From a bacterium (GTDB lineage Bacteria > UBA8248), in assembly GCA_965225985.1 (NCBI GenBank), contig OZ245330.1:3098019-3162018 (forward strand): a stretch of 64,000 nucleotides of DNA, read 5' to 3'. Below, piece by piece: positions 1-64,000 of this stretch. The position numbers and the translations under genes were made by a program. How positions within the stretch are numbered: the stretch's first letter is position 1; the number at the start of each line of letters is the position of its first letter. Below the pieces are notes generated by a model. The model saw nothing but the letters and a program-made list of their open reading frames with translations, ran no database searches and was not told where the DNA came from.

Positions 1-506
1 ATCCCAGCATCTGCCCCTACCGGGAGTTCGCCTGCTCGGACGGGGAGATCATCGTCGCCGCCGCGAACGACAGCCTGTGGGAGCGCTTCGCCCGCGCCAT
101 CGGGCGGGCGGACCTCGCCGGCGATCCGCGCTGGAGGCGGAACGCGGACCGCGTCGCGGGCCGGGACGCGCTGGAGGCCGAGTTGCGGAAAACGCTATCG
201 GCCAAGACCCGGGCCGAATGGCTGCGGGCCATCTCGGAAGGGGGGGTGCCCTGCGGGCCGGTGCGGGACATCGGGGAGTTGGCGAACGACCCTCAGATCG
301 CGCACCGCGGCATGGTGGTCGAGATGGCGCACCCGACGGTCGGCGCCCTCAAGGTGATGGGGGTTCCGGTCAAACTCTCCGCCACCCCCGGGTCCGCCGC
401 CGCCCCGCCGCCCCTCCTGGGGGAGCACACCGAAGAGGTGCTCTCGTCCCTTTTGGGCAAGACGAAGGAGGAAATCGGAAATCTGCGGGAGAAAGGGGTG
501 GTTTGA
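1..506 (+). CDS. CoA-transferase family III (CaiB/BaiF-type), 3' part; 5' end lies outside the window
   Basis: Frame-3 translation from the window start (...ANDSLWERFARAIGRADLAGDPRW...) runs continuously into ORF 183..506 (...GPVRDIGELANDPQ...HRGMVVEMAHP...). These are family-III CoA-transferase hallmarks. Confidence 0.75.
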   Translation, partial: PSICPYREFACSDGEIIVAAANDSLWERFARAIGRADLAGDPRWRRNADRVAGRDALEAELRKTLSAKTRAEWLRAISEGGVPCGPVRDIGELANDPQIAHRGMVVEMAHPTVGALKVMGVPVKLSATPGSAAAPPPLLGEHTEEVLSSLLGKTKEEIGNLREKGVV

Positions 507-557
507 GGGCCGGGCGGAACGCGGCGCCCTTGCGGTACGGCGGACCTGCGGATAGGA

Positions 558-1607
558 TTGCGGGCACCTGGAACAGAAGTTTCCCCCTTTCGCGGGAGGC
601 GAGCCCTGAGAGTCATCACCTATTCGGTGAACTTCACGTTGCCGATCACAAATTGGTGCGTGAACCGTTGCGCTTACTGCCATTTCCGGAGCGACGCGCC
701 TCTCCTACTCTCCCTGGAGGAGTGCGGCCGGATCGGGCGTGAGGCGTACGAAAAAGGGGCGATCGAAGCGCTGGTCATGACCGGGGAGGGGATCGACCAT
801 CATCCCGCCCTGCGCCGCCAGCTCGCCCAGTGGGGCTTCGATTCCTACGCCGCCTACACGGCGGAGGTGTGCCGCCTTTGCCTCGAAATCGGTCTTCTTC
901 CCCACACCAATATCGGCACCCTGGAGGAGTGGGAGTACGAGCTCCTCAAGCCCTACAACGTGAGCATGGGCATGATGGCCGAGACGGTGAGCCCGGAGGC
1001 CACCCGCATCGCGCACCGGGCGGCGCCCACCAAAACGCCCGAGCGCAGGCTCGCCTCGGTCGAGGCGGCGGGGAAGCTCGGCATCGCCTTCACCACGGGC
1101 ATCCTGATCGGGATCGGGGAGCGGCCCGAGGAGCGCGTCGCGGGCCTGGAGGCCATCGCCGGGATACACAGCCGCTACGGCCACATCCAGGAGATCATCA
1201 TTCAGCCCCTGAACCCGCAGGAAGAGACGCCGATGGCGCGTTGGGCGCGCCCTTCGGACGGCGAGGTGGCCGAGCTCATCGCGGAGGCGCACCGGCTCAT
1301 GCCCGGCGTGCACGTCCAGATTCCGCCGAACCTGGTGGACGACCTTCCCCGCCTGTTGCGGGCGGGGGCGGACGACATCGGGGGGATTGCGCCCGAGCCG
1401 GATCACATCAACCCCAACCGCCCCTGGCCGGAGCTGGAGGAGCTGGAGGCAGCGATCCGCGGCGACGGAATGACCCTCCGTCTCCGAATGCCCATTTATG
1501 ACGAGTTCATCGCGGCGAGCTGGTGTCCCGATCCCGCGCGCCCCGCCCTGGAGCGGATGCTGGCGCGCCGGGAGGAGGCCGCCTCCGCCGCCGTGGAGGT
1601 CCCATGA
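558..1607 (+). CDS. cofG: FO synthase subunit 1 (7,8-didemethyl-8-hydroxy-5-deazariboflavin synthase CofG), radical SAM
   Basis: 349 aa. Carries the CxxxCxxC motif 'CVNRCAYC'. Typical CofG blocks are present (GEGIDHHP, IGTLEEWE, FTTGILIGIGE). Confidence 0.88.
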   Translation: MRAPGTEVSPFRGRRALRVITYSVNFTLPITNWCVNRCAYCHFRSDAPLLLSLEECGRIGREAYEKGAIEALVMTGEGIDHHPALRRQLAQWGFDSYAAYTAEVCRLCLEIGLLPHTNIGTLEEWEYELLKPYNVSMGMMAETVSPEATRIAHRAAPTKTPERRLASVEAAGKLGIAFTTGILIGIGERPEERVAGLEAIAGIHSRYGHIQEIIIQPLNPQEETPMARWARPSDGEVAELIAEAHRLMPGVHVQIPPNLVDDLPRLLRAGADDIGGIAPEPDHINPNRPWPELEELEAAIRGDGMTLRLRMPIYDEFIAASWCPDPARPALERMLARREEAASAAVEVP

Positions 1608-2839
1608 GCAAACCGGCGAGCGCCGAGATTCTGAACGCCTTCGAAGCGGGGGAAGCGATTTCGCGCTCCGCCGCCGCAGCCCTGCTGGAGGAAACCTCCC
1701 CCGAGGCGATCGAGCGGCTGAACGCCGCCGCCGACGCCGAGCGGAAGCGCACCGCCGGCGACGAGGTGAGTTACGTCATCAACGCGAACGTGAACTTCAC
1801 CAACGTCTGCTACACCGACTGCAAGTACTGCGGCTTTTGGCGCCGCCCGAACGCCCCGGACGCCTACACCCACGGCGACGACGTCCTCCGCGCCAAGTTC
1901 GAGCGCGCGCGGGGCTTCGGCGTGGGCGAGATCTGCATGCAGGGCGGGCTCAACCCCGCCATCTCTCTCGACCGCTACGAGGAGGTGCTGCGCCTGGCCC
2001 GGGAGGTCATCCCCGGGGTCCACATGCACGCCTACTCGCCGGCGGAGATCGATCATATTCAGCGCAAGACGCGCCTGCCGCTCGAAACCATCCTGCGCAG
2101 GCTGAAAGACGCGGGGCTGGGCTCCATCCCCGGGACGGCGGCGGAGATCCTCGTCGAGCACGTGAAAAAACTCATCAGCCCGGGGCGGATTCCGGTCGAG
2201 CGCTGGTGCGAGATCATCAAGACCGCCCACGCGGTGGGAATCCCGACCACCTCGACCGTGATGTACGGCCACATCGAATCCGCCGGGGACCTGGCCGAAC
2301 ACATGGATATCATCCGCAGCATCCAAGCCGAGTCCGACCGGGGGGGCGGGGCGCGCTTCACCGAATTCGTCCCCCTCCCGTTCATCCCGTACGACAACAA
2401 AATGGGGGAGGAATTCGGCATCCGGAAGATGGCTGGGCTGGATTACATCTTCCGCCTCCATGCCGTTGCTCGGTTGTTCTTCCGCGGCGCGATAACGAAT
2501 CTTCAGGTGGCCTGGCCCAAAATCGGAATCGAGGCGGCGAAGCGGGCGCTCTCGTTCGGGGTGAACGACCTGGGCGGCACCCTCATCGAGGAGAACATCA
2601 GCCGGGGCTCGGGTTCGGAATACGGCCAGAGCCTGACGGTCTCGCAGTTCAACGAGGCCATCCGCGCGGCCGGGCGCGTCCCCGTCCAGCGCACCACCAC
2701 CTACGACATCATCCGTGAGAGCGACCCCCGCTACCGCCACCCCCGCTCCGAGGATGAAGCCTATCTCGGCGAGGGGAACTACGGCGGCCGGAAAAAGTCT
2801 CCCTCCCTTCCCATGGCGAATGCCGCCGACCCCCCCTAG
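1604..2839 (+). CDS. cofH: FO synthase subunit 2 (CofH), radical SAM
   Basis: ATG at 1604 overlaps the cofG stop (ATGA). Radical-SAM motif 'CYTDCKYC'. CofH-like blocks are present (GLNPAISLDRYEEVLRLARE, VMYGHIESAGD). Confidence 0.88.
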   Translation: MSKPASAEILNAFEAGEAISRSAAAALLEETSPEAIERLNAAADAERKRTAGDEVSYVINANVNFTNVCYTDCKYCGFWRRPNAPDAYTHGDDVLRAKFERARGFGVGEICMQGGLNPAISLDRYEEVLRLAREVIPGVHMHAYSPAEIDHIQRKTRLPLETILRRLKDAGLGSIPGTAAEILVEHVKKLISPGRIPVERWCEIIKTAHAVGIPTTSTVMYGHIESAGDLAEHMDIIRSIQAESDRGGGARFTEFVPLPFIPYDNKMGEEFGIRKMAGLDYIFRLHAVARLFFRGAITNLQVAWPKIGIEAAKRALSFGVNDLGGTLIEENISRGSGSEYGQSLTVSQFNEAIRAAGRVPVQRTTTYDIIRESDPRYRHPRSEDEAYLGEGNYGGRKKSPSLPMANAADPP

Positions 2840-2878
2840 GCACCGCCGCACACCCACTCTTAAGCGAGGCTCCACGAT

Positions 2879-4324
2879 TTGCCTGAACTGCATCACAACT
2901 CATTCAAGGACATGATGAACGACGTGGTGGAAGCGGGAAGCTGCTGCGAGTGCGGCAGCTGCGTTCTCGTTTGCCCCCACAACGTAATCGAATACGTCGA
3001 CGCGAAGCCGAAGCAGACGGCCAAGGCGAGCGCGGCGTTCGACTACTGCGGAATCAGCGAGGGGATCGGCTGCGATGTGTGCGCTTCGGTGTGCCCGCGC
3101 CTCTGGCCCCGCGAGATCCATCTGCGCGACGCGGCCTTCGGCGACCGGGGAACGCTCTACGAGGGCATCTTCGGCGCCTACCGACGGATTTTCATGGCGC
3201 GCACCAAGCGCGAGGACGTAATGGAGCGCGCCCAGGACGGCGGGATCGTGACCGCCCTCCTCGCCTGGGCCCTCGCGGCGGGCGAGATCGACGGCGCGGT
3301 GGTCTCGGCGGTGGGCGAGGACGACCCGCCGTGCGATCCCAGCCCCAAGGTGATCACCACCTACGAGGAAATCGTGGCCAGCGCGGGAAGCTGGTACACC
3401 TACTGCGAAAACAACATGGCCCTGCGGGAGGTCAAGGAGCGCGACCTGAAAAAGGTCGCCTTCGTGGGGGTCCCCTGCCAGATCACCCCGCTCCGCAAGA
3501 TGGAGCTCATCGACCCGGCCTTTCTCCTCTCCGCCAAGAAAAGGCCCCAAATCATTCAAAAGCAGCGGGGCTTCCTGCGCGGCTTCTCCGACCGGGTGGC
3601 CTTCAACATCGGGCTTTTCTGCACCGAAGTCTTCACCTTCGATCTGATGACGGAAAAGATCGAAAAGGAGTTGGGCATACCCCTCACCGAGGTATCGAAG
3701 TTCAACGTCAAAGGAGAGGTGCTCGTTTACAAGAAAGACGGCGAGCTCGTCACCTTTCCCCTCCAGGAGGCGATGGAGAATTACCAGCGGCCCGAATGCC
3801 AGCACTGCGCGGACTTCTCGGCCGAACTCTCCGACATCGCCTGCGGCGGGGTCGGCACCCGGGGCTGGACCATCGTCGTCCTGCGCACCGAGAAGGGAGA
3901 GCGCGTCTGGCGCGCCTTCGAGGAAGAGGGGCTGATCGAAACCAAACCCATGCAGGAGAACCGGCGGGCCTGGAACATTCTCCAAATCCTCTCCCGCAGG
4001 CAGCGGAACCGCGTCCCCGAGGGGGGCGTGCGGAGCGGAACCGCGCCGGGGCTTCCCCCGTATTCTGTCCCGGGCGACGCCGAGTTCGCCGCCGCGCGGA
4101 TGCAGGAGAGCGGCAAGAGCGAGGAAGAGCTCACCGCCGCCCTCGACGCCGCCTACGAGAGCGAGGAGCGGCCGGCCGGGGTCAGGGGATACATGGCCGG
4201 CCAGCCCATCCCCGGCGATCCGGGAGATCCCCCGCCCGGCGAGAAACGGAAGCATCCCCCGCCGCCCACCCCCGACCAAGGCGGGGCGCCGCCCGGGTGG
4301 AAAGCGGACGAGAGCGCAGCGTGA
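2879..4324 (+). CDS. FrhB/FdhB-family F420-binding flavoprotein with an N-terminal 2x[4Fe-4S] ferredoxin domain and a C-terminal Pro/Gly-rich disordered tail
   Basis: Two Cys clusters 'CECGSCVLVCP' and 'CDVCASVCP', followed by FrhB_FdhB N- and C-like regions (GGIVTALLAWAL..., VGVPCQI..., CQHCADFSAELSDIACGG). The last roughly 120 aa are low complexity. Confidence 0.75.
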   Translation: MPELHHNSFKDMMNDVVEAGSCCECGSCVLVCPHNVIEYVDAKPKQTAKASAAFDYCGISEGIGCDVCASVCPRLWPREIHLRDAAFGDRGTLYEGIFGAYRRIFMARTKREDVMERAQDGGIVTALLAWALAAGEIDGAVVSAVGEDDPPCDPSPKVITTYEEIVASAGSWYTYCENNMALREVKERDLKKVAFVGVPCQITPLRKMELIDPAFLLSAKKRPQIIQKQRGFLRGFSDRVAFNIGLFCTEVFTFDLMTEKIEKELGIPLTEVSKFNVKGEVLVYKKDGELVTFPLQEAMENYQRPECQHCADFSAELSDIACGGVGTRGWTIVVLRTEKGERVWRAFEEEGLIETKPMQENRRAWNILQILSRRQRNRVPEGGVRSGTAPGLPPYSVPGDAEFAAARMQESGKSEEELTAALDAAYESEERPAGVRGYMAGQPIPGDPGDPPPGEKRKHPPPPTPDQGGAPPGWKADESAA

Positions 4325-4950
4325 GGGAAGTGAAGGCCCCCGCTTCCCTCAACGCCGTCTCGCTCGGGGAGGCGCTCATCCGCCGGCGGTCGATCCGGAA
4401 TTTCTCGCCCGGGCCCGTGGACCCGGAACGCATCCGAATCGCCATCGAGGCCGCCTGCCTCGCCCCCAGCCCGCACGGGACCGAGCCCTGGCGCTTCTGC
4501 CTTCTCGAATCGCCCGAGGCGAAAAAGAAGCTGGCAGAGGAGATGGGCCGCGATTTTCTCCGGGACATGGAGAGCGAGGGGGTCCCCGGGGAGGAGCGAG
4601 CCCGCCGCCACGCCGGAAGCCTTCGCCTCCTGACCGGGGCCCCCGTACTCCTTCTCGCCGCGCTCTCCCTCTCCGGCCTCGACGCCTACGAAGACCCCGG
4701 GCGCCAGGCGCACGAGTATATGATGGCCGAGCACAGCCTGGGGGCGGCGCTCCAAAACCTCATGCTCGCCCTCGCCGCCCAGGGCGTGGGGACCGTCTGG
4801 CGCTGCGCCCCCCTCTTTTGCCCCGAGACGGCGCGCGCCGCCCTGGACCTGCCCGGGGACTGGATTCCCCGGGCGCTCATTCTCGCGGGGTATCCCGAGG
4901 CCGCCCCGCCGCCGAAGACGCCCCCCGCCCCGCAAATCCTCGTCCGATGA
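4321..4950 (+). CDS. Nitroreductase-family flavoprotein, similar to the FbiB C-terminal domain (putative dehydro-F420-0 reductase)
   Basis: GTG at 4321 overlaps the upstream stop (GTGA). Nitroreductase-fold blocks (RRSIRNFSPGPV, GTEPWRF, AEHSLGAALQNLMLALAAQGVGTVW). It sits inside the F420 operon. Confidence 0.72.
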   Translation: MREVKAPASLNAVSLGEALIRRRSIRNFSPGPVDPERIRIAIEAACLAPSPHGTEPWRFCLLESPEAKKKLAEEMGRDFLRDMESEGVPGEERARRHAGSLRLLTGAPVLLLAALSLSGLDAYEDPGRQAHEYMMAEHSLGAALQNLMLALAAQGVGTVWRCAPLFCPETARAALDLPGDWIPRALILAGYPEAAPPPKTPPAPQILVR

Positions 4951-5888
4951 AGGGGCCCGTCCTTGCCCTCGCCGGGGGGGTCGGAGGCGCCAAGCTCGCG
5001 GTGGGCCTCGCGGCCGCGCTTCCGCCGGGGGCGCTCACCGTCGTCGTCAATACCGCGGACGATCTGTCCCTTCACGGCCTCCACATCAGCCCCGACCTCG
5101 ACACCGTGATGTACAACCTGGCCGGGGTGGCCGACCCGGAACAGGGATGGGGGATCGCCGGGGATACCACCACCGCCCTCGAATTGCTCGGCCGGCTCGG
5201 CGGGCCCACCTGGTTCCGGCTGGGGGATCAGGACCTCGCCACCCACGTCCGGCGCACCCAGCGCCTCGCCGAAGGCGCCCGCCTCACCGAGGTGACGGCC
5301 GAGCTTTGCGCGGCGCTCGGCATCCGCTCCCGCGTCCTTCCGATGACGGACAGCCCCGTGGCGACGCGCGTGAACACGCCCGAGGGCGAATTGGAGTTCC
5401 AGGACTATTTTGTCGCCCGAAGCACCCGGCCCCGGGTGACGGGCGTGCGCTTCCAAGGCGCGGAACGATCCCGGATGACGCCGGAGGCGGAAGAAGCCCT
5501 CAAGGAGGCGCGCGCTATCGTGTTCTGCCCTTCCAATCCGATCGTGAGCGTGGGACCCATCCTCGCCGTCCCCGGATTTCTCGAAAAATTCATGCAGAAC
5601 GACGCTCCCCGGATCGCGGTGAGTCCCATCGTGGGGGGAGCCGCTCTTCGCGGGCCCGCGGCCGAAATGCTCGAGGGCATGGGGCACGAGGCGACCGCGC
5701 TCGGGGTGGCGAGGATTTACCAAGAATTCCTGGACGGGTTCGTCCTCGACGAAGAAGACGCCGAACTCCTGCCGGAAATCGAAAAGCTGGGCCTGGCGGC
5801 ACGGGCGCTTCCCACCATCATGACCGATTTGGAGTCAAAAAAACGCCTCGCCGGGGAAATTCTCCGCTTCGCCGGCGGCCTTCGGTAA
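4947..5888 (+). CDS. cofD: 2-phospho-L-lactate transferase CofD
   Basis: ATG at 4947 overlaps the upstream stop (ATGA). CofD/UPF0052 blocks (LALAGGVGGAKL, VVNTADD, FCPSNPIVSVGPIL). Confidence 0.88.
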   Translation: MKGPVLALAGGVGGAKLAVGLAAALPPGALTVVVNTADDLSLHGLHISPDLDTVMYNLAGVADPEQGWGIAGDTTTALELLGRLGGPTWFRLGDQDLATHVRRTQRLAEGARLTEVTAELCAALGIRSRVLPMTDSPVATRVNTPEGELEFQDYFVARSTRPRVTGVRFQGAERSRMTPEAEEALKEARAIVFCPSNPIVSVGPILAVPGFLEKFMQNDAPRIAVSPIVGGAALRGPAAEMLEGMGHEATALGVARIYQEFLDGFVLDEEDAELLPEIEKLGLAARALPTIMTDLESKKRLAGEILRFAGGLR

Positions 5889-5963
5889 GACCCTTTCCGG
5901 CAGCCGTGATAAGATGGGCCTGCACACGTAACCATTCCATTAAATGGTCGCGGGGCATTTCGG

Positions 5964-6617
5964 ATGGCCACATCGGGAGAATGCATCGCTCTGGTGCCGG
6001 AGCGGGGGTTCCGCTCCGGAAAGTCCCGCCTCTCGCCCGTCCTCACGCCCGAGGAGCGGGACGAGCTCGGGCGCTGGATGCTGGGCCGCGTGCTCATCGC
6101 CCTCCGGGAATCAGATTCGGTCGGGCGGGTCGCCGTCCTCAGCGAGGACGATGAGGTGCTCGCCTTCGCGGGCGAGAACGGCGCCGCGGGCATTCGCTGC
6201 GAGGGCGCCGAGATGAACGCCGACCTGGAGAAAGGCCGCGCCTGGTCCCTTTCGAAAGGCGCCAGCGCCCTCCTCGTCATTCCGGGCGACCTCCCTGCCC
6301 TCCGGGCAATCGAAGTGGATTCGCTGATTGACCTCGGGAAAAAAACAAACGGGGAGAAAGGTTGCGTCGTCCTCACGCCCGCATTGGATGGGGGGACAAA
6401 CGGAATCTATCTGCGCCCCGCCGGCGCGCTCTCCTTCTCCTTCGGGCCCGGAAGTTTCAAGCGCCACTCCGCTGCGGCAAAGGCGGCGGGCCTGGAGGTG
6501 TCGCGTTTTGAAAGCCTGGGCCTGTGTCTGGACGTGGACCGCCCCTCGGACATTGTCGCCTTCCTGCGTTCCGGGGTACCGGCCCCCGAGTGGCTGGCGG
6601 AAATCCCGCTGCCATGA
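5964..6617 (+). CDS. cofC: 2-phospho-L-lactate/PEP guanylyltransferase CofC
   Basis: 217 aa. CofC-like N-terminus (IALVPERGFRSGKSRL) and GTP:adenosylcobinamide-phosphate guanylyltransferase-like fold features. Lies between cofD and cofE. Confidence 0.8.
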   Translation: MATSGECIALVPERGFRSGKSRLSPVLTPEERDELGRWMLGRVLIALRESDSVGRVAVLSEDDEVLAFAGENGAAGIRCEGAEMNADLEKGRAWSLSKGASALLVIPGDLPALRAIEVDSLIDLGKKTNGEKGCVVLTPALDGGTNGIYLRPAGALSFSFGPGSFKRHSAAAKAAGLEVSRFESLGLCLDVDRPSDIVAFLRSGVPAPEWLAEIPLP

Positions 6618-7375
6618 ATCCGGTTCAAATTCTTCCCATCAACGACCTCCCGGAAATCCGGGAAGGGGACGACCTTCCCCGCCTCCTCCTGGACGCGATG
6701 CGGGAAAGCGGCATCCGCTTCAAAGAAGGGGATATCCTCGTTCTGGCCCAAAAGATCGTGAGCAAGGCCGAGGGCCGCTTCGTCCGCCTGTCCGGGGTAT
6801 CGCCTTCGCCGGACGCCATTCGGATCGCCGAGCGGGACGGCCGCGACGCGCGCATGGTGGAGGTGGTCCTGCGCGAGTCGAACGAGGTGGTGGCGGCCTC
6901 GGAGCGCGCCCTCATCGCCGAGCACCGATCGGGCGCCGTTTGCGCCCACGCGGGGGTGGACCGATCCAACCTGACGGGAGACGCGGATCTCGTGCTGCTT
7001 CTCCCGGCTGACTCCGACGCCTCGGCAAGAAAGATCCGCGAAGCCCTCAACCGCCTTGCGGGGGCCGGCCCCGCCGTCATCATCGCCGATACCCAGGGGC
7101 GCGCCTTCCGAAGCGGGGTGGTCGGGGTGGCGATCGGCTGCGCGGGGGTGGAGCCGGTTGCGGACCTCCGCGGCACAAAGGATCGGGCCGGGCGGCCGCT
7201 CGAGATCACCCAGGTGGCCCAGGCGGACGAGCTGGCCGCCGCCGGGAGCCTGGCCATGGGGCAGGCGGCCGAAGGCGTGCCGGCCGTCATCGTCCGCGGG
7301 TTCGGCTACCGGCCCGGGGAAGAGCCGGCCACCCGCCTCTTCCGCAAAAAGGCGGAAGACCTCTTCCGCCGATAA
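6614..7375 (+). CDS. cofE: Coenzyme F420-0:L-glutamate ligase CofE
   Basis: ATG at 6614 overlaps the cofC stop (ATGA). CofE blocks (GDILVLAQKIVSKAEGR, HAGVDRSN, IADTQGRAFR). There is no fused nitroreductase domain. Confidence 0.88.
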   Translation: MNPVQILPINDLPEIREGDDLPRLLLDAMRESGIRFKEGDILVLAQKIVSKAEGRFVRLSGVSPSPDAIRIAERDGRDARMVEVVLRESNEVVAASERALIAEHRSGAVCAHAGVDRSNLTGDADLVLLLPADSDASARKIREALNRLAGAGPAVIIADTQGRAFRSGVVGVAIGCAGVEPVADLRGTKDRAGRPLEITQVAQADELAAAGSLAMGQAAEGVPAVIVRGFGYRPGEEPATRLFRKKAEDLFRR

Positions 7376-7440
7376 TCTCCGGGAGGGCTCCGCCTTCGGG
7401 CAGCCGGGGCTTTCCCCAAAATTCATGAGGAAAATGAAAC

Positions 7441-7761
7441 ATGCCGCTTTTTCGCTGGAGTGAAATCGAGGAGAAACAACTCAACGCGCTGGTCCGCGGC
7501 CGGATCGTGAAAACCGATAATGTGATGGCCTGCCGGATCACCGCGCCGCGGGGGGAGATATCCACCCACGAGCATGACTTCGACCAGATCACGCATATCA
7601 TCAGCGGAAAATTGAATTTCCGCCTCGGAGACGGAAACCAACGGATCGTTCAGGCGGGAGACGTCATGGTTTTGCCGGCGGGAACTCCGCACGGGGGCGA
7701 GGTGCTCGAGGAGGCGGAATACATCGATATCTTCTCTCCCCCCAATCCGGACTTCGCCTGA
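7441..7761 (+). CDS. Cupin-domain protein
   Basis: 106 aa. Cupin motifs around 'THEHDFDQITHIISGKL' and 'GDVMVLPAGTPHG'. Confidence 0.65.
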   Translation: MPLFRWSEIEEKQLNALVRGRIVKTDNVMACRITAPRGEISTHEHDFDQITHIISGKLNFRLGDGNQRIVQAGDVMVLPAGTPHGGEVLEEAEYIDIFSPPNPDFA

Positions 7762-8491
7762 GGCGAAGAAGCACCCGGGAAGCCATTCCCCCCGCCGGAA
7801 AAAGAGATCTGTTGAAAATTCACGTTCACCGGTGAATGACCCATTTACCGCGTCCCGTGGGATGAACCATACGGTTTGCAGGGTTCCGGCTTTTTTTGCA
7901 TAATTTACGCGGAGCGGTGAAAAAGGGACGCGGGATCGACCTGTACGCAGCAAGCCCGAACAGACGGCAAAAAGGATTTCTCCATGGCGGAAAGCGAACA
8001 TTCTTCCCATGTTGGGGAGGAGGAGCGAAACGAGGAATCGGGCGCATATGGGCCCTCCGGGGACGGCGACGCGGCCACTTCACCGGCGGCCGGGCTGATC
8101 ACGCTCGGATCGAAGACCGCCTTGCTCTCGCGCCCGATGCCCTGCCCCTACCTCGGCTCAAGCGAGGGCAGGGAGCACCCCTTCGACACGCCCTCCCGGA
8201 GAAACGGCTGCTACGCCCAAAAGGGGAAGAAAAAGGGGGGGCCGGCGCCCGGGGGCCGCCTCGTACAGCCGCATTCCGCGTGAAAAGCAAGAAAGCCATT
8301 GCTTGAGCCATTTCGCCCAATGCGAGCTGTACCAAAAAAAGCTTCAAGAGGAACCCGAAGATGCCGCGGGCGGGGCTGGGTCCCGCTCCAACTCGGATTC
8401 ACCGGCTTCCGATGCGAAGAGCAAACAGAGAGATAAGACGCATCGGTCCGGAACAAGAAAGAGAAAGTAATCGCGGAAAAGATCCTTTCCC

Positions 8492-8836
8492 ATGTTCGCG
8501 GGCCGCCGGTGGAGAAAGTTCTTTCAGGTCGGCCTCCTCACCTCGTTTTGCTTCGTTTCGGCGCTCGCCCTTTACATCATCATCGCGCTCGAGCCTTCAA
8601 GCTGGCTCATGTTCGTCTTTGAAACCCGAATCCGACAGCGGCTCCAATCGCTCGGCCTGAGACAACCGGGCATTGCGGGTAAGACCCAACCCGGAGGAAT
8701 CCCCGGCGGCGGCCTCCGGTCGTTGAAAGGTATGTCCGCGGCCCAAAAGAAAAAACTGAAGAGCAAGGGAATTCCCAAAGGGATGTCCCGGGCGCAATTG
8801 GAAAAACTCAAAAAACAATTTAAGGGAAGAAGATAA
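8492..8836 (+). CDS. Hypothetical small membrane protein with a Lys-rich tail
   Basis: ORF with one TM segment (LLTSFCFVSALALYIIIAL) and a basic C-terminus. GC is somewhat lower here. Confidence 0.35.
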   Translation: MFAGRRWRKFFQVGLLTSFCFVSALALYIIIALEPSSWLMFVFETRIRQRLQSLGLRQPGIAGKTQPGGIPGGGLRSLKGMSAAQKKKLKSKGIPKGMSRAQLEKLKKQFKGRR

Positions 8837-8980
8837 GCGTCCCGATCCGCGCATCCCGGAAATCCAGGAAGAAGAATCCATTTTTGTCCGGGCTGCGCCT
8901 TTCCCCGGGCAAGATAACCACCGGCTTCTGGGCGGCCGAAGAGCCGGCCGCAATGCCCCCTCGATCCGAAGAAGGTTCTG

Positions 8981-9763
8981 ATGAGAAAAATATTTTCCCC
9001 GGTTCAGTTCGATTTCCGGGCCCGGAACGTTGGGCCGCCTGAAAGGAAAACCCTTTTCCCGGCGAAAACGGCGCGCCTCAAAATACGGAACCGGCTGGCG
9101 GTACTGGCCGTCCTTTTATCCGCATCGTGGGCAACGCCCGCCCTCCCCCAGGCTGAGAAGAAATCACCGCCGCCCGGGGCGCCGACAGCGGACCGGCCCA
9201 CGCTGGCAAAGGGCGATTGCTGGCGATACCGGAACCTGAACGTCCGGAAGGGCCCGAGCGAATCGGTTCGATGCGTCGTTAAGGTGCTAAACGACGGCTA
9301 CGTCATGCGGACAAAAGGCCGCGTCGAGGGACTCGCCCGTTACGATCGCAACCTGGTTTGGCTCGGCTCGATCGGCCAAAACAGGGTCATCCGCCAGCCG
9401 GGGCGGAGCCGGCCCCCGCTCCGGCTGAATTTTCCCCTCTGGGTGGGAAAAAGCTGGTCTGACAGTTACCGGGTGCTGGATGAAACGCTCACCGGCTTCC
9501 ACCATTTTGCGAATCTCTACGTCGTCGAAGCCGTGGAGACCATCCGCATTTCATCCCAGGATATCCTGACTTTCCGAATCCGGTGGATCAGAAAAAGCGT
9601 GGCGAGCGGCGAGTCGGCCGAGGGCCACACCTGGTACGCGCCCGCGGTCCGGAACGTGGTGCGGATACAAAATAATTGGCCGGGCGGAACGAACCTCATT
9701 CTGACCGGGTTCAAACCCTCATCCAACCCTCCCCAGACAACAGGGCGCCGAAAATCGAAATAG
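8981..9763 (+). CDS. Hypothetical secreted protein
   Basis: 260-aa ORF with a signal-peptide-like segment (RLAVLAVLLSASWATPALPQA). I see no recognisable family. Confidence 0.5.
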   Translation: MRKIFSPVQFDFRARNVGPPERKTLFPAKTARLKIRNRLAVLAVLLSASWATPALPQAEKKSPPPGAPTADRPTLAKGDCWRYRNLNVRKGPSESVRCVVKVLNDGYVMRTKGRVEGLARYDRNLVWLGSIGQNRVIRQPGRSRPPLRLNFPLWVGKSWSDSYRVLDETLTGFHHFANLYVVEAVETIRISSQDILTFRIRWIRKSVASGESAEGHTWYAPAVRNVVRIQNNWPGGTNLILTGFKPSSNPPQTTGRRKSK

Positions 9764-9811
9764 CGTTCGGCTCAAGTTTTCTCCAAAGACGCTTCACAGG
9801 CCGATTTCCCC

Positions 9812-11134
9812 TCACGATGTAAATCGGAAACCGCCGACCAGCGCTCCGGGCAGCAAGCTTCCCCGCATGGATCGGGAGGAGTAGGTGCCGCCGTCGGCGA
9901 TGAGATCGCGCTCGGCGGTCAGGCCCAAAAGGTTCTCGCCCAATGCACGATAGAGGGTTTCGTCGAAACGCATGACCGCGAGCGGGGCCTGAATTTCACC
10001 GCCCTCCACCCAAAGCGTTGCAAAGCGCGTGAGACCCGTAATCCGGCAGGCGGGGATGTCGGAAAAGTTGAGATACCACAGATTGTTGACGTACACCCCT
10101 CTCTCCAGCTTCGAGAGGACCCCGCTGGCGGAAACCTCCCCCGCCGTCATTTCGATGAACTGCGGCATCTCGCCCTCCGAAGCGCCGTTCGTCGCCACGC
10201 CATACTCCCGCGCGGACCGCGGCGAGACCAAGGCCTCGGAAAAGGCGCCGCCTTCGATAAGCGGGATGCGGGGGGGCCTCCGGAAACCCTGCTCCTGGAA
10301 ATCGGGCGAACGGCCCTCCCGGGACTCTTCGGTCAGATGGATCGATTTGCTGAGGAAGAAACCCTCTTCAAACATTTTCAAAAGGGGCGTCTTCTTGGTA
10401 CGGCAGGCCCGGAGGCCGAACCCGCCGTAGCTCACCAAATTCAAAAGCTCCCGAAGCGCCGCGGGCGCGAGGTAAACCCGGTATTCTCCGGGCGAAATGC
10501 GGCGGGGCGGGCGGGCGAGAACCTCAAGATGGCGCGCCGTCTTTTCCATTCGATGGCGAAACTCGGCGGGCTCCCACTCGGCCCCGGCGTACTCTCCCTT
10601 CGCGGCCTTATCGGCGGATCGGTACAGACTCCAATCGAGCCCAAAGCGAAACGTGGAAAACCAGTTCCGCTGCCCGAAAGAGTTTGCGAATCCCGCGTGG
10701 ATCCCTCCCGCCGCGTAGAAGCCGACGAGATCCTTCTCCCGGGCGGCCTCCAATACGGCCTCCGTCACATTCTGGGTGTCCGGAAGCCGATTTTCACTTC
10801 TCCATTCGCTGGAGCCGTCCTCGGTCGCAAAAAGAAGATGCGGATCCTCCGGAAGGATCGGCAGGATATCCCGAAGTTCCCCCAAGAGCCTCGAGACGGC
10901 GGGGCGATCCGCCTCGGCCCGGCCGCTGATGACGGTCTCGCCGCGGGCCCGCCGCCCATCATCGATCAATTCGAGAAGAAGATATCCCTGGAATACGGAA
11001 CCGGCCTGCCGGATTCTAGACCGGTTGAAGCGGACGAAATCCGAATCCTCCCCCCTATAAGAACAAAGGAGAATCTCACTTCCGCGCAGGAGGGAATTCG
11101 CCCAATCGGCGATGGCGTAGAAGAATTCTTTCAC
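9812..11134 (-). CDS. pmbA: PmbA/TldE-family metallopeptidase-like protein (peptidase U62 partner)
   Basis: 440 aa. It overlaps the tldD stop by 4 nt, has the PmbA_TldD fold pattern and lacks an intact HExxxH. Confidence 0.75.
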   Translation of the reverse strand: MKEFFYAIADWANSLLRGSEILLCSYRGEDSDFVRFNRSRIRQAGSVFQGYLLLELIDDGRRARGETVISGRAEADRPAVSRLLGELRDILPILPEDPHLLFATEDGSSEWRSENRLPDTQNVTEAVLEAAREKDLVGFYAAGGIHAGFANSFGQRNWFSTFRFGLDWSLYRSADKAAKGEYAGAEWEPAEFRHRMEKTARHLEVLARPPRRISPGEYRVYLAPAALRELLNLVSYGGFGLRACRTKKTPLLKMFEEGFFLSKSIHLTEESREGRSPDFQEQGFRRPPRIPLIEGGAFSEALVSPRSAREYGVATNGASEGEMPQFIEMTAGEVSASGVLSKLERGVYVNNLWYLNFSDIPACRITGLTRFATLWVEGGEIQAPLAVMRFDETLYRALGENLLGLTAERDLIADGGTYSSRSMRGSLLPGALVGGFRFTS

Positions 11135-12570
11135 CCCTGCTCTCCCCCGAAGACCTCGACGCCGGCGAAGAGACAGGCGGGCGAGGCGTGCCCTACGTTG
11201 ATCGCCTGGTTGGGCTCCCCCTTCCCGCAGTTGGGCGTTCCAAGGGCCTCAAACGTATCGCCGCCGCCCACCATCTTGAGGCTTCGCCAGAATTCGGGGG
11301 TGATGCCGCGGTAGCTTGGCTTTTTCGCCACCTGCGTCAGCCTTCCCCCTTCAATGAGCTGCCCCCACTCGCATCCAAACTGGAACTTGAGCCGGGAGTC
11401 ATCGATGGACCAGGAACAGTTGGTCTTCATGAGAATCCCCCTGTCCACGCCGGCGACCATCTCATCGAAACCCGAGCCCCCGGGTTCGATATTGAGGTTC
11501 GCCATCCGGTCGATGGGCGGGCGGTTCCAGTTGGTGGCGCGCGAGCAGGCTACTCCGGGAAGTTCCGCCCGGGCCTGGGAGATCAGCCCTCCGAGACCGC
11601 GGAGAAGAATACCCTCCCGGATGATGTACTCCTTCCGGGCGGGAACGCCCCAATCGTCGAAGCCGAAGCTCGCAAACTCCTCGGGGCGGGAAGGATCGAA
11701 CGTAACGTTTAAAAGATCCGAACCGAAGCGATAGCCTCCGAACATATCGCGCGTGACGAAGCTGGTCCCGGCGTAGTTCCGCTCGTCGCCGAGGATCCGG
11801 TCCAGTTCCAGGGGATGGCCGATGGACTCGTGGATTTGGAGAATCATTTGGTCGGGATCGAGGAGGAGATCCATCTTCTCCGAGGGACAGTTCGGGGCCG
11901 CGAGCAGCGCGAGCGCCTCCTCCGAAACACGGGGCGCGGCTTCAGCCAGATCGAACCCTTCCACCACCTCCCAGCCGCCCTGACGGCACCGGAGATGCCC
12001 CCCAAAAGTCCTCCGGACCGTTTCCGCCCCCGCGTTCGCGTATACGCCCATTCCCGGAAGAAGGTAGCGGAACCGCTGCCGGACTCGCCCTCCATCCGCG
12101 GTGATGAAGATGGTCTCCGCCTCTTTGTTGAACAGCGAGGCTTCCCAATCGGCGATCCGGTCGTCGGTCTTGAGACGCTGGTTCAAATCCCGGAGCAATT
12201 CCACTTTTTCCCGGAGCGGCACTTCGCTCCAGGCAACTTGGGTGGGGGTCTCATACTCGCCCTGCGACCGGGGAAAAACGATACGGGAATAATCCACCGC
12301 GCCGTGCCGGGCGCAAACCCGCGCCCATGCCGCCGCGTCCTCGACGGCTCTTGCCAGGCCCTTTTTCGTCAGATCGCAGGTGGCGCCATACCCCATTCCG
12401 CCTCCCTGAACGACGGTGACCATCGCACCGAGATTTTCCGACGACGCTACGGGCTGAAGGACATCCCGCCGCACCGAAAGGCTTTCCTTCTTCTCGCGGA
12501 CAAGCCGAAACGAGCAATAGCCCGCCTTGGGGAAAAGCTCCCGGCAACGCTCCTCAAGCCCGTTCCACAT
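11131..12570 (-). CDS. tldD: TldD-family metallopeptidase (peptidase U62)
   Basis: 479 aa. 'HESIGHPLELD' zinc motif and the C-terminal GxC...Gx glycine-rich TldD region. Confidence 0.82.
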   Translation of the reverse strand: MWNGLEERCRELFPKAGYCSFRLVREKKESLSVRRDVLQPVASSENLGAMVTVVQGGGMGYGATCDLTKKGLARAVEDAAAWARVCARHGAVDYSRIVFPRSQGEYETPTQVAWSEVPLREKVELLRDLNQRLKTDDRIADWEASLFNKEAETIFITADGGRVRQRFRYLLPGMGVYANAGAETVRRTFGGHLRCRQGGWEVVEGFDLAEAAPRVSEEALALLAAPNCPSEKMDLLLDPDQMILQIHESIGHPLELDRILGDERNYAGTSFVTRDMFGGYRFGSDLLNVTFDPSRPEEFASFGFDDWGVPARKEYIIREGILLRGLGGLISQARAELPGVACSRATNWNRPPIDRMANLNIEPGGSGFDEMVAGVDRGILMKTNCSWSIDDSRLKFQFGCEWGQLIEGGRLTQVAKKPSYRGITPEFWRSLKMVGGGDTFEALGTPNCGKGEPNQAINVGHASPACLFAGVEVFGGEQG

Positions 12571-12748
12571 GCGCTACGCACCTTCCTTTTCCGACTCATC
12601 CGGCCTTGCAGGAAGGCCGCTTCCCGCCGGCCCCATTTTATCATTCAAAGCGCGCTACGATTAAATTTTGATTTTTCTTCCGGATCCAGGAAGAATACGC
12701 GACAGAAGTATCCGGGTTCATCCTTTTCCCATTTATCCGGAAGGCGGC

Positions 12749-14041
12749 ATGAACGAATCAATGAGCGATCTCAACCGGCGCCTCGCCCTTTTGGAGCGGG
12801 AGGTCGCGCAACTGCGCCGCGTTCAGGACTGTACGGCAACCCTCATCAGCTCCCTCGAATTGGAGGAGTCTCTGTTCACGATCCTGGAAACGGCGCTGGA
12901 CGTCGCGGGCGCCGCACAGGGCTCCATTCTCCTCTACAACCCGGAGCGTACCCACCTTTACATCGCGAACGCCATCGGCATCAATAAAGAGACGGTGGAA
13001 TCCACCCGGATCCCGAACGGCGAAGGCATCGCGGGCATGGTCGCCCAAACGGGAGAGCCGATTCTCGTGGAAAATATCGACGCGGATCCCCGTTTCAGCG
13101 AAAGGCGAATCCGCCGGGAACGGTCCCAGTCTTTCGTCAGCCTGCCCCTCATCTACCGGGAAAGCACCTTGGGCGTAATGAACATGAGCCACCCCAAGAG
13201 CGAAGAGAAATTTCATCTGGAAGATCTGTCTCTCCTCACCGCGTTGGCGAACCAGGCGGCCGTCGCGATCGCGCACTCGGAACTTCACCGCTCTCTGTTG
13301 GAGAAGAAGAGCCTGGAGCAGCAACTGGAGACGGCGCGGGCCATCCAGGAAGGCTTCGTCCCGGCCTCGTTCCATCTCGCGGGGGACGGCTTCGAGTTCG
13401 CTGCGCGCAACCAGGCCGCGGCGGTCGTGGGCGGCGACCTGTATCATGTCGCCGCGATTTCCGAAAGCCGGTTCGCGTTTTTTCTCGGAGACGTATCGGG
13501 AAAAGGCATCGCGTCCGCCCTGTACATGGCGAGGCTATTCAGCGATGCGCGCCATCTCATCGGAGTGGACCCGGAGCCCGCTCCGCTCCTATTCGCCCTG
13601 AACGAACTCCTCTTGAACCGCCAGCACAGAGGAATGTTCGTCACCATGTGCTATGGCGTGGCCGACACCCTCTCGAAATCCATCCGGTTCGCCTGCGCCG
13701 GGCACCATCCCCCCATCGTACGGAGATGCGACGGCTCGATTTTCCAATCCGTTCCAGGCGCTATGAACGCACCCATGGGAATCGTTCCCCAGACAAATAT
13801 CGAGGCCGACACGATTTCGCTCGGCCCGGGAGACATCCTTCTCCTTTATTCAGACGGCGCAACCGAGTCCCACGACCCATCCGGAACCGAATTCGGGATA
13901 GAGCGGCTCGAGGAAAGCCTTGCCCAAACCCGGGGAAACGCCACCGCGGCAATCGGCTCCCTCTTCCAACGATTGAATGATTTCACCGCCGGCAGCCCCC
14001 CGCGCGACGACATCACCCTCCTCGCCGTTAGGGGGATCTGA
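12749..14041 (+). CDS. GAF-domain plus PP2C/SpoIIE-type serine phosphatase (RsbU-like)
   Basis: GAF region (SILLYNPERTHLYIANAIG...GIAGMV) followed by a PP2C region (GGDLYHV, FFLGDVSGKGIASAL, LLLYSDGATE). The start is chosen at the ATG preceded by GGAAGG. Confidence 0.82.
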   Translation: MNESMSDLNRRLALLEREVAQLRRVQDCTATLISSLELEESLFTILETALDVAGAAQGSILLYNPERTHLYIANAIGINKETVESTRIPNGEGIAGMVAQTGEPILVENIDADPRFSERRIRRERSQSFVSLPLIYRESTLGVMNMSHPKSEEKFHLEDLSLLTALANQAAVAIAHSELHRSLLEKKSLEQQLETARAIQEGFVPASFHLAGDGFEFAARNQAAAVVGGDLYHVAAISESRFAFFLGDVSGKGIASALYMARLFSDARHLIGVDPEPAPLLFALNELLLNRQHRGMFVTMCYGVADTLSKSIRFACAGHHPPIVRRCDGSIFQSVPGAMNAPMGIVPQTNIEADTISLGPGDILLLYSDGATESHDPSGTEFGIERLEESLAQTRGNATAAIGSLFQRLNDFTAGSPPRDDITLLAVRGI

Positions 14042-14056
14042 CGCCGGAAACAGAAA

Positions 14057-14506
14057 TCATAGCCTCTTGTACCTGTCGATCACGCGCTGGCGGAAGGCGC
14101 CCATCGTTGGAGCCGTATAGCCCGCAAGGACGCCCGCGATGGTTTGTAGCTCGGCGTGGTACTCGATAAGAGCCGACTTGAATATTTTCCGGTTGACCGC
14201 CGCCGTTCCCGTTGCGTCCGTGTACTCAGCGGCCTCGGCTTCGTTGCTCGCATCCACCCGGGCATCCTTTTCCGCCTGGGTTTCATCCCGGAGAACGGCT
14301 TGAGATGAACTTACGCCGTCCCACCTTTTGCTATCAGTATTGGGCGGCTTGTCAATCCCAGGAAACTTTAAGATCACAAAATCCGGATCATGTTGGTCTG
14401 TTCCGTCCGAATTTTGCCCGATGATGGGAAGAGAGTGCTCATCGAAATTTGGGCCATCTATAAATTCACCTGTCGATATTCGCGCGAGTGCCTTGATCGT
14501 CGTCAT
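14057..14506 (-). CDS. Phage hypothetical protein (distal end of the tail module)
   Basis: 149-aa ORF. It is the last gene of the minus-strand phage cluster, in a lower-GC segment. Confidence 0.45.
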   Translation of the reverse strand: MTTIKALARISTGEFIDGPNFDEHSLPIIGQNSDGTDQHDPDFVILKFPGIDKPPNTDSKRWDGVSSSQAVLRDETQAEKDARVDASNEAEAAEYTDATGTAAVNRKIFKSALIEYHAELQTIAGVLAGYTAPTMGAFRQRVIDRYKRL

Positions 14507-15879
14507 TAGAATTCATACCCCCCTATAAAGACTTGATGCGTCCCTGATGATCCTCGGTGGTACAACGCTTGAAATTCTGTGGGACAGTCACCGAGAACCG
14601 CTCCAGCATCCGTCGCGCTCGCATTTATATTGCGCCCGGCAGTACCAGCAAGCATAATTCCTCCCGCAGATTCGTGGCCGTCAGGAACGCCTGACACTGA
14701 GATCAACCTGTCCGCCGTTGAATGACCGCCGTGTAAATCTTTTAAGACCACAGGAACAGGCGGGATGAACGTACTTATATCGGCAAGGGTCGGGATGGTG
14801 GCGGTAGATGTGCCAAGTCCATAGCCCGCTACGGTATCCAACAAAAGACGAACATAGCGGGCCGCTTGAATAAATCCCTGAAGGTCGCTTCCGCTGTCGT
14901 TGTACACATAGCCGAGGAGCGCCGAGCCGTCGGCGTAGCCTGCGGGAAGGGAGAGCGCGGTCGGCGGGATGGTGACGAAGACCTTGAAAGCGAAATCATG
15001 CCCCGCGATATCGGACCAAGCTGTGCCGTTGTATGTCTTGGCGATTCCTGCCGCATAGCCCCCCGCCGAGTTGGAGCGCCAGACGATGTTGACCGTTGCG
15101 CTTGCCGTATAATCGCCCTGAAGGACAAGTGCGTAGGTAGTCCCAGCCGTCAGCGAGGCGGGCGAACGAAACGGAATGCGAATGAATCCAGACGATACAG
15201 GTAAAGCATCAACTTTAATTTTGTCTGAGGTGGCAAGGGGCGTCCCGTCCGGGTCGCCGCCGGAAAGCGCTTCGATGGTCGCCCAGATGCGGCCTGAGAC
15301 AGCAGCTTGACGAAAAAGTCTTATGTCAACGAATTCAACAAAACCGGTAGTGTCCGTATCGAAGGTTTGAGCCAACTTAACGTTAGTGGTCGCTCCCTCT
15401 CGAAGCTCCTGATTGGTATCGTTTGTGGTCTGCGTCTCATCCTCAAAGTACCGTTTCGCCTCCCGCCCGAGAAGGCCCTGCCCGGAGCTTCCCTTGCAAA
15501 GATAGACCTCCCACCACCTAGGTGCCGCCTCCGTCTCGCCGCTCATTTTTCCGTTGATGCCAGAAGCGGTGATGTCGAAGGTGAGGATGCTTGAAAGGGC
15601 GACGCGCTCACCGTTTGAGAGGATGGCCTGCGCGTTGTCCCCCGGGAGCATCTTAACCTTCACCGCCGCGCTGTCCTTATCTGGATCGGTGCGGAGAACG
15701 ATACCGTCAAACCCCGTGAGCCCCCGCAGGCCCAACGCCAGCAGCGAGGTGACCGCCGCCGCCTTATGGGTTCCGTCGGTGTTGTGTTCAACGACATCGA
15801 GGCGGTTCAGGGTGTCCGCTTTCGAGGGGTGGCCCGGCCCAACCATCTCCTCGGTGTACTGGATTCGCTGATCTGCCAT
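14506..15879 (-). CDS. Phage tail fibre / receptor-binding-like protein
   Basis: 457 aa. Gly/Thr/Ser-rich beta-like composition. Its position after the baseplate-like gene suggests a fibre. Lower GC. Confidence 0.55.
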   Translation of the reverse strand: MADQRIQYTEEMVGPGHPSKADTLNRLDVVEHNTDGTHKAAAVTSLLALGLRGLTGFDGIVLRTDPDKDSAAVKVKMLPGDNAQAILSNGERVALSSILTFDITASGINGKMSGETEAAPRWWEVYLCKGSSGQGLLGREAKRYFEDETQTTNDTNQELREGATTNVKLAQTFDTDTTGFVEFVDIRLFRQAAVSGRIWATIEALSGGDPDGTPLATSDKIKVDALPVSSGFIRIPFRSPASLTAGTTYALVLQGDYTASATVNIVWRSNSAGGYAAGIAKTYNGTAWSDIAGHDFAFKVFVTIPPTALSLPAGYADGSALLGYVYNDSGSDLQGFIQAARYVRLLLDTVAGYGLGTSTATIPTLADISTFIPPVPVVLKDLHGGHSTADRLISVSGVPDGHESAGGIMLAGTAGRNINASATDAGAVLGDCPTEFQALYHRGSSGTHQVFIGGYEF

Positions 15880-15890
15880 CTGCCTTTCTC

Positions 15891-17102
15891 CTAAGCGTAA
15901 ACGTTGAAATCGCGCCGTCCGCCGGCGAGGCTCCCGCCGTCCGCCGTCTCAGAGCCGTCCGCGAGGGCGGCCGCCGTCAAAAAGTACCCCGTGTCGCGGA
16001 TTCGGATCTCCATCGTCTGCTCCCTAAGGTCCCGCGCGATGGAGAGAATATCGCCGATCTGATTGGTGAGGGGTTCGAGCTCCTCCGTCCGCAACCAGGG
16101 AACCGAGAAGACGACATAATCGTGCGCCTCGGCCAACAGCGCCCGCCAGGTGGAATCACGGATGGTGAGGATCCGGCTCGGCGCCCCCATCCGCTCCACG
16201 ATCCGCCCCTGCACGGCGCGGGCGGTCGCCGACCCGCGGATCCATTCGAACTCGAGCCGCCCCCGCGCCGGGAGGCGCACCCCGTAGAGCGCCTGGGAGG
16301 CGGCGTCGAGGGTGGCCGCCCCGTCGTCGTGCTGGATGAAATCGGTTGTCTTTCCCGTAAAATTCCGGGAAAAGAGCGCCGGCACCTGGTTCACCACCCC
16401 CTCGCGGCTCGTCTCGCAAGAGACCGAGGCCGCCTCGAGGGAGGGGAGCGCCAGGGCGGGGCGGATCGCCCCCGCCTCCGGGCCCGCGATCCCCAGCCGG
16501 AGCCGCCCGCGCGGGTCCACCTCGTACCAGCCCAGAAAATCGGCCAGGATGCCCGTCAGCGCCTCGGCGGGCGCGCGATCGTCCGCGATCACCCCCGCCG
16601 CCAGGTAGCCGAGCCCCGCCGCCACCGCCCGCCCGAGCGCCACCTGATCCAGGTCCCGCGAGGTGTAGCCCCACACGTTCACCATTAAATCCTCGGCGAT
16701 CCGGGCGGGGTTTTCGATGAGGGCGCCCGAAGCGTCCTTTTCCCCCTTGCACACCGCCGTCACCTCGCCGTTCGGCACGGCGGAGAAGGCCGCCGTCGCG
16801 ATGACCCCCACCCCCTGGAAATCGTCTGCGAGGTTCAGGGTGTAGTCCCCCCCGGCGATGAGGCCGTCGTCGTCGAAAAGGCTCACCGCGCCCAGGGCGG
16901 CGTGCCCCGCCACGCAGTAGGTCCCCGCCCCCGCGGTGTCGATCTTGGGGAGTACGTAGACCCCCGCGTCGGTCCGGGCGGGCACCGTCAGATCCCCGTA
17001 GACGATGGGGAGCGCGTCCCCCCCGTTCCCGGGGGCGGCGTAGCGCGAGGCCCGCGCGATGCGGAAAGGGTCCGCCAGCCAGTCCTTCGTCAGATCCGCC
17101 AT
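15891..17102 (-). CDS. Phage tail / baseplate-associated protein
   Basis: 403-aa ORF with strong coding character between the fibre and tail genes. Confidence 0.5.
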   Translation of the reverse strand: MADLTKDWLADPFRIARASRYAAPGNGGDALPIVYGDLTVPARTDAGVYVLPKIDTAGAGTYCVAGHAALGAVSLFDDDGLIAGGDYTLNLADDFQGVGVIATAAFSAVPNGEVTAVCKGEKDASGALIENPARIAEDLMVNVWGYTSRDLDQVALGRAVAAGLGYLAAGVIADDRAPAEALTGILADFLGWYEVDPRGRLRLGIAGPEAGAIRPALALPSLEAASVSCETSREGVVNQVPALFSRNFTGKTTDFIQHDDGAATLDAASQALYGVRLPARGRLEFEWIRGSATARAVQGRIVERMGAPSRILTIRDSTWRALLAEAHDYVVFSVPWLRTEELEPLTNQIGDILSIARDLREQTMEIRIRDTGYFLTAAALADGSETADGGSLAGGRRDFNVYA

Positions 17103-17233
17103 GGGTCACCCCTCATCCTTTCACCCCTTTGCTCCCCCTCCCCGGCCCTCCCCCGGCGGGGGAGGGAGCCGTTCTCCTCCCCACTCCCCCCCCCCATCGG
17201 AGGGAGGAAGGGTTAGGGTGCCTTGGGGCGCCT

Positions 17234-17775
17234 TTACGCCCCCTCGCACTCGAGGACCACCGCCTCCCGGCGCTCGACCGCCCGCCGCACCGAGAAGGAG
17301 GCGAGCGGCATGACATCCTCCAGGTCACCGCCCGCGAAGGCGGCGTGGACCTCCACCCTTCCGCCCACGACGGGCTCCTGGGCCAGGATCCGGCCCATCC
17401 GGGGGTGGCCTTCAACGTCCGGCGCGTTCGAGAGGGTGAGCGCGAGGCCCGAGAGCTCCCCCTCGCGGAAGACATCGAGGGGGGATCCGCCCCCCTTGGC
17501 CCCCTCGGTGAAGGCCCCCCCCGTCCAGCACCCAGTCGTGGATCCCCAGGGGCACCTCCGAGCCCTCCCCCGCGAGGGCCTCCCCGTCCGCGGTCCACGC
17601 GCCGTCGGCGAAGCGGATTCCGCCCGAGGCCGCGACGAGGGCGTCCGCCGGCACCGTGCGGCAGAAAACGCGCAGCCCCGCCGCGCTCAAAAGGTGGAAG
17701 AGCACCAGGGCCCGCCGCCCCGCCCCGTGGGCCGAGAGGTCCGAGAAGGCCGCCTCGCTCGCGTGCCGCATGTCT
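17234..17775 (-). CDS. Phage hypothetical protein, apparently frameshifted at a poly-C/G run
   Basis: N-terminal part MRHASEAAFSDLSAHG...GIHDWVLDGGG continues in another frame as FTEGAKGGGSPLDVFREGELSGL...VVLECEGA*. The break is at the homopolymer near 17480-17525. Confidence 0.4.
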
Positions 17776-18862
17776 CCCCGCCCCCTAAGGAAAGCCGCTC
17801 GCGCAGCGTGAGCTCGAAGGCGTAGTCGTCCGGCCCCTCCTCGACCGGGGCGAAGCGCCCCTCCAGGCGCATGAGGAGGAGCGCCGCCGGATCGTCCACG
17901 TCCAGATGGGCGAAGAGCGACTTGTCCCGCTCGCCCGAAACGTCCTTCACCGCCCGGAACATGGCCTGGAAGAGGTCCCGCTGCGCCCCGGTCACGTGGC
18001 GGTAGGGAAGGAACGCCGCCTCCCCCCGGTTGAGGAGCACCGCCTTCTCCACCTTGCTCTCGGTCTCCTGGCGGATCTCGAAGGCCTCGTCCCCCCGCAC
18101 GTTCCCCCACTCGAAGGCGTAGTCGGGCTCGAAGTAGTCCCCCAGGTACACCTCCGAAACCTCGATGTAGCCGTCCGGGTTCCCCGAATCCCCCTCGATG
18201 AGGAGCCGCCAGTAGCGGTAGGTCTTGGTCGCGCTCGTGAGGTAGCGGTGCAGGGTCCCGGTGCGCCAGGCGATGGTCTCCTCCAGGGCGGGCGCGCCCC
18301 AGGCGTCCGCCGTGTTCCCCTGGATCTTCACCGTCCCCCCGGAGGAGATGTTGTGCCCGTAGACGGCGGCCGCCTTCACCTCCTGGGCGGAGCCGAGATC
18401 GAATACCAGGCTCTCCGGGTCCGAGGGAGTTCCCGAGCGCCAGGCCGTGTTGGGGTCCAGCTCGAAGGTCCGCTTCGCCGCGCGGAAGCGCGTCGCCGTC
18501 GCCTGCCAGCGGTCCCCCGCCTCGAAGGCCGGGGAGGAGGCGCCGTCCGAAAAGCGCACCCTCACCCCGTCGCCCAGGCTGGTGTCGGCCGCCGCGGTCG
18601 CCACCCCCGAGGCCTCCCAGGCCCCCGGGGCGGTCGCGGAGTTGCGCCACTTGAAGGTGGCCGCCCCGGTGTCCCCCGCCCCGTCGATCTCGACCGTGGT
18701 GAGGGAGGGATCGTTCCCGGTGTAGGTCCCCGAGAAGATCGCCGCGCCCGAGCCGTTCGCCACCCGGGGCACCGCCGCCCCGACGAAGCCCGCCGCCGTC
18801 GAGGAGGCCGTGATCGCCGTCCCCGTCCCGATCCGGTTCTGGTAGAGAAACCGGTGGCTCAT
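17687..18862 (-). CDS. Phage tail protein (hypothetical); the 3' end is uncertain
   Basis: 391-aa ORF. The last roughly 30 codons look out of frame and overlap the next gene, so the true stop is probably near 17790. Confidence 0.5.
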   Translation of the reverse strand: MSHRFLYQNRIGTGTAITASSTAAGFVGAAVPRVANGSGAAIFSGTYTGNDPSLTTVEIDGAGDTGAATFKWRNSATAPGAWEASGVATAAADTSLGDGVRVRFSDGASSPAFEAGDRWQATATRFRAAKRTFELDPNTAWRSGTPSDPESLVFDLGSAQEVKAAAVYGHNISSGGTVKIQGNTADAWGAPALEETIAWRTGTLHRYLTSATKTYRYWRLLIEGDSGNPDGYIEVSEVYLGDYFEPDYAFEWGNVRGDEAFEIRQETESKVEKAVLLNRGEAAFLPYRHVTGAQRDLFQAMFRAVKDVSGERDKSLFAHLDVDDPAALLLMRLEGRFAPVEEGPDDYAFELTLRERLSLGGGETCGTRARRPSRTSRPTGRGGGPWCSSTF

Positions 18863-18913
18863 GCCGTTCTCCTTTTTATTCCCTCACCCTGCCACTCCAA
18901 GCGGCAAGCCGCT

Positions 18914-19019
18914 CGGGGACCCCGCCTTCCCTCTCTCTGTCACCCCAAGCGCCAAGCCGCTCGGGGACCCCGCCTTCCCTATCCCTCGCCCCAAAAATAT
19001 CCGATTTTCGGGGACCCCG
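18914..19019. promoter_or_regulatory. Operator-like array: three copies of the palindrome CGGGGACCCCG spaced 47-48 bp apart, upstream of the tail gene that starts at 18862
   Basis: Exact palindromes at 18914-18924, 18962-18972 and 19009-19019. The first two sit in a 45-bp tandem duplication. The third sits inside TTTTCGGGGACCCCGAAAA, a perfect 19-nt palindrome. Confidence 0.5.
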
Positions 19020-19103
19020 AAAAGAACCAGGGAGAGGGTTTGACAGGGACGCAGGGAATTCTTCCCCGCACCCGCACAGGGCAATGTAAGAGAGGAGGAT
19101 GAA

Positions 19104-19126
19104 AAGCCAACTACCGGAAATTCGGG
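19104..19126 (+). repeat. Dispersed-repeat core copy (AGCCAACTACCGGAAATTCGGGG, then a duplicated AAATTCGG)
   Basis: Exact core. Further copies at 21614-21636 and 22304-22326 inside the tandem array. Confidence 0.7.
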
Positions 19127-19270
19127 GAAATTCGGAAAATTTTAAACGGGGAAAATCAGGCCGCGGGGGAGGGGTTCTCCCTGATGCGCCTGGCCGGAGC
19201 TCCCCCGCCCCGGGAGAGGGCTGGGGTGAGGGAAACTGCGCCTCGGCGACTTCAGTCCTTCCTGTTTTCC

Positions 19271-19495
19271 CTACTTGTTCGTGACCCTGACATCGAGTGT
19301 TGTGCCGGTGCTCTGAATTCCAATTGGCACGTATGCTAAATCAGGATTGATCCTTTCCCCGGCCACCCCGACAACATCCACCTGCATCACCCCCTGCGCG
19401 CCCAACCCCCCCGGCGCGAGCCAGGGGTTCAGCGCGATGAGCGTTAAGGCGAGGGCGATGACGGTCCAGACGACGTTCTGATATATCCCGCGCAT
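19271..19495 (-). CDS. Small membrane protein, copy 1 of the MRGIY family (constant N-terminal TM helix, variable C-terminus)
   Basis: MRGIYQNVVWTVIALALTLIALNPWLAPGG followed by a unique 40-aa tail. Confidence 0.55.
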   Translation of the reverse strand: MRGIYQNVVWTVIALALTLIALNPWLAPGGLGAQGVMQVDVVGVAGERINPDLAYVPIGIQSTGTTLDVRVTNK

Positions 19496-19833
19496 TTGAA
19501 TTCTCCTTTGGGATGGGCAGCGGAACTCGTTCTCACGCCCATTCTACCGCCATCCTTTCCGGCCGGTCCCCCTCCCTGCCCTCCCCCGAAGGGGGAGGGA
19601 AAAATGCTCCCCCTCCCCCCCGGGGGGGGGTTGGGGGAACCCCCAAAATCAAAGATTTTAGGGGGCCCCGGGGTGAGGGAAAAAATAACCCCCGCGCAGG
19701 GCATGGCCCGGAATGAAAGGCGCGAGGCGTTCAGAATTACATGAGGGGGGGGGGAATCCGGGATGCGGGGGAAGGAATTTCACCCTCTCCCCTTGGGAGA
19801 GGGTGAGGGGGATGAGGGGTGAGGGGAAAAATC

Positions 19834-21291
19834 CTACGCCCGCCCGAGGTCGATCCGCCGGGTGCGCCGGCGCTTCTCCTCGAGGAGGCGGAAGAGGCGC
19901 TCGACGCTCCGCTCGTCCGGGAGGAACGCCCCGCGCAGGTCCACGTTGTACGCCACCGAGCCCCCGCCGCCGGAAACGCCCGACCGCTTCAGCGCCCGCA
20001 CCATCACCTCGGTCATCATGCGCAGCCCGCGCTCGTCCTCGAGGGGAACGATGGCCTCGGCGCGGCCGCGCTCCCCCACGTTGAGCCGGGCGGGCCCCAG
20101 GGCGAACGCCCCGTGCTGTGCGCCGTCCCCGTCATCGATCCGGCTGGTAAGAAACGGCGCGAGGATCTTCCGCGCCGCTTGGCGGTTGCCCCCTGTTCGG
20201 CGTATCACTTCTTCAATCGACGGCCGGAAATTCGGATCGGAGGAACTTTGAACGTTCCCCGTCGCAGACAGTCCCGCCAGTTTTCCGAGCCTCGTGATCT
20301 CGGCGATGTTCGCCGCGCCGGACATCTCAGGCGTATTTTTTGGGGTATTCATCCGCTTGTTGAGGGCGAGGGCGAGTGCAGCCCCGCCCCCGAGAGCCGC
20401 CGCAGCGCCCGCGCCGCCCAGACCCGCGATGAGTCCAGCGGATGAACTCGTGCCCGCTGCCGCCGCACCCGCGCCCGCAGCGGCGGGCCCCCCCGCAGCC
20501 GCGCTCGCTGCTGCGCTTCCTCCGGCGGCTACAAAGCCAGCCTGACCGACGGCGGGAACTACGGTGGACGAAAGCCCCGCGCTCGCGCCGAACGTGGACG
20601 CTGCGGTCGCCCCGCCCCCGATTCCGAGCGCGCCCAAAGCGGCAGACCCGGCGGCGCTGACTCCTTTGCTCGCAACCTCCCCGAGCAACCCCCCGGTGCC
20701 GAGCGGAGAGCCTTTCACCTCAAGTCCCAGGGCGCGCTGCACCAGGTTGGCGAAGGGCGCGACGAGGCTCTGCTCCACGATCCCCGCCGCCATCTTCGCG
20801 AGGGCGCGCATGAAGGTGTCCTTCATGCTCCTGACGAACCTGTCCCACTGGGTCAGGAACTTGTCGGTGTTGTTCCGAAAGCGCACGAAGAGGAGGTCTG
20901 CCAAAGCCGCGTCCGTGCTTCTTGCAAATCCTTCGAACGCCTCCCTCGCCTTAACTGCCACGAACGTATTTTTGCGGAGGGCCTCTTCCGAGTCCCTCAG
21001 ATAATCTCCCATGGCGGTGCGGAGCTGCTCCAGGTGGCCCGTCTGATCTTTCGCCGCCTTGCCGGCTTCCACCGCTTTTTTGACGAATACACCGTGCGCC
21101 TCGGCCGCTTCCAGCAATCCTTTTCTCAAGGCGTCCGTGGACTCGGAAAGTTGCGCGAAATCCTTTGACGCTTTGCCGGTGTCCTTCCCCATCCTCCCGA
21201 GAAGCTTCAAGAGCTTTTTCAGCATCTCGGCGAGATTGCCACCACCATCAACGTTGACTTTTACACCGTTCATCCCGTTCGCCAAGACCAC
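19834..21291 (-). CDS. Phage tail tape-measure-like protein
   Basis: 485 aa. Helical N-terminus, a long Gly/Ala-rich central region and a C-terminal domain. It sits between tail-tube-side and baseplate-side genes. Confidence 0.55.
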   Translation of the reverse strand: MVLANGMNGVKVNVDGGGNLAEMLKKLLKLLGRMGKDTGKASKDFAQLSESTDALRKGLLEAAEAHGVFVKKAVEAGKAAKDQTGHLEQLRTAMGDYLRDSEEALRKNTFVAVKAREAFEGFARSTDAALADLLFVRFRNNTDKFLTQWDRFVRSMKDTFMRALAKMAAGIVEQSLVAPFANLVQRALGLEVKGSPLGTGGLLGEVASKGVSAAGSAALGALGIGGGATAASTFGASAGLSSTVVPAVGQAGFVAAGGSAAASAAAGGPAAAGAGAAAAGTSSSAGLIAGLGGAGAAAALGGGAALALALNKRMNTPKNTPEMSGAANIAEITRLGKLAGLSATGNVQSSSDPNFRPSIEEVIRRTGGNRQAARKILAPFLTSRIDDGDGAQHGAFALGPARLNVGERGRAEAIVPLEDERGLRMMTEVMVRALKRSGVSGGGGSVAYNVDLRGAFLPDERSVERLFRLLEEKRRRTRRIDLGRA

Positions 21292-21304
21292 TTCTCCTTA
21301 TTTG

Positions 21305-21490
21305 CTACCGCTCAACTTTAACGTGAATGGGTGTGGCAGAAGCAATTGACCTTCTACCTATTTTAGCGATATCCACCTCCATCACTCCCCGCGCACTTAA
21401 TCCCCCCGGCGCGAGCCAGGGGTTCAGCGCGATGAGGCTGAGGGCGAGGGCGATGACGGTCCAGACGATGTCCCGATAGATCCCGCGCAT
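21305..21490 (-). CDS. Small membrane protein, MRGIY family copy 2
   Basis: MRGIYRDIVWTVIALALSLIALNPWLAPGG followed by a unique tail. Its stop is 14 nt before the tape-measure start. Confidence 0.55.
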   Translation of the reverse strand: MRGIYRDIVWTVIALALSLIALNPWLAPGGLSARGVMEVDIAKIGRRSIASATPIHVKVER

Positions 21491-21653
21491 TGGAATTCTC
21501 CTTTTTGGATGGCGGTGTATGATTCATCGTTCGCCCATTCTACCGCCATCCGGCCCGCCCCGCCCGGGGTGGGCCGCCCGCCAACGTGGGAATCTATAAG
21601 AGGAGGATGAAAACCCAACTACCGGAAATTCGGGGAAATTTAAATGGGGAAAA

Positions 21654-21947
21654 TCAGGCCGCCAGGGGGAGGGACTTTTCGAGGGAGAAGCTGAATTGCC
21701 CGAGGAGGCTTACTTGTTTTTCCACCGAGTCGGAGGCTTCGCCGGTTTTTCGGCCGAATTTATTCTGTGCATCGGTTGCTTCCTTCAAGCCTTTTTTCAT
21801 CTCGTCCGTGGGCTTGATGATCTTCCGGATACTGTCCGCCGCGGTCTTTGCGCTGACCCCCGTTTGGTCGAGACTTTTGGTAAAATTTTTCAGTGACTTT
21901 GTCGCCTCGTCTCTTACTTTGACAGAAATTTCAATTCCATTTGCCAA
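21654..21947 (-). CDS. Truncated paralog (97 aa) of the tape-measure N-terminus
   Basis: MANGIEISVKV...KKGL aligns to the tape-measure N-terminus MVLANGMNGVKV...RKGL. It ends ...EKSLPLAA, just before a dispersed-repeat core. Confidence 0.45.
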   Translation of the reverse strand: MANGIEISVKVRDEATKSLKNFTKSLDQTGVSAKTAADSIRKIIKPTDEMKKGLKEATDAQNKFGRKTGEASDSVEKQVSLLGQFSFSLEKSLPLAA

Positions 21948-21972
21948 GACTGTCTCTCCTTAGACTCTCCTA

Positions 21973-22164
21973 TTACTTGCTTTCAATAACCACAACAGGA
22001 ATAGGTTCATAAGAAATGCCTTTACCGCCAACACTAACAATATCCACAGGAGTAATTATCCCCTGCGCACCCGACCCCCCCGGCGCGAGCCAGGGGTTCA
22101 GGGCGATCAGCGTTAAGGCGAGGGCGATGAAGGTCCAGACGACGTTCTGATAGATCCCGCGCAT
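21973..22164 (-). CDS. Small membrane protein, MRGIY family copy 3
   Basis: The internal ATG of ORF 21973..22275 is preceded by AAAGGAGAG and encodes MRGIYQNVVWTFIALALTLIALNPWLAPGG.... Confidence 0.55.
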   Translation of the reverse strand: MRGIYQNVVWTFIALALTLIALNPWLAPGGSGAQGIITPVDIVSVGGKGISYEPIPVVVIESK

Positions 22165-22354
22165 GATTGTTCTCTCCTTTTGGATGGGCGATGGAATGCG
22201 TTCTCTCAAAAACATTCTACCGCCATCCGGCCCGGCCCGCCCGGGGTGGCCGCCCCGGGGAGGCCCGCCCGCCAACGTGGGAATCTATAAGAGGAGGGAG
22301 GAAACCCAACTACCGGAAATTCGGGGAAATTCGGAGGGGTGCAGGAAGGAAAAC

Positions 22355-22624
22355 TTAGGCCGCGAGTGAGAGGGATTTTTCGAGATGCGCCTGGCCGGAG
22401 CTCCCTCTCCCCCCGGGAGAGGGCTGGGGTGAGGGAAACTGCGCCTTGGCCGCTACCTCCAATCCCTTCTTGAGGTCGGCCGTGGGCCTGATCATTTTCC
22501 GGAAGGACCCGGCCGCTTTTCGCGCGGACTTTTCCGTTTGATCGAGAGTTTTGCTGAAACCCTGGAGGGACTTGGCCGCCTCGCCCTTCACTTCGACATA
22601 AACCGCTACCTTATTTTCTGCCAA
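22355..22624 (-). CDS. Truncated paralog (89 aa) of the tape-measure N-terminus
   Basis: MAENKVAVYVEVKGEAAKSL...KKGL...EKSLSLAA, homologous to 21654..21947. Confidence 0.45.
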   Translation of the reverse strand: MAENKVAVYVEVKGEAAKSLQGFSKTLDQTEKSARKAAGSFRKMIRPTADLKKGLEVAAKAQFPSPQPSPGGRGSSGQAHLEKSLSLAA

Positions 22625-22679
22625 GACGGTTTCTCCTATTAAACACCAACCTCAATCATTTCATCATGAAAAGTTCCGA

Positions 22680-22862
22680 TTAATCCAAAACTCTAACAGG
22701 AATAGAAGCGCCTACTCTGAATCCGCTTATCCGAACAACATCCACCTTCACAATCTCCGACTGCGCACTCAAACCCCCCGGCGCGAGCCAGGGGTTCAGC
22801 GCGATCAGCGTTAAGGCGAGGGCGATGACGGTCCAGACGACGTTCTGATAGATCCCGCGCAT
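22680..22862 (-). CDS. Small membrane protein, MRGIY family copy 4
   Basis: MRGIYQNVVWTVIALALTLIALNPWLAPGG...VRVLD. Confidence 0.55.
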   Translation of the reverse strand: MRGIYQNVVWTVIALALTLIALNPWLAPGGLSAQSEIVKVDVVRISGFRVGASIPVRVLD

Positions 22863-22922
22863 GATTGTTCTCTCCTTTTGGATGGGCGATGGAATGCGTT
22901 CCCGCAAAACATTCTACCGCTT

Positions 22923-23488
22923 ATCCCTCCCCCTTGTGGCGGCGGAGGCCGGCGCCCCTCGGGGCGGCGCGGCGCTCGAGCTCGAGGCCGGCCTCGAGGG
23001 CTTCCTGGTTGAAGCGGAACTCCTCCCAGCTAGCCTCCGCCAGAAGGTGCGGGGGCAGGCCGTAGGTCTTCGCCTGGAGGTGGATCAGGGCGAGGAGCTC
23101 CCGCCGGGCCCGTCGGAAAGGGGGCGGGGGCCGCCTCTCCTCCCCCGGCGGCGAGGGCGCCCAACTCGCCCACGGCGGCGAGGATGGCGCCGGCGTCCTC
23201 GGCGGTGAGCTCGTGGACGCTGAGCTCGGCCGGGCCGCACGCGCCGGGCTCCTTGTCGGTCATGGCCCCGCGCTCGGGCAGGAAGCACCGGCGGAGGACG
23301 CAGTGCACCCAGTCCCCCATGGCGGCCGCCCGCCCGGCCGCGTCCTCCGCGGCGCCGTTCTGGCCGGCGGGCAGGAGGCGGGGGTAGGCGGCGAGGTCCA
23401 TCACGCTCGGGGCGCGGACGAAGCCCCGCAGCCCCGAGGGCAGCTCGATGGGCCTTCGGCCCCGGTTGCGGTAGGCGCTGATGTCCAT
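22923..23488 (-). CDS. Phage hypothetical protein (tail-assembly position), probably frameshifted
   Basis: The ATG is preceded by AAGGAG. The N-terminal frame (MDISAYRNRGRRPIELPSGLRGFV...) switches near 23090-23120 into ...ELLALIHLQAKTYGLPPHLLAEASWEEFRFNQEALEAGLELE...*. Confidence 0.4.
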
Positions 23489-23514
23489 GGCGGGATCTCC
23501 TTTTTCCATGACTG

Positions 23515-24651
23515 CTAGGTGAACTGGATCTGGATCTCGTCGTCCCCGGTGTTCCGCGCCATCGAGAAGGGGACCTCGTAGGTGAGGAGGCCGTCCCGGT
23601 CCCCGAGGCCGATGTCGCCGTACTGGCACTTGGGGGCGGTGACGGTGCAGATGTTCCCCGCCGCCTGGCCCACCTGGACGCTGAGGGCGAGCTGGTTCTG
23701 CGCCTCCCACTTGGCCCAGACGTCCTCGGTGGCCTTGAGGACGGCCTCGGGGTCGAACGAGCCCGCCGGGGCGCGGCCGGTGACGAGGGAGTTGATGTGC
23801 CCCCCGGTCTGGTTCGCGCTCCGGCGCAGGGCGACGGTGTTGTTCATCGAGAAGGTGATGGACGCCGCGTCGAAGTTGAACCCGCCGAAGGAGAAGGCCG
23901 CCACCAGGGCGGGCTCGGGAAGCTGGGCGTCGTAGGCGCTCCCGGCGACCAGGGAGGCGTCCGAGACCCGGAAGTCCGCCGCGGTGAACTCCCAGTCCAC
24001 CGTCGGGACGGCGTCGAGGGGGACGTTGAGGGTGAAGGTGCCCATGCAGCCCATGTAGAGGACGCGCAGGCCGTCGATGAAGGCCGTGACGGCGCAGCGG
24101 GTGAAGCTCGACTTGTCCGAGATGGGGGCGTAGGTGACCGAGGTGCCGCCCACGACGGTCTCGCTCATCCCGCACGCCTTGAAGAGGATGCCGTAGTCCG
24201 GCGCGGTGCCCGCCGCGCCCGAGCCGCGCAGCTCGGCGGTGAAGGAGATCCGCGCCGAGCGTCTTCCCGCGACGAAGGGGAAGGGCGAGAGGCTGTCGTC
24301 CCGCACCGCCCGCTCGAGGCGCTCGACCTCGAGGTCGTGCGAAAAATTCCCCGCCCGGAAGAGTTCCGCCGCCGGGGCGGGCCGCTCGAGGAGGTAGACC
24401 GTGGTCGAGTCGGGCACCGGGCTCAGGGTGCCCACCGTCAGGGTGTCGCTCGCCGCGTCGAAGTCGGTGACCGAGACCTACTGGCCCACCCCGACGCCCC
24501 GGATGGTGCGAAGGGTCGAGCCGTTCCAGAAATCGTCCGCCTCGGTGCGCGCCGCGTCCACGACGGTGGTGGCGGTGGCGCTGTCCATCGTTCCTTCCAA
24601 CTCCTCGGTCGCGCCGATGATCTGGCGCTCCATCAACAGGGTATCGCCCAT
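23515..24651 (-). pseudogene. Phage major tail (tube)-like protein interrupted by an in-frame TAG at 24478-24480
   Basis: MGDTLLMERQIIGATEEL...TIRGVGVGQ[TAG]VSVTDFDAASDTLTVGTLSPVP... continues in the same frame for another 306 codons. Confidence 0.5.
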
Positions 24652-24716
24652 CTCTTTGCCTCTCCCTTTCTTTTAGGAAAAATGCTCTCGTCCTTTGAAT
24701 GCGGCTCTCCCCGGCC

Positions 24717-25236
24717 TCACGCCCGGGTGATCCGCTCGAAGGCCTGGAGGCGGATCTCGGCGTAATGGCAGAGAACCCCCCCGAAGGCCCGCGGTTCGAT
24801 GACGTCCACCTGGGGCGGCTGAAGGCGCTCCAGGGTGGGGACCTTGCTTCGGAGCCGGAGGGCGTCGTTCGATCGGAAGCGGTCGCAGACCGCCTCGATG
24901 AGGTCCTGGAAGACGAGCTCGCTCGCCGCGCCGTCCTTCAGCCCCATGATCCCGGCGAGGAGGAAGGTGTGGGCCCGCCGGTTCACCCCCGCGGGGATGA
25001 GTCCGCCCGGGGCGCTCGCGCCGAATCCGCCGAGCGCCTCGCTCACCCGCTCGCGCGTGACGATCCAGCCGCGAATTTGATCCCCTCCGTCCGGCGCCTC
25101 CCAGCGGAACAGGCCGATGTACTTCGCCATGTCGGCGGCGGTCCGCTGGTAGAGGTGCACCCTTCCGGCGTTTTCCACCGCCTCGATTTCGGCGGCGACC
25201 GCCGCGCCGATATCCTTGTAGAATGAGCTAGCCACG
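24717..25236 (-). CDS. Phage head-tail joining / neck-region hypothetical protein
   Basis: GTG start overlaps the upstream stop (GTGGCTAG). 173 aa, VASSFYKDIGAAVAAEIEAV.... Confidence 0.45.
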
Positions 25237-25743
25237 CAGCCTCCCCGCGATGTCGGCGCCGAGCCTTTCCACCCGGCGCGCAATGGGCCCCATGCTTTTT
25301 TCGAGGGCGTCCCGGAACATGTGCCGGCCCGCGGTGCCCCTCCGCCCGATGGCGCGCGCGATGAGGAAGGCCGCCGAGCGGGCCTCCCCGCCGCTGACCC
25401 CCAGCACCCGCTCCACCCAGCCGTAGAGGGAGGAGCCGGGCCCCGAGGGGGGCCGCCGGCCCGGGCCGCGCCCCTCCTCGACGGGAAGGGCGTAGGCGAG
25501 CGGGGTGGCGACGGTGCCGCGAAGCGAATCGAGCGCGCTCCCGCGCACCTCGGATACGATCGAGCCCCGAAGCGCGCCCGTCGCCCCCCGGGGGGTACCG
25601 GCGGCGGCGCGTGCATGAATCATCTCCACGATGTCTCCCACGGCCCGCGCGGCCTCCTCGAAAACGACGCCCGCGGGATCGGCCCCATCGCCCGCGAGGG
25701 GGCCGGCCCGCTCAAAGGTGAGACTCCAATCTCCTTTCGCCAT
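25228..25743 (-). CDS. Phage hypothetical protein (head-tail connector region)
   Basis: 172 aa starting MAKGDWSLTFERAG.... It is the C-terminal segment of the long spurious ORF 25228..27276. Confidence 0.45.
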   Translation of the reverse strand: MAKGDWSLTFERAGPLAGDGADPAGVVFEEAARAVGDIVEMIHARAAAGTPRGATGALRGSIVSEVRGSALDSLRGTVATPLAYALPVEEGRGPGRRPPSGPGSSLYGWVERVLGVSGGEARSAAFLIARAIGRRGTAGRHMFRDALEKSMGPIARRVERLGADIAGRLRG

Positions 25744-25757
25744 TCCAGCCTCCCGCG

Positions 25758-26480
25758 CTAGCGCTCCCCGGGGCCGCCGTGGGTCAGGTACCGGCCCCGC
25801 CGCTGGGAGAGCGCCTCGTCCCAGTCGAGGGAGTGGCCCGCCGGGCCCGCCGTATCCCCCTCGCGCTGGCCGATGTGGGCCTGGTACTTGCGCTCGAGCT
25901 CCTTGGCGAGCCGGGTGTACTCGGACGCCTTGCTCGGGTAGCTCACCGCGTCCGCCCCGATGAGGGGCTCGGCGCTCTGGGCGAACCGCCGGGCGAGGAT
26001 GTGGCACCCTTCCGCCGCGGCGAGCCAGGCCGCCGCGATCAGGTCGTTCGCCGGGATGCTCGTTGCGGCGTCGTCCGCGGTGTGCGGCGCCGCGTAGAAG
26101 AGCCGCGCCGTCTCCCCGGTGCCGGGGGTGAGCCGCAGGAGGCGAAGCTTCGCCGCCGAGGTCGCCGCCCCGTAGATCGTCCAGTCCCGCCGCTGCAGGT
26201 AGACAGGCTCGCGCTCCCCCTGGGGGTACTCGACCGCGAGCACCGTCGAGAGGGCCGCGTCCCAATCCGCGGGCAGGCTGAAGTCGTACGCCGCACCGTC
26301 GCCGGCGTAGTCCTGAAAAGCCTTCCGCGGCCGGTCCTTGCTGTAGCGGGCGAGGGCCGCACGGACGAGGTCCGCGAAATCCGCCTCGGCCAGTGCGACC
26401 TCGGGCGGGATCTCGCCCGACTTCAAAAAGACCTTCACGTCCGCGATGATGGTTTGTCGTGATGACACTGCGTTCTCCAC
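25758..26480 (-). CDS. Phage hypothetical protein
   Basis: Clean 240-aa ORF (MENAVSSRQTIIADVKVFLKSG...). Confidence 0.55.
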   Translation of the reverse strand: MENAVSSRQTIIADVKVFLKSGEIPPEVALAEADFADLVRAALARYSKDRPRKAFQDYAGDGAAYDFSLPADWDAALSTVLAVEYPQGEREPVYLQRRDWTIYGAATSAAKLRLLRLTPGTGETARLFYAAPHTADDAATSIPANDLIAAAWLAAAEGCHILARRFAQSAEPLIGADAVSYPSKASEYTRLAKELERKYQAHIGQREGDTAGPAGHSLDWDEALSQRRGRYLTHGGPGER

Positions 26481-26513
26481 GGGACTGGGGCGGGGTAAAT
26501 TCCCCGCCCGCCC

Positions 26514-26808
26514 CTAGGTTTTGACCGCCAGCTTCGCCTCGAAAGTGAACGAGGGGCTCGACCCTCCGATGTCCCACGAGAGACGGAACCACTTCCCGAG
26601 GTTCGTCAGCTTGACGAGGGTCTTGCCCGTACCCGTGATTTGCGCCGGCTCGGTGTGGATGTAGCCGAGCGCGTCGTCCGCCGGCCCGGCTTCGATATCG
26701 AAATCGAGGGTGGGTGAACCGCCCGACGTCGAAGGGCGTGCTCTCGCCGTCCGCCGTCCGGGCCGCTGAGGCGGCCAATGTGATCGTCTTGGTCCTTCTG
26801 TCCGCCAT
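26514..26808 (-). CDS. Phage small structural protein, apparently frameshifted
   Basis: MADRRTKTITLAASAARTADGESTPFDV... shifts near 26735-26745 into ...PTLDFDIEAGPADDALGYIHTEPAQITGTGKTLVKLTNLGKWFRLSWDIGGSSPSFTFEAKLAVKT*. Confidence 0.4.
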
Positions 26809-26818
26809 GATCGGGCTC

Positions 26819-27099
26819 CTAGAAATCGAGGTAGAGCTTCGCGCCGGCCCCTGTGAGGACCGCGTGGAGCCCCACGCCGAAGCGGATGCCGCCCGGCGCC
26901 AGGTCCAGGCTCTTGGACACTCTCCGGCGGGCGCGTTGACGGCCCGCAGCACGGTGCCGGAGGCCGCCGTGTTGTCGTACAGCGTGACAGTGGCCGCCGC
27001 GCCGGAGCCCGCCGTGAGAATTCCGCCCATGAGCTTTCCGTTCCCCGTCGTCGCGGTGCCGGTGGCGGTAACCTCTGTCGTTTCGACTGGATGGATCAT
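26819..27099 (-). CDS. Phage small structural protein, apparently frameshifted
   Basis: MIHPVETTEVTATGTATTGNGKLMGGILTAGSGAAATVTLYDNTAASGTVLRAVNAPAGE... shifts near 26925-26935 into ...VSKSLDLAPGGIRFGVGLHAVLTGAGAKLYLDF*. Confidence 0.4.
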
Positions 27100-27145
27100 C
27101 GTGTACCTCCCTTTCCCGTTCTGGGCCGTCCCGGGCCGCCGCGGG

Positions 27146-27571
27146 CTAGTTGGGCGAGAATTCCACCGTGACCGCGAAGGGGGGCAGCGCCATTCCACTT
27201 CCCACCTGCTCGACCTGGAGTCCGAGCTGGTTTCCGGTGGAAACCGAGAGGGGGCTGGCCGGGCTGTAGAGGTCATAGCCCGCGACTCCGATGTCGTTTC
27301 CGCTCGTCAGGTCATAGTTCGCAAGCTCGGCCGCGCCGGCGCCGTTCGTCCCGCGGTCGATGAGATTCAGGTTCTTGGTGTTCGTGTTCTGGCCGGTGAC
27401 GGCCGCGCCGGGCACCACCCGAACCTTCTCGATCTTGCAATTCACCGGGGCTTCGAAAATCACGTAGGTGGTGCTGGCGTCCGCGGCGGCGGCGGCGGCG
27501 GCGGCGGCGGCCGGGGAGACGACCGTCTTGTCGTGGGTTCCCGGGACGTCGCAAGCCTGTCTGTTGCTCAT
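27146..27571 (-). CDS. Phage head-associated hypothetical protein (decoration-like)
   Basis: 141-aa ORF with an Ala-run and beta-rich composition. Preceded by a CCCCAAAAATCACAGATTTTGAGG element. Confidence 0.45.
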   Translation of the reverse strand: MSNRQACDVPGTHDKTVVSPAAAAAAAAAADASTTYVIFEAPVNCKIEKVRVVPGAAVTGQNTNTKNLNLIDRGTNGAGAAELANYDLTSGNDIGVAGYDLYSPASPLSVSTGNQLGLQVEQVGSGMALPPFAVTVEFSPN

Positions 27572-27696
27572 TTTTTTCTCCTTTCTCTAAACGGGTCGAA
27601 AAGAGACCCTTTCGCAGGGACGAGGGCCACCCCAAAAATCACAGATTTTGAGGACCCGGGGCACGCCTCGCCCCTGCGAGTTCAATTGACAATCGG

Positions 27697-29805
27697 TTAT
27701 GCCGGGGCGCCGCGGTAGAATCCCCGGTAGTCGAGGACCGCGCCGCCGTAGACGTGGCGGATCTTGTAGCGCACCTTGTCCGCGTTGAATCCGCTTCCGG
27801 CCAAGGGGTTGTCCTCGACGAAGAGCTCGGGATCCTGCATGTCCTCGAGGAAGCCGATTTCGACGGTGTCCACGAGCAGGGGATCCGCGGCGAGGTACCA
27901 GTTGTTCGCGTCGGTGAGCTCCGGCACCCATAGGGGCTCGACCCCGAGGCGGTTGATCACGCTCGGCTGGGTGGAGTTCTCCCCCGAGATGACTTTCACC
28001 GCGGACTGGGTGATGTCGAACGCCTCTTCGAGCAGCTCGGTCGGATGGAGCAGGTACTTCGGGTACACCTGAGAGGCCATCTCGACCCCCGACTCGCCGT
28101 AAAACGTTTGCTGGCCCATCGACTTGATGCCGGTGATGACGTTTGCGTAGGTGAGCACGTTGGTCGATGTGTTGTTGTGGTTGGCGTGGAAGAGCGCCAC
28201 GCCGTCGTAGATGTTGGTGGCCGAGGCGAGGAACCCGAAGACGAAGTTGTTCAGGGTCCGCTGGGCCGCGCGCGCGAGGCGGCGCGGGATCAACCGGATG
28301 GATCCCATGTCGTCGTTCTGGATCATCTCCCAGGTGAGGTCCTCGATCCCGCCGCGCTTCGAAACCGCGTAGGTCACCTCCTCGTCGGTGGGCGAGGCGA
28401 GGGTGGGATAGGTGGCCTGCTCGGAAACCGCCTGCAGGTCGCCGTAGCCGCCCACCCGGATGCGGCGGTTGGTGCGGAAATCCTTCACCGGCACGATGGC
28501 CGAGACGATCTTCCGCCAAAGCTGAAAGCGGTCGTCGCGGAAATCGCGGAGGAGGGCCCGCCGGATCGAGTCGCCGAACGCCTCCCCCCAGGTGCTGGTG
28601 TCGAGCGCGGCTGAGAGCCGGCGGATGCCGTTCCAATTCTCGGCGGCCCGGTGGTAGTGAAAGGTCTCGGCGAAGAACAGATGTGGCGTAAGCCGGTGGC
28701 CGGTGAAGTCCTGGAAGGCCTCGCCCAGGAAGCGATAGGGCCGGTGGCCGTCCCGGACCGTCGGGCTGGACTCCCAAAGGCCGTCCAGTGCCGCCTTCTT
28801 CCGATCAATCTCGTCCCGGACCACCTCGGCCCGCCGCCCAAAGCCCTTCAGCGCCCCGCTCGCGGTGAGCTTCTCCAGGGCGGACGACTCCAGCCGCAGC
28901 GCCTCGTCGATCTCCTCTCCGGAGCACACGCGGCCGGTGAACTGGGTCCGGACCTTTTCCTTGACGGGCTCGGGAAGGGGAGACTCCGCGAGCCGGCAGG
29001 TGAGCCGGTCCCGGCTCTCCGCAGCACGCAACGACTCCTGCAGACTTCCGATTTCCTGTTGCATCGCTTCCTCCTCACTTTGGATCAGATGGGGATTTTC
29101 GTTTTCCATGGCGTCTCCTTTCTGCGCGAGATCCGAATCGAGGCCCGCTCTCTCGCAGGCCGAGATCAGCTGCTGCCGCGTCCATCTCCCGCCGAGTCTG
29201 GCGGCGGCCTCCGGTACGGCCGCCCTGAGTTTTCTGAACAATTTCTCCATCGCCACCACCTCTGTATCCGGCCGATCGGCCGCGGCGAGGTCCAGGAGGC
29301 CGCCCCCCAGCCGGCCCTTGTGGACCACGTCCACCGAATTGACCGCAACGATTTTTTGAAAATGCAGAACGAGGCCCCCCTCCTCCTCCCGGTACTCTGT
29401 CTGGGCCACCACATCGAAAGAAAAACCGAAGGGCTCCTCGATCCCGCGCGCGAGGGCGTCCTGGGCCAGGGCCTGGAACCAGCCGGCCGACCGGGCCACG
29501 GCGAAGGTGCTGTGGAGGTCCGATTCGACCATCCGCACGTTCCGGTGCCAGCCGACGAGGGCGCGGATGTCGGGCGCGCCGCCCTCGGCGTGATTCGCGA
29601 ACGCCTGCGCCCCCTCGAAAAGGGGCGCGGCCTCGCGGAGCACCTCCCGGGACAGGAACCAGCGCCCCTCGTGCGAGTAGCCGGGAGTTGCGATCCGCAC
29701 CTCGAAATCCCACGGTGTGTTGTCCGGGGCGGCGCCGGAGGGGACGCCCGCGGCCCGGAGAACCCGGCCCGTGAGCCGCAACCCCCGCTTTTCGCCCGGG
29801 GGCAT
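27697..29805 (-). CDS. Phage prohead protease / scaffold / major head subunit fusion (Mu gpT-like C-terminus)
   Basis: The long ORF runs to 30051, but the Arg-rich N-terminal stretch looks non-coding, so the start is probably the internal M at about 29805. Protease-like N-terminus (PWDFEVRIATPGYSHEGRW), coiled-coil middle, and a C-terminus ending ...KVRYKIRHVYGGAVLDYRGFYRG, typical of Mu-like major head proteins. Confidence 0.55.
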   Translation of the reverse strand: MPPGEKRGLRLTGRVLRAAGVPSGAAPDNTPWDFEVRIATPGYSHEGRWFLSREVLREAAPLFEGAQAFANHAEGGAPDIRALVGWHRNVRMVESDLHSTFAVARSAGWFQALAQDALARGIEEPFGFSFDVVAQTEYREEEGGLVLHFQKIVAVNSVDVVHKGRLGGGLLDLAAADRPDTEVVAMEKLFRKLRAAVPEAAARLGGRWTRQQLISACERAGLDSDLAQKGDAMENENPHLIQSEEEAMQQEIGSLQESLRAAESRDRLTCRLAESPLPEPVKEKVRTQFTGRVCSGEEIDEALRLESSALEKLTASGALKGFGRRAEVVRDEIDRKKAALDGLWESSPTVRDGHRPYRFLGEAFQDFTGHRLTPHLFFAETFHYHRAAENWNGIRRLSAALDTSTWGEAFGDSIRRALLRDFRDDRFQLWRKIVSAIVPVKDFRTNRRIRVGGYGDLQAVSEQATYPTLASPTDEEVTYAVSKRGGIEDLTWEMIQNDDMGSIRLIPRRLARAAQRTLNNFVFGFLASATNIYDGVALFHANHNNTSTNVLTYANVITGIKSMGQQTFYGESGVEMASQVYPKYLLHPTELLEEAFDITQSAVKVISGENSTQPSVINRLGVEPLWVPELTDANNWYLAADPLLVDTVEIGFLEDMQDPELFVEDNPLAGSGFNADKVRYKIRHVYGGAVLDYRGFYRGAPA

Positions 29806-30092
29806 TCCCCGGCCGGGGCCTTTGTTGGCCCCCGTTGCTGCGGGGAACAGGGGGGAGCGCGCCAAGCGCTTTCTTCCGGCTCTGAGAAATCGGTTCAACA
29901 CGGGTTTCTCTCCTCTCTTTCCTTTTGCTTCTCTCCCATCAGGGCGTTCGGGCGCCGCGACGGGTTCCCATTTCCCGGATCTTCCGGCCCGCCGCGGAAG
30001 GCCCTTTCGACCGACTCCCGCGGGGAGGGAAAAACCCGTGCGGCCGGCCACCCCGGCCGCGCGAGGAGGAATCTAAATGAAAAAGGGACTGG

Positions 30093-30114
30093 GCCAACTA
30101 CCGGAAATTCGGGG
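30093..30114 (+). repeat. Dispersed-repeat core copy (GCCAACTACCGGAAATTCGGGG)
   Basis: Exact core, 40 nt upstream of the capsid gene on the minus strand. Confidence 0.7.
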
Positions 30115-30334
30115 AATTTCGCGCCAGGAAAAAATCCGCACTGTGGGGGGGGAATCCTTTGTTCCGGGGAGAAAAAAGTTCTGGTTGGCATGAGAATGGG
30201 GTTTTCAGATATTTCCCGTTCGGGTTCAGAACCCGCGATCCCGGATTCGGGAGCAACAATCCCATTTTGAGACACGCCCCCGAGGAAATCCGCTTGACGT
30301 TTCCCCCACCCCACCTAATATATTCAATGTCGCG

Positions 30335-31297
30335 TTGCGCCTTGACGATAAGGCAAAAGAGAGGGCGGCGACCGCAGCCGAAGACCGCTTCGGCGTCCCG
30401 GCCGCGCCGCCGAAAGGGCATATGGGGCCTGGATTTTCGGGAGAAAACATTCCGGTTTCGTTGAAACCCCGGCGGCCGCTGAACATTGCCACTTCCCATT
30501 TTCGAGAGGCCCGCTCTTTTCATCCAGATGAGGGGCACACCCCCGTGCGATACAGGCTCCGCGCTTTGACCCTGATCCTGGCCGCGCTTCTCCTGTCCGC
30601 CGCCCTTCCAGGCGGCGTTGCCCGGGCGCAAGAAGTGCCCCGCAAGATGGTTTTCATCCCCGGGGGGCTGTTCTTCATGGGCAGCGACGACAAGGGGAGG
30701 GACGAGCGCCCCCGCCGCCACGTGTACCTGGATCCCTTCTTCATCGACAAGTACGGCGTGACGAACGAGGCGTTCCGCAAGTACGCGCGGCCGGAAAAAT
30801 ATTTCGGCAAAAAGTTCAACGGAAAAAAACAGCCCATCGTGGGAGTAACCTAGTACCAGGCGAGGGACTACTGCCGGTCCGTCAAGAAGCGCCTTCCCAC
30901 CGAGGGCGAATGGGAAAAAGCCGCCCGGGGGCCGGACGGCTCGAAATACCCCTGGGGGAACTTCTGGATCTCGACCAACGTGATCTGGAAGAAAAACAGC
31001 CTGAAAAAGACCCACCCCGTTGACCGGAACTACAACCACAACACGAGCCCCTACGGCGTCTCCGACATGGCCGGAAACGCTTTCGAGTGGGTCCAGGACT
31101 GGTACGACCCGGAATACTACAAGCGGATGCCGGAGCGGAACCCGAAGGGCGCCTCGCGCGGCTTACTGCGCGTCTACCGCGGCGGCGCCTGGGACGTCAC
31201 GACCCAGCACGCCTTCCGCGGCTCCTACCGCTACCGCGGGCACCCCTACAAAACGGTCGACAACCTCGGCTTCCGCTGCGCCCGGGACCCGCGCTGA
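30335..31297 (+). pseudogene. FGE-sulfatase (SUMF1/EgtB/PvdO-type) domain protein with an in-frame TAG at 30851-30853; a reverse-oriented cargo gene between the portal and capsid genes
   Basis: GGLFFMGSDD...RHVYLDPFFIDKYGVTN...IVGVT[TAG][26 protein letters not shown]...[11 protein letters not shown]...RVYRGGAW...GFRCARD. The stop sits where the family has a conserved Trp (TGG). Confidence 0.65.
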
Positions 31298-31315
31298 GCC
31301 GCCGGCCCGCGCCGC

Positions 31316-32707
31316 CTAGGCGCTCCCCTCCACCTCCAACCCGAACTGCGAGGCCAGGTGGGCGAAGAGCTTTCCCGCCGCCCCGTCCTTGATCCAGCCC
31401 CGCCGCGTGGCGAGGTCCAGGGCGCGGCCGATCTCGTGGAGGGCGGCCGAGAGCTTTTGAGTGTCCTTCACGGAAATTTCCGGAAGCACCGCCCGCGCCC
31501 CCGCCCGGGCCGCCTCCTCCGAGAGCCTTCCCGCGCGGCGCGCCTCCGCGAGCTGCTTTTCGGCCATCTGCTGGAGGATGTGGCGCACCGTCCGCTGGCG
31601 CCGGCGCATCCGCTTCAGGGTGGGCTGGTCCATCGACTCCGCCGAGGCCCGGTTCGCGTCCTCCCCCTGGCCGAACCAGTGCTGGGGCACCCCCATCCCC
31701 CCCAGAACGAGCCCGCGCATGAGCCGGGCGAGCCCGCCCGTCCCCGCCTCCCCGGACCGGAGGTCGGGCGAGATCACCTGCCAGGCCTCCTTCTCGTTGT
31801 GCACCCGCACGCTCGCCGGCCGGGGGGCGGCCCCGTTCTGGGCCAGCCACTCGGCGATCCGCTCGGGCCCCGCCCCCTTCAGCGTCACGTCGTAGACAAA
31901 ACTGTTCTGGATGCGGGAGCGCTCGGCCGCGTCGAAGAGAAACCGCTCGTAGATGTCGATCCAGTCGATGGCCGCGAGGATGTCGCTCGTCCCGCGCGCC
32001 GCGTCGCTCGCCTTGTTGATCTGGAAGAGGAACGCCTCCCCGCCCCCGAAGCGCTCGCGCTCGCGCGCCGCCGCCGGGCCCAGGTACTCGCGCGGGTCCC
32101 CGGCCAGCACGGTGCGGACCCGCCGGCCCGGCCCCCCGTCCTCCCGCTTGAGGATCACCCCGATGGGAAGGGCGCAGTTGTCCGGATCCGTCACCACCTC
32201 CTCGATGAGGCGGGGCGAGATGTAGCCCAGGCGCACCCTCCCCTCGAAGCGCGAGACCGCCGCCGGGAGCAGCAGCTCCCCGAAGATGCCCAGCTCGCTC
32301 ACCAGCCGCTCGAAGCGGAGGTCCATCTGGTTCACCGGGTCCTCCCAAAATCCCCGCACCGCCGCCAGCGCCTCCGGGTCCGGGCTCTGCCACGAGATTC
32401 CCTCCCCCACCACGTGGTCGGTCACGATCTCGATGAGCCGCCGCCCCATCAGGTTGGTGAGCCAGAGGTCGTAGGCCAGCCCCTGCATCCGCTCCTGGGT
32501 GTAGCGGGGAACGTCCCCCCGCCGCCCCGAGAGCGAGCGCCAAAGATCCTCGTCCGGATCGATCGAAGTCCCCGGAAAGGCCGCCCGCGCAGGGGAAGCC
32601 CCCCGCGCAGGCGTTGCCCCCGGCTTCGGGGGAGTTGCCCCCTTCCTCGCCGCCTTCTTCGCGCCCGCCGCCGCCACATTCGCCAAGGCCGAACCCTCCC
32701 TTTTCAC
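31316..32707 (-). CDS. Phage portal protein
   Basis: 463 aa. The GTG/ATG start lies within repeat copy L1. The size, charged C-terminus and position immediately upstream of the capsid gene fit a portal. Confidence 0.55.
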   Translation of the reverse strand: MKREGSALANVAAAGAKKAARKGATPPKPGATPARGASPARAAFPGTSIDPDEDLWRSLSGRRGDVPRYTQERMQGLAYDLWLTNLMGRRLIEIVTDHVVGEGISWQSPDPEALAAVRGFWEDPVNQMDLRFERLVSELGIFGELLLPAAVSRFEGRVRLGYISPRLIEEVVTDPDNCALPIGVILKREDGGPGRRVRTVLAGDPREYLGPAAARERERFGGGEAFLFQINKASDAARGTSDILAAIDWIDIYERFLFDAAERSRIQNSFVYDVTLKGAGPERIAEWLAQNGAAPRPASVRVHNEKEAWQVISPDLRSGEAGTGGLARLMRGLVLGGMGVPQHWFGQGEDANRASAESMDQPTLKRMRRRQRTVRHILQQMAEKQLAEARRAGRLSEEAARAGARAVLPEISVKDTQKLSAALHEIGRALDLATRRGWIKDGAAGKLFAHLASQFGLEVEGSA

Positions 32708-32860
32708 CCAAAAATCATCCCGCGTCCGCCCTCTCCCCGCATGGAGAAAGGCCCGGGCCGCAAAGGCGCAAACGCCCCGCGCAGCCCCTTCTACCGGGGG
32801 AGCCTAGCCCAGGCTCGGAGAAAGCCAACTACCGGAAATTCGGGGAGGTTTGTGGGGGGG
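32668..32860 (+). repeat. Long copy L1 (about 190 bp) of the dispersed repeat family; it includes the portal gene's upstream region and first roughly 13 codons
   Basis: About 90% identical to 35531..35725. Contains the core at 32823-32845 and ends in a G-run. Confidence 0.75.
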
Positions 32861-33015
32861 GACGGGGGGGCTTTCTCCTGGGGGAGCCCAGGCCACACGG
32901 GAGAGAGTCAGCTGGCGGATATGCGGGGATGGGTGAGGAGGTGTCGAGCCCGGGCGGGCGGATCCCTCTATAATAATATGTTTTTTCTCACTCGCAATTT
33001 GAGGAACGATCAATA

Positions 33016-33774
33016 GTGCTTGCTTTCTATCTTGATGAATCAGGAACCCACAGCCTTAACCCCATAGAGTCTGAGTACCCAGTATTTGTATTGGCCGGGT
33101 GTCTAATGGACCAATCTTATCACGACAAAACGGCTACCGAGAGAATGAATCAATACAAGACTTGTCTTTGGAGACGAGAGGACATTATTTTGCACACTTC
33201 AGGTATCGTCGGAAAACAAAAAGGGTTTGAAAATTTAAGGGATGAAGCCGAATGGGAGAAGTTTTTAAGAAAAACAAATCGGCTGATGAGCGAATTGGAT
33301 TACATGGTTATCGCTTGCGCCATCCTAAAAAATGCACACAAAGAAAAATATGGTGGGGCGGCCTTTAACCCTTATTGTTTTTCTTTAGAAGTATTGGTTG
33401 AGCGATTGGTTTTTGAACATCGGGATAGAAAAGAAGTGGTTCCCGCTCAGATCATTGCTGAATCAAGGGGTGAAGTGCCTGACAGGCGACTCGATCTTGC
33501 ATGGAAGCGCCTTAAAAGAGATAGAACCTCTTATATTGGAGCAAAGGAAATTCGAACAAGAATCAAAGACGATGTTGTATTTTTTCAGAAAAAAGAAAAC
33601 ATTTACGGGCTTCAGCTAGCGGATTTAGTGGCGAGCCCAATAGGCAGAAAGGTTCTTGGGAGGCTAAGTCAAAATGATTGGGAGATTGTAAAAGGGAAAT
33701 TTCGGACCAACCCAAGAGGAAGGTACACCGGTTGGGGTCTCATTATTTTGCCCAAAAAAGGAAGCGGCCACTAA
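33016..33774 (+). CDS. DUF3800-domain protein
   Basis: Starts MLAFYLDESGTHS.... AT-rich (about 45% GC) island. Confidence 0.7.
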   Translation: MLAFYLDESGTHSLNPIESEYPVFVLAGCLMDQSYHDKTATERMNQYKTCLWRREDIILHTSGIVGKQKGFENLRDEAEWEKFLRKTNRLMSELDYMVIACAILKNAHKEKYGGAAFNPYCFSLEVLVERLVFEHRDRKEVVPAQIIAESRGEVPDRRLDLAWKRLKRDRTSYIGAKEIRTRIKDDVVFFQKKENIYGLQLADLVASPIGRKVLGRLSQNDWEIVKGKFRTNPRGRYTGWGLIILPKKGSGH

Positions 33775-33911
33775 AAGTGACCGCCCCACTCCACGTGTGC
33801 CCAAGTATTGTCCGGGCACCGGTTTTACAATCTAAATATAAGCTTCCGGCTATTCATTTGTCAAATATCACGTAAATTCAACGATTTGCATGGGTTTTGG
33901 CTGTTTATAGG

Positions 33912-34136
33912 TCAGCCTTCCCCTTCGAGCCCCTTAATTGCGGCCACAGCCCTCTGGCCGTCGCTCATCCCCCGGTGGTTCCAGCGGAAATCAAATTCGC
34001 TCAAGTATCGGGGCAAGTGCTCTTTACTGACGTGGTGGAAGGTTCCAATCACGCCACGCTTTATGAGGTTGAAATAGCTCTCGGCAAAATTCGTGTGAAT
34101 GATCCCGCAAAATTTCAGTTGGCCGAAGGCCTCCAC
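33912..34136 (-). mobile_element. Remnant of an IS1595-family transposase (C-terminal fragment only)
   Basis: 74-aa ORF ...IHTNFAESYFNLIKRGVIGTFHHVSKEHLPRYLSEFDFRWNHR... matches the conserved C-terminus of ISXO2/IS1595 transposases. No N-terminal part or inverted repeats were found. Confidence 0.5.
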
Positions 34137-34320
34137 CCCCCGCCCTTCGTGCTAAAATCATCTCATTCAAGAAGCCATCGGGAAAAATTTGCGGGTGAAT
34201 GGTTTCCACGCGCTCTGTTCTCCCACGAGGAGGTGGCCTGCGCTTTCACGCCTCGGGGGCAATAGGGCGCGGCCCGCTCTCCTCATCCATAGCTTATCCA
34301 TTCGAGAGAAAGGGCTCGGT

Positions 34321-35520
34321 ATGCCGATGACCCCTGCCGAGGATCGCATCCTGGCTTGTTTGGACGAAAAAGCCGTCCTGGCGACAACGCGCGAGCTCGT
34401 CCGCAGGCCGAGCGTCAACCCCCCCGGCGACTACGGCGCCGTCGCCGAATTTGTGGAAAATTGCATGAAAGATATGGGCCTCGACGTGGAGATTTCGGAA
34501 GGAACGCCCGGGAGGCCGAACGTGATCGGCCTCCTGCGGGGAGCCGGGGATGGGCCCGCTTTCTGTCTCTCCTCCCACATGGACGTCGTGGACCCCGGGG
34601 ACGGCTCCGCCTGGCGGTTTCCCCCCTTCGAGGCCCGGGTGGAAGAAGGCGTGCTTTGGGGCCGCGGATCGGCCGACTCCAAGGGCATGCTCGCGGGGAT
34701 GCTCGAGGCGGTCCGGGCCATCCGGGACTCCGGCGTGAAACCCAAGGGAGACCTCTATCTGGTGGCCGCCGTGGACGACGAAACCGCAGGGGAGTTCGGC
34801 CTGCGATACCCGTTCCAACAGGGCCTGGTTCCGGCGCGCTCGGCCATCCTGGGCGAGGCTTCGAACTTCGACGTCCCCCACGTCTTCAAGGGCCGGATCT
34901 GGTTCGAGCTGGATGTATTCGGAAAACCGAGCCACGGCGCCTTTCCCCAGGACGGGGTGAACGCCATCCTCAAGGCCTACAAGGTCATCGACGCCATCTA
35001 CGGCATCAAGCTGGGCGGCCATCCCCGCTTGGGGAACGACACCATCAGCCTCGGGACCCTCCGGGGCGGGAAGGTCGTCAACGTGGGTCCAGGGGAATGC
35101 ACGGCGGCCTTCGACGTCCGCTGGGGGCCGCCTCTCGGCAGCCGCGACATCCGGGCAAGGGTGGAAGAGGCCGCAAGGGGGGTCGTACAGAAGGATGGGG
35201 ACTTCGGCGTCGGAAAGATCCGCGCCAGCGAGGAGAGAGACCCCTTGGAGTTTCCGGAAGACTCCCCTCTGATCCGGGCGATCAAATCCGCCTGCCGCAA
35301 GATTCGGGGAAAAGAATCCGGCCTCATCGGCTGGTACTCCAGCGGCGAGGTCTATCACATGTTCCAAGGGGGGCACATCGACTGCGGCACCCTTTTCGGC
35401 CCCGGCGAGCCGCGGCAGGCGCACGCCATCGACGAGCGGATCGCGGTCAAAGACCTGGAAGAGGGCGCCAAAATCTACGCCCTGACGGCCCTGGCCATGT
35501 GCGGCGGGCCGGCCGACTGA
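34321..35520 (+). CDS. M20-family metallopeptidase (ArgE/DapE/acetylornithine deacetylase-like)
   Basis: HMDVVDPGDG, GRGSADSKG, AAVDDETAGEFG and the dimerisation domain are present. Confidence 0.82.
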   Translation: MPMTPAEDRILACLDEKAVLATTRELVRRPSVNPPGDYGAVAEFVENCMKDMGLDVEISEGTPGRPNVIGLLRGAGDGPAFCLSSHMDVVDPGDGSAWRFPPFEARVEEGVLWGRGSADSKGMLAGMLEAVRAIRDSGVKPKGDLYLVAAVDDETAGEFGLRYPFQQGLVPARSAILGEASNFDVPHVFKGRIWFELDVFGKPSHGAFPQDGVNAILKAYKVIDAIYGIKLGGHPRLGNDTISLGTLRGGKVVNVGPGECTAAFDVRWGPPLGSRDIRARVEEAARGVVQKDGDFGVGKIRASEERDPLEFPEDSPLIRAIKSACRKIRGKESGLIGWYSSGEVYHMFQGGHIDCGTLFGPGEPRQAHAIDERIAVKDLEEGAKIYALTALAMCGGPAD

Positions 35521-35530
35521 TCTTCCGGCT

Positions 35531-35725
35531 CCGCCGCCGCATTCGCCGAGACCGAACCCTCCCTTTTCACCCGGAAATCATCCCGCATCCGCCCTCCCCC
35601 CGCATGGAGAAAAAACCGGGCCGCAAAGGCGCAAACGCCCCGCGCAGCCCCGCTACCGGGGGAGCCTAGCCCACACTCGGAGAAAGCCAACTACCGGAGA
35701 TTCGGGGAGTTTTGTCGGGGGGGGG
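35531..35725 (+). repeat. Long copy L2 of the dispersed repeat family, carrying a truncated portal-like 5' gene fragment
   Basis: Core at 35685-35707 (variant GGAGATTCGGGG). The reverse strand encodes (M)KREGSVSANAAAEPED..., similar to the portal N-terminus (M)KREGSALANVAAAGAK. Confidence 0.75.
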
Positions 35726-35754
35726 ATTTTTTTCGTGCCGGAAGCCCGGGGGGA

Positions 35755-36180
35755 TCAGGCCGCCGCCAGCACCTCGTTGATCGTCCCGATGAATTTGGGG
35801 AGGGAAAAGGGCTTGCGGACGAGGGCGGCCACGCCGAGCGCGGCCCGCTCCTCCGGGCCCACCTCCTCGGCGGAGCCTGTCACCACCACGCAGGGCAGCC
35901 GGCGGAGGGCGAGGTGCCCGCGGAGAAAGCGGATGAGCGCCCGGCCGTCCATGCCGGGCATGTCCAGGTCGGTCAGGACGAGGTCGAAGGCGGAAGCCCC
36001 ATCCCGCTCCAGCCCCGCCTCCAGCAGGCTGCGGGCGCGGAGGCCGTCCTCGGCCAGGGCCACGTGCCGGAAGCCGAACGCGCCCAGGGCATCGCCGATG
36101 AAGGCGCGCATCCCCTCGTCGTCCTCGGCCACCAGAACGCGGCAGCCGCGATGGGGGGTGGAAAGTTCCCTGGAGTCCAT
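35755..36180 (-). CDS. Single-domain response-regulator receiver (CheY-like)
   Basis: RVLVAEDDEGMRAF...DLVLTDLDMPGMDG...VVVTGSAE.... Divergent from the cyclase gene at 36689. Confidence 0.7.
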   Translation of the reverse strand: MDSRELSTPHRGCRVLVAEDDEGMRAFIGDALGAFGFRHVALAEDGLRARSLLEAGLERDGASAFDLVLTDLDMPGMDGRALIRFLRGHLALRRLPCVVVTGSAEEVGPEERAALGVAALVRKPFSLPKFIGTINEVLAAA

Positions 36181-36319
36181 CTTCGCCTCACCGGGCGGAA
36201 AGGCAAATTGCGGTGTGCTATTCAAATTGACAACACATCCGCATCACCCAAAGTAACCCCCCGCGAAAGAAAATCGCAAAAGAGCACACGATCTGCGCGA
36301 AAAAGCCGGGAACGCCCGG

Positions 36320-36440
36320 GCCGCCGCCGGGAGAGCCCGGGCCGCAAAGGCGCAAACGCCCCGCGCGGCCCCGCTACCGGGGGAGCCTGGCCCAGACTTG
36401 GAGAAAGCCAACTACCGGAAATTCGGGGAGGCTTGTGTGG
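36320..36440 (+). repeat. Partial copy L3 of the dispersed repeat (3' roughly 110 bp)
   Basis: GCCCGGGCCGCAAAGGCGCAAACGCCCCGCGC...AGCCAACTACCGGAAATTCGGGG (core at 36406-36428) followed by a G-run. Confidence 0.7.
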
Positions 36441-36688
36441 GGGGGGGAATTTTTGGCCCTGAGCAAGGCCTGCGACTACCTTGTTTCGAATGAAGTGGCG
36501 GAGGAATTCTCCGCTTCTTTTTCTTTTTTTCTCGGTTCGCTTCTGGCGCAATTCCTGGACGCGTTGGTCTCGACTTGCCCTCCCTGGTTGCTGCTTCTCC
36601 TCTTTCTTGACCCTCGAATTCGCAACGCTTAGACTTTGCGGGATTTTCCTTACATTTTTGAGGAACCTGAAGGCCGGAGGACCGCTCA

Positions 36689-39600
36689 TGCAGTGCCCCC
36701 GCTGCCAAGTGGAAGCTCCGTCCGACGCGGAGTTCTGCCCCGAGTGCGGGGCGAAGCTCGCGGCCACCTGCGTTCAATGCGGCACCGAAAACGCCCCCAC
36801 CCATAAGTTTTGCAAAAAATGCGGCCAATCCTTGGCCCAGGCCGACGGCGCAGATTCGGCGGCCGCCTCGAAGTTCGCCTCCCCCGAGTCCTACACCCCC
36901 AAGTACCTCGCCGAGCGGATCCTGACCTCGAAGGCGGCTTTGGAGGGCGAGCGCAAGCAGGTGACTGTCCTCTTCGCCGACCTCAAGGGCTCGATGGAGC
37001 TTCTGGCCGACCGCGACCCCGAGGACGCGAGGGCGCTCTTGGATGCTGTCCTCACCCGGATGATGGAAGCTGTCCACCGCTACGAGGGCACAGTCAATCA
37101 GGTCATGGGCGACGGGATCATGGCGCTGTTCGGCGCGCCGCTGGCGCTCGAAGACCACGCGCTCCGCGCCTGCTATGCCGCCCTCGCCATCCAGAATTCG
37201 ATCAAGTCCTTCGCTGAGGAAGCCCGCAGGGAGCACGGCGTCGAGGTGCACATCCGCGTGGGGCTCAACTCCGGCGAGGTCGTGGTGCGGGCCATCGGCT
37301 CGGACCTCCGTATGGACTACACCGCCGTGGGCCAGACGGTGAACCTCGCCTCCCGGATGGAGCAGTTGGCCCAGCCCGGCAGCATTAGGCTTACAGCCGA
37401 CACCCTGCGGTTCGCCGAGGGGTTCATTCAGGCCGAGCCCTTGGGCCCGGTCCCCATTAAGGGGATGAGCGAGGCTGTCGAGGTCTTTGAGCTAACGGGC
37501 GCGACCTCGGGCAGGACGCGCTTTCAGGCCACCGCCGCGGGCGGTCTCACCAAGTTCGTGGGACGCCGGAACGAACTTGAAGACCTTCAGGGCGCGCTCA
37601 ACAAGGCAGAAGAAGGACATGGGCAGATCTTTGCCACTGTCGCCGAGGCGGGCGTAGGCAAATCGCGCCTCTACTGGGAGTTCACCCGCTCGCACAGAAC
37701 GAAAGACTGGATGGTCATCGAGAGCGGTTCGGTCTCCTACGGCAAGGCGACGGCCTACAAGCCCGTCATCGATCTCTTGAAAGCCTATTTCTCGGTCGAG
37801 GATTCTGACGACCACCGCCGTATCCGGGAAAAAGTGACGGGCAAGGTCCTGACCCTCGATGAATCGCTCACGCCGGCGATTCCCCCCGTTCTCTCTCTTC
37901 TCGAAGTGCCGATTGAGGACGAAGGCTGGACGAATCTCGACCCGCCCCAGCGGAGACAGCGGACTCTCGACGGCGTGAAGGGTCTCCTTCTCCGCGAGGC
38001 GAAGGTCCAGCCGCTCTGCCTCGTATTCGAGGACCTTCACTGGATAGATACCGAGACGCAGGCGCTGCTCGACTCTCTGATCGAAAGCCTGCCGGGTGCG
38101 CGGGCGCTTTTGCTGGTCAACTACCGGCCCGAGTACGAGCACGGATGGGCGAACATGAGCTTCTACACGAGGCTTCGCCTCGACCCGCTTTCCTCGGAGG
38201 GAGCGGCGGAGCTTCTGGCCGCTATTCTCGGCGGGGATCCTGCCTTGGACCCGCTCAAGAAGCTCCTCATCGAGCGCACCGAGGGAAATCCCTTCTATCT
38301 CGAAGAATCCGTCCAGACCCTCATTGAGAGCGAAGCCCTGGTGGGGGCTCCCGGCGCCTATCTGCTGACGGAGGAGGTTTCCAAGATACAGGTGCCCTCC
38401 ACCGTTCAGGCGATTCTCGCCGCCCGCATGGACCGCCTTCCGCCTGAGGAAAAACGCCTGCTTCAGACAGCCTCTGTAATCGGAACACATATGTCTTATC
38501 CTTTGCTCGCAGCTATTGCCGAGATGTCCGAGGAAGAGCTGAACCGGGGCCTTTCGGCCCTACAGGCTTCCGAGTTCCTCTACGAGACGAACCTTTTTCC
38601 GGAGCGCGAATTCACCTTCAAGCACGCCCTGATACACGAGGTGACTTACGGGAGTCTGGTCCAAGAGACCAAACGGGCCCTCCACGCGCTGGTGATCGAA
38701 GTATATGAGAGGGTCTACCCTGACCGCCTGAGCGAACACCTCGATACGCTCGCCCACCACCTTGTTCGGGGTGAGGTCTGGAGCAAGGCGTCCAAGTATT
38801 TTCGCCCGGTCCTCAGCATGTCCCCCGATATCTGGGGGACGGGTGATCATATGCAAACCATTGAGTTGGGCCAGCGCGACCTGGCGTCGGCGGCGAATTA
38901 TCGGAATTTCGGCCTGGAAGTGATGGCCAGCCTCCGCGTTGGCCTGGCCTGCCATGCGTTGGGGGATTATCCTCGGGCGGAGGAGTTGTTTGGGCGGAAC
39001 GTGGCAATGCTGGAAGGCGACCTGACCCGCGAACGCTTCGACCTGCCCGGCATCGCCTCCGTGCTCTCTCGCACCGGGCTGGTCCTATGCCTCGCCGAGG
39101 AGGGAAAGTTCGCCGAAGGAGTCGTGTGCGCTGAAGAAGCGGTCCTGATCGCCGAAGGGGCAAATCACCCGTACAGCATCGCTGTAGCGCAGTTCGGCCT
39201 TGGGTTCTTATATTTCTTCAAAGGGGATTACGCTAAAGCCATTCCCGTGCTCGAGGATGGCCTGGCCTGTGCGCAGGCAGCGGACATCCCGCAGTTGTTC
39301 CCGCTTATTGCATCGCCCTTGGGCGCCGCATATGCGCGCGGCGGGCGGCTGTCGGAAGCTCTGCCCCTCTTGGAGAAGGCTGTGGAAGAAGCCGCTGCTA
39401 CTAAACTCATGATCCATCAGTCGCTCCGGACTGCCTGGCTGGGCGAGGCCCATCTGCTGGCCGGGCGGCTGGACGAGGCGAGTCAATTTGCCCAGCGGAG
39501 CCTGGAACTCTCCCGCAGGCACAAGGAGCGGGGCCATGAGGCGTGGGCCCTCCGGCTCCTCGGCGAGATCGCCTCGCGTTGTGATCCCCCGGACGCCGAG

Positions 39601-39822
39601 AAGGCAGAAGACCACTATCGTCAGGCCCATCCTTTGGCCGAGGACCTGGGGATGCGCCCCCTGCTGGCGCTCTGCCTCCTCAGCTCAGGCTCCCATTACC
39701 GCCGGGTGGAGCGGGCGGAGCAGGCCCGGGCCGAACTGTGCGCAGCGGTCGAGCTCTTCCGCTCCATGGGGATGTCTCACTGGCTGCCCCGGGCGGAAGC
39801 GGAGCTCGCCGAGGCGGGATGA
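36689..39822 (+). CDS. Double zinc-ribbon / class III adenylate-guanylate cyclase / STAND (AAA_16) ATPase / TPR protein
   Basis: Two CxxC...CxxC ribbons at the N-terminus. Cyclase catalytic-domain blocks (VTVLFADLKGSMEL, GDGIMALFGAP). Walker A 'AEAGVGKSRL'. C-terminal TPR-like repeats. Confidence 0.82.
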
Positions 39823-40009
39823 AGCGCCCCTGCGGGCGGACCAGTCGCGAAAATCCACTTTCTTGACGGCCTCCCCCGGGTTCGAATAAACTTACATGGA
39901 ACCCTCTTTTAACTGCCCGTCCCCGCTGGGGGTACCCGGCGAGGATTTTTGCGTCACGCCTCCGTTGTTCACGTCGACGATGGTATTTGCGAGAAGAAGG
40001 AACCGCGAG

Positions 40010-40252
40010 ATGCCCCTTTTCCTTGATATTCATAACAAAATCAAGGGCTTGACGGCCGCCGCGGCCCACCGGCAGGACCTCGAAGTTCAGCACAAGTACG
40101 GGGTCAAGTACCTAAGGTATTGGTTCGACGAAGGCACCGGCAAGGTCTTCTGCTTGATTGAGGCCCCGAACAAAGAAGCGGCCGTGGCCGTGCACCGCGA
40201 GGCCCACGGTAACGTTGCGGACGAGATCATCGAGGTCGAAGAAGGTCACTAG
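40010..40252 (+). CDS. DUF4242-family small protein
   Basis: MPLFLDIHNKIKGLT...YWFDEGTGKVFCLIEAPNKEAAVAVHREAHG.... Confidence 0.55.
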   Translation: MPLFLDIHNKIKGLTAAAAHRQDLEVQHKYGVKYLRYWFDEGTGKVFCLIEAPNKEAAVAVHREAHGNVADEIIEVEEGH

Positions 40253-40280
40253 CCACAGAAGTCGCCATTTCAGTTGAAAT

Positions 40281-40884
40281 GTGAATTCCGGCTCATGCCT
40301 ACCCCCAGCGCGGTTGCTCATCGAGGTTGATGCCGAGAGCCGTCTTGGCCGCGCCTATTCCCTAGCCGGGAGACATTCCGAAGGTCTGTCATTTCTGGAG
40401 CAGGGCGAGAAGGAATCCGAATCCGTCGGAGCGCTCCATTGGCACTCGCTTCATGTCGCTTGGCAGGTAGAAGAGCACCTGCAGGCCGGGCCCGGATGAA
40501 GCCGCCATGCACGCCACTCGCGCGCTTGAGCTCTCCCGCGAGCGCAAAGAGCGTGGGAACGAAGCATGGTCTCTCCGCCTCCTCGGCGAGATTCACTCCC
40601 ACCCCGACGCCCTCGACGCCGAAAAGGCCGAAGACCACTACCGGGGGGCCCTCGCGCTGGCTGAAGAACTCGGCATGCGGCCTCTCCAAGCCCACTGCCG
40701 GAAGGGCCTCGGGGCGCTCTATGGCCGGACGGGCCGGGAGGAGAAGGGCCGAGAGGAGCTCACCGCCGCGATGGACATATACCGCGATATGGAGATGACC
40801 TTCAGGCTGGAGAAGGCGGAGGAGGCGATGGCGGGGGTAGGGGAAATTTCTTGCGGGCCGGGAGACAGGGGCGGGTATTGCTGA
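40281..40884 (+). pseudogene. Fragment paralogous to the C-terminal TPR region of the cyclase-STAND-TPR proteins
   Basis: LSRERKERGNEAWSLRLLGEIHSHPDALDAEKAEDHYRGALALAEELGMRPL aligns to LSRRHKERGHEAWALRLLGEIASRCDPPDAEKAEDHYRQAHPLAEDLGMRPL in the gene at 36689..39822. There are no upstream domains. Confidence 0.5.
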
Positions 40885-40941
40885 TCACATTTTGGGGATA
40901 GAGGAAATGATCCAGAAATGAAAAAGATTTGAAAAAACTAT

Positions 40942-41229
40942 TTACTTTTGCTTTTTCTTCTTTGACGCGGACTTTTTAACTAGGATTGGGAAATGGCCTT
41001 GGGCACATTCTTCGATATTGAGTTGGCGGACCATCTGACGAAGAATACCTACCTCGACCTCAATTTTGCTGAGGCTTTTGCCATGACCACCATTGGGGAG
41101 GTGACGAAAGCTCTTATCGTTGTAATATACCCAGTAGTTATGTGGCTTGAGGCTCATCGTATGCCCTGGGGCACATTCGTTCAGCATATCGACGATCTTA
41201 TCGAGACTTACAGTGCCAAACGAAGACAC
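40942..41229 (-). CDS. Possible HicA-like toxin (weak call)
   Basis: 95-aa basic protein immediately downstream of a HicB-like gene in an AT-rich island. It has a GHxxS...G pattern but no strong motif. Confidence 0.3.
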   Translation of the reverse strand: MSSFGTVSLDKIVDMLNECAPGHTMSLKPHNYWVYYNDKSFRHLPNGGHGKSLSKIEVEVGILRQMVRQLNIEECAQGHFPILVKKSASKKKKQK

Positions 41230-41231
41230 TG

Positions 41232-41693
41232 TCAGGCAGCCAAGGCTTGCTCTTGTTCTTCAATGATGTTCATCTCGGGCGTTGGCTTGGTGATCTCCAA
41301 TACCTCTACTTGGTTTGACCTATCTGCGGGCAGTTTGGGCAACCCTTCCACAGAATGATTGGATTCCCTTACCTCTTCTACTGCGGCCTTCCATTCCCTG
41401 AGAGTTGCTTCGCACTCGTCACAGAAGAAGGATTCCACCTCTCGGCTGAATTCGCTAAAATCCTCCGAACCATAGGCGATATCATAGAGAACCGAAATAA
41501 AAGCTTTTTTGAAGTTTAGATACGCTTCTCCCCCTGTTTTTCCGCCCGCCGAAAGACCTCCGGGGGTAACACCATAAATCCAGGTTCCGGCTTCTTCTTT
41601 AACGGCCAAAACTCGGCCCATAGCAGTGATGTCAGCCACAAAGCCCTTCCCAGAAACCTTTTCCCTAATAGTGAATAGGAGTGGCAGGTTCAT
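41232..41693 (-). CDS. HicB-like (UPF0150, RNase-H-like fold) antitoxin-type protein
   Basis: The N-terminus LPLLFTIREKVSGKGFVADITAMGRVLAVKEEAGTWIYGVTPGGLSAGGKTGGEAYLNFKKA fits the HicB pattern. AT-rich. Confidence 0.45.
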   Translation of the reverse strand: MNLPLLFTIREKVSGKGFVADITAMGRVLAVKEEAGTWIYGVTPGGLSAGGKTGGEAYLNFKKAFISVLYDIAYGSEDFSEFSREVESFFCDECEATLREWKAAVEEVRESNHSVEGLPKLPADRSNQVEVLEITKPTPEMNIIEEQEQALAA

Positions 41694-42009
41694 GGAATCC
41701 CTCCAGTTGGAATAATGCGTCCGATCGCAATTAAACGCACAAAACCCTAACAAAACCCTATAGGTACCTATCGGCACCAAAGCGGGAGTTAATAACACAA
41801 TGGCAAGTTCTCATCAATCGCTGAACTACACCATAAGCGGCCAAGGCTTTCAACAGTAAGTGAACCCCTCTCAGTATAATTTAACCCAAATGAGACAAAA
41901 AGCGACCATTATTTTCATTAAAATGTCCAATTTCACACACATTGTTTGAGCACATTGCATGCCAATTCATCTTGTTTCTGGTTGATATTTGTGGAATTTC
42001 TAAATGGGA

Positions 42010-42120
42010 CACCACCCAACTCCGCGCAAACGCCCGGCACGGCCCCGCTACCGGGGAGCCTGGCCCAGACTTGGCGAAAGCCAACTACCGGAAATTCGGG
42101 GGGGTTCGGGCGCGGGGGAA
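42010..42120 (+). repeat. Partial copy L4 of the dispersed repeat
   Basis: Core at 42079-42101 preceded by GGCCCCGCTACCGGGGAGCCTGGCCCAGACTTGG. Confidence 0.7.
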
Positions 42121-42236
42121 ATTTCTTGCGGGCCGGGAGACAGGGGCGGGTTTCATGCCCGCCGCCGCGGTTTCCGTGAATCACCCGGGCGGGGGGGGAG
42201 TTTTTTGCGGGGCGGGCGGCGCCCCCGGGCCGGCGG

Positions 42237-42689
42237 TCACGCCAGGGGTGTGGGAGCGCCCGCCGATTTGGTCTCTTCGAGGGCCTCGCCGATCGCGCCG
42301 GCGAGGTCCTTAAGTTCAAAGGGTTTTTGGAGGAATGCCGGGACGCCGAGGGCGGCGAGCGCCGCGCGGACATCGCCCCGGCCGGTGCCCGACATGGCGG
42401 CGCAGGGCGTCGGCCCGAGATCGGCGTGCCCCCGGATCCAGCGCAGGAGGGTGAGGCCGTCCATCCCGGGCATCCGCAGGTCGGTCAGGACGAGGCCGAA
42501 GGGCTCCTCCCGCGCCAGCCCCTCCTCCAGGTGGGTGAGGGCAGAAAAGCCTTCCCCGGCGAGGGTGACATGGCGGTGGCCGAGGGCGCGAAGGGCCTCG
42601 CCGAGGAATTCGCGCGTATCGGGGTCGTCATCCACCACGAGGATGCGGCGGCCGTTTTCTTCCTCATCTCCGGGAATCGGGGAATCCAT
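42237..42689 (-). CDS. Single-domain response-regulator receiver (CheY-like)
   Basis: RILVVDDDPDTREFL...LVLTDLRMPGMDGL.... A paralog of 35755..36180. Confidence 0.7.
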   Translation of the reverse strand: MDSPIPGDEEENGRRILVVDDDPDTREFLGEALRALGHRHVTLAGEGFSALTHLEEGLAREEPFGLVLTDLRMPGMDGLTLLRWIRGHADLGPTPCAAMSGTGRGDVRAALAALGVPAFLQKPFELKDLAGAIGEALEETKSAGAPTPLA

Positions 42690-42928
42690 TTTCTCCACTC
42701 TCCTTGCGTTTGCCGTGAGCGCGAATCTTTCTTCCTGCACACCACCCAAGATGTTGCAAGATGCGGTCCGCCGGGCGGGGGGAAAGTGAGCCGCGACACG
42801 CGGGGGGTGTGAGGGCGATCACAGGAAGGCCGGTTTTCAGGCGGTATTCGGCGAACCGGAGAAAAAGCGCGCGGGCGCGGAATGGGGCGCGCCAAATAAA
42901 CGGCGGGCCGCTGGGAAAAAAGGGGTCC

Positions 42929-44716
42929 CTACCGCCGCCACCTGCGCGTCCGGCGGCGGGCGTAGCTCGCCGGGTCCGCCCCCCAGTCGGGGGCCGAGCC
43001 GCCCTCGGTGTACCCCCCGGCGGGCGCGGTGAGGATCCCCTCGGCGCGGGCGAGCTCCTCGGCGAGCTTGGCGTAGGCGAAGGCGAAGTGATTCTCGTTG
43101 CGCTCGAAGCGCGCGCCCCCCTCCCCCTCCCCCTCCCCGCGGCCGCACCCTGAGGTTCATGAGGTGGGCGTCCACCTCGGCGAGGAGGGCTTCCTCGGCC
43201 GCGTCCCGGGGGGCGGGAAGGCGGACCGCGCCGGGCCCCCGTGGAACTCCTCCACAATCCGCTCGAGCAGCTCCTCGCGGTTCAGGCGCACATGGCCGCG
43301 CTCGACCCCGAGGAAGGCGACGCGCTTGACGGCCATCTCGCCCGGGGTGTGCCGCCAGATGAAGCAGCCCTCCGGGAGGAGGTCGTGCATCTCGCGGGCG
43401 GTCTGGGTGAAGGGCCCCCCGTCGATGACGGCGGCCTCGACCCCGAGCCGCCCGAAGAGGTCGGCGCAGCGCGCGGCGAGCCGGTCGATGGGGGGGCCTC
43501 GAAATAGACCCAGCGGACGGGGCCCTGGCCGGAGACCCGCTCGCGCACCGCGAGGGCGCAGCGCTCCCCGGTGTCGATGCCGCAAAAGCGGGGGGCGGTC
43601 ACGGCCCGGCCCCCCCGGCTTCGGCATCTTCCATGAAGAAGGGCTCCGCCCCGCGCAGCCGCCCCAGGAGGTCCGCCCCGATGGACTGGAGGTCGCCCGC
43701 CTCGGGAAGGGCGAGGCTCGAGCAGCGGAACCGCGCACGCTCGCGCGGGCTCGCCGCCGCGCGCCACTTCTCCGCGATCCGCCCGAGGCGGACGGCCCCG
43801 ACCGCGAGCTGGGAGATGCGGTAGCTCCGGTGGCCGGGGGCGGCGGCCTCCGCGTTCTGGGCGGCCCACCGCCCCGCCCCCCGCGCGAGGGCGCCGCCGC
43901 AGGCGGGGCAGGCGAGGGCGCCGGCCGCCGCCTCCCGCATCACCCGGGGCCAGCCCTCCTCCAGGACGGTCTCCTCCCCGCATCCGGGGCAGGGAACGCG
44001 CCAGACCCGCTGGTCCCCGCGCAGGTACATCGCGTGAATTCCCGCCCCGGGCGTCCGCCCCATGGCGAGGTTCACCGTGAGGGCGAGCCCCGAGGCGTCG
44101 AGCCGGTCGTTCGACCACTTCAGGTTTCGGGGGGGATGTCGTCCACCTCGTCCCGGATGAGGACGTCCATCGGCATCGAGATGGCGTTGCCGACATCGCG
44201 CAGGCCCAGGATGTAGAGGAAGCGCGAGCCGCCCCGCCCCGGGAACTCCTTCAGCCCCTTGGGGGAGACCCCCTTGTAGCGGCCGTCCCGCATGGCCCGG
44301 GCGAGGCGGCCGCGCAGGGCGGGCTTCACCCGGGTGTCGTCGAAGCGGTCCGCGAAATTCTGGTCCGGGAGGAAATAGCCCACGTTCAGCCGCAGGCGCG
44401 CCGCACAGTAGATCGCGAGGCCCACCGCGATCGTGGTCATCCCGATCTGGGTCCCCTTGAGGAGGGTCAGCGTCCGGCCCGGCAGGCCGAGGCGGAGCAC
44501 CTTTTCCAGATGGGCCGTCGCCTCGCGGAGGGCCTCCCGCCCGGCGAAGCCGAACCGCCCGGCGTCGGTGCGGATCTCCCGCTCCAAAAAGGCGGGGAAG
44601 GAGAGCCGCCCCGCCCCGAAGACCGGCCTCCCCCCCGCGAGGGAATCGAACACTTCTTCTCCGGTTTTCTTTTGCTGGAAATGAAACGATTTTTCCCCGA
44701 TCCGATCCAAGGCCAC
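42929..44716 (-). CDS. Phage terminase large subunit (GpA-like), with several apparent homopolymer frameshifts
   Basis: N-terminal ATPase segment with 'LKGTQIGMTT'. Later segments in other frames include a zinc ribbon 'CPGCGEE...CPACGG' and ...FERNENHFAFAYAKLAEEL...*. Frame breaks coincide with G/C runs near 44130, 43605 and 43495. Confidence 0.5.
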
Positions 44717-44777
44717 CCTCCCCGGGGAGGCACTTCGCGCCGCTCCCCGGGAGGGAGTCTAGGGCCGGGGCCCCGGA

Positions 44778-44800
44778 AGCCAACGACCGGAAATTCGCGC
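44778..44800 (+). repeat. Dispersed-repeat core, diverged variant (AGCCAACGACCGGAAATTCGCGC)
   Basis: 62 nt upstream of the terminase start on the minus strand. Confidence 0.6.
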
Positions 44801-45206
44801 ATTTTCGGGTAGTGGGTCAATTTGAATTTTTTAGGGGTAGGGTGCGAAAAAGGTTCTTCATTTGAATTTCAATATACACAATAAGAAATGCCCCCTCGGA
44901 CCCGATCCGAAAAGGGCATTTCCCCATTAGTGGTTCAAAAGCAACACTTACATATTCAAGTTTGGTAATTCAAGAAAAATATTGATCAGGGTTTTCCCTT
45001 CTAATTTAACCATTTTCGCGAATATCTATCCCTGGCGGGTCCATGCATCAAGCAAATAGTCCTGATTCGACTAAGGGCGGCTATCGTCTTTCAAAAGGTC
45101 AAAGGGTGAATATGGGTTGAAATCCATTCTTGCATGTCGTATATTTAGGTTAATCTAAAAATAAATTTAGTTTAACAAAAATTATGCGCGAGCAGGAGGC
45201 CAAACA

Positions 45207-45684
45207 ATGACGAAAATAATGTTTCGAGTTCCAGCGTTGGCGATTGTTTTTTGGGGGGGGTCTCTTGGCCGGGTGGGTGTCTTTGGCCGGGGCGGCCGAG
45301 AGGGTCATCTACATGCAGGCCATGGAGCCCAAAGGAACAACCTCTGCGAGCAAAGAGCCGTTTCCGGGCAAGACCCTTCCCAAGGGAGGTGGCTACATCA
45401 TCAAGCCGCCGAGCAAAGCGGGCAAGTGGCAAGTGTCGACCTACATCTTTAACCCCACCCAAGTCATTGTGAACAAGGGTGAAAAGGTGACGCTCAAGAT
45501 TCTTGGCATCAACGGCTCAAAACACACCGTGTCCATCGAGAGGTATGCGAAAAAGCCGTTTTCGATCAAACGTGGAAAGTTGACGGAGGTTTCCTTCGTC
45601 GCGGACAAGGCAGGCGTCTTCAGGATCGTCTGTTCCGAGCATCCACCAAGTATGACGGGCGAGATCATTGTCTTGGCCAACTAA
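45207..45684 (+). CDS. Small blue-copper (cupredoxin) protein with a signal peptide; frameshift in a T6G8 run
   Basis: MTKIMFRVPALAIVFWGG, then a shift to ...LLAGWVSLAGAAE.... Type-1 copper ligand pattern H...CSEHPPSM near the C-terminus. Confidence 0.6.
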
Positions 45685-45845
45685 GGCCAAATAATCAAAT
45701 TAGGACACTACCCAACTTCGCGGCCCCCCCGGCATGGGGAGACCCTCCCCCGGCATGGGGAGACCCGCCCCATTCGCCGGGACAGTCAATGAAACCGGGA
45801 TGTTCCGGATTCTTCAGCCGGCAAGAGCCCGCCCGCGGGCCGCCC

Positions 45846-47009
45846 CTATCGCAGAGAGGAGGCGGACTCGAGCTTCTTGAGGGCGTCCTTGGCTTCCTGG
45901 AAGTCGGGGTTCAGCACGATGGCCCGGCGCAGGGTCGAGGTCGCCTGGTAGGCGTCGCCGCTCCCGAAGAGGGCGAGGGCCATGTTGTAGTAGAGGACCG
46001 CATCGTTCGGCGCGACGGAGAGGGCCTGGCGGTAGTTCTGGATGGCCTCATTGTATTTCTTTTGCTGGCGGAAGGCGATTCCGAGCCGGTTGTAGTAGTG
46101 GATGTTGTCGGGATTGGCCTCGAGCGCGGCCGCGAATTCCGTCTCGGCGATGTCGGCGCGGCCGTTTTCGAGGAAAAACTCGGCGACGGCTGCGCCCCGG
46201 TCGCCCTCGTCTGGGTTCAGGGAAACGGCGGCCTCGATCGCCTCGCGCGCCTCCTCCACGTTTCCCTTCGAGATGTGCGCCTTGGCCAGCCGCGTCTGGC
46301 GATCGGGGTTGCGGGGGCTGAGGAGGGTCGCGCGCTTGATCGCCGCGAGCGCCGCGTCCGTCTTGCCCTCCTTTTGGAGCATGTCCCCGATGCGGTCGTA
46401 GGCCTTGGTGTAATTCTCGTCCACCTTCACCGCCTCCTGGTAGCAGGACTTCGCCTTGCGGCCCTCGCCCATGACCTCGTAGAGCTCGCCCGTCTTCGTC
46501 CAGACGCGGGGCGACTTGGGGTCGATCTCCTGGGCGGCGCTGATCTCTTCAACGGCCTCGTCGGGGACGCCGATGTCCAGGAAGGCGCCGCCCCGGGCGA
46601 GCCGGACGACGGTTTCCGCCGAGTACTCCCGCCGGAGGAGGACGGCGTTGATCATGTCCTCGACATTCTTCTGGGAAAGCGGGGTGATCAGCTGGCCGTC
46701 GGCTTCGAATTCGGCCGCATGGGCGATCTGATCCTCGTCGAGGCCGTCGCTTGTCAGCAGAAACGGCACGTTCTCGGTGACGGAGTTCTCCCGGACGAAG
46801 CGGAGGAGCTTTATGCCGTTTCTCTCGGGGGCCTCCCAGTTGCACAGGATGACGTCCACGCGGGTCTTGAGGAGGCTTTCCATCGCGTCGTTTTCGGTGA
46901 CGATATCGCGCAGGACCTCGAACCCCGACCGGTGCAGCATCTTCAAGAGCACGCTGCGGAACTGGCCCATCTCTTCGATAACGATGACCTGAAGCTTATC
47001 GTCAGCCAA
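45846..47009 (-). CDS. Response-regulator receiver domain fused to TPR repeats
   Basis: The N-terminus (VIVIEEMGQFRSVL...DVILCNWEAP) is receiver-like. The C-terminus has at least six TPR-like repeats. Divergent from the cyclase gene at 47421. Confidence 0.78.
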   Translation of the reverse strand: MADDKLQVIVIEEMGQFRSVLLKMLHRSGFEVLRDIVTENDAMESLLKTRVDVILCNWEAPERNGIKLLRFVRENSVTENVPFLLTSDGLDEDQIAHAAEFEADGQLITPLSQKNVEDMINAVLLRREYSAETVVRLARGGAFLDIGVPDEAVEEISAAQEIDPKSPRVWTKTGELYEVMGEGRKAKSCYQEAVKVDENYTKAYDRIGDMLQKEGKTDAALAAIKRATLLSPRNPDRQTRLAKAHISKGNVEEAREAIEAAVSLNPDEGDRGAAVAEFFLENGRADIAETEFAAALEANPDNIHYYNRLGIAFRQQKKYNEAIQNYRQALSVAPNDAVLYYNMALALFGSGDAYQATSTLRRAIVLNPDFQEAKDALKKLESASSLR

Positions 47010-47420
47010 CGCCGTGACCTCCGGGCGGGGGGGCGGATGATACCGGGCTTCCCGTCCCGCCGCGGGCCTCTGGGGAAACGCCGGGCGCGGCCCCTTGCAG
47101 GGCGGCGCCGGGCCCGCGCCCGAACCGCATGAATCGCCGGGCGGTTTTCAAAACTCCGTATAAAGAATGAATATACCTAAAAAATAACACAATTATGCGC
47201 GGGAAAGTTCTACCGATTTAAACTTTTGGCATCTCTTTGCCGGGAAGGCGTTTCCCCGGGTTCGATTCAGAGGAAAAAGCATGGCAGAATTGGATTTTGG
47301 TATAATCGCCGGACGATAGGGCGAGCCGGGGATTTGTGAGATTTCCGGGAAACGGGCGTCCCAAGGCCTTTCGCGCGGCGCCGGGCCGGGGGGCGGCCCG
47401 TTCCCGAGGGGAAGCGCGCC

Positions 47421-49763
47421 GTGCAATGTCCCGCCTGCCAGCATGAAAACCGGGATCGAGCGCACTTTTGCGATCAGTGCGGCGCCAGGTTAGAGCGATC
47501 CTGCCCCCACTGCGGAAACGCCGCCCGGCCGGGCGCCGCCTTTTGCGACCAATGCGGAGGGGCTCTCGAATCCCCCGCCCCCGCCGCTTCCCCTCCCCCG
47601 GGCCTGGAGGCGCGGGCGGAAGCCTTCGCCAGCCGGATCCCCAGCTACACCCCCGCGCACCTGGTCAAAAAAGTGCTGACCTCCCGGGGCGCCATCGAGG
47701 GAGAGCGCAAGCAGGTGACCGTCCTCTTCGCGGACGTTTGCGGCTTCACCGGGCTCTCGGAGCAGCTGGACCCGGAAGAGGTCCACGGCCTCATGGACCG
47801 CTGCTTCGAGATCCTGATGCGCGAGATCCACCGCTTCGAGGGGACCATCAACCAGTTCACCGGGGACGGGGTGATGGCCCTCTTCGGCGCGCCCGTCGCC
47901 CACGAGGACGCGCCCCAGCGCGCCATCCGGGCGGCCCTGGGCATCCAGGGGGCGCTCCGCCAGGAGGCGCTCCGCGAACAAGGCGCGGATTTCCCGGGCG
48001 GGGAGGGCGCGGCGTTTCAGATGCGCATCGGCATCGACACGGGCACCGTGGTGGTCGGCAAGATCGGCGACGACCTGCGGATGGACTACACCGCCGCGGG
48101 GGACACCACGAACCTGGCCGCCCGCCTCCAGGCCGCCGCCGAGCCCGGCACCGTGCTGGTCAGCGAGAACACCCACCGCCTGACGAAGGATTTTTTCGAG
48201 TTCTCCCACGCCGGGCCGATCGAGGTGAAAGGGAAGAAAACCCCGGTGGCCGTCTACGGCGCGATCCGGCCCAAGGCGGTGCGCTCGCGCATGGAGGCGG
48301 CCGCGCGGCGCGGGCTCACCCCCCTGGTGGCCCGGGACGCGGAGATCGGCCACCTCATGACCGCCTTCGCCAAGGTCAAGGAGGGCCACGGCCAGATCGT
48401 CTCGCTGGTGGGCGAGGCCGGGGTCGGCAAGTCCCGCCTGGCGCACGAGTTCAAGAAGCGCCTCCGCGGCGAGGACATCACCCTCTTCGAGGCCTACTGC
48501 CCCTCCTACGGCCATGCCACCCCCTACCTGCCCGTCGCCCAGATCATAAAAGGCTACTGCGGCATCACGGACGCCGACAACGAGGTCAAGATCCGGGAGA
48601 AGGTGACATCGGCCTGAAGCCGGTGGGTCTCGTGGGGTCACCACGAGGGGCTGGACATCACAAAAAGGCTCGAATACGTCATCGCCTATCTCAGCAACAT
48701 CATCTCCATCCGGGTGAAGGACGATCTGCTGCAGGGCATCAGCCTGGAGGATCGCAAGCGGGAGAGCTTCGACGGGCTGAAGGCCATGTTCGTGGGCGAG
48801 AGCCAGGAGAAGCCCGTCGTGGTCATCCTGGAGGACATCCACTGGATCGACAAGATCTCCGAGGAGTCCTTCGACTACCTGAGCGCGAGCGTTCCCAAGA
48901 ACCGGCTCCTCGTCCTGGCGCTCCACCGCCCGGAATACCGGTGTCCCTGGGGGACGAGCTCGAGCTACCTTCGGATTCCCGTCGAGCCGCTCTCCCCCGC
49001 CGAGAGCGACGAGATGATCCACCGCGTGCTGGAGGTCCCGGAGGTGGGCCGGGAGGTGAAGGAGCTCGTCCAGGCCAAGAGCGAGGGAAACCCCTTCTTC
49101 CTGGAGGAGCTCATCCTGGAGCTGCGGGAAGCCGGGTGGATCCGGACGGAGAAAAACGCCTGCCGCATGGTGGGCGCCGGGGCGAAGGCGCAGGTGCCCG
49201 CCACCGTCCAGGACGTCATCATGGCCCGCATCGACCGGCTGGCGGATCCCCTGAAGCACACCCTCCAGCTGGCCGCCGTGATCGGCCGCGAGTTCCCCTT
49301 CGCCGTCCTGGAGAAGATCGCCGATCCGGCCCACCAGCTGGAGCCCTCGCTCCAGTCCCTCCAGCATTCGGAGTTGATTACGGAAAAGAACCTCTTCCCG
49401 GAGCTGGAGTACATGTTCAAGAACGTCCTCACCCAGAACGTGGCCTACAACAGCCTGCTCGTTCAGCGCCGCCGCGAGCTCCACACCCGGATCGCCGCCG
49501 CCATCGAGGAGCTCAAGCGGGACAGCCTGGAGGAGCACTTCGAGGTTCTGGCCCACCACTACAAGAGCGGCAACCAGCCCGGGAAAGCCTTCGAATTCCT
49601 GGCCCGCGCGGGAGAGAAGGCGATGGAACTGCACTCGGTGGAGGTGGCCGAGAGCTACTACAACGACGCCATCGCCATCGCCGCCGAGCTGGACCCTTCA
49701 GACGCGGCGAGGGAGAAGGGGCGCGAGCTGAAGTCGAGGCTGCGGGAAATCGGCACGTACTAA
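47421..49763 (+). pseudogene. Second zinc-ribbon/adenylate-cyclase/STAND/TPR paralog, interrupted by one in-frame TGA (48615-48617); otherwise a single frame
   Basis: ORFs 47421..48617 and 48714..49763 share a frame. Cyclase blocks (VTVLFADVCGFTGL, GDGVMALFGAP), Walker A GEAGVGKSRL and TPR repeats are present. The sequence reads KVTSA[TGA]SRWVSWG.... An extended -10 promoter (TGGTATAAT) lies at about 47303. Confidence 0.7.
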
Positions 49764-49786
49764 TCCAATTTTTGAAAGGGCGCGCG

Positions 49787-50572
49787 ATGAGCGAAAAAGT
49801 CTCCATACCGGCAGTGAACGTTTCGGGCCTCCGGGAAGCGGCCCGGCAGGAGTACGCCGAGGTGGCGGGCGACCCCCACAAGGGGTTCCACTTCCACACC
49901 GGAAGAGTGCTGGCGGCAATTCTCGAATATCCAGAAACCTGGCTGGAGAGCCTCCCCGAGAGCGCCGTCGAGTCGCTGGCGGGCACCGGCAACCCATTCT
50001 CCCTGGGCGGGATCCGGGCCGGCGAGCGCGTCGTGGACGTCGGCTGCGGGGCAGGCTTCGACAGCTTCCTCGCCGCGGGCTTCACCGGGCCCTCCGGCCG
50101 CGTCATCGGGGTGGAAATGACGCGGGAGATGCTCCAAAAGGCCCGCGGCGGCGGCGCCGGGAGCGGTCTCGCCCACCTGGAATTCAAAGAGGGCTTCGCT
50201 GAGGAGCTGCCCGTCCCGGACGGGTGGGCCGACGCCGTCATCTCCAACGGCGTGCTCAACCTCTGCCCGGACAAGCACCGGGTGTTCGGGGAGCTGCACC
50301 GCGTGCTCAAGCCGGGGGGGCGGATCCAGATCGCCGACATCCTGGTGCAAAAGCCCGTTCCCGAGGAGGCGAAAGAAGACATCGATCTTTGGACGGGGTG
50401 AATCGCGGGGGCTCTGCTGGAGGCAGAGCTGGAATCGGTCGTCACCCAGGCCGGATTCGAGGGTTTCGAGATCACCTGGCGGAAGGATGTCTTCGCCGGG
50501 GCGCCGCAGGACTCCAGCGCCGCCGCCTTCGGCACCCTGGGCATCAACTACCGCGCCCGCAAGCCCGCCTAG
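49787..50572 (+). CDS. ArsM-like SAM-dependent methyltransferase with an in-frame TGA (50399-50401) at a conserved Cys position; candidate selenoprotein or disrupted gene
   Basis: Methyltransferase motifs (VVDVGCGAGFD, VISNGVLNLCPDK). Reads ...DIDLWTG[TGA]IAGALLEAELESVVTQAGFEGFEITWRK..., where family members have 'GCIAGA'. A hairpin GCTCTGC-TGGAG-GCAGAGC starts 9 nt after the TGA. Confidence 0.65.
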
Positions 50573-50595
50573 ACCGAAGGGTGGGGGCGCAAAAC

Positions 50596-51225
50596 GTGAC
50601 CCGCGACCCCGTCCGGCGGGAGTACTCCCGCCTCGCGGCCCGCTACGACAGGAGATGGTCCTCCTTCAACGAGGCGACGGTCGCGGCCACCCTCGGGCGA
50701 ATCTCGGTCTCGGGCCGGGAGCGGATCCTCGACGCGGGCTGCGGCACGGGAAACCTGATCCTCCGCCTGCGGGAGCGCTGGCCCGGGCTCGCGTGCTGGG
50801 GGGCCGACCTCAGCGGCGAGATGCTGCGGGTGGCGAAGGGAAAGCTCGCGGGTCGGGCGCCGCCGCTGATCCAGGCCGACGCGGAGCGCCTGCCCTTCCC
50901 CGGCGCCTCCTTCGACATCGTCACCTCGTGCAACGCCCTTCACTATTGCCCGCGGCCCGCGCGGGCGCTCGCCGAGTTCCGGCGCGTCCTCCGCCCGGGC
51001 GGGCGGCTCGTCCTCACCGACTGGTGCCACGACTACCTCAGCTGCAAGCTCTGCGACGCTTTTTTGACCCTCTCCAACCGGGCGCACAGGCGGGCCATGG
51101 GCACCCGCGCGTGCGCGGAGGCGCTGCAGGAAGCGGGGTTTTCCCTGGAAAACATCGATAGTTACAAGGTCAGCTGGCTCTGGGGCCTGATGACGGCGCG
51201 GGCCTCGAAGGCCGCTTCAAGCTGA
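50596..51225 (+). CDS. Class I SAM-dependent methyltransferase
   Basis: ILDAGCGTGNL, LIQADAERLPFPGASFDIVTS, LRPGGRLVL. Confidence 0.72.
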   Translation: MTRDPVRREYSRLAARYDRRWSSFNEATVAATLGRISVSGRERILDAGCGTGNLILRLRERWPGLACWGADLSGEMLRVAKGKLAGRAPPLIQADAERLPFPGASFDIVTSCNALHYCPRPARALAEFRRVLRPGGRLVLTDWCHDYLSCKLCDAFLTLSNRAHRRAMGTRACAEALQEAGFSLENIDSYKVSWLWGLMTARASKAASS

Positions 51226-51315
51226 AAAAATAGCGCCCGCCCCCGGCACACGCTCCCGGGGGCGGGCGCCCCGCGTCATCATCAAAATGCCGGGACAGTC
51301 TCCGGCCCCGGGGGC

Positions 51316-51771
51316 CTAGTTCACGCTCTCCCCATGGAGCACGACGGGCCCGCCGCCAGAATTTCCGCCGCCGCCTGAGCCGCCGCCCCCCCCAGGGCTG
51401 TCGCCCGGATCGCCGCCACCCGGATCTTCAGAATCAATGCCGAGCAGCGCGTTCACCGCCCCGATCACGGCATCGGTGAGGGCCTCGCCGAAGGATGCCT
51501 CGGCCGCCGCCGCGGGATCCTCGCCGGAGAGGACCGCATCCTCATAAGTCGCGATCTGGCCCACCATGGAGTTGGGCGCGGCGTTGGCCCTTCCCGTCGC
51601 GGAAGCGTGGGCCGCGTTGAGGCCGCCCAGCGCGCTCGCCGTCGCGCCCTGGGCCGCGGCGGCCTTCGGGCCGAAGGGGTGGGAATCCCCCCCGGCGCCG
51701 AAGAGCGCCAGGGCGCCGATCAGCCCGAAGAGGGCGAAGCCGATTATGAAGGAGCGCAGGTGGCGCAGCAT
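51316..51771 (-). CDS. Hypothetical membrane-anchored protein with a Gly-rich C-terminus
   Basis: N-terminal TM segment (SFIIGFALFGLIGALALFGA). C-terminal GGGDPGDSPGGGGGSGGGGNSGGG. Confidence 0.4.
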   Translation of the reverse strand: MLRHLRSFIIGFALFGLIGALALFGAGGDSHPFGPKAAAAQGATASALGGLNAAHASATGRANAAPNSMVGQIATYEDAVLSGEDPAAAAEASFGEALTDAVIGAVNALLGIDSEDPGGGDPGDSPGGGGGSGGGGNSGGGPVVLHGESVN

Positions 51772-52042
51772 GATCTTTCCTCCCGATGGGGGTCCCGAAT
51801 CCCCCCGCCTTGTCCGATGTCTCCGTAAGTCAACCGCTTACTATCTTTCGGAATTATATTACATCCTCCCGCAGCACTCGTCCGCCGAAAACCGCCCGTT
51901 TGTGAACCCGTTCACGCACCGGGAGTGATGGGTTCACAACCGGCGGATTTCGGCCCCGCTTGACGGCCCCCCGCGGCCCCATTATGTTCGGGCCGTCCCG
52001 ATCATGCCTCTACATATACATACCTCTATATAAGGAGCGGCC

Positions 52043-53026
52043 GTGGCCGAGGTGCTGATCCTGAACCGGCGGGAGGTGGAAGAACTCCTCACCCTGGAGG
52101 TCATCCTCCCCGTCATCGAGCGCGCCTTCGTCGCCTTCGCCGAGGGCCGGACGGTGGCCTATCCCGTGGTGCGCGAGGAAGTCGCCGCCCACCGGGGGAT
52201 TTTCGGCATCAAGTCGGGCTACCTCACCGACGAGGAGGTGATCGGGCTCAAGGCGGGGGGCTTCTGGCTGGGGAACCCGGCGCGGGGGCTGACCGCCCAC
52301 CAGTCCACCACGGTGATGTTCGACCCGGCGACCGGCCTTCCGACCGCCCTCATGGACGGAAACCACATCACCACCATCCGCACCGCCGCGGTGGGCGCCC
52401 TGGCGGCGCGAGAGCTCTCGCGCGGGGACAGCCGGACCGCGGCCGTCCTCGGCTGCGGCACCCAGGGGACGGGCCAGGCCGGGGCGCTCTGCCACGTCCG
52501 CCCCATCGAGCGGCTGCGCGCCTTCGACGTCATCGAGGAGAGCCGGGAGCGTTTTGCAGGGATTTGCCGGGCGAAGGGCATCGAGGTCGAGACCTTCGAT
52601 TCGCCGGAGGAGGCGGTGCGCGGGGCGGACATCATCGTGACCGCGACGCCCGCCAAGGCGCCCGTCCTCCGGGCCGGCTGGGTGGGGCCGGGGACCCACG
52701 TGAGCGCCTTCGGGACCGACACCCGGGGGAAGAACGAGGTGGAGGCCGCCCTCTTCCCCCGGGCGCGCGTGGTGGTGGACGACATCGCCCAGGCCACAAC
52801 CATCGGGGACACCCAGCACCCGGTGGGCCAGGGCCTGATGTCGGAGGCGGACATCCACGCCGAGCTCGGCGAAATTCTGGCGGGAAAGAAAAAGGGAAGG
52901 GCGTCCGCCGAGGAGATCACCCTCTTCGACGGCACCGGGCTCGCCTTTCAGGATCTGATCGCGGGGCACCTCGCCATGGAGCTCGCCGCCGAGAGCGGCG
53001 CGGGCGTGCGGGTGGAGTTGAGCTGA
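52043..53026 (+). CDS. Ornithine cyclodeaminase / mu-crystallin family protein
   Basis: Rossmann 'VLGCGTQG', plus TIRTAAVGALAA and the overall OCD_Mu_crystall pattern. Confidence 0.82.
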   Translation: MAEVLILNRREVEELLTLEVILPVIERAFVAFAEGRTVAYPVVREEVAAHRGIFGIKSGYLTDEEVIGLKAGGFWLGNPARGLTAHQSTTVMFDPATGLPTALMDGNHITTIRTAAVGALAARELSRGDSRTAAVLGCGTQGTGQAGALCHVRPIERLRAFDVIEESRERFAGICRAKGIEVETFDSPEEAVRGADIIVTATPAKAPVLRAGWVGPGTHVSAFGTDTRGKNEVEAALFPRARVVVDDIAQATTIGDTQHPVGQGLMSEADIHAELGEILAGKKKGRASAEEITLFDGTGLAFQDLIAGHLAMELAAESGAGVRVELS

Positions 53027-53421
53027 GGGGGGGGGAATGAATCGGCTCGAATTGTTCGGAAATCATCTTAAGTCATGAAGAAAAGACATATCCGGCAAAT
53101 CTAGAGGGTTTCGTGAAAAGATCCAGATACCTCTCTACGCGCTGCAGGTTTCACCATCGAAGTTGTTCCAAGAATTAGGGCGAAGGCGCAAAATTCGGAA
53201 GACCCGCCACTTTACGTCGATTTTGCCTTCCGTGTGATGCTATTGCGAACAGTTTTAAATCCCTCTGCAACTGAGCCAGAAGAGTAAACTTTTGTACCGC
53301 GGATTTCAGTTTTCTTTAGAGTTATACTCGGCACTTTATCTGATTTGTTACGAATGACGATTTCGCTTTTCTTTGGCATCTTTCTCTTTCCCCACATATG
53401 GGGCGTAACTTCAATAAAATC

Positions 53422-54126
53422 TCATGTTTCCAGGGAACTTGAAATAACAGCCATCCAGGTAAACAACTCCTCGCTAGTAATAACTTCCGAAATAGAATCT
53501 GTAACCCAACTATCGATACTCAAAACGCCTAGAAATCTGTCGCTACTATCTACCAATCCAATGCAGAGAATGGAACGAATTTCTTGCATTGAATTACTTA
53601 TTCTGGAGGCATCTTTTTGAGCAAATTTCAACTCTTTTGTATAATAATTCTCAAATGCTTTCCTGGAATCGAAAGGGCCAAATTTACCCTCTGTGGGCCA
53701 TTGAAAGATTTCAAGCGGACGTTCCCACGCCAAACCGGAAATAAAATATCCTTTGCGGAACCGAGCCTGTGAAGACCAGTCAGATTCGTCACCTAGCTGC
53801 CATCGACAAGTTGGAACAATAAATTCTGAATTGTAATTTGGCTGCTGTAATATGGATAATCGATAGCCTGAAACACGCCCAAAGAAATGTAAATATGCAG
53901 CTCTAAGTACGACCTCTTCAACCCGTCGCCGGTCTCGCTTACGAGTTCCCAACAAACGAAAACCATGCGCCAATAAATAAATTACACTAAATGCGCCAAC
54001 CGTCCCTAATGAAGAAATTGCTGAGCCAATGCCGACGCCGACCGTCCCGATGTGTCCGCAGGATTCTTGAAATTTCCTGGAACGGAACCATCGCAGAAAT
54101 TTTCTTGAATGGAACCATCGCTGCAT
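53422..54126 (-). CDS. Hypothetical membrane protein in an AT-rich island
   Basis: 234-aa ORF. Direct repeat at the N-terminus (HSRKFLRWFRSRKFQES), then a TM segment. A 61-aa basic ORF (53212..53397) follows 24 nt downstream. Confidence 0.4.
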   Translation of the reverse strand: MQRWFHSRKFLRWFRSRKFQESCGHIGTVGVGIGSAISSLGTVGAFSVIYLLAHGFRLLGTRKRDRRRVEEVVLRAAYLHFFGRVSGYRLSILQQPNYNSEFIVPTCRWQLGDESDWSSQARFRKGYFISGLAWERPLEIFQWPTEGKFGPFDSRKAFENYYTKELKFAQKDASRISNSMQEIRSILCIGLVDSSDRFLGVLSIDSWVTDSISEVITSEELFTWMAVISSSLET

Positions 54127-54265
54127 AAATAAAATACCACCGTGTGAAGGGGGCGGTATAATTCATTTGGCAGCTCAAATTCCAACTCTATAAAACCGGA
54201 GACATTATTGCACGATATCTTTTGGTATCGCAAGAAACTTCTTTAATAATTTACTCATTCTTATT

Positions 54266-54871
54266 TTACCCCTCCCCCTCCTCCCGCACCACGATGGGCC
54301 TTCCACTTTCGTCGAGCTCGAGGACGCCCGCTCTGGCCTCTTCCTCCGCCGCCGCCCGGTCGGCCACCTCGCGCACGGCGTCCAGCAGGTCGGGGTGATC
54401 GGGCAGGTCCTCGGCCATTTTTGCGAGGATGGCCCGCTTCGCCGTCTCGAACCCTTTGGTGAACTGAAGGCGGAGCCTGTCCGCATCGTTCCGCGAGCGC
54501 TCGAGGGCGATCACCATGCGGGCGAGCTGATCGGGGGCGAGCTTGGCCATGGCCTCGGGGGTCACCTCCGCCACCGCCTCGGCCGCCTGGGCGAGGAGCA
54601 TTCCCCGGGCATAAGAGGCCGCCCCCGCGCCGGGATTCTTCTCGATGATCTTGTCCACGAGGATCTCCACCCGCTGCATCTTCTCGATGCCCTCCTGGAT
54701 CCGCCGGTTGTGGCGGCCCATCGAGAAGAGGTGGATGCGCTCCCCGGTCGCCTCCTCGAAGGCCTCGCAGGCCTCCTGGAGGGTGCCCCCTTCCAGCAGA
54801 ATGGGGTTCGCCTTTTCCTCCGCGCGGTGCCGCTGGACCTTGGTGGGGATAAGTTTCCTGTAGCGGCCCAT
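54266..54871 (-). CDS. Hypothetical protein, possibly phage-related (terminase-small-subunit / DUF3486-like; weak call)
   Basis: 201 aa. The ATG overlaps the upstream stop (ATGA). Helical and charged. Confidence 0.4.
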   Translation of the reverse strand: MGRYRKLIPTKVQRHRAEEKANPILLEGGTLQEACEAFEEATGERIHLFSMGRHNRRIQEGIEKMQRVEILVDKIIEKNPGAGAASYARGMLLAQAAEAVAEVTPEAMAKLAPDQLARMVIALERSRNDADRLRLQFTKGFETAKRAILAKMAEDLPDHPDLLDAVREVADRAAAEEEARAGVLELDESGRPIVVREEGEG

Positions 54872-54873
54872 CA

Positions 54874-55203
54874 CAGCTCTCCCACCAGGATGCCGGGCTC
54901 CTCGGGGAGCGCCCCTTCGAGGAGACCCCTTCCCCTGCGGGTGAGGTGGACCTCGTAGTCGGTGAGCAGGCGCCCGACCGCGCCCGGCACGATCTTCTTC
55001 AAAAAACCCCGCCCCGCCAGCTCGTCCACGAAGCGCTCGAGCGTCTCCCGCGGGAGGGGCGCGCCCCCTTCGTGGTGGCCCGCTTCGCGGAGCGCGCTCC
55101 AGAGCATGAGGCTCCCCACCCCGGTGCCCCGTTGGAAGGCCCCGCGGTAGTAAAGCGTTTTCAGGACATCGCCCCGCAGGACGCCCGCCGCCAAATCGTT
55201 CAC
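54874..55203 (-). CDS. Small winged-helix-like hypothetical protein
   Basis: 110 aa (MNDLAAGVLRGDVLKTLYY...FVDELAGRGFLKKI...). Coupled to the downstream gene. Confidence 0.4.
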
Positions 55204-55252
55204 TTTCCACGCCTCCTTTTTTTCGTCCCGCCGCGGCGGGGGGGGCTCCCCC

Positions 55253-55612
55253 CTATCCCTGCGGGGGGCCCTCCGCCTCCCCGCGAAGGGCGGCGATTCC
55301 CTCGTTCGCCCGGCGCAGCTCCGAGAAGACCTCCGCGAACGCCTTGCGGATACCCTCGAGCTCTCGGCTGATATCGTCCCGCCTTGCGTAGCGGAGGTGT
55401 ATCTCGTCGATCCGCGCCTCGGTCCGCTCGATGCGCGCGCGAAGCTCGCCCTCGATCGCGCCGGTCCGCTGGGTCAGGCCCCGATCGGTGCGATCGATCC
55501 GGCCGCGCAGCTCGGAGTAGACGAGCCGGGCCAGCACCCCGGCCGCCGTCATCACCAGGACGAGCGCGCCCGCCGCCGCCGTTCCGATCCATTCCACTCC
55601 CAGGCCCGCCAT
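55253..55612 (-). CDS. Membrane-anchored coiled-coil protein
   Basis: MAGLGVEWIGTAAAGALVLVMTAAGVLARL... followed by a heptad-like region. The boundary is accurate to about 1 nt. Confidence 0.45.
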   Translation of the reverse strand: MAGLGVEWIGTAAAGALVLVMTAAGVLARLVYSELRGRIDRTDRGLTQRTGAIEGELRARIERTEARIDEIHLRYARRDDISRELEGIRKAFAEVFSELRRANEGIAALRGEAEGPPQG

Positions 55613-55693
55613 CCCCGGCCTCCGTTTCGCGCGCCCGCCGGGGCCCTTCCGCCCCGGCCTCGCCACGCCCCGAATGTAGCCGAGCGGGCCCGA

Positions 55694-55716
55694 AAGCCAA
55701 CAACCGGAAATTCGCG
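55694..55716 (+). repeat. Dispersed-repeat core, diverged variant (AGCCAACAACCGGAAATTCGCGC)
   Basis: About 85 nt upstream of the minus-strand gene 55253..55612, in a divergent intergenic region. Confidence 0.6.
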
Positions 55717-55794
55717 CAGTTTCGCGGCGGAAATCCGCCCGGCGGCGTGGTAGACTCGGGTCCGCCGCTGCCCCTCGAATCGTGAGGCAAATCA

Positions 55795-56577
55795 ATGGTT
55801 TTCTTTCGATCTCACCGCCTCATTCCCGCCGCCGCGCTCCTCCTCGCGGGCGGCCTGGCCCTCGCCCCTCCCGCCCGGGCGACCACCTTGCGCCGCGTCG
55901 AGGTCACCTGCCCGGTGGACGGGGAGAGGTTCTTCGCGCGCACCGTCATGAGCACCAACTCGGTGGGAACGGACCGGGACCTCTTCCGGCGAACCAGCGG
56001 GCTGCACGCCGGGAAGGTGATCATCTGGACCTGTCCCGGAAACTATTACAGCGGCTACGCGAAGGATTTCCGAATCCGGCTCGGCGAGGACCTGAAGCGG
56101 CGCATCCGCGAGGAGCTTCGCCCCCTGATCAAGGGCGTCCCCGCCGCCGCCCTCCCCGCCTGGGCGCGCTACGAGCTGGCCGGGCGGATCTACGAGTGGC
56201 ACGGGCAGCCCCCCGAGGCCATCGCCTGGACCTACCTGCGGGCCACCCACTTCCTGAAAAATTTCCGGCGGAGTGGCGATCCGGGAGGCGGGCGGACTTC
56301 CTCCCTCGCCGGCCTGCGGGCGCGGGCGGCGGGCTGGTTCGCGAAGGCGTTCGAGGACAAAGAAACCAACGAGAAAAACCTCGTCCACATCGCCTACATC
56401 GCCGGGGAGCTCCTCCGCCGCGCGGGGAAGTTCGGCGAGGCGATCACCTGGCTCGACAGGGCGGCCTCCCTGTCAAAGGGCGCTTCCCCGGAGTTTCGCC
56501 TTTGGATCACGGAGCAGCGCTCCCTCGCCGCGGCGAAGAACGCGTGCAAGTGCGACGGCGGGCCGGAGGGCCGGTGA
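55795..56577 (+). CDS. Secreted hypothetical protein
   Basis: Signal peptide (LIPAAALLLAGGLALAPPARA). 260-aa ORF. Confidence 0.5.
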   Translation: MVFFRSHRLIPAAALLLAGGLALAPPARATTLRRVEVTCPVDGERFFARTVMSTNSVGTDRDLFRRTSGLHAGKVIIWTCPGNYYSGYAKDFRIRLGEDLKRRIREELRPLIKGVPAAALPAWARYELAGRIYEWHGQPPEAIAWTYLRATHFLKNFRRSGDPGGGRTSSLAGLRARAAGWFAKAFEDKETNEKNLVHIAYIAGELLRRAGKFGEAITWLDRAASLSKGASPEFRLWITEQRSLAAAKNACKCDGGPEGR

Positions 56578-56597
56578 CGCGCCGGGCGAGGCGAAGC

Positions 56598-57080
56598 ATG
56601 AGGCGCTTCTCCGGGCGCGGCGGGGCGGCCGCCCTCGCGGGGGCGCCGCTCTTCTTCTTTCTGCTTTCCGAAAATGCCCTTGCCCACGGGGAAGAAGCCG
56701 CCCTCTTCGCCTCCCTCGCGGTCGAGCCCGGCTTCCTGCGGGCGGCGGTCGCCCTCTTCGGGGGGGCGCTCACCCTCCTCGGCGCCGGGGTGTTCTACCA
56801 GGGCTGGGTCACGCGGAAGCGGACGGAGACGCCCCCCCCGGAAAGAAGGAGGGCGGCCCTCGAGCTCCTCGCGCCGGGGGCCGCCATCGCGGGACTGGGG
56901 CTGGCGATCGCGGCGGGCGGCCTTTTCTTCGTCCCCGAGATGGTGGACCTGCCCCACCCCCATCTTGCCGGGGAGGCCGGGGCCCCGGCCCCGCCCGAGG
57001 ACCTGATCTTGAAAAAATCGCCGGGCGAACGCGGGCGGGGCAATCCCCTCAAAGGGTCCGCTGGCGGCGCGCGCGAATGA
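56598..57080 (+). CDS. Hypothetical membrane protein
   Basis: MRRFSGRGGAAALAGAPLFFFLL.... Several hydrophobic segments. Confidence 0.45.
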   Translation: MRRFSGRGGAAALAGAPLFFFLLSENALAHGEEAALFASLAVEPGFLRAAVALFGGALTLLGAGVFYQGWVTRKRTETPPPERRRAALELLAPGAAIAGLGLAIAAGGLFFVPEMVDLPHPHLAGEAGAPAPPEDLILKKSPGERGRGNPLKGSAGGARE

Positions 57081-57705
57081 TCTCGAGACCCTGCCGGGCG
57101 GGGATGTAGTCCGGGTCGAACTCGAGCGCGCGCTCGAAGAGCCGCCCGGCCTCCTCCAGCCTCCCCTCGGCCAGATAGATCCGGCCCAGGTTGAAGTGCG
57201 GGAACTGGCGGCAGCAGTAGCGCTTCGCGCGCATGGCCTTGCGGAGCCAAGGCTCCGCCTCGCGGGCCCGGCCCAGCGCGATGAGGTAGACCCCGATGTC
57301 GTTGTAGGGGTTCCCGAAGTCCGGGTCGAGGGGGATGGCCTTCTCGCACTGGGCGATGGCCTCCTCGTAGCGGCCCAGCATGCTGAGGGACCAGCCGAGG
57401 AAGGTGTGGGCCTCGGCGGTGGGGTGGATCGCGATGGACCGGCGGAAGAGGGCGATGGCGTCATCGTACTCGCCGAAGGCGTGGAGGAGGGAGCCCTTCC
57501 GGCGGAAGAGGAAGGCCCGGACGATGGGTTTCAGGCCCTCGAGGTCGTCTCCGGCTTCCTTTTGCCTTTCTTCTTGTGCCTCCGGGCGGGGCGCGCCGGG
57601 CTTCTCCTCCGCGAAAGAAGACACGGCGCCGAAGGGGGAAGTCGGAGGGAGCGCAAGGAGGGCGGCGAAGAGAAAAAGTGGGGTCCGCGCCCAGCCGCGG
57701 TTCAT
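57049..57705 (-). CDS. Secreted TPR-repeat protein
   Basis: Signal peptide, then three to four TPR-like repeats (AHTFLGWSLSMLGRYEEAIAQCEKAIPLDPDF...). Confidence 0.6.
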   Translation of the reverse strand: MNRGWARTPLFLFAALLALPPTSPFGAVSSFAEEKPGAPRPEAQEERQKEAGDDLEGLKPIVRAFLFRRKGSLLHAFGEYDDAIALFRRSIAIHPTAEAHTFLGWSLSMLGRYEEAIAQCEKAIPLDPDFGNPYNDIGVYLIALGRAREAEPWLRKAMRAKRYCCRQFPHFNLGRIYLAEGRLEEAGRLFERALEFDPDYIPARQGLEIIRARRQRTL

Positions 57706-57779
57706 TTTTCCGCCCTCCCGGTACGATTCTACCACCCGGGGGGAGAAGGGGAAGAGGGGGAGAAACGGCGGCGCCCGCT

Positions 57780-57962
57780 AATTCCTCCCCCCGGCCGGCC
57801 GCTTCATCCCGGCGATCTGCTTTTCGAGCTTTTCGATGTGGGCGCGGAGGCGGCGGGTTTCCTCCCCGGCGTGCGCTTCGAGGGCGATGAGGTATTCGAG
57901 GATCTCGCGCCACTTCCCCGCCCGGAAGCAGACCCGCGGCGCGAATTCGCCCACGGCCAGCC
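57780..57962 (-). CDS. Small coiled-coil protein downstream of the holin (spanin-like position; weak call)
   Basis: (V)GEFAPRVCFRAGKWREILEYLIALEAHAGEETRRLRAHIEKLEKQIAGMKRPAGGRN*. Confidence 0.3.
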
Positions 57963-58003
57963 CGGCGAGGGTGTCCTCGGGCCGGCGGGGCGGGGATTTT
58001 CCC

Positions 58004-58211
58004 TCAGCGGATGCGCTTTTGCGCCCGGATGCGGCCGGCGATGGCGAGAAGGCCGCCCGCCCCGCCGCCCGCCGCCGCGAGCAGGGAGGCGATCTGGGCC
58101 TGCTCCGCCTCCGGGACGGCGTAGCCAAACAGGGCCGCCCCCCCCGGCGAGCAGGGCGACGATCCCGCCCCACACGCCCTTCGATGCATACCAGTTCTTG
58201 AAGTCCGTCAT
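58004..58211 (-). CDS. Holin-like small membrane protein; frameshift in a C8/G8 run (58138-58145)
   Basis: MTDFKNWYASKGVWGGIVALLAGG, then a shift to ...AALFGYAVPEAEQAQIASLLAAAGGGAGGLLAIAGRIRAQKRIR*. Two TM segments. Confidence 0.5.
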
Positions 58212-58246
58212 CTTGTTTCTCCTTCCGGTAAAGGGGCCGGCGCGGC

Positions 58247-58742
58247 TCACCACCGAACGCCCGGCCGCCAGTTCAGGGGGTCGGGATTCGGCTCGAGCAG
58301 AAAGCCCGCCCCGAGGTGAAGGTGTGTCTCGCCGTAGAGGCGCGTTCCGATCCGGAGGCCGGAGTCTGTCTCTTCGAGCCACCGTGCGAAGCGGCGGATC
58401 TCTTCTTGAAGCCTTTTTTTCACCCTCACTCCACCCGCCCTCCGGCCGGGCGCGGTACCGCCAGGGGCGAAGGTCCAGCGCGACGTTGTACTCGTGCTCG
58501 GAGCGCGCCGCCGCCCGGTAGCGCGGGCTGCGCCGCAGGCGGGCCTGGCACCCGGCGCAGCGGAAACCCGAGGTGATCGCGATGGGGGCGCCGCGGCGCG
58601 CGCGGAGGGCGTGAAAGGCTTCGAGCAGGCGGGGCTGGTGGCGGAACAGGCTGTCCCCGCAGCGGACCCCCGCCTCGCGCACCTCCCCGTGGGGGCAGGA
58701 GAGAACGTCGTACCGCGTGTCGATGTAGCGTCCGATCTTCAT
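58247..58742 (-). CDS. Peptidase M15-family endolysin (L-alanyl-D-glutamate peptidase-like); frameshift in an A7/T7 run (58414-58420)
   Basis: MKIGRYIDTRYDVLSCPHGE...ITSGFRCAGCQ...SEHEYNVALDL..., then a shift to ...KRLQEEIRRFARWLEETDSGLRIGTRLYGETHLHLG...*. Confidence 0.55.
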
Positions 58743-58847
58743 GCCGCGCGCCTCCCGGCGGAGGTTGATGCAGGGGCAGGCGCGCCGGCCCCCCCGGCGG
58801 GGACCGCGAGCGCAGCCCGCTCCGGGCAATGTAGAGGGCGCGGCCGG

Positions 58848-58870
58848 ACCCAACTACCGGAAATTCGGGC
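58848..58870 (+). repeat. Dispersed-repeat core copy (ACCCAACTACCGGAAATTCGGGC)
   Basis: About 100 nt upstream of the endolysin start, in a divergent intergenic region. Confidence 0.65.
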
Positions 58871-59035
58871 TTGTTCGGGGCGGGGAAAACGGGCGGAAAG
58901 GCCCGATGACGAAGGAAAAAGAAAGGGATGCGCCGTCTTTCGGAGAGAGAGGTTCGGTGGTAGAATATCTGCCCGTTGGACGAATTATTTTTTTCGGGGG
59001 GAGTACCGCCGCCGGTCCAAGGAGGTTCGCGTCAA

Positions 59036-59526
59036 TGAAAAAATCCTTCGTTCTCATCTTCACCGTAATCTTGGCGGGCGGGGTGGTCGGTTGCGGCGCC
59101 CGGTCCGGCACCGGGATCAGCAAGGAGACGGGGGGCGCCGTCCTCGGCGGCATCGCGGGCGGGGTCCTCGGCTCGCGAATCGGCGGGGGGCGGGGCCGGG
59201 TCATCGCCACCATCGGCGGGGCCATTCTCGGAGGCCTCCTCGGCGGGTCCATCGGGCGGCAGCTGGACGAGCGGGACAAGCTCCTGATGGCCAATCAGAC
59301 CCAGGTCGCCCTGGAAAAAACCCCTTCCGGCTCCGCGAGCGAATGGCGGAATCCCGACACCGGCCACAGCGGGACCATCACCCCCGAGCCGGCCTACCGG
59401 AGCGAGGGGGGAACGGTCTGCCGCGAGTTCCAGCAGACCGTCACCATCGGCGGAAAGACCCAGCAAGCCTACGGAAGGGCGTGCCGGCAGGCGGACGGCT
59501 CCTGGAAGATCACCAACACCAACTAG
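59036..59526 (+). CDS. Lipoprotein with a glycine-zipper region and a 17-kDa-surface-antigen-like C-terminal domain
   Basis: MKKSFVLIFTVILAGGVVGC lipobox, then GAVLGGIAGGVLGSRIGGG...GGAILGGLLGGSIG and a Cys-containing C-terminus. Confidence 0.55.
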
Positions 59527-59585
59527 GGAAAGTGGCGGGCCCGCCCGGGAAAGCGGGGCGGACCACCCCCGACAGGAGAAACCGG

Positions 59586-59900
59586 ATGAAAAAATCGATC
59601 GTCAGGTTCGCGCTGGCCGCTTCCTTGCTGGCTTTTCACACGGGGACGTTCGCCGCGGGCCTGGAGTTGGGAAGAGAGGACATGGGCGAATCCGATGCCA
59701 CCCTCATCGTGGTGGACCTTATCGCCGTCCGCCCCCTCTCCCACATCGCCCTGGCGGCGGGAGCGATACTCTCCCTTCCCGCGCTGTTGCTGCAGGACAT
59801 GGCCGGAAACGACACCGAACCGATCAAGAAATTTCTCGTCACCGACCCTTACAACTTCGCGGTAAAGCGCCCGCTCGGAGATTTCAGCCGGCAGGAATGA
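59586..59900 (+). CDS. Small secreted protein, paralog of 60047..60328
   Basis: MKKSIVRFALAASLLAFHTGTFA signal, then ...DLIAVRPLSHI...VTDPYNFAVKRPLGDFS. Confidence 0.45.
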   Translation: MKKSIVRFALAASLLAFHTGTFAAGLELGREDMGESDATLIVVDLIAVRPLSHIALAAGAILSLPALLLQDMAGNDTEPIKKFLVTDPYNFAVKRPLGDFSRQE

Positions 59901-60046
59901 GGGAGGATCGGGCCAACCCATCCGGGAGGAGAGCCTGCTGCGTTTTTGCCTCTTCATTCCTTGCGGAAATTGCGGCTTTTCTGCGATCGGCCGCGTGAAC
60001 GGGAAGCCGCCCCATGACGGGAAGCCGCCCCATAAGGAGAGCACTC

Positions 60047-60328
60047 ATGAAAAAATTCTTATTCTCCCTCATTTTGGCCGTGGCGCTCCTCGCACCCGCC
60101 GGCGCGGCCTACGCCCAGGAGTCCCCGAACTTCGGCGAGGTCGTCCTCGACCTCGCCGTCGTCCGGCCCTTTCATTATGTCATCATGGCGGGGGGCTTCG
60201 TCCTCTATCCGTTCGCCTGGGTGCTGGACCCCCTCTTCCGCGACGATCCGGAGCTGCTGAAGGAGGAGCTGCTCACCCGGCCCTACAAATGCGCCATCGA
60301 GAGGCCGATCGGCAACTTCGACTGCTGA
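60047..60328 (+). CDS. Small secreted protein, paralog of 59586..59900
   Basis: MKKFLFSLILAVALLAPAGAAYA signal, then ...DLAVVRPFHYV...LTRPYKCAIERPIGNFDC. Confidence 0.5.
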   Translation: MKKFLFSLILAVALLAPAGAAYAQESPNFGEVVLDLAVVRPFHYVIMAGGFVLYPFAWVLDPLFRDDPELLKEELLTRPYKCAIERPIGNFDC

Positions 60329-60585
60329 CGCAGCGGACGAAGGGCGCCGAACCGCCCCGCCCGGACCGATAGAGAAAGCGAGCTGAAGAAGAAGGGGGCC
60401 CGACCGGCTCCCTTTCTTTTTTCCCAAGATCCCTTCCGCCTCCCCCCGGCGGGGGGGGAAGGAAAAATTCAGAGATAGAATCCTTTTTATCTGATATTTT
60501 TATGGCCAATGCCCGTCCCGGGGCTTATCTTAGTACTGTGTATATTGTATACAATCTTGAAAGCCTTTGAAAAAGGAGGCCGAAC

Positions 60586-61395
60586 ATGGACACAGCAGCC
60601 AGATGGCCCAAATTTCTAAGCGATGCCTTCACAACCACCCGCTACTCGGGGGTATGGCTCCTGGTCCGGGTCTGGCTGGGATTTCTGTGGCTGGACGCGG
60701 GCTGGCACAAGCTCATGGGAAAGGGATGGCTCTGGTTCGACGGCGGCGCCTCGCTGGAGGGCTTCTGGACGCGGGCGGTCGCCATCCCGGCGAAGGGCCG
60801 GCCCGCCATCCGCTACGACTGGTACCGCGACTTCCTCGCCTACATGCTCGATAACGGCTGGCACGAATGGTTCGGCACCCTGATCGTCTTCGCCGAGATC
60901 CTGGTCGGGCTGGCCTTGATCCTCGGCGCGCTGACCGGGCTCGCGGCCTTCGGCGGCTGGTTCATGAACGTGAACTTCATGCTCGCGGGAACGGCGGCCA
61001 CGAACCAGGTGATGGCCACCATGGCCGCGATGCTGATGATCTCCTACGCGGTGGCCGGGCACGCCGGCCTCGACCGCTGGCTGCTTCCCCGGCTGGGAAC
61101 CCCCTGGGGGGCGGCGCAGAAGATCCCCCTCATCGATCGGCTGGAGGGGTTCGCGGTCCAGCTCTTCTACATCGTCCTGCCGCTCGGCTTCGGCGTCCTG
61201 GCGGGGCAAGAACTTATCGCCTCCGACTTCGTGAACCACTTCATCCCGCTCAAGGCCCTGGGCGGCATCACGGGCGGGGCGCTCGGCCTCGCCGTCGGGG
61301 GATACGTGGTCTACCGGATTCACCGGGCTCCGGCCGGGGAGAAAGCGTCTCCGGCGGCTCCCGGCCCGAGGGAGAGACTCCCCCGGGCCGCCTGA
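60586..61395 (+). CDS. DoxX/DoxD-family membrane protein
   Basis: Four to five TM helices with the DoxX pattern (RVWLGFLWLDAGWHKL..., GTLIVFAEILVGLALILG). Confidence 0.68.
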   Translation: MDTAARWPKFLSDAFTTTRYSGVWLLVRVWLGFLWLDAGWHKLMGKGWLWFDGGASLEGFWTRAVAIPAKGRPAIRYDWYRDFLAYMLDNGWHEWFGTLIVFAEILVGLALILGALTGLAAFGGWFMNVNFMLAGTAATNQVMATMAAMLMISYAVAGHAGLDRWLLPRLGTPWGAAQKIPLIDRLEGFAVQLFYIVLPLGFGVLAGQELIASDFVNHFIPLKALGGITGGALGLAVGGYVVYRIHRAPAGEKASPAAPGPRERLPRAA

Positions 61396-61564
61396 GCGGC
61401 GCGGCGGTCGGACGGGCCGCTCCGGCCGGAGCCACCGGCCGGGGCGGTTTTTTCAGGCCGGAGGCAAGCGCCAGAAGAGCAGTCCGGGGGGAGGTGCCTC
61501 CCCCATCACCCCCTCCCCGGCGGGAAATCGCCAATAGTCCTTACGTTTCGGGGATTAATTTCGG

Positions 61565-61593
61565 TTGAAAGTTCCGACGGCAGGTACTATAAT
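61565..61593 (+). promoter_or_regulatory. Consensus sigma70-type promoter: TTGAAA, 17-nt spacer, TATAAT
   Basis: -35 at 61565-61570, -10 at 61588-61593, spacer exactly 17 nt. Read directly from the sequence. Confidence 0.6.
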
Positions 61594-61599
61594 TTATAT

Positions 61600-61913
61600 T
61601 ATAGGATCGAGATAAACAGGGGGAAACAGAACTGGGGACGCTGAGAAAAGATCGGCCGGAGCGATAGGGGCTTCCGCTCCGAGGGAGACTGCTCTCACAA
61701 CGGGAGGAAAGCTCGATGAAGCGAGACAGGAACCCGGTTCTGCAGGTGCAGTTTTCGGTCTCCCCGGCCCCACCGTCGGCCGGGCGGGGAGACTATAGGA
61801 AGGCGGACGACCCAAAAATGGGCGGCTTACCGTCCCGAATGGCAGCGGGGAAAATCCCCCGGCCAGAAAATTAGCATAGGGAGCGGGGTGCAACGCCCCG
61901 CTCCCTATTTTTT
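61600..61913 (+). ncRNA. Candidate structured RNA of about 310 nt (an sRNA, or a cis-regulatory leader of the downstream GAF gene); class unknown
   Basis: Lies between the consensus promoter and a strong intrinsic terminator. There is no ORF of 60 aa or more. Several stable hairpins are present, for example GGAGCG-ATAGGGGCTTC-CGCTCC, CTGCAGGTGCAG and TCTCCCCGGCC...GGCCGGGCGGGGAGA. A 52-codon ORF (61716..61874) with a GGAGGA SD is an alternative reading. Confidence 0.45.
61878..61913 (+). terminator. Rho-independent terminator
   Basis: AGGGAGCGGGG-TGCAAC-GCCCCGCTCCCT followed by ATTTTTT. Confidence 0.7.
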
Positions 61914-61976
61914 CCGCCCTCATAAAATGGAAGAAGCTTCCCGATTCTGCTCCCACCGTCTGGAAGCCACCTCGAA

Positions 61977-62572
61977 ATGGGGAGAGGGGCCATGGACCAG
62001 CAAGAAAAAAAGATTCTTATCTCGGCACCATCCGGAAGATCACCGAGGAGCTCACCTCCACCCTCGATATCGAAGAGGTGCTTCAGCACATCGTCCGCCT
62101 GACGGCGGAGGCCGTGGGCGTCAAGGGGTGCAGCCTCCGGCTGCTGAACGAGAAGACGAGACAGTTCGATCTCTCCGCCGCCTGGGGCCTGAGCCCGGTC
62201 TACCTCTCGAAGGGGCCCATCGACGCGGACCACAGCATGTCCGCCTGCATGAAGGGCGGCCTCGTGCACATCCTCGACGCGAAGAGCGACCTTCGCGTGC
62301 AGTACCCCGAGGACGCGCAGACGGAGGGGATCGTCTCGATGCTCTCGGTCCCGATGCTATCGGTGGGCCGTGTCCTGGGGGTGCTCCGCCTCTACACGTC
62401 GGAGACGCGGGACTTCGAGCGCGACGAGCTCGAATTCGTCCAGACGCTGGCCGACCTGGGCACCCTCGCGCTCGAGCACGCGCGCCTCTACACCGGCCTC
62501 AAGGAGGACCACGCCGCCCTCGTCGAGGACTTCCACGCCTGGTTCGAGGCGAGCACCTACCACCCCGCCTGA
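61977..62572 (+). CDS. GAF-domain protein; frameshift in an A7 run (62005-62011)
   Basis: MGRGAMDQQEKK, then a 1-nt shift into the GAF frame ...LGTIRKITEELTSTLDIEEVLQHIVRLTAEAVGVKGCSLRLL.... Confidence 0.58.
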
Positions 62573-62714
62573 GCGTTTCCACGGGGGGCGAATACACGGA
62601 GTGCAAGGGGGCCGGGGTGCGGCGGGCGGCCCGGTGAGAATTTCCCGGTCCGGCTGAAAAAGATGAAACCGCGGGGCATATTCGCGCCCCGTTTTTTTTC
62701 GTCCCCGGGCGGGG

Positions 62715-64000
62715 CTAGTCGGATTCGGCCCGGGCCACGGCGGGGGCCGTCCCGAGGTCTCCGGCCGTCGCGTCGTACTGCCGGAAGTAGGCGAGGTAGA
62801 TGAGGAAGGAGGCCACGTAGCAGACCGAGGCGATCCAGAAGGGCGCGAGCCACTGGTTTTGGGCGATGAAAAACCCCGCAATCCCCGCGCCGATCGCCAT
62901 GGGGAATTCCTTGAAGGCGTGGATGACGCCGTTGGTGGTTCCCCGCTCGGACGGCTCGACGATCTCCATCGGGAAGAGCTGATAGATCGGGTCCACCATC
63001 CCCAGCGTCGGGAAGATTGAGCCGATCAGGACCAGGGAGATGAGGTAGAAGATCGCCGCCAAGAGAAAATCGTCCGTCAGCCCGAGGAGCAGGACGAAGG
63101 GGACCCCCGCCATCCGGACCCAGACGATGGTGTTCACCTTCCCCAGGCGCTGGACCAGCAAGGGGATGAGCAGGGTGGCCGCCGCCACCGCGAGCGCCCC
63201 CACCGAGAAGACCAGGCCGATGTCCTCGGTGGAGGCGTGGATCTTGGTCGCGAAGTAGATGTTGAAGAAGGGGGCCGTCGCCCCCAGCCCCACGCTCATC
63301 AGGGCCGAGGTGAGCGCCAGCATGGTTATGTGCCGGTAGCTCCGCACCCCGCTCCACCACTTGCGCAGGGAGAGCCGCTCCCAGTCCTCCCGGATGAGGT
63401 AGATGGGCACCCAGGCCGCCGCCATGATGGGAAGGGCGAGGAAGAGCGCCCCCCGGAAGGCCCAGGCGCCGCCGGGCGCCACCCCCACCGTGAGCGCCAC
63501 CGCGAGGGGGAGCACCCCCGCCCCCAGGTTTCCCACGAAGTTGGAGCTCGTCTTGAGGACCGAATCCACCCCGAAGAGGTAGATGCGCTCCTCGGGCTCG
63601 CTCTGCTCGGTCAGGAAGGGAGGGCCCACGATGGCGTGGAAGCCCTCGGCCCCGCCCGCCAGGGCGTTCAGGGCCAGGAGCCAAGTGGGGTCCAGGGTGA
63701 TGAGGAGCATGATCTTGGCGGCGATGTTGGCGCTGTAGGAGACGAGGTAGGTGACCCGCCTGCCGAAAATGTCCGAGAGCATCCCGGCCGGGATCACGAC
63801 CAGGCCGTGCAGGAGCCAGTTCACCGTGACCATGGTGGCGACGAAGGCGGGCTCGAACCCCAGGGCCAGGAGGTAGAGGTTGAAGAGCAGGTTCCAGATT
63901 CCCAGGTTGAGGCCGAGGAAAGGCCCGCGGGCGAGGAGCAGCCGGGCGTTCGGGCGAAAACCCCGGATGCGCCGGACGTACTCCGAATCGCGGAGGAAGA
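62715..64000 (-). CDS. MFS-family transporter; N-terminal part lies outside the window
   Basis: Twelve-TM pattern. The reading frame continues upstream past 63833 to the window edge. Confidence 0.75.
   Translation of the reverse strand, partial: FLRDSEYVRRIRGFRPNARLLLARGPFLGLNLGIWNLLFNLYLLALGFEPAFVATMVTVNWLLHGLVVIPAGMLSDIFGRRVTYLVSYSANIAAKIMLLITLDPTWLLALNALAGGAEGFHAIVGPPFLTEQSEPEERIYLFGVDSVLKTSSNFVGNLGAGVLPLAVALTVGVAPGGAWAFRGALFLALPIMAAAWVPIYLIREDWERLSLRKWWSGVRSYRHITMLALTSALMSVGLGATAPFFNIYFATKIHASTEDIGLVFSVGALAVAAATLLIPLLVQRLGKVNTIVWVRMAGVPFVLLLGLTDDFLLAAIFYLISLVLIGSIFPTLGMVDPIYQLFPMEIVEPSERGTTNGVIHAFKEFPMAIGAGIAGFFIAQNQWLAPFWIASVCYVASFLIYLAYFRQYDATAGDLGTAPAVARAESD

Follow-up and report, generated by a model that had tools for sequence, protein, structure and literature searches.

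Morons, a concept introduced by Juhala and Hendrix for lambdoid phages, are independent transcription units located between genes that are direct neighbours in other phages of the group. Avs-type STAND proteins are sensors of the terminase and the portal. The GTAs compared here are RcGTA of Rhodobacter, CcGTA of Caulobacter, and BaGTA of Bartonella, with attributes according to PMC9662315. CcGTA is under GafY/GafZ control at the cluster promoter, with anti-termination (PMC11150451), and a Bartonella preprint reports antitermination as integrating separate loci (10.1101/2024.11.20.624540). Furthermore, LypABC of Caulobacter is an NLR/STAND immune-like system co-opted for GTA release (PMC13236601), and putative mobile promoters, or promoter propagation, have been described in prokaryotes (PMC3488235, PMC3575422). 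In the literature searched, no paper linked GTAs to Tectomicrobia or described one in Nitrospinota.

The window, i.e. the whole 64,000-nucleotide stretch of DNA that was analyzed, belongs to an uncultivated Nitrospinota/Tectomicrobia bacterium and has a GC content of 0.647. Its terminase (44716-42929) and portal (32707-31316) genes, both on the minus strand, are kept apart by non-phage genes, and in the present lineage a 10.2 kb non-phage insert is located exactly between the two (Table 1). The interval from terminase stop to portal start (32708-42928) measures 10,221 bp; the separation put forward in the original prediction stands, while the size given there, about 12 kb, also counted the terminase gene. 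We consider it probable that this interval is an insertion zone, specific to the lineage and still changing, within a phage-derived, GTA-like head-tail cluster that is fixed in the chromosome.

Table 1. Features of the terminase-portal interval and its surroundings (window coordinates).
Feature	Position	Strand	Evidence or remark
Three promoter copies, upstream of tail-region genes	19107..22326	-	cores 19107, 21615, 22306
Prohead protease / major capsid fusion protein	27697..30051	-	PF25209, E = 2e-42; phrog_4523, phrog_133
Promoter-like element, upstream of capsid	30070..30129	-	core 30094-30114
FGE-sulfatase-like gene	30335..31297	+	in-frame stop at 30851-30853
Portal protein	31316..32707	-	phrog_10963, E = 3e-45
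Promoter-like element and ~115-nt leader, in front of portal	32708..32871	-	core 32825-32845
AT-rich island 1	32872-34179		GC 0.463; holds DUF3800 gene
DUF3800 protein	33016..33774	+	within AT-rich island 32872-34179
IS1595 transposase C-terminal fragment, 74 aa	33912..34136	-	PF12762, E = 2.7e-13, profile positions 113-153 of 153
M20 peptidase	34189..35520	+	also in corresponding interval of L047
Portal-type promoter and leader copy	35531..35733	-	core 35687-35707, 1 mismatch
REC1, receiver-only response regulator	35755..36225	-	PF00072, E = 2e-15
Portal-type promoter and leader copy, upstream of REC1	36337..36454	-	core 36408-36428
CYC1	36688..39822	+	double zinc ribbon, class III nucleotidyl cyclase, AAA_16 STAND ATPase, TPR
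SCO4226-like protein	39896..40252	+	PF14026
TPR fragment	40507..40884	+	57% identical to CYC1 C-terminus
AT-rich island 2	40885-42009		GC 0.448; holds unannotatable ORFs
AT-island ORFs, unannotatable	41232-41798, 40942-41229; alternatively 40993-41358	-, -; +	
Portal-type promoter and leader copy	42010..42127	-	core 42081-42101
REC2, receiver-only response regulator	42237..42749	-	PF00072, E = 5e-20
Terminase large subunit, nuclease ORF	42929..43602	-	tblastn; second ORF of split terminase
Terminase large subunit, ATPase ORF	43629..44716	-	PF05876 weak match; phrog_675 positions 22-338
Promoter-like element, upstream of terminase	44756..44815	-	core 44780-44800, 3 mismatches to consensus
Two promoter copies outside cluster	55697..58870	-	cores 55697, 58850

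The same order was assembled independently in four different samples (ERZ28763718, ERZ28669063, ERZ26167216, and ERZ21829562), on contigs as long as 3.36 Mb, and therefore does not represent a chimera. Joining of a terminase and a portal from different loci by misassembly at a repeat might have been entertained given that repeats exist and that homopolymer indels in the window suggest long-read consensus errors, but the repeats are at most 204 bp long and relatives hold terminase and portal in one cluster. This explanation is effectively refuted.

The phage-derived head-tail cluster occupies one and the same chromosomal position in 28 genomes of related species, flanked by housekeeping genes (F420 biosynthesis, PmbA/TldD, SpoIIE phosphatase, and an MFS transporter). 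These relatives keep the two terminase ORFs (ATPase and nuclease) and the portal closely packed as a single unit, and terminase and portal are contiguous in 28 of 28 genomes, in agreement with the adjacency assumed as the norm in the original prediction. Two luciferase-like genes and a diadenylate cyclase gene, all host genes, lie between portal and capsid in relatives; the FGE-sulfatase-like gene is the sole remnant of this block in the window. The window portal is 67-78% identical to the portals of the 28 species genomes. Between species pairs portal dN/dS was 0.07-0.15, and portal divergence tracked that of the diadenylate cyclase gene next to it (Mantel r = 0.97, a value reached by 0 of 2000 permutations). 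No integrase or lysogeny genes were present among the ORFs searched in the 64 kb, and no repressor or replication genes were found nearby. The occurrence of the cluster in 28 species, the host genes inside it, a portal dN/dS of about 0.1, and the lack of a nearby integrase suggest that it is GTA-like. The phage-derived cluster appears to be ancient and inherited by Nitrospinota/Tectomicrobia bacteria.

An ordinary, possibly defective prophage had been proposed instead, with the junction as a moron or defence-island hotspot and the repeat as the substrate that brought the cargo in. Such a hotspot would account for cargo between genes that are adjacent in relatives, for two AT-rich sub-islands, and for an interval that is hypervariable among sister strains. 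However, a syntenic cluster, fixed in the chromosome and subject to purifying selection throughout the clade, with host genes inside and without integrase, repressor, or replication genes nearby, does not fit a prophage.

The repeat was examined through its 21-nt core, CCAACTACCGGAAATTCGGGG, for which the window contains 11 matches with three or fewer mismatches, all on the plus strand, compared to about 0.01 expected by chance. All five copies originally noticed at 32.8, 35.6, 36.4, 42.1, and 44.8 kb are real, and six further copies lie outside the interval at 19.1, 21.6, 22.3, 30.1, 55.7, and 58.85 kb. The core motif is perfectly conserved in seven of the 11 copies, and all share one orientation, directed at minus-strand genes that include the terminase, portal, capsid, tail genes, an endolysin-like gene, REC1, and the AT-island ORFs. 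Each copy has a TAnAnT hexamer 16-17 nt past TTGG, followed by a hairpin leader (hairpin and T-run at 30060-30040 for the capsid). Core 55697 is located upstream of a lipoprotein-like ORF and core 58850 upstream of an M15-peptidase/endolysin-like ORF. G-runs of varying length flank the core.

Three extra portal-type units inside the cargo are about 90% identical to the portal's own. The copy at 35531-35733, which is 92% identical to 32668-32788 and aligned past the portal start, repeats the initial ~40 nt of the portal ORF as well and has no gene downstream. Four copies are recent duplicates of the portal promoter and leader. Relatives carry a 20-nt tandem element, CGCATTTCCC-CGCATTTGCG, followed by ~24 nt and then TATATT or TAGATT, upstream of the terminase in 21 of 29 loci and upstream of the capsid in 11 of the 13 loci that reach it; the remaining relatives have a single-copy or more divergent form. 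The only four other matches lie at locus ends just before the capsid, with none elsewhere in 481 kb. Relatives are without a promoter before the portal because their terminase ORF abuts it. The element that precedes the terminase in the window is built like its counterpart in relatives, and the 21-nt repeat is the local version of the tandem element.

The dispersed repeat thus most likely represents multiple copies of a conserved promoter that belongs to the cluster itself, a predicted function based on position, orientation, the -10-like hexamer, and conservation; a generic sigma-70 scan did not flag the sites. A weak -35 region together with a tandem 10-bp repeat over about -48 to -29 suggests a dedicated transcription factor, and the element would be an activator-dependent promoter. 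A MITE/REP-like non-autonomous mobile or structural element, or a pac site for packaging initiation, would likewise yield many near-identical copies in 64 kb, and could be consistent with the G-runs beside the core and with copies that have no gene to drive (e.g. 35.6 kb). Against this, neither terminal inverted repeats nor target duplications were seen at the copies, 11 of 11 are co-directional with the next gene, the -10-like hexamer keeps a fixed spacing, the homologous element is limited to terminase and capsid upstream regions in the 481 kb of relatives, and there was no match in Rfam. A non-promoter role of this kind is very improbable.

The cargo contents were largely as predicted, comprising the DUF3800 protein, the IS1595 remnant, the M20 peptidase, two receivers, the 1044-aa cyclase/STAND/TPR protein, a DUF4242 protein (presumably the former name of PF14026, SCO4226-like), and a cyclase C-terminal fragment. 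The IS1595 fragment spans just the last 41 of 153 domain positions and is 51% identical to an intact IS1595-family transposase of L041. CYC1 has 1044 aa from the ATG at 36688, in a frame open from 36481, and its paralog CYC2 (47343-49601, 38-44% identity) is located outside the cluster. The TPR fragment at 40507-40884 is a remnant of a cyclase/STAND paralog. REC2, 47% identical to REC1, immediately follows the terminase in the same orientation. Most cargo is native-like in composition, with paralogs next door (CYC2, REC-TPR).

The AT-rich sub-islands at about 33.0-34.2 and 40.9-41.9 kb are both real (GC 0.463 and 0.448 vs. 0.647 for the window), and the second is flanked by 45-nt direct repeats (40832-40876 and 42107-42151). 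According to GC per block the cargo is a mosaic with two sub-islands of foreign composition, and the repeat copies, located at block borders, partition it as proposed. In contrast to these claims, a HicAB-like pair at 40942-41798 is unsupported: the Pfam search gave no match at E <= 5, Protein Data Bank sequences gave none for the 95-aa ORF and two chance-level matches for the other, and a low-confidence structure model had no HicA fold match. The gene caller of another assembly chose an opposite-strand ORF here. PADLOC detected no defence system in the window; its PycC matches were limited to the generic cyclase domain, with no accompanying effector gene, which argues against a defence island.

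Closely related assemblies differ by five or more structural variants, which bear out a rearrangement hotspot at the junction in the present lineage. A 943-bp segment (36273..37215), which includes the promoter copy at 36.4 kb along with the initial ~176 codons of CYC1 from ATG 36688 (~245 codons if counted from the open-frame start at 36481), is absent from sister assembly L005/L039, with a junction without microhomology. L041 has an IS1595-family transposon inserted at 41876-41883 with an 8-bp target duplication. An IS3-linked breakpoint at 33425, within the DUF3800 gene, is found in L041, L042, and L044, with loss or relocation of 25 kb, portal through tail included; the portal-to-tail block is missing beside the terminase in all three, and no portal at >=90% identity was recorded on the 2.84-Mb contig. 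Furthermore, a REC2 x REC1 crossover removed 6.5 kb. The window and L047 become homologous again precisely at 32848, where a core has its upstream edge. L047 was rejected as an intermediate stage, since it represents a derived deletion.

Homology that breaks at a copy edge, like copies at block borders, would favour the repeat as recombination substrate. The known rearrangements, however, used IS1595-family transposition, an IS3-linked junction, illegitimate deletion, or receiver paralogs; no variant among sister strains contains a crossover between two promoter copies, and the core is the conserved element retained before terminase and capsid in cargo-free relatives. Recombination at promoter copies is possible. 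The prophage and defence-island parts of the original prediction are largely refuted, and the prophage hotspot as a whole is improbable.

The state of the phage-derived genes was also considered. The terminase ATPase ORF is 63-66% identical to relatives by tblastn, spread over two frames, and the relatives' second terminase ORF, the homologue of 43602-42929, matches phrog_675 positions 352-549. In the window the ATPase frame is broken at about 44130 in a C7 run and the nuclease frame at about 43490 in a G run; relative to L005, the nuclease ORF has a -1/+7 indel pair (43236 and 43133-43141) that creates a stop at 43157. The window assembly contains homopolymer indels of the kind that consensus errors in long reads produce. 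The phage genes of the window and of L005 differ by ~18 non-synonymous to 10 synonymous substitutions, a count that is uninformative because the assemblies are error-prone.

Decay could explain the interval differently: the cluster would no longer be needed in the species, interval and flanks would gain insertions and lose pieces under relaxed selection, and the promoter copies would be chance-duplicated leftovers beside functionally unlinked cargo. Consistent with this, a head-tail gene has a frameshifting deletion (26710-26726) that the window, L005, and L046 share and L047 lacks, the nuclease ORF of the L041 terminase has a 114-bp deletion, and the FGE-sulfatase gene is interrupted; the missing portal-to-tail block, the loss in L005 of a promoter copy and the CYC1 N-terminus, and the 35.6-kb copy with nothing to drive point the same way. 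On the other hand, portal, capsid, tube, and most head-tail ORFs retain full length, the terminase frame is intact in five of seven sister assemblies, so many perfect core motifs are unexpected for decaying DNA, and single frameshifts are unreliable in homopolymer-rich long-read assemblies. Decay as the full explanation is rather unlikely. The cluster may nevertheless be decaying in the present lineage, because the head-tail frameshift is shared, the portal-to-tail block is missing in three assemblies, and the window terminase is frame-broken.

For the preferred reading, an insertion zone within a GTA-like cluster, we envisage that the terminase-portal operon was broken and that portal expression was kept via a duplicated promoter. 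Duplication of the promoter-leader unit, IS activity, and paralog recombination would have built the cargo and would still reshape it. REC2 may be co-transcribed with the terminase as a by-product, with REC1 and the AT-island ORFs behind promoter copies, in which case the cargo would be wired to the particle-gene signal.

Compared to described systems, the locus resembles LypABC and Avs in that CYC1, which combines a STAND ATPase with a TPR sensor region and has an enzymatic domain at its N-terminus, lies between terminase and portal genes, a link that is positional only. PADLOC gave no sequence match to Avs or CARD-NLR models, and, unlike those systems, CYC1 has a paralog outside the cluster and is truncated in L005 and deleted in L047. 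As with morons, the insert separates two neighbours contiguous in all relatives, part of it deviates in base composition, and inserted units carry promoter-like elements; unlike morons, the insert sits in a domesticated cluster instead of a phage, its promoter copies are of the late type that belongs to the cluster itself and are not foreign, and most cargo has native-like composition with neighbouring paralogs. Mobile promoters similarly involve near-identical promoter-plus-leader segments before unrelated genes of one genome, and one copy here holds a piece of its original downstream gene, but the present unit belongs to a predicted phage-derived regulon and is concentrated in one 10-kb interval. 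The predicted GTA-like cluster differs from known GTAs in its host phylum, in a terminase split into two ORFs in most relatives, and in the 10 kb cargo that interrupts a window cluster that may be decaying. As in GTAs, its caudovirus-type head-tail genes are chromosomally fixed and passed on together with the host genome, host genes are interspersed among them, unlinked genes appear to be part of the cluster, an integration or replication module is missing, and a dedicated, here predicted, promoter element is common to separate transcription units.

The window has a GC content of ~65%, at which third-codon-position GC content tells real genes from shadow ORFs. Its phage head-tail module, which occupies the minus strand between 44.7 and ~14 kb, codes for packaging and structural proteins of caudovirus type: terminase, portal, protease-capsid fusion, neck protein and tail tube. 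The capsid fusion is followed by small head-tail genes, the neck protein (phrog_5), the tail tube and larger distal ORFs. The flanks are comprised of housekeeping genes, including F420 biosynthesis, PmbA/TldD, a SpoIIE-type phosphatase, ornithine cyclodeaminase and an MFS transporter. Pfam and PHROGs searches over the 64 kb yielded no integrase, repressor/lysogeny or replication genes among the ORFs searched, some small ORFs being unannotated. A tRNA scan of the whole window returned none, and Rfam at gathering thresholds gave no matches over the same stretch.

Features of the phage-derived cluster, its cargo and the promoter-like element (window positions; promoter copies by core start)
Feature	Position	Strand	Remark
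Terminase large subunit, ATPase part	44716-43629	-	
Terminase large subunit, nuclease part	43602-42929	-	
Portal	32707-31316	-	
Prohead-protease/major-capsid fusion	30051-27697	-	
Tail tube	24435-23515	-	PF18906
MRGIYQNVVWTVIALALTLIALNPWLAPGG-type membrane proteins	19271-19495, 21305-21490, 21973-22275, 22680-22907	-	
DUF3800			cargo
IS1595 transposase fragment		-	cargo; 74 aa, C-terminal
M20 peptidase			cargo
REC1 and REC2, receiver-only response regulators			cargo; 47% identical to each other
CYC1, zinc-ribbon / class III cyclase / AAA_16 / TPR			cargo; 1044 aa
SCO4226-like protein			cargo
TPR fragment			cargo; 57% identical to CYC1 C-terminus
Promoter copy	44780		before terminase
Promoter copy	32825		before portal
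Promoter copy	30094		before capsid
Promoter copies	19107, 21615, 22306		before three tail-region units
Promoter copy	55697		before lipoprotein-like ORF
Promoter copy	58850		before M15-peptidase/endolysin-like ORF
Promoter copy, in cargo	42081		before ORFs of second AT-rich island
Promoter copy, in cargo	36408		before REC1
Promoter copy, in cargo	35687		before no gene

Portal homologues of 67-78% identity were found, one each, in 28 species-representative genomes labelled Nitrospinota, Candidatus Tectomicrobia or Nitrospinaceae, many of them complete chromosomes of 2.9-4.5 Mb, and the cluster occupied the same chromosomal context in all 28 species. Where the loci were long enough, 3.5-9.5 kb of host-type genes separated portal from capsid, including two luciferase-like oxidoreductases and a diadenylate cyclase. 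Portal dN/dS was 0.07-0.15 for moderately diverged species pairs, and the pairwise identities of the portal and the neighbouring diadenylate cyclase were correlated (Mantel r = 0.97, reached in 0 of 2000 permutations). These proxy measures point to a cluster inherited with its host. Temperate prophages carry integrase, attachment sites, repressor/lysogeny and replication genes and occur patchily, at variable sites, among related genomes. The prophage of the original prediction was rejected, as no integrase, repressor or replication gene was found among the ORFs searched, no tRNA was present and the same site is occupied in all 28 relatives; the element appears to be a domesticated, GTA-like cluster. 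Attributes of GTAs include caudovirus-like structural and packaging proteins, fully endogenised genes often at several loci, mostly vertical inheritance with co-diversification with the host, and particles that package mostly random host DNA in a head unable to accommodate the entire cluster, for delivery to other cells (PMC9662315). Endogenisation is reflected here in the common context across 28 species, in the host genes inside the cluster and in the presence of its promoter-like element at genes not linked to it (55.7 and 58.85 kb), and co-diversification, by proxy, in the portal dN/dS and Mantel values.

Several further features of the cluster were observed. The terminase was encoded as two ORFs, ATPase then nuclease, with an ATGA or GTGA stop/start overlap in 13 of 15 relatives checked (e.g. 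L001:1364-3096, L003:8332-9998 and L006:3299-5052; window counterpart 44716-42929), and in relative L007 both parts are apparently fused in one frame. Conservation of such a split gene is unusual. The portal-to-capsid interval is a variable host-gene site in all relatives (e.g. L001:4524-8916, L003:11611-21156); in this species it has contracted to a single interrupted FGE-sulfatase gene (window 30335-31297, plus strand), and diadenylate cyclase and luciferase-like homologues are absent from the window. Between 19271 and 22907 on the minus strand, a family of four small single-pass membrane proteins with the N-terminus MRGIYQNVVWTVIALALTLIALNPWLAPGG alternates with two paralogous coiled-coil ORFs (21654-21947 and 22355-22624) that have weak tape-measure matches; these ORFs are arranged in repeated units of ~690-860 bp with three promoter copies among them. 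A full-length tape-measure gene was not seen.

The original prediction that terminase normally adjoins portal and that this order is broken here was borne out. Both terminase ORFs and the portal are contiguous in 28/28 relatives, the nuclease ORF abutting the portal, whereas 10,221 bp lie between the terminase stop (42929) and the portal start (32707) in the window; the ~12 kb first proposed counts the terminase gene. Misassembly had been named as the outcome that would undo this arrangement. A chimera was excluded because the same order was assembled in other samples: the window is 99.98% identical to ENA ERZ28763718 ctg124344, and the terminase-cargo-portal order was also assembled in ERZ28669063, ERZ26167216 and ERZ21829562, on contigs up to 3.36 Mb (four samples with the same layout). 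The 3.36-Mb contig is ctg258043l of ERZ21829562. The two AT-rich sub-islands were confirmed by GC profiling, with GC of 0.463 and 0.448 versus 0.647 for the window. The IS1595 fragment has no ends and represents a remnant, not an IS1595-family insertion sequence. Insertion between genes adjacent in relatives is characteristic of morons, as are an own promoter and terminator and deviant composition; the cargo carries promoter-like copies, which are putative promoters, and its composition deviates in the two sub-islands only.

The dispersed repeat, a 21-nt core, was present in five copies where originally placed and in six more (19.1, 21.6, 22.3, 30.1, 55.7 and 58.85 kb), yielding 11 copies at ≤3 mismatches versus ~0.01 expected by chance, all of them plus-strand matches. 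In minus-strand orientation, all copies show a weak half-site CGAAAnT, then CCCCGAATTTCCGG-TAGTTGG, 16-17 nt, and a TAnAnT hexamer (variants TAGATT, TACATT and TAGGCT), followed by a GC-rich hairpin leader and a co-directional ORF. A homologous layout occurs in relatives, CGCATTTCCC-CGCATTTGCG followed by ~24 nt, TATATT or TAGATT, and a hairpin. The relatives' 20-mer (≤3 mismatches) was found upstream of the terminase in 21 of 29 loci and upstream of the capsid in 11 of the 13 loci covering the capsid start. Its sole further matches were four at locus ends just past the diadenylate cyclase gene, the expected place of the capsid promoter, with zero matches elsewhere in the 481 kb of relatives' loci; in the other relatives the element is single-copy or more divergent. 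A repeat search inside the relatives' loci missed this shared motif, which was found only by reading upstream regions. The exact 21-mer core had no match in genome, viral and metagenome contig collections; the species is not represented in these, and its relatives carry a diverged motif.

From position, orientation and conservation we infer that the repeat is most likely the cluster's own promoter and not primarily the recombination substrate first proposed. The most economical reading would be an activator-dependent promoter common to the cluster operons, because the -35 region is poor and a tandem 10-bp repeat covers roughly -48 to -29. A generic sigma-70 scan did not flag the copies, and terminator-like sites in the window were no commoner than in shuffled sequence. 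A REP/MITE-type repeat was rejected, as all 11 copies share one orientation upstream of co-directional ORFs and no inverted termini were seen. As a caution for annotation, a dispersed repeat at the borders of cargo blocks can be a regulatory element and not a recombination site. The 20-nt tandem element could serve to identify the regulator and, in complete genomes, the full extent of the regulon.

A GC-rich hairpin lies within a few bases of each promoter-like element, in relatives directly after TATATT, and the capsid leader (30040-30060, minus strand) has a hairpin followed by a T-run, resembling a terminator. Possible roles of the leader hairpin are attenuation or anti-termination, of the kind reported for CcGTA, or stabilisation of the 5' end. 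G/C homopolymers beside the cores (G-runs at 32854, 35717, 42098 and 42191) differ in length by 1-4 bases between assemblies, which may represent sequencing errors or real variation.

The copies at 32.8, 35.6, 36.4 and 42.1 kb have 118-204 nt in common, mostly at ~90% identity with the 42.1-kb copy more divergent, and resemble each other far more than the terminase-, capsid- or tail-type copies. The 35.6-kb copy, 92% identical to 32668-32788, extends past the portal leader to cover ~40 nt at the start of the portal ORF, and is therefore a duplicate of the portal upstream region, not an independent element. In relatives no promoter precedes the portal, as the terminase ORF ends there; this lineage would therefore have gained one when the operon split. 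No promoter copy separates REC2 from the terminase, which it follows in the same orientation, and the two would be co-transcribed if the promoter reading is right. Putative mobile promoters are recognised by highly similar, promoter-containing segments before non-homologous genes of one genome (PMC3488235), and at the level of sequence four similar segments with putative promoters precede the portal, a portal fragment, REC1 and the ORFs of the second AT-rich island. Furthermore, 45-nt direct repeats of 93% identity (40832-40876 and 42107-42151) flank this island together with its promoter copy, suggesting arrival or duplication of the 1.23-kb unit as a whole.

The cargo items originally listed were all recovered with one exception, the HicAB-like pair, now assigned to unannotated ORFs of the second AT-rich island (40885-42009). 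These ORFs had no Pfam match at E ≤ 5 and no meaningful PDB sequence match; BLASTP against an approximate E. coli HicA sequence gave E = 2.7, and a low-confidence AF2 model (pLDDT 61) had no fold match at E ≤ 0.001. A HicAB toxin-antitoxin, which would show a dsRBD-like HicA fold and HicB homology, was rejected on these searches. The suggested defence island also fell away, as PADLOC (PADLOC-DB v2) recognised no defence system. Its sole matches were PycC models to the class III cyclase domains of CYC1 and its paralog CYC2 (47.3-49.6 kb), and eight further proteins, of which seven are encoded by cargo ORFs, matched no model. Pycsar is defined by a cyclase with an adjacent effector (PADLOC-DB v2), and a defence island including Pycsar was rejected, PADLOC having found no complete system gene set among the proteins searched.

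Close assemblies of the locus differed from the window in four ways, in agreement with the predicted mosaic cargo and hotspot. Firstly, L005/L039 is without 36273-37215, which holds a promoter copy and the CYC1 start, with no microhomology at the junction. Secondly, L041 carries a 3,867-bp IS1595-family transposon at 41876-41883, with 26-bp perfect inverted repeats and an 8-bp target duplication (ATAATTTA); a ParA-like gene accompanies its intact transposase. Thirdly, the left boundary of L041, L042 (the 2.84-Mb contig ERZ25071132 ctg820205) and L044 differs from that of the window. Because a 1,273-bp IS3-family element in L041 and L042 joins 8350 to 33425, inside DUF3800, the 25 kb with portal, capsid and tail has been deleted or moved in these three; L044 starts at 33431, with the right side alone visible, and no portal at ≥90% identity was recorded on the three contigs. 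Fourthly, L047 (~90-95% nucleotide identity) has only 4.2 kb between terminase and portal. Two promoter copies in L047 flank a 63-aa ORF and an S49 protease, and homology to the window picks up again precisely at 32848, where the portal promoter core has its upstream edge. The sole receiver gene of L047 resembles REC2 towards the 5' end and REC1 towards the 3' end, switching in a common stretch. This chimeric gene is the signature of homologous recombination between the direct paralogs REC1 and REC2, which removed 6.5 kb; L047 was accordingly rejected as an intermediate in cargo growth, the chimeric gene marking a derived deletion. In L040 a short duplication near the portal 5' end (L040:1578-1617 versus window 32616-32631) gives a portal of 474 aa, not 456 aa.

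The junction is a hotspot in this lineage and in none of the 28 other species. The rearrangements caught involved IS elements, paralogous genes or illegitimate joins; exchange between two promoter copies, though plausible, was not observed among the variants. In the proposed sequence of remodelling, the operon would have been broken and the promoter duplicated, keeping the downstream gene expressible, after which IS transposition, illegitimate deletion and recombination between paralogs added and removed cargo.

Variability extends to the DNA upstream of the terminase (window 44808-51881 versus L047:2636-3917). Ornithine cyclodeaminase adjoins the terminase promoter in L047, while 7 kb separates them in the window, containing a cupredoxin-like ORF in AT-rich DNA, REC-TPR, CYC2 and two methyltransferase genes (L039 gene calls). 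Ammonium transporter and P-II genes lie upstream of the terminase in relatives and are absent from the window. Gene calls divide CYC2 (47343-49601, plus strand) into two ORFs, 47421-48617 and 48714-49763, in the window, L040, L042 and L044, with a shorter first ORF in L043; this may reflect a genuine split or a pseudogene and not an assembly error. A third AT-rich island (53000-54500, GC 0.43-0.48) holds a 234-aa ORF (53422-54126, minus strand) with no Pfam match.

A serious rival to remodelling of a maintained cluster is decay, in which the build-up of cargo would be a symptom of relaxed selection. Consistent with this, a frameshifting deletion of ~13 codons (26710-26726, minus strand) in a small head-tail gene is common to the window, L005 and L046 and absent from L047, and some strains are without the structural block beside the terminase. 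The affected gene encodes 113 aa in relatives, with a weak major-tail-protein PHROG match (L047 counterpart 16032-16373). The terminase frame is also broken in the window at G/C homopolymers, but these breaks are probably consensus errors of the window assembly because the gene is uninterrupted in five sister assemblies (L039, L040, L042, L044 and L047). Synonymous versus non-synonymous counts between the window and L005 leave relaxed selection and consensus errors inseparable.

The main value of the locus lies in a clade-wide cluster with a conserved promoter element combined with an unusually complete series of population variants, a rare view of cluster remodelling after domestication in which each step is visible as a variant. 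GTA-type elements are known from few lineages only. Our literature search returned no paper linking a GTA-like element to Tectomicrobia or describing one in Nitrospinota, and a clade-wide, selected head-tail cluster with a conserved promoter would add a GTA-like system in a phylum without one in the literature searched. The locus combines known kinds, namely a GTA-like domesticated phage cluster, moron-type insertion and promoter propagation (PMC3488235). Compared with GTAs (PMC9662315), the cluster shares their sequence-level attributes. A far-reaching reading, which we consider improbable, is that of a working, previously undescribed GTA family of Nitrospinota/Tectomicrobia, with a tandem-repeat promoter shared by dispersed operons, a promoter-leader cassette recruiting signalling genes, and gated release. 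The cassette would have recruited the two CheY-like receivers and the cyclase-STAND-TPR protein into the particle regulon, placing the latter between its possible ligands, terminase and portal, and phosphorelay or cyclic-nucleotide signalling would gate particle production or release. An analogy for such gating is provided by Caulobacter, in which the NLR-like LypABC controls GTA release (PMC13236601).

Follow-up and report, generated by a model that had tools for sequence, protein, structure and literature searches.

The repeat copy L2 lies in the window, the whole 64,000-nt stretch of DNA that was analysed, and is read as an orphaned paralogue of the portal expression module, with a putative promoter, a leader, a Shine-Dalgarno (SD) sequence, a start region and 6-13 codons; we give this reading a probability of about 0.7. 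It is a scar of ordinary recombination, made up of regulatory DNA and a handful of codons, and not the relic of a second portal gene. The novelty of L2 itself is low, and it is a small scar, but it is dated and well delimited. It would show how a phage cluster split by host genes keeps its fragments expressed by recopying one dedicated promoter, sometimes so sloppily that leader and coding bases are taken along. The promoter motif is the more valuable by-product, as it would define the regulon of an apparently undescribed element resembling gene transfer agents (GTAs); it offers a handle for finding the regulator, and a degenerate form of it is conserved in relatives.

Extent and anatomy of the repeat

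As shown by pairwise alignment of the minus strand, positions 32861 to 32668 (L1) and 35723 to 35531 (L2) shared 177/194 identities with one gap (E = 2e-74 in a window-sized search space). The original prediction had placed the repeat copy at 35531-35725, and the alignment agreed with these coordinates and confirmed a genuine direct repeat. The description of the long repeat as the upstream region of the portal gene plus its first codons was also correct, the portal start codon falling inside L1. The coordinates of L1, L2 and the neighbouring features are given in Table 1.

The promoter-like core of L1 was located at 32842-32825 and its -10-like hexamer TAGGCT at 32806-32801. In L2, the core at 35704-35687 reads CGAATCTCCGGTAGTTGG, with a T to C change, and the hexamer TAGGCT is found at 35668-35663, the SD sequence AGGGAGGG at 35564-35557 and a GTG at 35570. 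The codon of L2 that matches the TTG start of the portal gene is TCG (35549-35547). Read from their GTG codons, the minus strands of L1 and L2 encode (M)KREGSALANVAAAG and (M)KREGSVSANAAAE, respectively. Both begin with GTG AAA AGG GAG GGT TCG, after which L1 continues with GCC TTG GCG AAT GTG GCG GCG GCG G.. and L2 with GTC TCG GCG AAT GCG GCG GCG GAG... Downstream of this stub, the L2 frame goes antisense into the M20 peptidase gene. The stop codon of M20 (35518-35520) is 10 nt from the end of the L1 homology, the 3' limit of which (32668/35531) is within the portal ORF.

When the portal protein was compared with L2 by tblastn, 13 residues were aligned with 77% identity (E = 4.5), and only 19-40 nt of coding sequence are shared. 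The significance of the DNA alignment comes mostly from the approximately 155-175 nt of non-coding promoter and leader. The similarity of the two encoded N-terminal peptides, from which a second portal-like gene had been proposed, is wholly explained by the DNA repeat. Across all fetched loci, the leader-plus-stub segment of L2 was seen only at portal genes and at L2. The small ORF running from L2 into the antisense strand of M20 was called as a gene of 37 aa on the conspecific contig L001. This ORF of 31-37 aa is probably spurious and should not be annotated as a gene, nor should the stub be taken as evidence of a second prophage.

Table 1. Positions of the genes, promoter-like motif copies and L repeats discussed in the text (window coordinates).
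Feature	Position	Strand	Description
Motif copy	19107	-	upstream of tail protein with F5/8-type C domain
Motif copy	21615	-	upstream of tape-measure-like gene
Motif copy	22306	-	upstream of tape-measure-like gene
Motif copy	30094	-	upstream of protease-capsid fusion
Portal gene	31316..32686	-	456 aa from TTG 32686, or 463 aa from GTG 32707
L1	32668..32861	-	presumed functional counterpart of L2, 5' of the portal gene and overlapping its start
Motif copy (L1)	32825	-	upstream of portal
L1'	32872..32943	-	degenerate extra promoter copy adjoining L1 on its upstream side
DUF3800 gene	33016..33774	+	low-GC (~40%) foreign DNA
IS1595-family transposase remnant	33912..34136	-	profile positions 113-153 of 153 left (last 41 of the DDE profile)
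M20/ArgE-DapE-type peptidase	34321..35520	+	Pfam PF01546/PF07687; intact to C-terminus (..MCGGPAD*), convergent with L2
31-aa ORF (GTG 35570) or 37-aa ORF (ATG 35588)	35475..35588	-	from L2 into the antisense of the M20 3' end; probably spurious
L2	35531..35733	-	probable orphan copy of the portal promoter with ~125-nt leader, SD, start region and 6-13 codons
RR2	35755..36225	-	single-domain response regulator directly upstream of L2, paralogue of RR1 (42237-42689)
L3	36337..36454	-	L-type promoter (putative) and ~60-nt leader, upstream of RR2
Motif copy (L3)	36408	-	upstream of response regulator RR2
L4	42010..42127	-	L-type promoter (putative) and ~45-nt leader, upstream of 153-aa gene (41232-41702)
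Motif copy (L4)	42081	-	upstream of 153-aa gene
Motif copy	44780	-	upstream of terminase ATPase
Motif copy	55697	-	upstream of 137-aa protein with hydrophobic stretch
Motif copy	58850	-	upstream of M15 peptidase

The portal gene and its start codon

The portal ORF matched phrog_10963 (E = 3e-45) from residue 48 onwards. Its 35 homologues include P0001 (456 aa), which is 99% identical, and those at 64-78% identity belong to uncultured bacteria, the few named matches being Nitrospinaceae. There are three in-frame start candidates, GTG 32707, TTG 32686 and GTG 32677, all within L1, and the portal start must be one of these, since no further in-frame start occurs before Met74, a conserved residue in the conserved core. 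TTG 32686 is most likely the true start. It is favoured because the SD sequence AGGGAGGG is 8 nt upstream, because the gene caller picked it on near-identical contigs (P0001), and because GTG 32677 is a novelty specific to L1, at which both the orthologue in the sister lineage L025 and L2 read GCG. The portal coding sequence within the repeat amounts to 19 nt from TTG 32686 and to 40 nt at maximum.

Alignment of the portal 5' ends of relatives (69-78% identity) at the DNA level showed an N-terminal tail that was too variable to judge the ancestry of the 13 codons. The conspecific contig L022 contains a 54-nt in-frame insertion in this tail, an imperfect repeat (L022 ~10071-10110 against window 32616-32631), and its portal protein has 474 aa instead of 456 aa. 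The Lys/Arg/Ala-rich tail is plastic and poorly conserved among the homologues.

A family of promoter-like motifs

Eleven copies of the core CGAATTTCCGGTAGTTGG were identified in the window at no more than two mismatches, all on the minus strand, with 0 expected. In 10/11 copies, the core ends with TTGG(C/G)(T/C) and is followed by 16 nt and then by a TAnnnT-like hexamer; the variants are TAGGCT, TAGATT, TACATT and TAGACT, with CAGGCT in L3 and L4. The copy at 58850 has a 14-nt spacer. A co-oriented ORF with high GC3 begins 21-324 nt downstream of ten of the 11 copies, the sole exception being L2 (35687).

L1 to L4 form a subfamily that additionally has a common A-tract and C-tract upstream and a leader of 45-60 nt in common, and the remaining approximately 100 nt, through the SD sequence and start, are common to L1 and L2 only. 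The A-tract of the L-type copies is about 30 nt upstream, and in the short motif copies a further GAATTTCC half-site is seen 10 nt upstream. The degenerate copy L1' gave a local alignment score of 40 against 18 +/- 2.9 in shuffled sequences, with 0/300 shuffles reaching 40; it is possibly a decayed orthologue of Lb, a promoter copy of L025. Another candidate for a degenerate promoter copy just upstream of M20 (~34160-34215) was rejected, with a score of 16 against 15.8 in shuffles.

Relatives whose proteins are 69-76% identical (L002, L014 and L024) have CGCATTTCCTG, CGAATTTGCTG or CGAATTTCCTG upstream of terminase or capsid genes, followed after about 17 nt by a -10-like hexamer such as TAGATT or TACATT, and a related motif was also present upstream of the terminase and capsid orthologues in L025. 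The motif family is best read as a putative cluster-specific promoter that co-regulates scattered head-tail genes. A generic sigma-70 consensus scan called neither L1 nor L2, and TAGGCT matches TATAAT at 3/6 positions; for the putative promoter, a dedicated activator or an alternative sigma factor is probably required.

Searches against Rfam gave no matches for the whole window at the gathering threshold or for 32500-36500 at E <= 1. When the four leaders were folded, they were not more stable than shuffled sequences, with z-scores of -0.2 to +1.9. The homology of the L copies reflects descent and not a common RNA element, because the first leader hairpin is cut off in L4.

Exact-motif scans gave no matches in IMG/VR. 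Among the GTDB species representatives, there were eight single matches in unrelated taxa, which were read as chance, approximately 17 being expected by a rough estimate. Two matches were obtained in the JGI metagenomes, and only one of these (L013) was related to the window.

The phage-like cluster and its neighbouring genes

The phage-like cluster (~17600-44800; the GC content of the window is 64.7%) comprises a split terminase, portal, protease-capsid fusion, tube and tape measure, and is flanked by F420 biosynthesis, ornithine cyclodeaminase, MFS and similar genes. Its head-tail proteins showed 64-78% identity across uncultured Nitrospinota/Tectomicrobia-like bacteria (L002, L014, L019, L024 and L025), and host genes are interspersed among the modules in L002, L019, L024 and L025. 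Locus L020, of the same type, is a compact true prophage. Screening of ORFs across the 64-kb window gave no integrase, recombinase, replication or lysogeny genes, and a tRNA scan, run to look for an att-type junction, detected no tRNA or tmRNA gene in the window. The cluster appears to be a domesticated, GTA-like element derived from a phage. A literature search for a GTA in Nitrospinota or for the cluster found nothing relevant, and the element is apparently undescribed.

In six relatives, the terminase ATPase gene, a conserved gene of about 222 aa without a Pfam family and the portal gene are contiguous, with overlaps or gaps of no more than 22 nt. In the species of the window, about 10 kb lie between the 222-aa gene and the portal gene, and the latter has its own putative promoter, L1. 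The contiguous order of the six relatives is ancestral, and the portal's own putative promoter is therefore a lineage-specific acquisition. Relative to L001, the window also has indels that shift the frame of the 222-aa gene and apparently that of the terminase ATPase gene (window 42929-43600 and 43599-44783), the latter apparently being broken into one frame of 198 aa and a second one. Likewise, the paralogous cyclase-AAA gene (47340-49763) is split. These differences could be homopolymer consensus errors or real pseudogenisation.

The homologues of M20 are 71-78% identical in related metagenome-assembled genomes, the named ones being Nitrospinota and Tectomicrobia; their divergence is about the same as that of the portal homologues, and the C-terminus of M20 is conserved in L024. 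The proposal that M20 was inserted as cargo was not supported, as both L025 and the window have M20 placed between the terminase module and the portal gene, and L024 has it beside the capsid promoter. On these comparisons, M20 is a long-standing neighbour of the cluster that stands beside different modules in different lineages. In L024 (6217-6561), the 76%-identical M20 is divergent from the capsid promoter, which has an L1-like architecture of C-tract plus core and a AAGGGAGGG SD sequence ahead of a GTG start. The low-GC block at 32950-34200 (40-53% GC) contains the DUF3800 gene and the IS1595 remnant, the latter also being a gene call in L001, and looks like the only recent foreign insertion.

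Rearrangement in the sister lineage and variation among conspecific contigs

L025 has approximately 94-95% nucleotide identity to the window. Its gene order is terminase, 222-aa gene, response regulator, M20 on the opposite strand, Lb followed by a 63-aa gene and a 341-aa SDH/NfeD-type protease, and then La followed by portal, FGE-sulfatase and capsid. The place of the unit of Lb, 63-aa gene and protease is taken in the window by the DUF3800 gene and the IS1595 remnant, and the homology of the M20 5' flank between the window and L025 ends at 34130, the edge of the IS1595 remnant.

L2 is absent from L025, in which about 101 unrelated nt, with no match in the window, replace positions 35531-35754. 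Toward M20, the homology between L025 and the window breaks off at 35529/35530, and toward RR2 it breaks off at the RR2 stop codon; these positions are exactly the limits of L2. With the L1 homology stopping 10 nt from the M20 stop codon, this places L2 at a rearrangement junction, as had been suggested.

The single response regulator gene of L025 (11290-11870) is a hybrid, with a 5' part from RR1 and a 3' part from RR2. A homologous deletion of about 6.4 kb in a window-like arrangement therefore gave rise to L025, and the deleted segment contained the 153-aa gene, the TPR, SCO4226-like and cyclase-AAA-TPR genes, L3 and L4. The hybrid gene also contains an odd insertion of about 70 nt and has lost its stop codon. 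La, upstream of the portal gene, and Lb, upstream of the 63-aa/SDH-protease pair, are identical at 85/85 positions (7881-7975 and 9739-9823), while L1 differs at 7 of those positions. This identity indicates recent copying, gene conversion or concerted evolution among the promoter copies. The hybrid response regulator and the identical promoter copies bear out the view that recombination between repeats reshaped the region. The idea of a repeat family tied mechanistically to this rearrangement held in part: the copies do recombine, but the repeat is best read as a promoter family and the rearrangement as a by-product of its many similar copies.

Three conspecific contigs (L001, L021 and L022; >99% identical to the window) have the same layout. 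All three keep L2 with no more than three differences in 215 nt (98.6-100%), and this retention is compatible with either function or recent common ancestry. L001 was found to be without 943 bp (window 36273-37215; L001 6411/6412), a segment that L021 and L022 keep. Lost with it are the putative L3 promoter and the N-terminal zinc ribbon of the cyclase gene, whose product has 858 aa instead of 1044-1113 aa, and the junction of the deletion has almost no microhomology.

Age and possible decay of L2

From the core to the boundary (175 columns), L1 and L2 differed at 14 sites and one gap, L1 and La at 15 sites, and L2 and La at 19 sites and one gap. The site patterns are star-like, with 5, 10 and 10 derived sites in L1, La and L2, respectively. 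When L025 and the other L copies served as outgroups, the few informative sites conflicted, probably due to gene conversion, and did not polarise the duplication. By these counts, L2 would date from around the time when the two lineages split, or it would be younger and have evolved faster.

The changes derived in L2 include ATTT to ATCT in the core, where ATTT is kept in all 10 other window copies, and TTG to TCG at the probable portal start. The divergence of 8-9% between L1 and L2 is fairly evenly spread, and one hit in the 18-nt core is about what that rate predicts. The changes suggest that L2 is decaying under relaxed constraint at the core and start, and we infer that it is inactive as a promoter.

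Origin of L2

Many near-identical promoter copies in direct orientation would allow ectopic recombination, segmental duplication or gene conversion. The promoter would have been recopied with variable 3' end points, which are at about +45 in L4, at about +60 in both L3 and the Lb copy of L025, and at about +165, inside the portal ORF, in L2. In the case of L2, the 3' end point would have happened to fall inside the portal coding sequence, and the copy would have landed in the spacer between RR2 and the M20 3' end, with nothing to express. The simplest account is a single ectopic or segmental duplication of the portal module, with its 5' limit at the upstream edge of the promoter and its 3' break at +19 or +40 of the portal gene, joined to the M20 3' flank. 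This event would be one of several copyings or conversions of this promoter at the locus. Candidate routes are integration of a circular intermediate through recombination within L, remodelling after a tandem-type duplication, and homology-facilitated illegitimate recombination of transferred DNA. For the mechanism of the duplication, we infer a single event rather than the loss of a whole gene.

L2 could instead be a functional promoter with a new role, which upon induction of the phage-like cluster would produce an antisense RNA over M20 toward the IS remnant or express the 31-37-aa ORF. We consider this unlikely, although the -10-like hexamer, spacer length, SD sequence and GTG 35570 are intact and no terminator-like site was predicted on the minus strand between L2 and ~34390. 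Of the 11 window copies, L2 alone has a mutation at a core position that is otherwise unchanged, and L025 retains M20 yet has no L2. The ORF was picked by the gene caller, but it is mostly antisense of M20 and has no homologue outside L1. L2 is conserved at 98.6-100% in the three further conspecific contigs, but these are >99% identical overall, so its conservation is uninformative.

It is improbable that L2 is what remains of a complete second portal gene, produced by tandem or segmental duplication of the portal region, later deleted from codon 7-13 onwards and with its stub fused to the M20 3' flank, as the original prediction had offered as one possibility. The homology of L1 and L2 does pass the start codon into the coding sequence, and the locus has a history of duplication and deletion, as seen in the paralogues RR1 and RR2, the hybrid gene of L025 and the 943-bp deletion of L001. 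The related compact prophage L020 has a 64%-identical portal and comes from the same metagenome sample as L022 with similar coverage, but the 5' end of its portal gene is not similar to L2. No further portal-derived sequence was found in the window by tblastn, and 9/9 related or conspecific loci have one portal in the stretch examined. Furthermore, M20 is intact up to the junction, so that a deletion would need to end exactly 10 nt past its stop codon, and at least two events would be required where one suffices.

Equally doubtful is a broader reading in which the L-type modules are a working substrate by which the GTA-like cluster of these Nitrospinota/Tectomicrobia-related bacteria captures, shuffles and co-regulates host genes, with L2 still firing antisense into M20 upon induction of the cluster; each recombination between promoter copies would then move a cassette and give the downstream gene a regulon promoter. 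That the L repeats are a small non-autonomous mobile element (MITE- or REP-like), one insertion of which lies beside the portal gene, is very improbable: there are several dispersed copies of 120-200 nt with 82-92% identity and an IS1595 remnant nearby, but no terminal inverted repeats or target site duplications were found (only two distant chance inverted pairs), the copies have one orientation throughout and a fixed position upstream of co-oriented genes, their homology end points are nested and variable instead of constant, distant relatives retain the core motif ahead of their orthologous terminase and capsid genes, and the motif is absent from GTDB representative genomes and IMG/VR save for chance single matches.

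Comparison with known systems

The orphaned portal module resembles the scars of duplicated promoters and 5' gene stubs that are left by bacterial segmental duplication and ectopic recombination. As in those, other DNA lies between the two copies of a direct repeat of about 200 nt, of which one is presumably functional and the second, a truncated stub at a novel junction, has lost its start codon. It differs in that the unit comes from a family of co-regulated promoters and that the recombining homology is regulatory DNA and not an IS element or rRNA operon.

The region also resembles phage morons and mosaic module boundaries, in that low-GC DNA and host-type genes lie between terminase and portal genes that are contiguous in relatives, and in that the downstream structural gene would regain transcription from its own putative promoter. 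Unlike in phages with morons, no integrase, replication or lysogeny genes were among the screened ORFs of the 64-kb window. The host genes here include old, vertically inherited ones (M20 and FGE-sulfatase), and the blocks are not morons of promoter, gene and terminator.

GTA-type head-tail clusters have a dedicated regulon, an example being RcGTA under GafA/CtrA. The cluster is similar to these in its head-tail genes, which are 64-78% identical across related uncultured bacteria and lie amid chromosomal genes, in its several units under one common promoter motif, and in the response-regulator genes within the putative regulon.

Other structural variants

In L013 (JGI PVBE012483698.1), which is 93-95% identical, window position 13429 is joined directly to 55699 at a motif copy (L013 2103/2104). 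The junction skips 42 kb including the whole phage-like cluster and represents a deletion variant or an assembly chimera. By eye, position 13429 lies inside a SpoIIE/PP2C-like ORF.

A 149-nt direct repeat is present in the tail module in four copies (19394-19542, 21389-21537, 22063-22211 and 22761-22909) that are 70-95% identical. Those at ~21400 and ~22100 overlap small ORFs, e.g. MRGIY(R/Q).(I/V)VWT.., that are located downstream of promoter copies and near tape-measure-like fragments, and these repeats may be a small duplicated gene family.

What the first reader, a model, noticed from the sequence alone, without database searches (positions are those of the whole stretch)
35755..49763. Two paralogous zinc-ribbon/adenylate-cyclase/STAND-ATPase/TPR proteins, each divergently paired with a CheY-like receiver, sitting as cargo next to phage terminase and portal genes
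The genes at 36689..39822 and 47421..49763 share an architecture: a double zinc ribbon, a class III nucleotide cyclase domain, a STAND-type Walker A (GVGKSRL) and TPR repeats. Each is transcribed divergently from a single-domain receiver (35755..36180) or a receiver-TPR protein (45846..47009). A third truncated copy survives at 40281..40884. STAND NTPases with TPR sensor arms are the architecture of Avs-type antiviral sensors, which recognise phage terminase or portal proteins. These copies carry a nucleotide cyclase where Avs proteins carry nuclease or other effectors, and they are embedded in a prophage between its terminase and portal genes. Together this raises the possibility of a cyclic-nucleotide-producing, STAND-gated defence or signalling system with a receiver partner. 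The alternative is the familiar but functionally obscure cyclase/AAA_16/TPR regulator family, which lacks the LuxR HTH seen in many relatives.
Basis: inference. Interest (0 to 1): 0.65.

Follow-up and report, generated by a model that had tools for sequence, protein, structure and literature searches.

The report
Ordinary cyclase–STAND–TPR signalling genes, not defence
The window holds one intact, one interrupted and one fragmentary member of a very large bacterial family of ATP-switch-controlled cyclic-nucleotide synthases lying in and beside a decayed prophage, and nothing links them to phage defence or to the neighbouring receiver genes.

Summary
The domain reading is right for copy 1 (36688..39822): double zinc ribbon, class III cyclase, AAA_16/STAND NTPase and a TPR arm, with no HTH. 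Copy 2 (47421..49763) is a distant paralogue (39% identity). It carries an in-frame TGA and lacks the TPR arm. "Copy 3" is only the last 116 codons of a TPR arm.

The NTPase module alone finds 12,093 protein clusters at E<=1e-30. Related genomes carry several copies, up to five in tandem. In 57 related loci with upstream sequence, none has a divergent receiver, and no related locus has the window's phage genes. No Avs model matches.

The receivers are not conserved partners. RR1 has no relative above 37% identity. The receiver–TPR protein lacks the phospho-acceptor Asp. The conserved partner of copy 1's subfamily is an 80-aa SCO4226-like gene (40010..40252), adjacent in 9 of 9 independent loci.

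The prophage is defective, with a frameshifted and truncated terminase. Only copy 1 lies between portal and terminase.

Best reading: ligand-gated STAND switches driving cyclase dimerisation, i.e. ordinary signalling genes.

Side findings: an 11-copy promoter-like motif, a selenocysteine ArsM-like methyltransferase, and a SECIS-like hairpin after copy 2's TGA.

The parts
36688..39822 (+). Copy 1: an intact 1044-aa protein with double zinc ribbon, class III nucleotidyl cyclase, AAA_16/STAND NTPase and TPR arm
   Evidence: Pfam. 100% match to P0001, and 61-62% full-length matches to ~1050-aa homologues. Catalytic D98, D142, N219 and R223 align to CyaB 3r5g, with Gln138 at the Lys position and Thr212. 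Walker A GVGKS and Walker B FEDLHW.
36607..36635 (+). Sigma-70-like promoter candidate, 53 nt upstream of the copy 1 start
   Evidence: TTGACC-17-TAGACT, 9 of 12 matches. This is a consensus match only.
40010..40252 (+). SCO4226-like small protein (80 aa), the conserved neighbour of copy 1's subfamily
   Evidence: PF14026. NCBIfam NF033706 at 69 bits, below the 125-bit cutoff. PDB 4oi3 at 6e-11. Adjacent to the cyclase gene in L003, L004, L006, L008, L010, L012, L087, L088 and L089.
35755..36180 (-). RR1: a single-domain receiver with all phospho-acceptor residues. It is a lineage-specific orphan.
   Evidence: Response_reg 2e-15. Aligned to CheY. No homologue above 37% identity.
36337..36454 (-). 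One of 11 copies of a promoter-like repeat, here upstream of RR1
40495..40884 (+). Fragment of a third paralogue: the last 116 residues of a TPR arm, 57% identical to the copy 1 C-terminus
   Evidence: tblastn. TPR_12 7e-9.
42237..42689 (-).
   Evidence: Response_reg 5e-20. BLASTP 2e-34. Alignment.
45846..47009 (-). Pseudo-receiver fused to a TPR domain, divergent from copy 2
   Evidence: Response_reg 1.2e-9 plus TPR families. D57 to N, K109 to T, and DD to EE.
47421..49763 (+). Copy 2: DZR, cyclase and STAND NTPase in 780 codons, with an in-frame TGA at 48615-48617 inside a 9-codon insertion, and no TPR arm
   Evidence: The split is also called in an independent assembly.
48615..48661 (+). 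TGA followed by an 8-bp hairpin with a GGUCA loop that starts 18 nt after the codon (SECIS-like geometry)
   Evidence: Fold -21.3 kcal/mol, z = -2.66, 3 of 200 shuffles. No Rfam match.
43599..44716 (-). Remnant of a GpA-type large terminase. Two pieces lie in different frames and no match to the C-terminal part was found.
   Evidence: GpA_ATPase profile positions 29-142 and 179-236, in two frames. phrog_675 positions 22-168 and 164-338 of 576. No PHROG match in the four ORFs tested downstream of the fragments.
31316..32707 (-). Phage portal protein gene
   Evidence: phrog_10963 at 3.4e-45.
27697..30051 (-). Phage capsid / maturation protease fusion gene
   Evidence: Phage_capsid_4 1.8e-42. phrog_4523 and phrog_133.

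Best explanation
The genes are members of a very large, multi-copy family of cytoplasmic signalling proteins, mainly in Rokubacteria/Methylomirabilota and neighbouring soil and groundwater lineages. In this family a class III nucleotidyl cyclase is fused to a STAND-type P-loop NTPase and a TPR sensor arm, with an N-terminal double zinc ribbon.

Copy 1 (36688..39822) is intact. With the downstream 80-aa SCO4226-like gene (40010..40252) it forms a two-gene unit. That unit is conserved in ordinary chromosomal settings in other genomes.

Proposed mechanism (inferred, not shown): the TPR arm binds an unknown ligand or protein. This releases the NTPase into its ATP-bound, oligomerising state. Oligomerisation brings cyclase domains together into the dimer needed to form active sites. 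A 3',5'-cyclic nucleotide is then made and read by receptors encoded elsewhere. The product is probably cAMP, but base specificity is uncertain because Gln/Thr replace the usual Lys/Asp.

Copy 2 is an old paralogue (39% identity). It has lost its sensor arm and carries an in-frame TGA, so it is most likely decaying. Copy 3 is a leftover 3' fragment.

The three receiver genes are local, non-conserved neighbours. RR1 and RR2 point the same way as the phage genes, and RR1 has the same repeated promoter-like element upstream as several of those genes (one copy lies 3' of RR2).

The whole stretch is a defective, rearranged prophage remnant. It contains gene fragments, an IS fragment and direct repeats. 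It is not a functional phage carrying a defence cargo.
For: Architecture and intact motifs:
- Domain architecture.
- Both metal Asp, the Asn and the Arg align to the solved CyaB cyclase, and the Walker A and B motifs are conserved.
- The NTPase module folds like CED-4, Apaf-1, NLR and MalT NODs. Foldseek gives E 8e-7 to 3.5e-5, with the best TM-score of 0.43 to MalT 8bob.

Family size and copy number:
- More than 8000 hits, at the scoring cap, for each copy.
- The NOD alone finds 12,093 clusters at E<=1e-30 and 60,398 at E<=1e-10.
- Five paralogues in tandem in L091.

No phage or receiver link:
- 0 of 57 loci have a divergent receiver, and only 8 of the other loci have any receiver within 10 kb.
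- No locus other than the window's own copies holds a homologue of the window's capsid, portal or terminase.
- Neighbourhoods are mostly metabolic, with no phage gene.
- There is no Avs hit.
- RR1 is an orphan and RR3 is a pseudo-receiver.

Conserved partner:
- An SCO4226-like gene is adjacent in 9 of 9 independent loci of the ~1050-aa subfamily.

Decay of the surroundings:
- Broken terminase.
- FGE-sulfatase and IS1595 fragments.
- Direct repeats.
- Copy 2's TGA lies in an insertion absent from all relatives.
- A 765-aa 'short form' elsewhere is a split gene, not a natural variant.
Against: - No member of this exact architecture has been characterised, so the activation mechanism and the product are inferred by analogy with MalT, Apaf-1 and Avs, and with class III cyclases.
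- The TPR arm evolves faster than the rest: 51% mean pairwise identity against 79% for the cyclase and 72% for the NOD. Tandem arrays also exist. Immune-type receptors show the same pattern.
- Three receivers within 12 kb of three cyclase genes or fragments is an unusual local density. I can explain it only as coincidence or a local rearrangement history.
- Copy 2 keeps a very high GC3 (0.90-0.92) and has no frameshifts, so it may not be dead.
- The structural model of the NOD is of modest quality (pLDDT 64).
- Phage association in other loci was tested only with this window's phage proteins and with Pfam lists for nine neighbourhoods.
Confidence: 0.72

Rival explanations
1. This is an Avs-like antiviral sensor. 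The TPR arm recognises a phage protein (terminase, portal or capsid), the STAND module oligomerises, and the cyclase makes a cyclic-nucleotide alarm signal. The prophage carries it as a superinfection-exclusion cargo.
For: - The tripartite layout of effector, NTPase and TPR sensor is the STAND immune layout (Foldseek hits include NLR resistosomes and Avs3).
- The cyclase domain matches PycC models.
- The sensor arm diverges faster than the rest, and tandem arrays exist.
- Copy 1 physically lies between portal and terminase remnants.
Against: - No Avs or other STAND defence HMM matches.
- No cNMP-binding effector gene is nearby.
- No related locus has the window's phage genes, and nine annotated neighbourhoods show no phage or known defence gene.
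- The family has more than 12,000 50%-identity clusters and several copies per genome.
- The closest relatives (72% and 62%) sit with an SCO4226-like gene in chromosomal contexts.
- The prophage is defective and copy 2 lies outside it.
Confidence: 0.05
2. This is a locally evolved two-component input. RR1 (and formerly RR2 or RR3), once phosphorylated, binds the TPR arm or otherwise gates the adjacent cyclase–STAND protein, and the shared divergent intergenic region co-regulates the pair.
For: - The geometry is divergent, with 507-bp and 411-bp intergenic regions.
- RR1 and RR2 keep all phospho-acceptor residues.
- Three receivers lie within 12 kb of three cyclase genes or fragments.
Against: - The pairing is absent from 57 of 57 related loci with upstream sequence.
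- RR1 has no orthologue.
- RR3 lacks Asp57 and Lys109.
- No histidine kinase was found among the ORFs scanned.
- RR1 has upstream the same repeat that precedes phage genes, is oriented with them, and is flanked by 90%-identical repeat copies. This points to a duplication or insertion history rather than co-evolution with the cyclase.
Confidence: 0.08
3. Copy 2 is not a pseudogene. Either its TGA is decoded as selenocysteine, or the two halves work as a split protein, giving a sensor-less and possibly constitutive cyclase–NTPase.
For: - The organism evidently uses Sec. The adjacent ArsM-like gene has a TGA aligned to Cys in one homologue and to an in-frame stop in another.
- Copy 2's TGA is followed by an 8-bp hairpin whose GGUCA loop starts 18 nt downstream. 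This geometry resembles the ArsM-like hairpin.
- GC3 is 0.90-0.92 in both halves and there are no frameshifts.
- The TGA is reproduced in a second assembly.
Against: - The TGA lies in a 9-codon insertion that no relative has, so no Cys/Sec pair supports it.
- The inserted bases are the reverse complement of the following codons. A template-switch mutation would produce this, and it creates a hairpin by itself.
- There is no Rfam SECIS match.
- The position is a surface linker of the NTPase, not a redox site.
- The TPR arm is missing, and a 765-aa short form examined elsewhere is a split gene.
Confidence: 0.12

Closest known systems
Mycobacterium tuberculosis Rv0386, Rv1358 and Rv2488c (class III cyclase – P-loop ATPase – LuxR HTH, 'LAL-type' regulators)
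   Same: An N-terminal class III cyclase is followed by a large P-loop ATPase of the AAA_16/MalT type. This domain description comes from bioRxiv 10.1101/2024.03.06.583649, read. From my own memory of Castro et al. 2005 (not checked here), Rv0386 also has Gln at the adenine-specifying Lys position.
   Different: The window proteins have no C-terminal LuxR/GerE HTH, so they cannot act directly as transcription factors. They carry an N-terminal double zinc ribbon and a long TPR arm. The second specificity residue is Thr/Ser, not Asn.
TOMM system kinase/cyclase fusion protein (NCBIfam TIGR03903)
   Same: This is the best curated-family match. Residues 82-701 (cyclase plus NTPase) align to model positions 278-890 at E 1.2e-94.
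   Different: The score of 318 bits is far below the 705.75-bit cutoff. The N-terminal protein kinase part of the model is absent, and no TOMM biosynthesis genes are nearby.
Avs (antiviral STAND NTPases, AVAST)
   Same: Both have an effector, a STAND NTPase and a TPR-like sensor. Activation by oligomerisation is the likely working principle. Avs proteins sense terminase, portal or capsid (PMC13581612, PMC13601566).
   Different: - No Avs HMM matches.
- The effector is a cyclase rather than a nuclease, protease, SIR2 or TIR domain.
- Homologues are not in phage or defence contexts.
- Copy number and family size fit housekeeping signalling.
Pycsar / Pucsar cyclases (PycC, PucC)
   Same: The class III-type cyclase domain matches PycC models at up to 3e-26.
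   Different: Pycsar is a two-gene system with a cNMP-binding TM or TIR effector next to a stand-alone cyclase. No such effector is present here, and the cyclase is fused to a STAND/TPR module.
MalT (E. coli maltose regulon activator)
   Same: MalT gives the best TM-score among solved structures for the NTPase/WH module (8bob_C, TMq 0.43). There are sub-threshold TPR_MalT hits. It is a ligand-gated, ATP-dependent oligomerising switch.
   Different: The output is a cyclase at the N-terminus rather than a LuxR DNA-binding domain at the C-terminus. A profile of the NOD finds no solved STAND protein by sequence.
Pseudomonas aeruginosa CyaB catalytic domain (PDB 3r5g, class IIIb adenylate cyclase)
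   Same: This is the closest solved cyclase (E 1e-27). Both metal Asp residues, the Thr, the Asn and the Arg align.
   Different: CyaB has Lys where the window proteins and their family have Gln. CyaB is membrane-anchored with a MASE2 sensor, not STAND/TPR.

Membership tests
Class III nucleotidyl cyclase (Pfam Guanylate_cyc) | Domain match above the curated threshold | tested here: met
   93.4 bits (copy 1) and 98.2 bits (copy 2) against a cutoff of 21.9.
Class III nucleotidyl cyclase (Pfam Guanylate_cyc) | Two metal-binding Asp residues, plus the transition-state Asn and Arg | tested here: met
   D98, D142, N219 and R223 align to CyaB 3r5g. The same residues are present in copy 2. In 18 of 20 close relatives of copy 1 the Asn is His.
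Class III nucleotidyl cyclase (Pfam Guanylate_cyc) | Canonical base-specifying pair: Lys/Asp or Lys/Thr for ATP, Glu/Cys-type for GTP | tested here: not met
   Gln138 and Thr212. Gln occurs in 19 of 20 relatives and Thr/Ser in 20 of 20. The product cannot be predicted from sequence.
Class III nucleotidyl cyclase (Pfam Guanylate_cyc) | Cyclase activity | not testable with these tools
   Needs an enzyme assay.
STAND NTPase superfamily | P-loop NTPase with Walker A GxxxxGK[ST] and Walker B hhhh[DE][DE] | tested here: met
   GVGKS and VFEDLHW. K325 is invariant, and E448/D449 are conserved in 20 and 19 of 20. AAA_16 scores 73.7 bits against a cutoff of 32.6.
STAND NTPase superfamily | NOD fold (NBD plus helical and winged-helix domains) resembling Apaf-1, CED-4, NLR or MalT | tested here: met
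   Foldseek against the PDB: CED-4 8e-7, Apaf-1 1e-6, NLR resistosomes about 1e-6, MalT 3.5e-5 (TMq 0.43) and Avs3 8.5e-5. Caveats: the model pLDDT is 64 and TM-scores are low (0.3-0.43). A sequence profile finds no solved STAND protein.
STAND NTPase superfamily | C-terminal repeat sensor arm | tested here: met
   Copy 1: TPR_12 at 76 bits plus other TPR families over residues ~780-1040. Copy 2: not met, as no TPR arm is present.
Avs / AVAST antiviral STAND | Match to an Avs family model | tested here: not met
   PADLOC-DB lists no Avs or other STAND defence model at E<=0.01.
Avs / AVAST antiviral STAND | Defence-type effector domain or defence-island / mobile-element context across homologues (the two criteria used in PMC13581612) | tested here: not met
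   The effector is a cyclase. Nine annotated neighbourhoods show no phage or known defence gene and are mostly metabolic. None of the 82 other loci holds the window's phage genes. This was not a full defence-score computation.
Avs / AVAST antiviral STAND | Binding of a phage protein and anti-phage protection | not testable with these tools
   Needs an experiment.
Pycsar | Stand-alone cyclase with an adjacent cNMP-binding TM or TIR effector | tested here: not met
   PycC models hit only the cyclase domain. None of the neighbouring ORFs scanned with Pfam has a cNMP-binding, TIR or comparable effector domain.
LAL / Rv0386-type cyclase regulators | C-terminal LuxR-type HTH | tested here: not met
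   No HTH or GerE family appears among the Pfam hits or in the precomputed domains of 240 homologues.
TOMM kinase/cyclase fusion (TIGR03903) | Score above the equivalog cutoff, including the N-terminal kinase | tested here: not met
   318 bits against 705.75. Only model positions 278-890 are matched.
   RR1 and RR2 have all of these. The receiver–TPR protein next to copy 2 has EE, Asn, Ser and Thr instead.
   0 of 57 loci have a divergent receiver upstream. RR1 has no homologue above 37% identity.
SCO4226 family (Pfam PF14026 / NCBIfam NF033706) | Family match, and the Ni-1 site residues Asp43, Ser46 and His76 of SCO4226 | tested here: inconclusive
   PF14026 is on record. NF033706 scores 69 bits, below the 125-bit cutoff. 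PDB 4oi3 matches at 6e-11. In that alignment Asp43 is kept, Ser46 becomes Thr and His76 becomes Ile (site residues from PMC4186839). Nickel binding is therefore not predicted.

The most novel reading that the evidence does not exclude
The whole DZR–cyclase–STAND–TPR family could be an NLR-like pattern-recognition system. It has many paralogues per genome, tandem arrays and fast-diverging TPR arms. Each paralogue would sense a different invader or danger signal and answer with a cyclic-nucleotide alarm. The window's copy 1 would then be one such sensor retained in a prophage remnant. My data do not exclude this. They only show no specific phage or defence context, no Avs relationship and no linked effector.
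Probability: 0.05. Interest if true: 0.8.

Novelty: new member of a known kind. Interest (0 to 1): 0.22.

Why it matters
As a defence discovery it does not hold, so the region should not be carried forward as a candidate Avs-like or cNMP immune system.

What remains useful is modest:
1. The family is one of the largest uncharacterised STAND-coupled second-messenger families: more than 12,000 50%-identity clusters for the NTPase module alone.
2. One subfamily has a tightly conserved small partner, the SCO4226-like gene. This gives a concrete two-gene unit for biochemical work on how a STAND switch controls a cyclase.
3. The window also shows a clear Sec/Cys pair in an ArsM-like methyltransferase.
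4. It shows an 11-copy activator-type promoter motif shared by phage-derived and host genes. Both could be followed up cheaply.

Tried and rejected
- **Avs or other defence membership.** PADLOC gave only generic PycC hits. Rejected.
- **Receiver partnership.** I built a receiver HMM and scanned 84 loci. No divergent receiver was found. A reverse search with RR1 found no orthologues. Rejected.
- **Natural TPR-less short forms as an explanation for copy 2.** The 765-aa example P0165 turned out to be a split gene, with its TPR ORF just downstream and an intact 1182-aa orthologue elsewhere. Rejected as support.
- **Rfam.** No family was found in the window at gathering thresholds, and no SECIS model near either TGA. 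There are no tRNA genes.
- **The repeat motif.** It is absent from viral contigs and from 82 other loci. There are only two metagenome hits.
- **Terminase.** A tblastn of a terminase fragment against GenBank phages found no match. PHROG scans of the four ORFs downstream of the fragments found no terminase C-terminal domain.
- **Literature.** The main text of the actinobacterial cyclase survey (PMC2447327) is not held. Supplements of PMC13581612 are not held. That paper's text does not mention cyclase (term count). No paper on this exact architecture was found.
- **Methyltransferase–cyclase adjacency.** It is seen in the window and L003, with weaker or more distant matches in L019 and L031. That is too rare to call an association.

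Full report
**Setting.** The window is about 65% G+C with patchy composition. It matches ENA contig ERZ28763718:ctg124344 at 99.96% identity. Its closest protein relatives come from Candidatus Rokubacteria / Methylomirabilota (NC10) MAGs.
- The left part encodes F420 biosynthesis-type enzymes, PmbA/TldD peptidases and a GAF–SpoIIE phosphatase.
- From about 14.5 to 44.7 kb, on the minus strand, lies a phage structural cluster. It includes a tail tube (23515..24435), a tail-completion protein (25228..25743), a capsid/protease fusion (27697..30051), a portal (31316..32707) and a GpA-type large terminase.
- The right part again encodes ordinary enzymes: methyltransferases, an ornithine cyclodeaminase and an MFS transporter.

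**Observation: copy 1.** Copy 1 is an intact 1044-codon gene at 36688..39822. Pfam finds DZR, Guanylate_cyc, AAA_16 and TPR families, and no HTH.

**Observation: copy 2.**
- It starts at GTG 47421 and has DZR, cyclase and AAA_16.
- It contains an in-frame TGA at 48615-48617.
- It stops at 49763 after 780 codons, with at most one TPR-like helix pair.
- The TGA sits in a 9-codon insertion that none of ten aligned relatives has.
- An independent assembly calls the gene split at the same place.
- The two copies share only 39% identity over 731 residues.
- Copy 2's best relatives anywhere are only 45-48% identical.

**Observation: copy 3.** It is only the last 116 residues of a TPR arm (40495..40842, 57% identical to the end of copy 1).

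**Receivers.**
- RR1 (35755..36180) and a receiver–TPR protein (45846..47009) are real, and each is divergent from a cyclase gene.
- A third receiver, RR2 (42237..42689), is 47% identical to RR1.
- Alignment to CheY shows that RR1 and RR2 keep the acidic pair, Asp57, Thr/Ser87 and Lys109.
- The receiver–TPR protein has Glu-Glu, Asn, Ser and Thr at those positions. It cannot be phosphorylated at the canonical site.

**Is the prophage functional, and are the genes its cargo?**
- The terminase is in two pieces in different frames. 44120..44716 covers GpA_ATPase profile positions 29-142, and 43599..44075 covers positions 179-236.
- Together the pieces reach only position 338 of the 576-position phrog_675 profile. 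None of the four ORFs tested downstream of them matches a terminase C-terminal domain.
- Between capsid and portal lie two FGE-sulfatase fragments.
- Between portal and terminase lie a DUF3800 gene, an IS1595 transposase fragment, an M20 peptidase, RR1, copy 1, the SCO4226-like gene, the TPR fragment, a low-GC stretch and RR2.
- Direct repeats of about 200 nt (92% identical) flank the DUF3800–M20 block. Copies 90% identical flank RR1. Repeats of 45 nt (93% identical) flank the low-GC stretch.
- This is a defective, rearranged remnant. Only copy 1 lies between portal and terminase. Copy 2 lies to the right of the terminase, where none of the ORFs scanned has a convincing phage match.

**How common is the family?**
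- Each copy retrieves the maximum of 8000 scored homologues. The top 120 have the same architecture and are about 1050 or about 1120 aa long.
- The NTPase module alone (residues 285-705) finds 12,093 50%-identity clusters at E<=1e-30 and 60,398 at E<=1e-10.
Single MAGs contribute up to four of the best 80 loci.
- One 7.4-Mb contig has five paralogues in tandem.

**Context in other genomes.**
- I built a receiver HMM and scanned all fetched loci. Of 57 loci with at least 2 kb upstream, none has a divergent receiver. Only eight have any receiver within 10 kb.
- No locus other than the window's own copies contains a homologue of the window's capsid, portal or terminase.
- Nine annotated neighbourhoods show no phage gene. 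Most of their genes encode metabolic enzymes or transporters. One also has transposases, and one is a tandem array of paralogues.
- PADLOC gives no Avs or other STAND defence hit. Only generic PycC models hit the cyclase domain.
- RR1 has no relative above 37% identity among 5.8 billion proteins.

**The real conserved partner.**
- The 80-aa gene downstream of copy 1 (40010..40252) belongs to the SCO4226-like family. PF14026 is on record, PDB 4oi3 matches at 6e-11, and NCBIfam NF033706 scores 69 bits, below its cutoff.
- A homologue lies within 300 nt of the cyclase gene in nine of nine independent loci examined for copy 1's ~1050-aa subfamily: L003, L004, L006, L008, L010, L012, L087, L088 and L089. 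In the six loci compared by tblastn it is 72-85% identical. In six of the nine it lies directly upstream on the same strand.
- In L003, which holds the closest relative (72%), the small gene lies downstream as in the window and is split by a transposase.
- SCO4226 binds nickel weakly (PMC4186839). Of its conserved Ni-1 site, only Asp43 is kept here. I therefore do not predict nickel binding.

**Catalytic competence.**
- Alignment to the solved CyaB cyclase shows both metal Asp residues (D98, D142), the transition-state Asn219 and Arg223, and Thr212.
- Gln138 stands where adenylate cyclases have Lys. Copy 2 has the same set.
- In 18 of 20 close relatives of copy 1 the Asn is His, and Gln is nearly invariant.
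- The enzyme is probably active, but its base specificity cannot be read from sequence.
- Walker A and B motifs are conserved.
- A model of the NTPase module (pLDDT 64) matches CED-4, Apaf-1, plant NLR resistosomes, MalT (best TM-score 0.43) and Avs3. This places it in the STAND superfamily without assigning a clade. A sequence profile finds no solved STAND protein.
- The best curated family is the TOMM kinase/cyclase fusion TIGR03903, at 318 bits and far below its cutoff.

**Mechanism.**
- Shown here: the domain order, the intact catalytic and NTPase motifs, and the STAND-like fold.
- Inferred by analogy with MalT, Apaf-1 and Avs, and from the obligate-dimer nature of class III cyclases: ligand binding to the TPR arm permits ATP-dependent oligomerisation. 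That brings cyclase domains into active dimers, and a cNMP is released to receptors encoded elsewhere.
- The TPR arm is the fastest-evolving part: 51% mean pairwise identity, against 79% for the cyclase and 72% for the NOD. This fits diversification of sensor specificity.
- The same pattern is what keeps a small probability on an immune-type role for the family as a whole.

**Copy 2's TGA.**
- The gene after copy 2 is an ArsM-like methyltransferase. Its TGA at 50399-50401 aligns with Cys in the L003 homologue and with an in-frame stop in the L031 homologue. Homology continues for about 55 residues beyond it.
- A conserved hairpin with a GGA loop follows that TGA in both the window and L031. 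This is a standard selenocysteine signature, so the organism uses Sec.
- Copy 2's TGA is followed by an 8-bp hairpin whose GGUCA loop starts 18 nt downstream (z = -2.66).
- However, the inserted bases are the reverse complement of the following codons, which a template-switch mutation would produce. No relative has Cys or Sec there.
- I rate recoding at roughly one in eight.

**Repeated promoter-like motif.**
- A 22-nt sequence, read on the minus strand as CCCCGAATTTCCGGTAGTTGGC, occurs 11 times in the window. All copies are in one orientation. Chance expectation is 0.
- It is followed by a TTGG(C/G)T-type -35 hexamer, about 17 nt of spacer, and a TAGATT, TACATT or TAGGCT-type -10 hexamer.
- It is preceded by a second CGAA-containing half-site about 11 nt upstream.
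- Ten of the 11 copies lie about 40-390 nt upstream of a plausible minus-strand gene. These include tail genes, capsid, portal, terminase, RR1 and two genes outside the phage cluster at 55.7 and 58.8 kb.
- The eleventh copy is a duplicated copy of the portal leader.
- The motif is absent from 82 other loci (about 1.2 Mb) and from viral contigs.
- It looks like an activator-dependent promoter shared by the phage-derived cluster and some host genes. It shows that RR1 is embedded in that transcription pattern rather than paired with the cyclase.

**Verdict.** The finding describes real genes, but several details are wrong, and the defence, receiver and cargo reading is not supported. The genes are new members of a known, very common and functionally uncharacterised architecture. 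Interest is low.

Noticed in passing
window 19106, 21614, 22305, 30093, 32824, 35686, 36407, 42080, 44779, 55696, 58849 (each 22 nt, motif text on the + strand, functional sense on the - strand): There are eleven same-orientation copies of GCCAACTACCGGAAATTCGGGG, against a chance expectation of 0. Read on the minus strand, the motif carries a -35-like TTGG(C/G)T, about 17 nt of spacer and a TAGATT/TACATT-like -10, plus a second CGAA half-site about 11 nt upstream. Ten copies precede minus-strand genes, including tail genes, capsid, portal, terminase, RR1 and two non-phage genes. The motif is absent from 82 related loci and from viral contigs. It is probably an activator-dependent promoter or regulon.
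   Followed up: partly
window 49814..50566 (+), TGA at 50399-50401: This ArsM-like SAM methyltransferase has an in-frame TGA that aligns with Cys in the L003 homologue and with an in-frame stop in the L031 homologue. Homology continues about 55 residues past it, and a conserved hairpin (GGA loop) follows. It is a probable selenocysteine protein, called as a truncated 195-aa ORF.
   Followed up: yes
window 48615..48661 (+): Copy 2's in-frame TGA lies in a 27-nt insertion absent from relatives. It is followed by an 8-bp hairpin with a GGUCA loop 18 nt downstream, which is SECIS-like geometry. The inserted bases are the reverse complement of the next codons, so the hairpin may simply be the footprint of a template-switch mutation.
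   Followed up: partly
L086 (PVBE012483698.1) against window 11328..13429 and 55699..59955: A 92-95% identical metagenome contig joins window 13429 directly to 55699. It therefore lacks 13430..55698 (42.3 kb: the phage cluster plus both cyclase genes). The right breakpoint falls inside the motif copy at 55696, and the left one falls inside the GAF–SpoIIE gene. This is either a deletion variant or an assembly chimera. The contig also lacks 57059..57784.
   Followed up: partly
window 42237..42689 (-): This third single-domain receiver (RR2) is 47% identical to RR1 and has intact phospho-acceptor residues. It lies between the low-GC stretch and the terminase remnant.
   Followed up: yes
window 30566..31297 (+) and about 33906..34130 (-): Two FGE-sulfatase fragments lie between capsid and portal. 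An IS1595-type DDE transposase fragment lies between the DUF3800 and M20 peptidase genes. These are further signs of decay and rearrangement. FGE-sulfatase-like domains are reported as STAND sensor domains in PMC13581612, but no link was tested here.
   Followed up: no
window 32668..32871 / 35531..35733 / 36337..36454, and 40832..40876 / 42107..42151: Direct repeats bracket blocks of genes. About 200 nt at 92% identity flank DUF3800–IS–M20. 118 nt at 90% flank RR1. 45 nt at 93% flank the 52%-GC stretch 40877..42106. This suggests repeat-mediated insertions or duplications.
   Followed up: partly
window 21300..22330 (-): Two tandem small paralogous ORFs, each starting MRGIY..., each have their own copy of the promoter-like motif and a near-identical leader.
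   Followed up: no
L091 (ENA ERZ21869602 ctg94890l, 7.36 Mb contig): Five cyclase–AAA_16–TPR paralogues (1107-1195 aa) lie head to tail in one array.
   Followed up: no
alignment A1, position 219 of copy 1: The transition-state Asn of class III cyclases is His in 18 of 20 close relatives of copy 1. Copy 1 and copy 2 keep Asn. Gln replaces the adenine-specifying Lys throughout the family.
   Followed up: partly
L085 (Ga0179591_1363605) 4771..4789 (-): An exact copy of the motif core sits in an otherwise unrelated 52.8%-GC metagenome contig. It might be a related mobile element.
   Followed up: no
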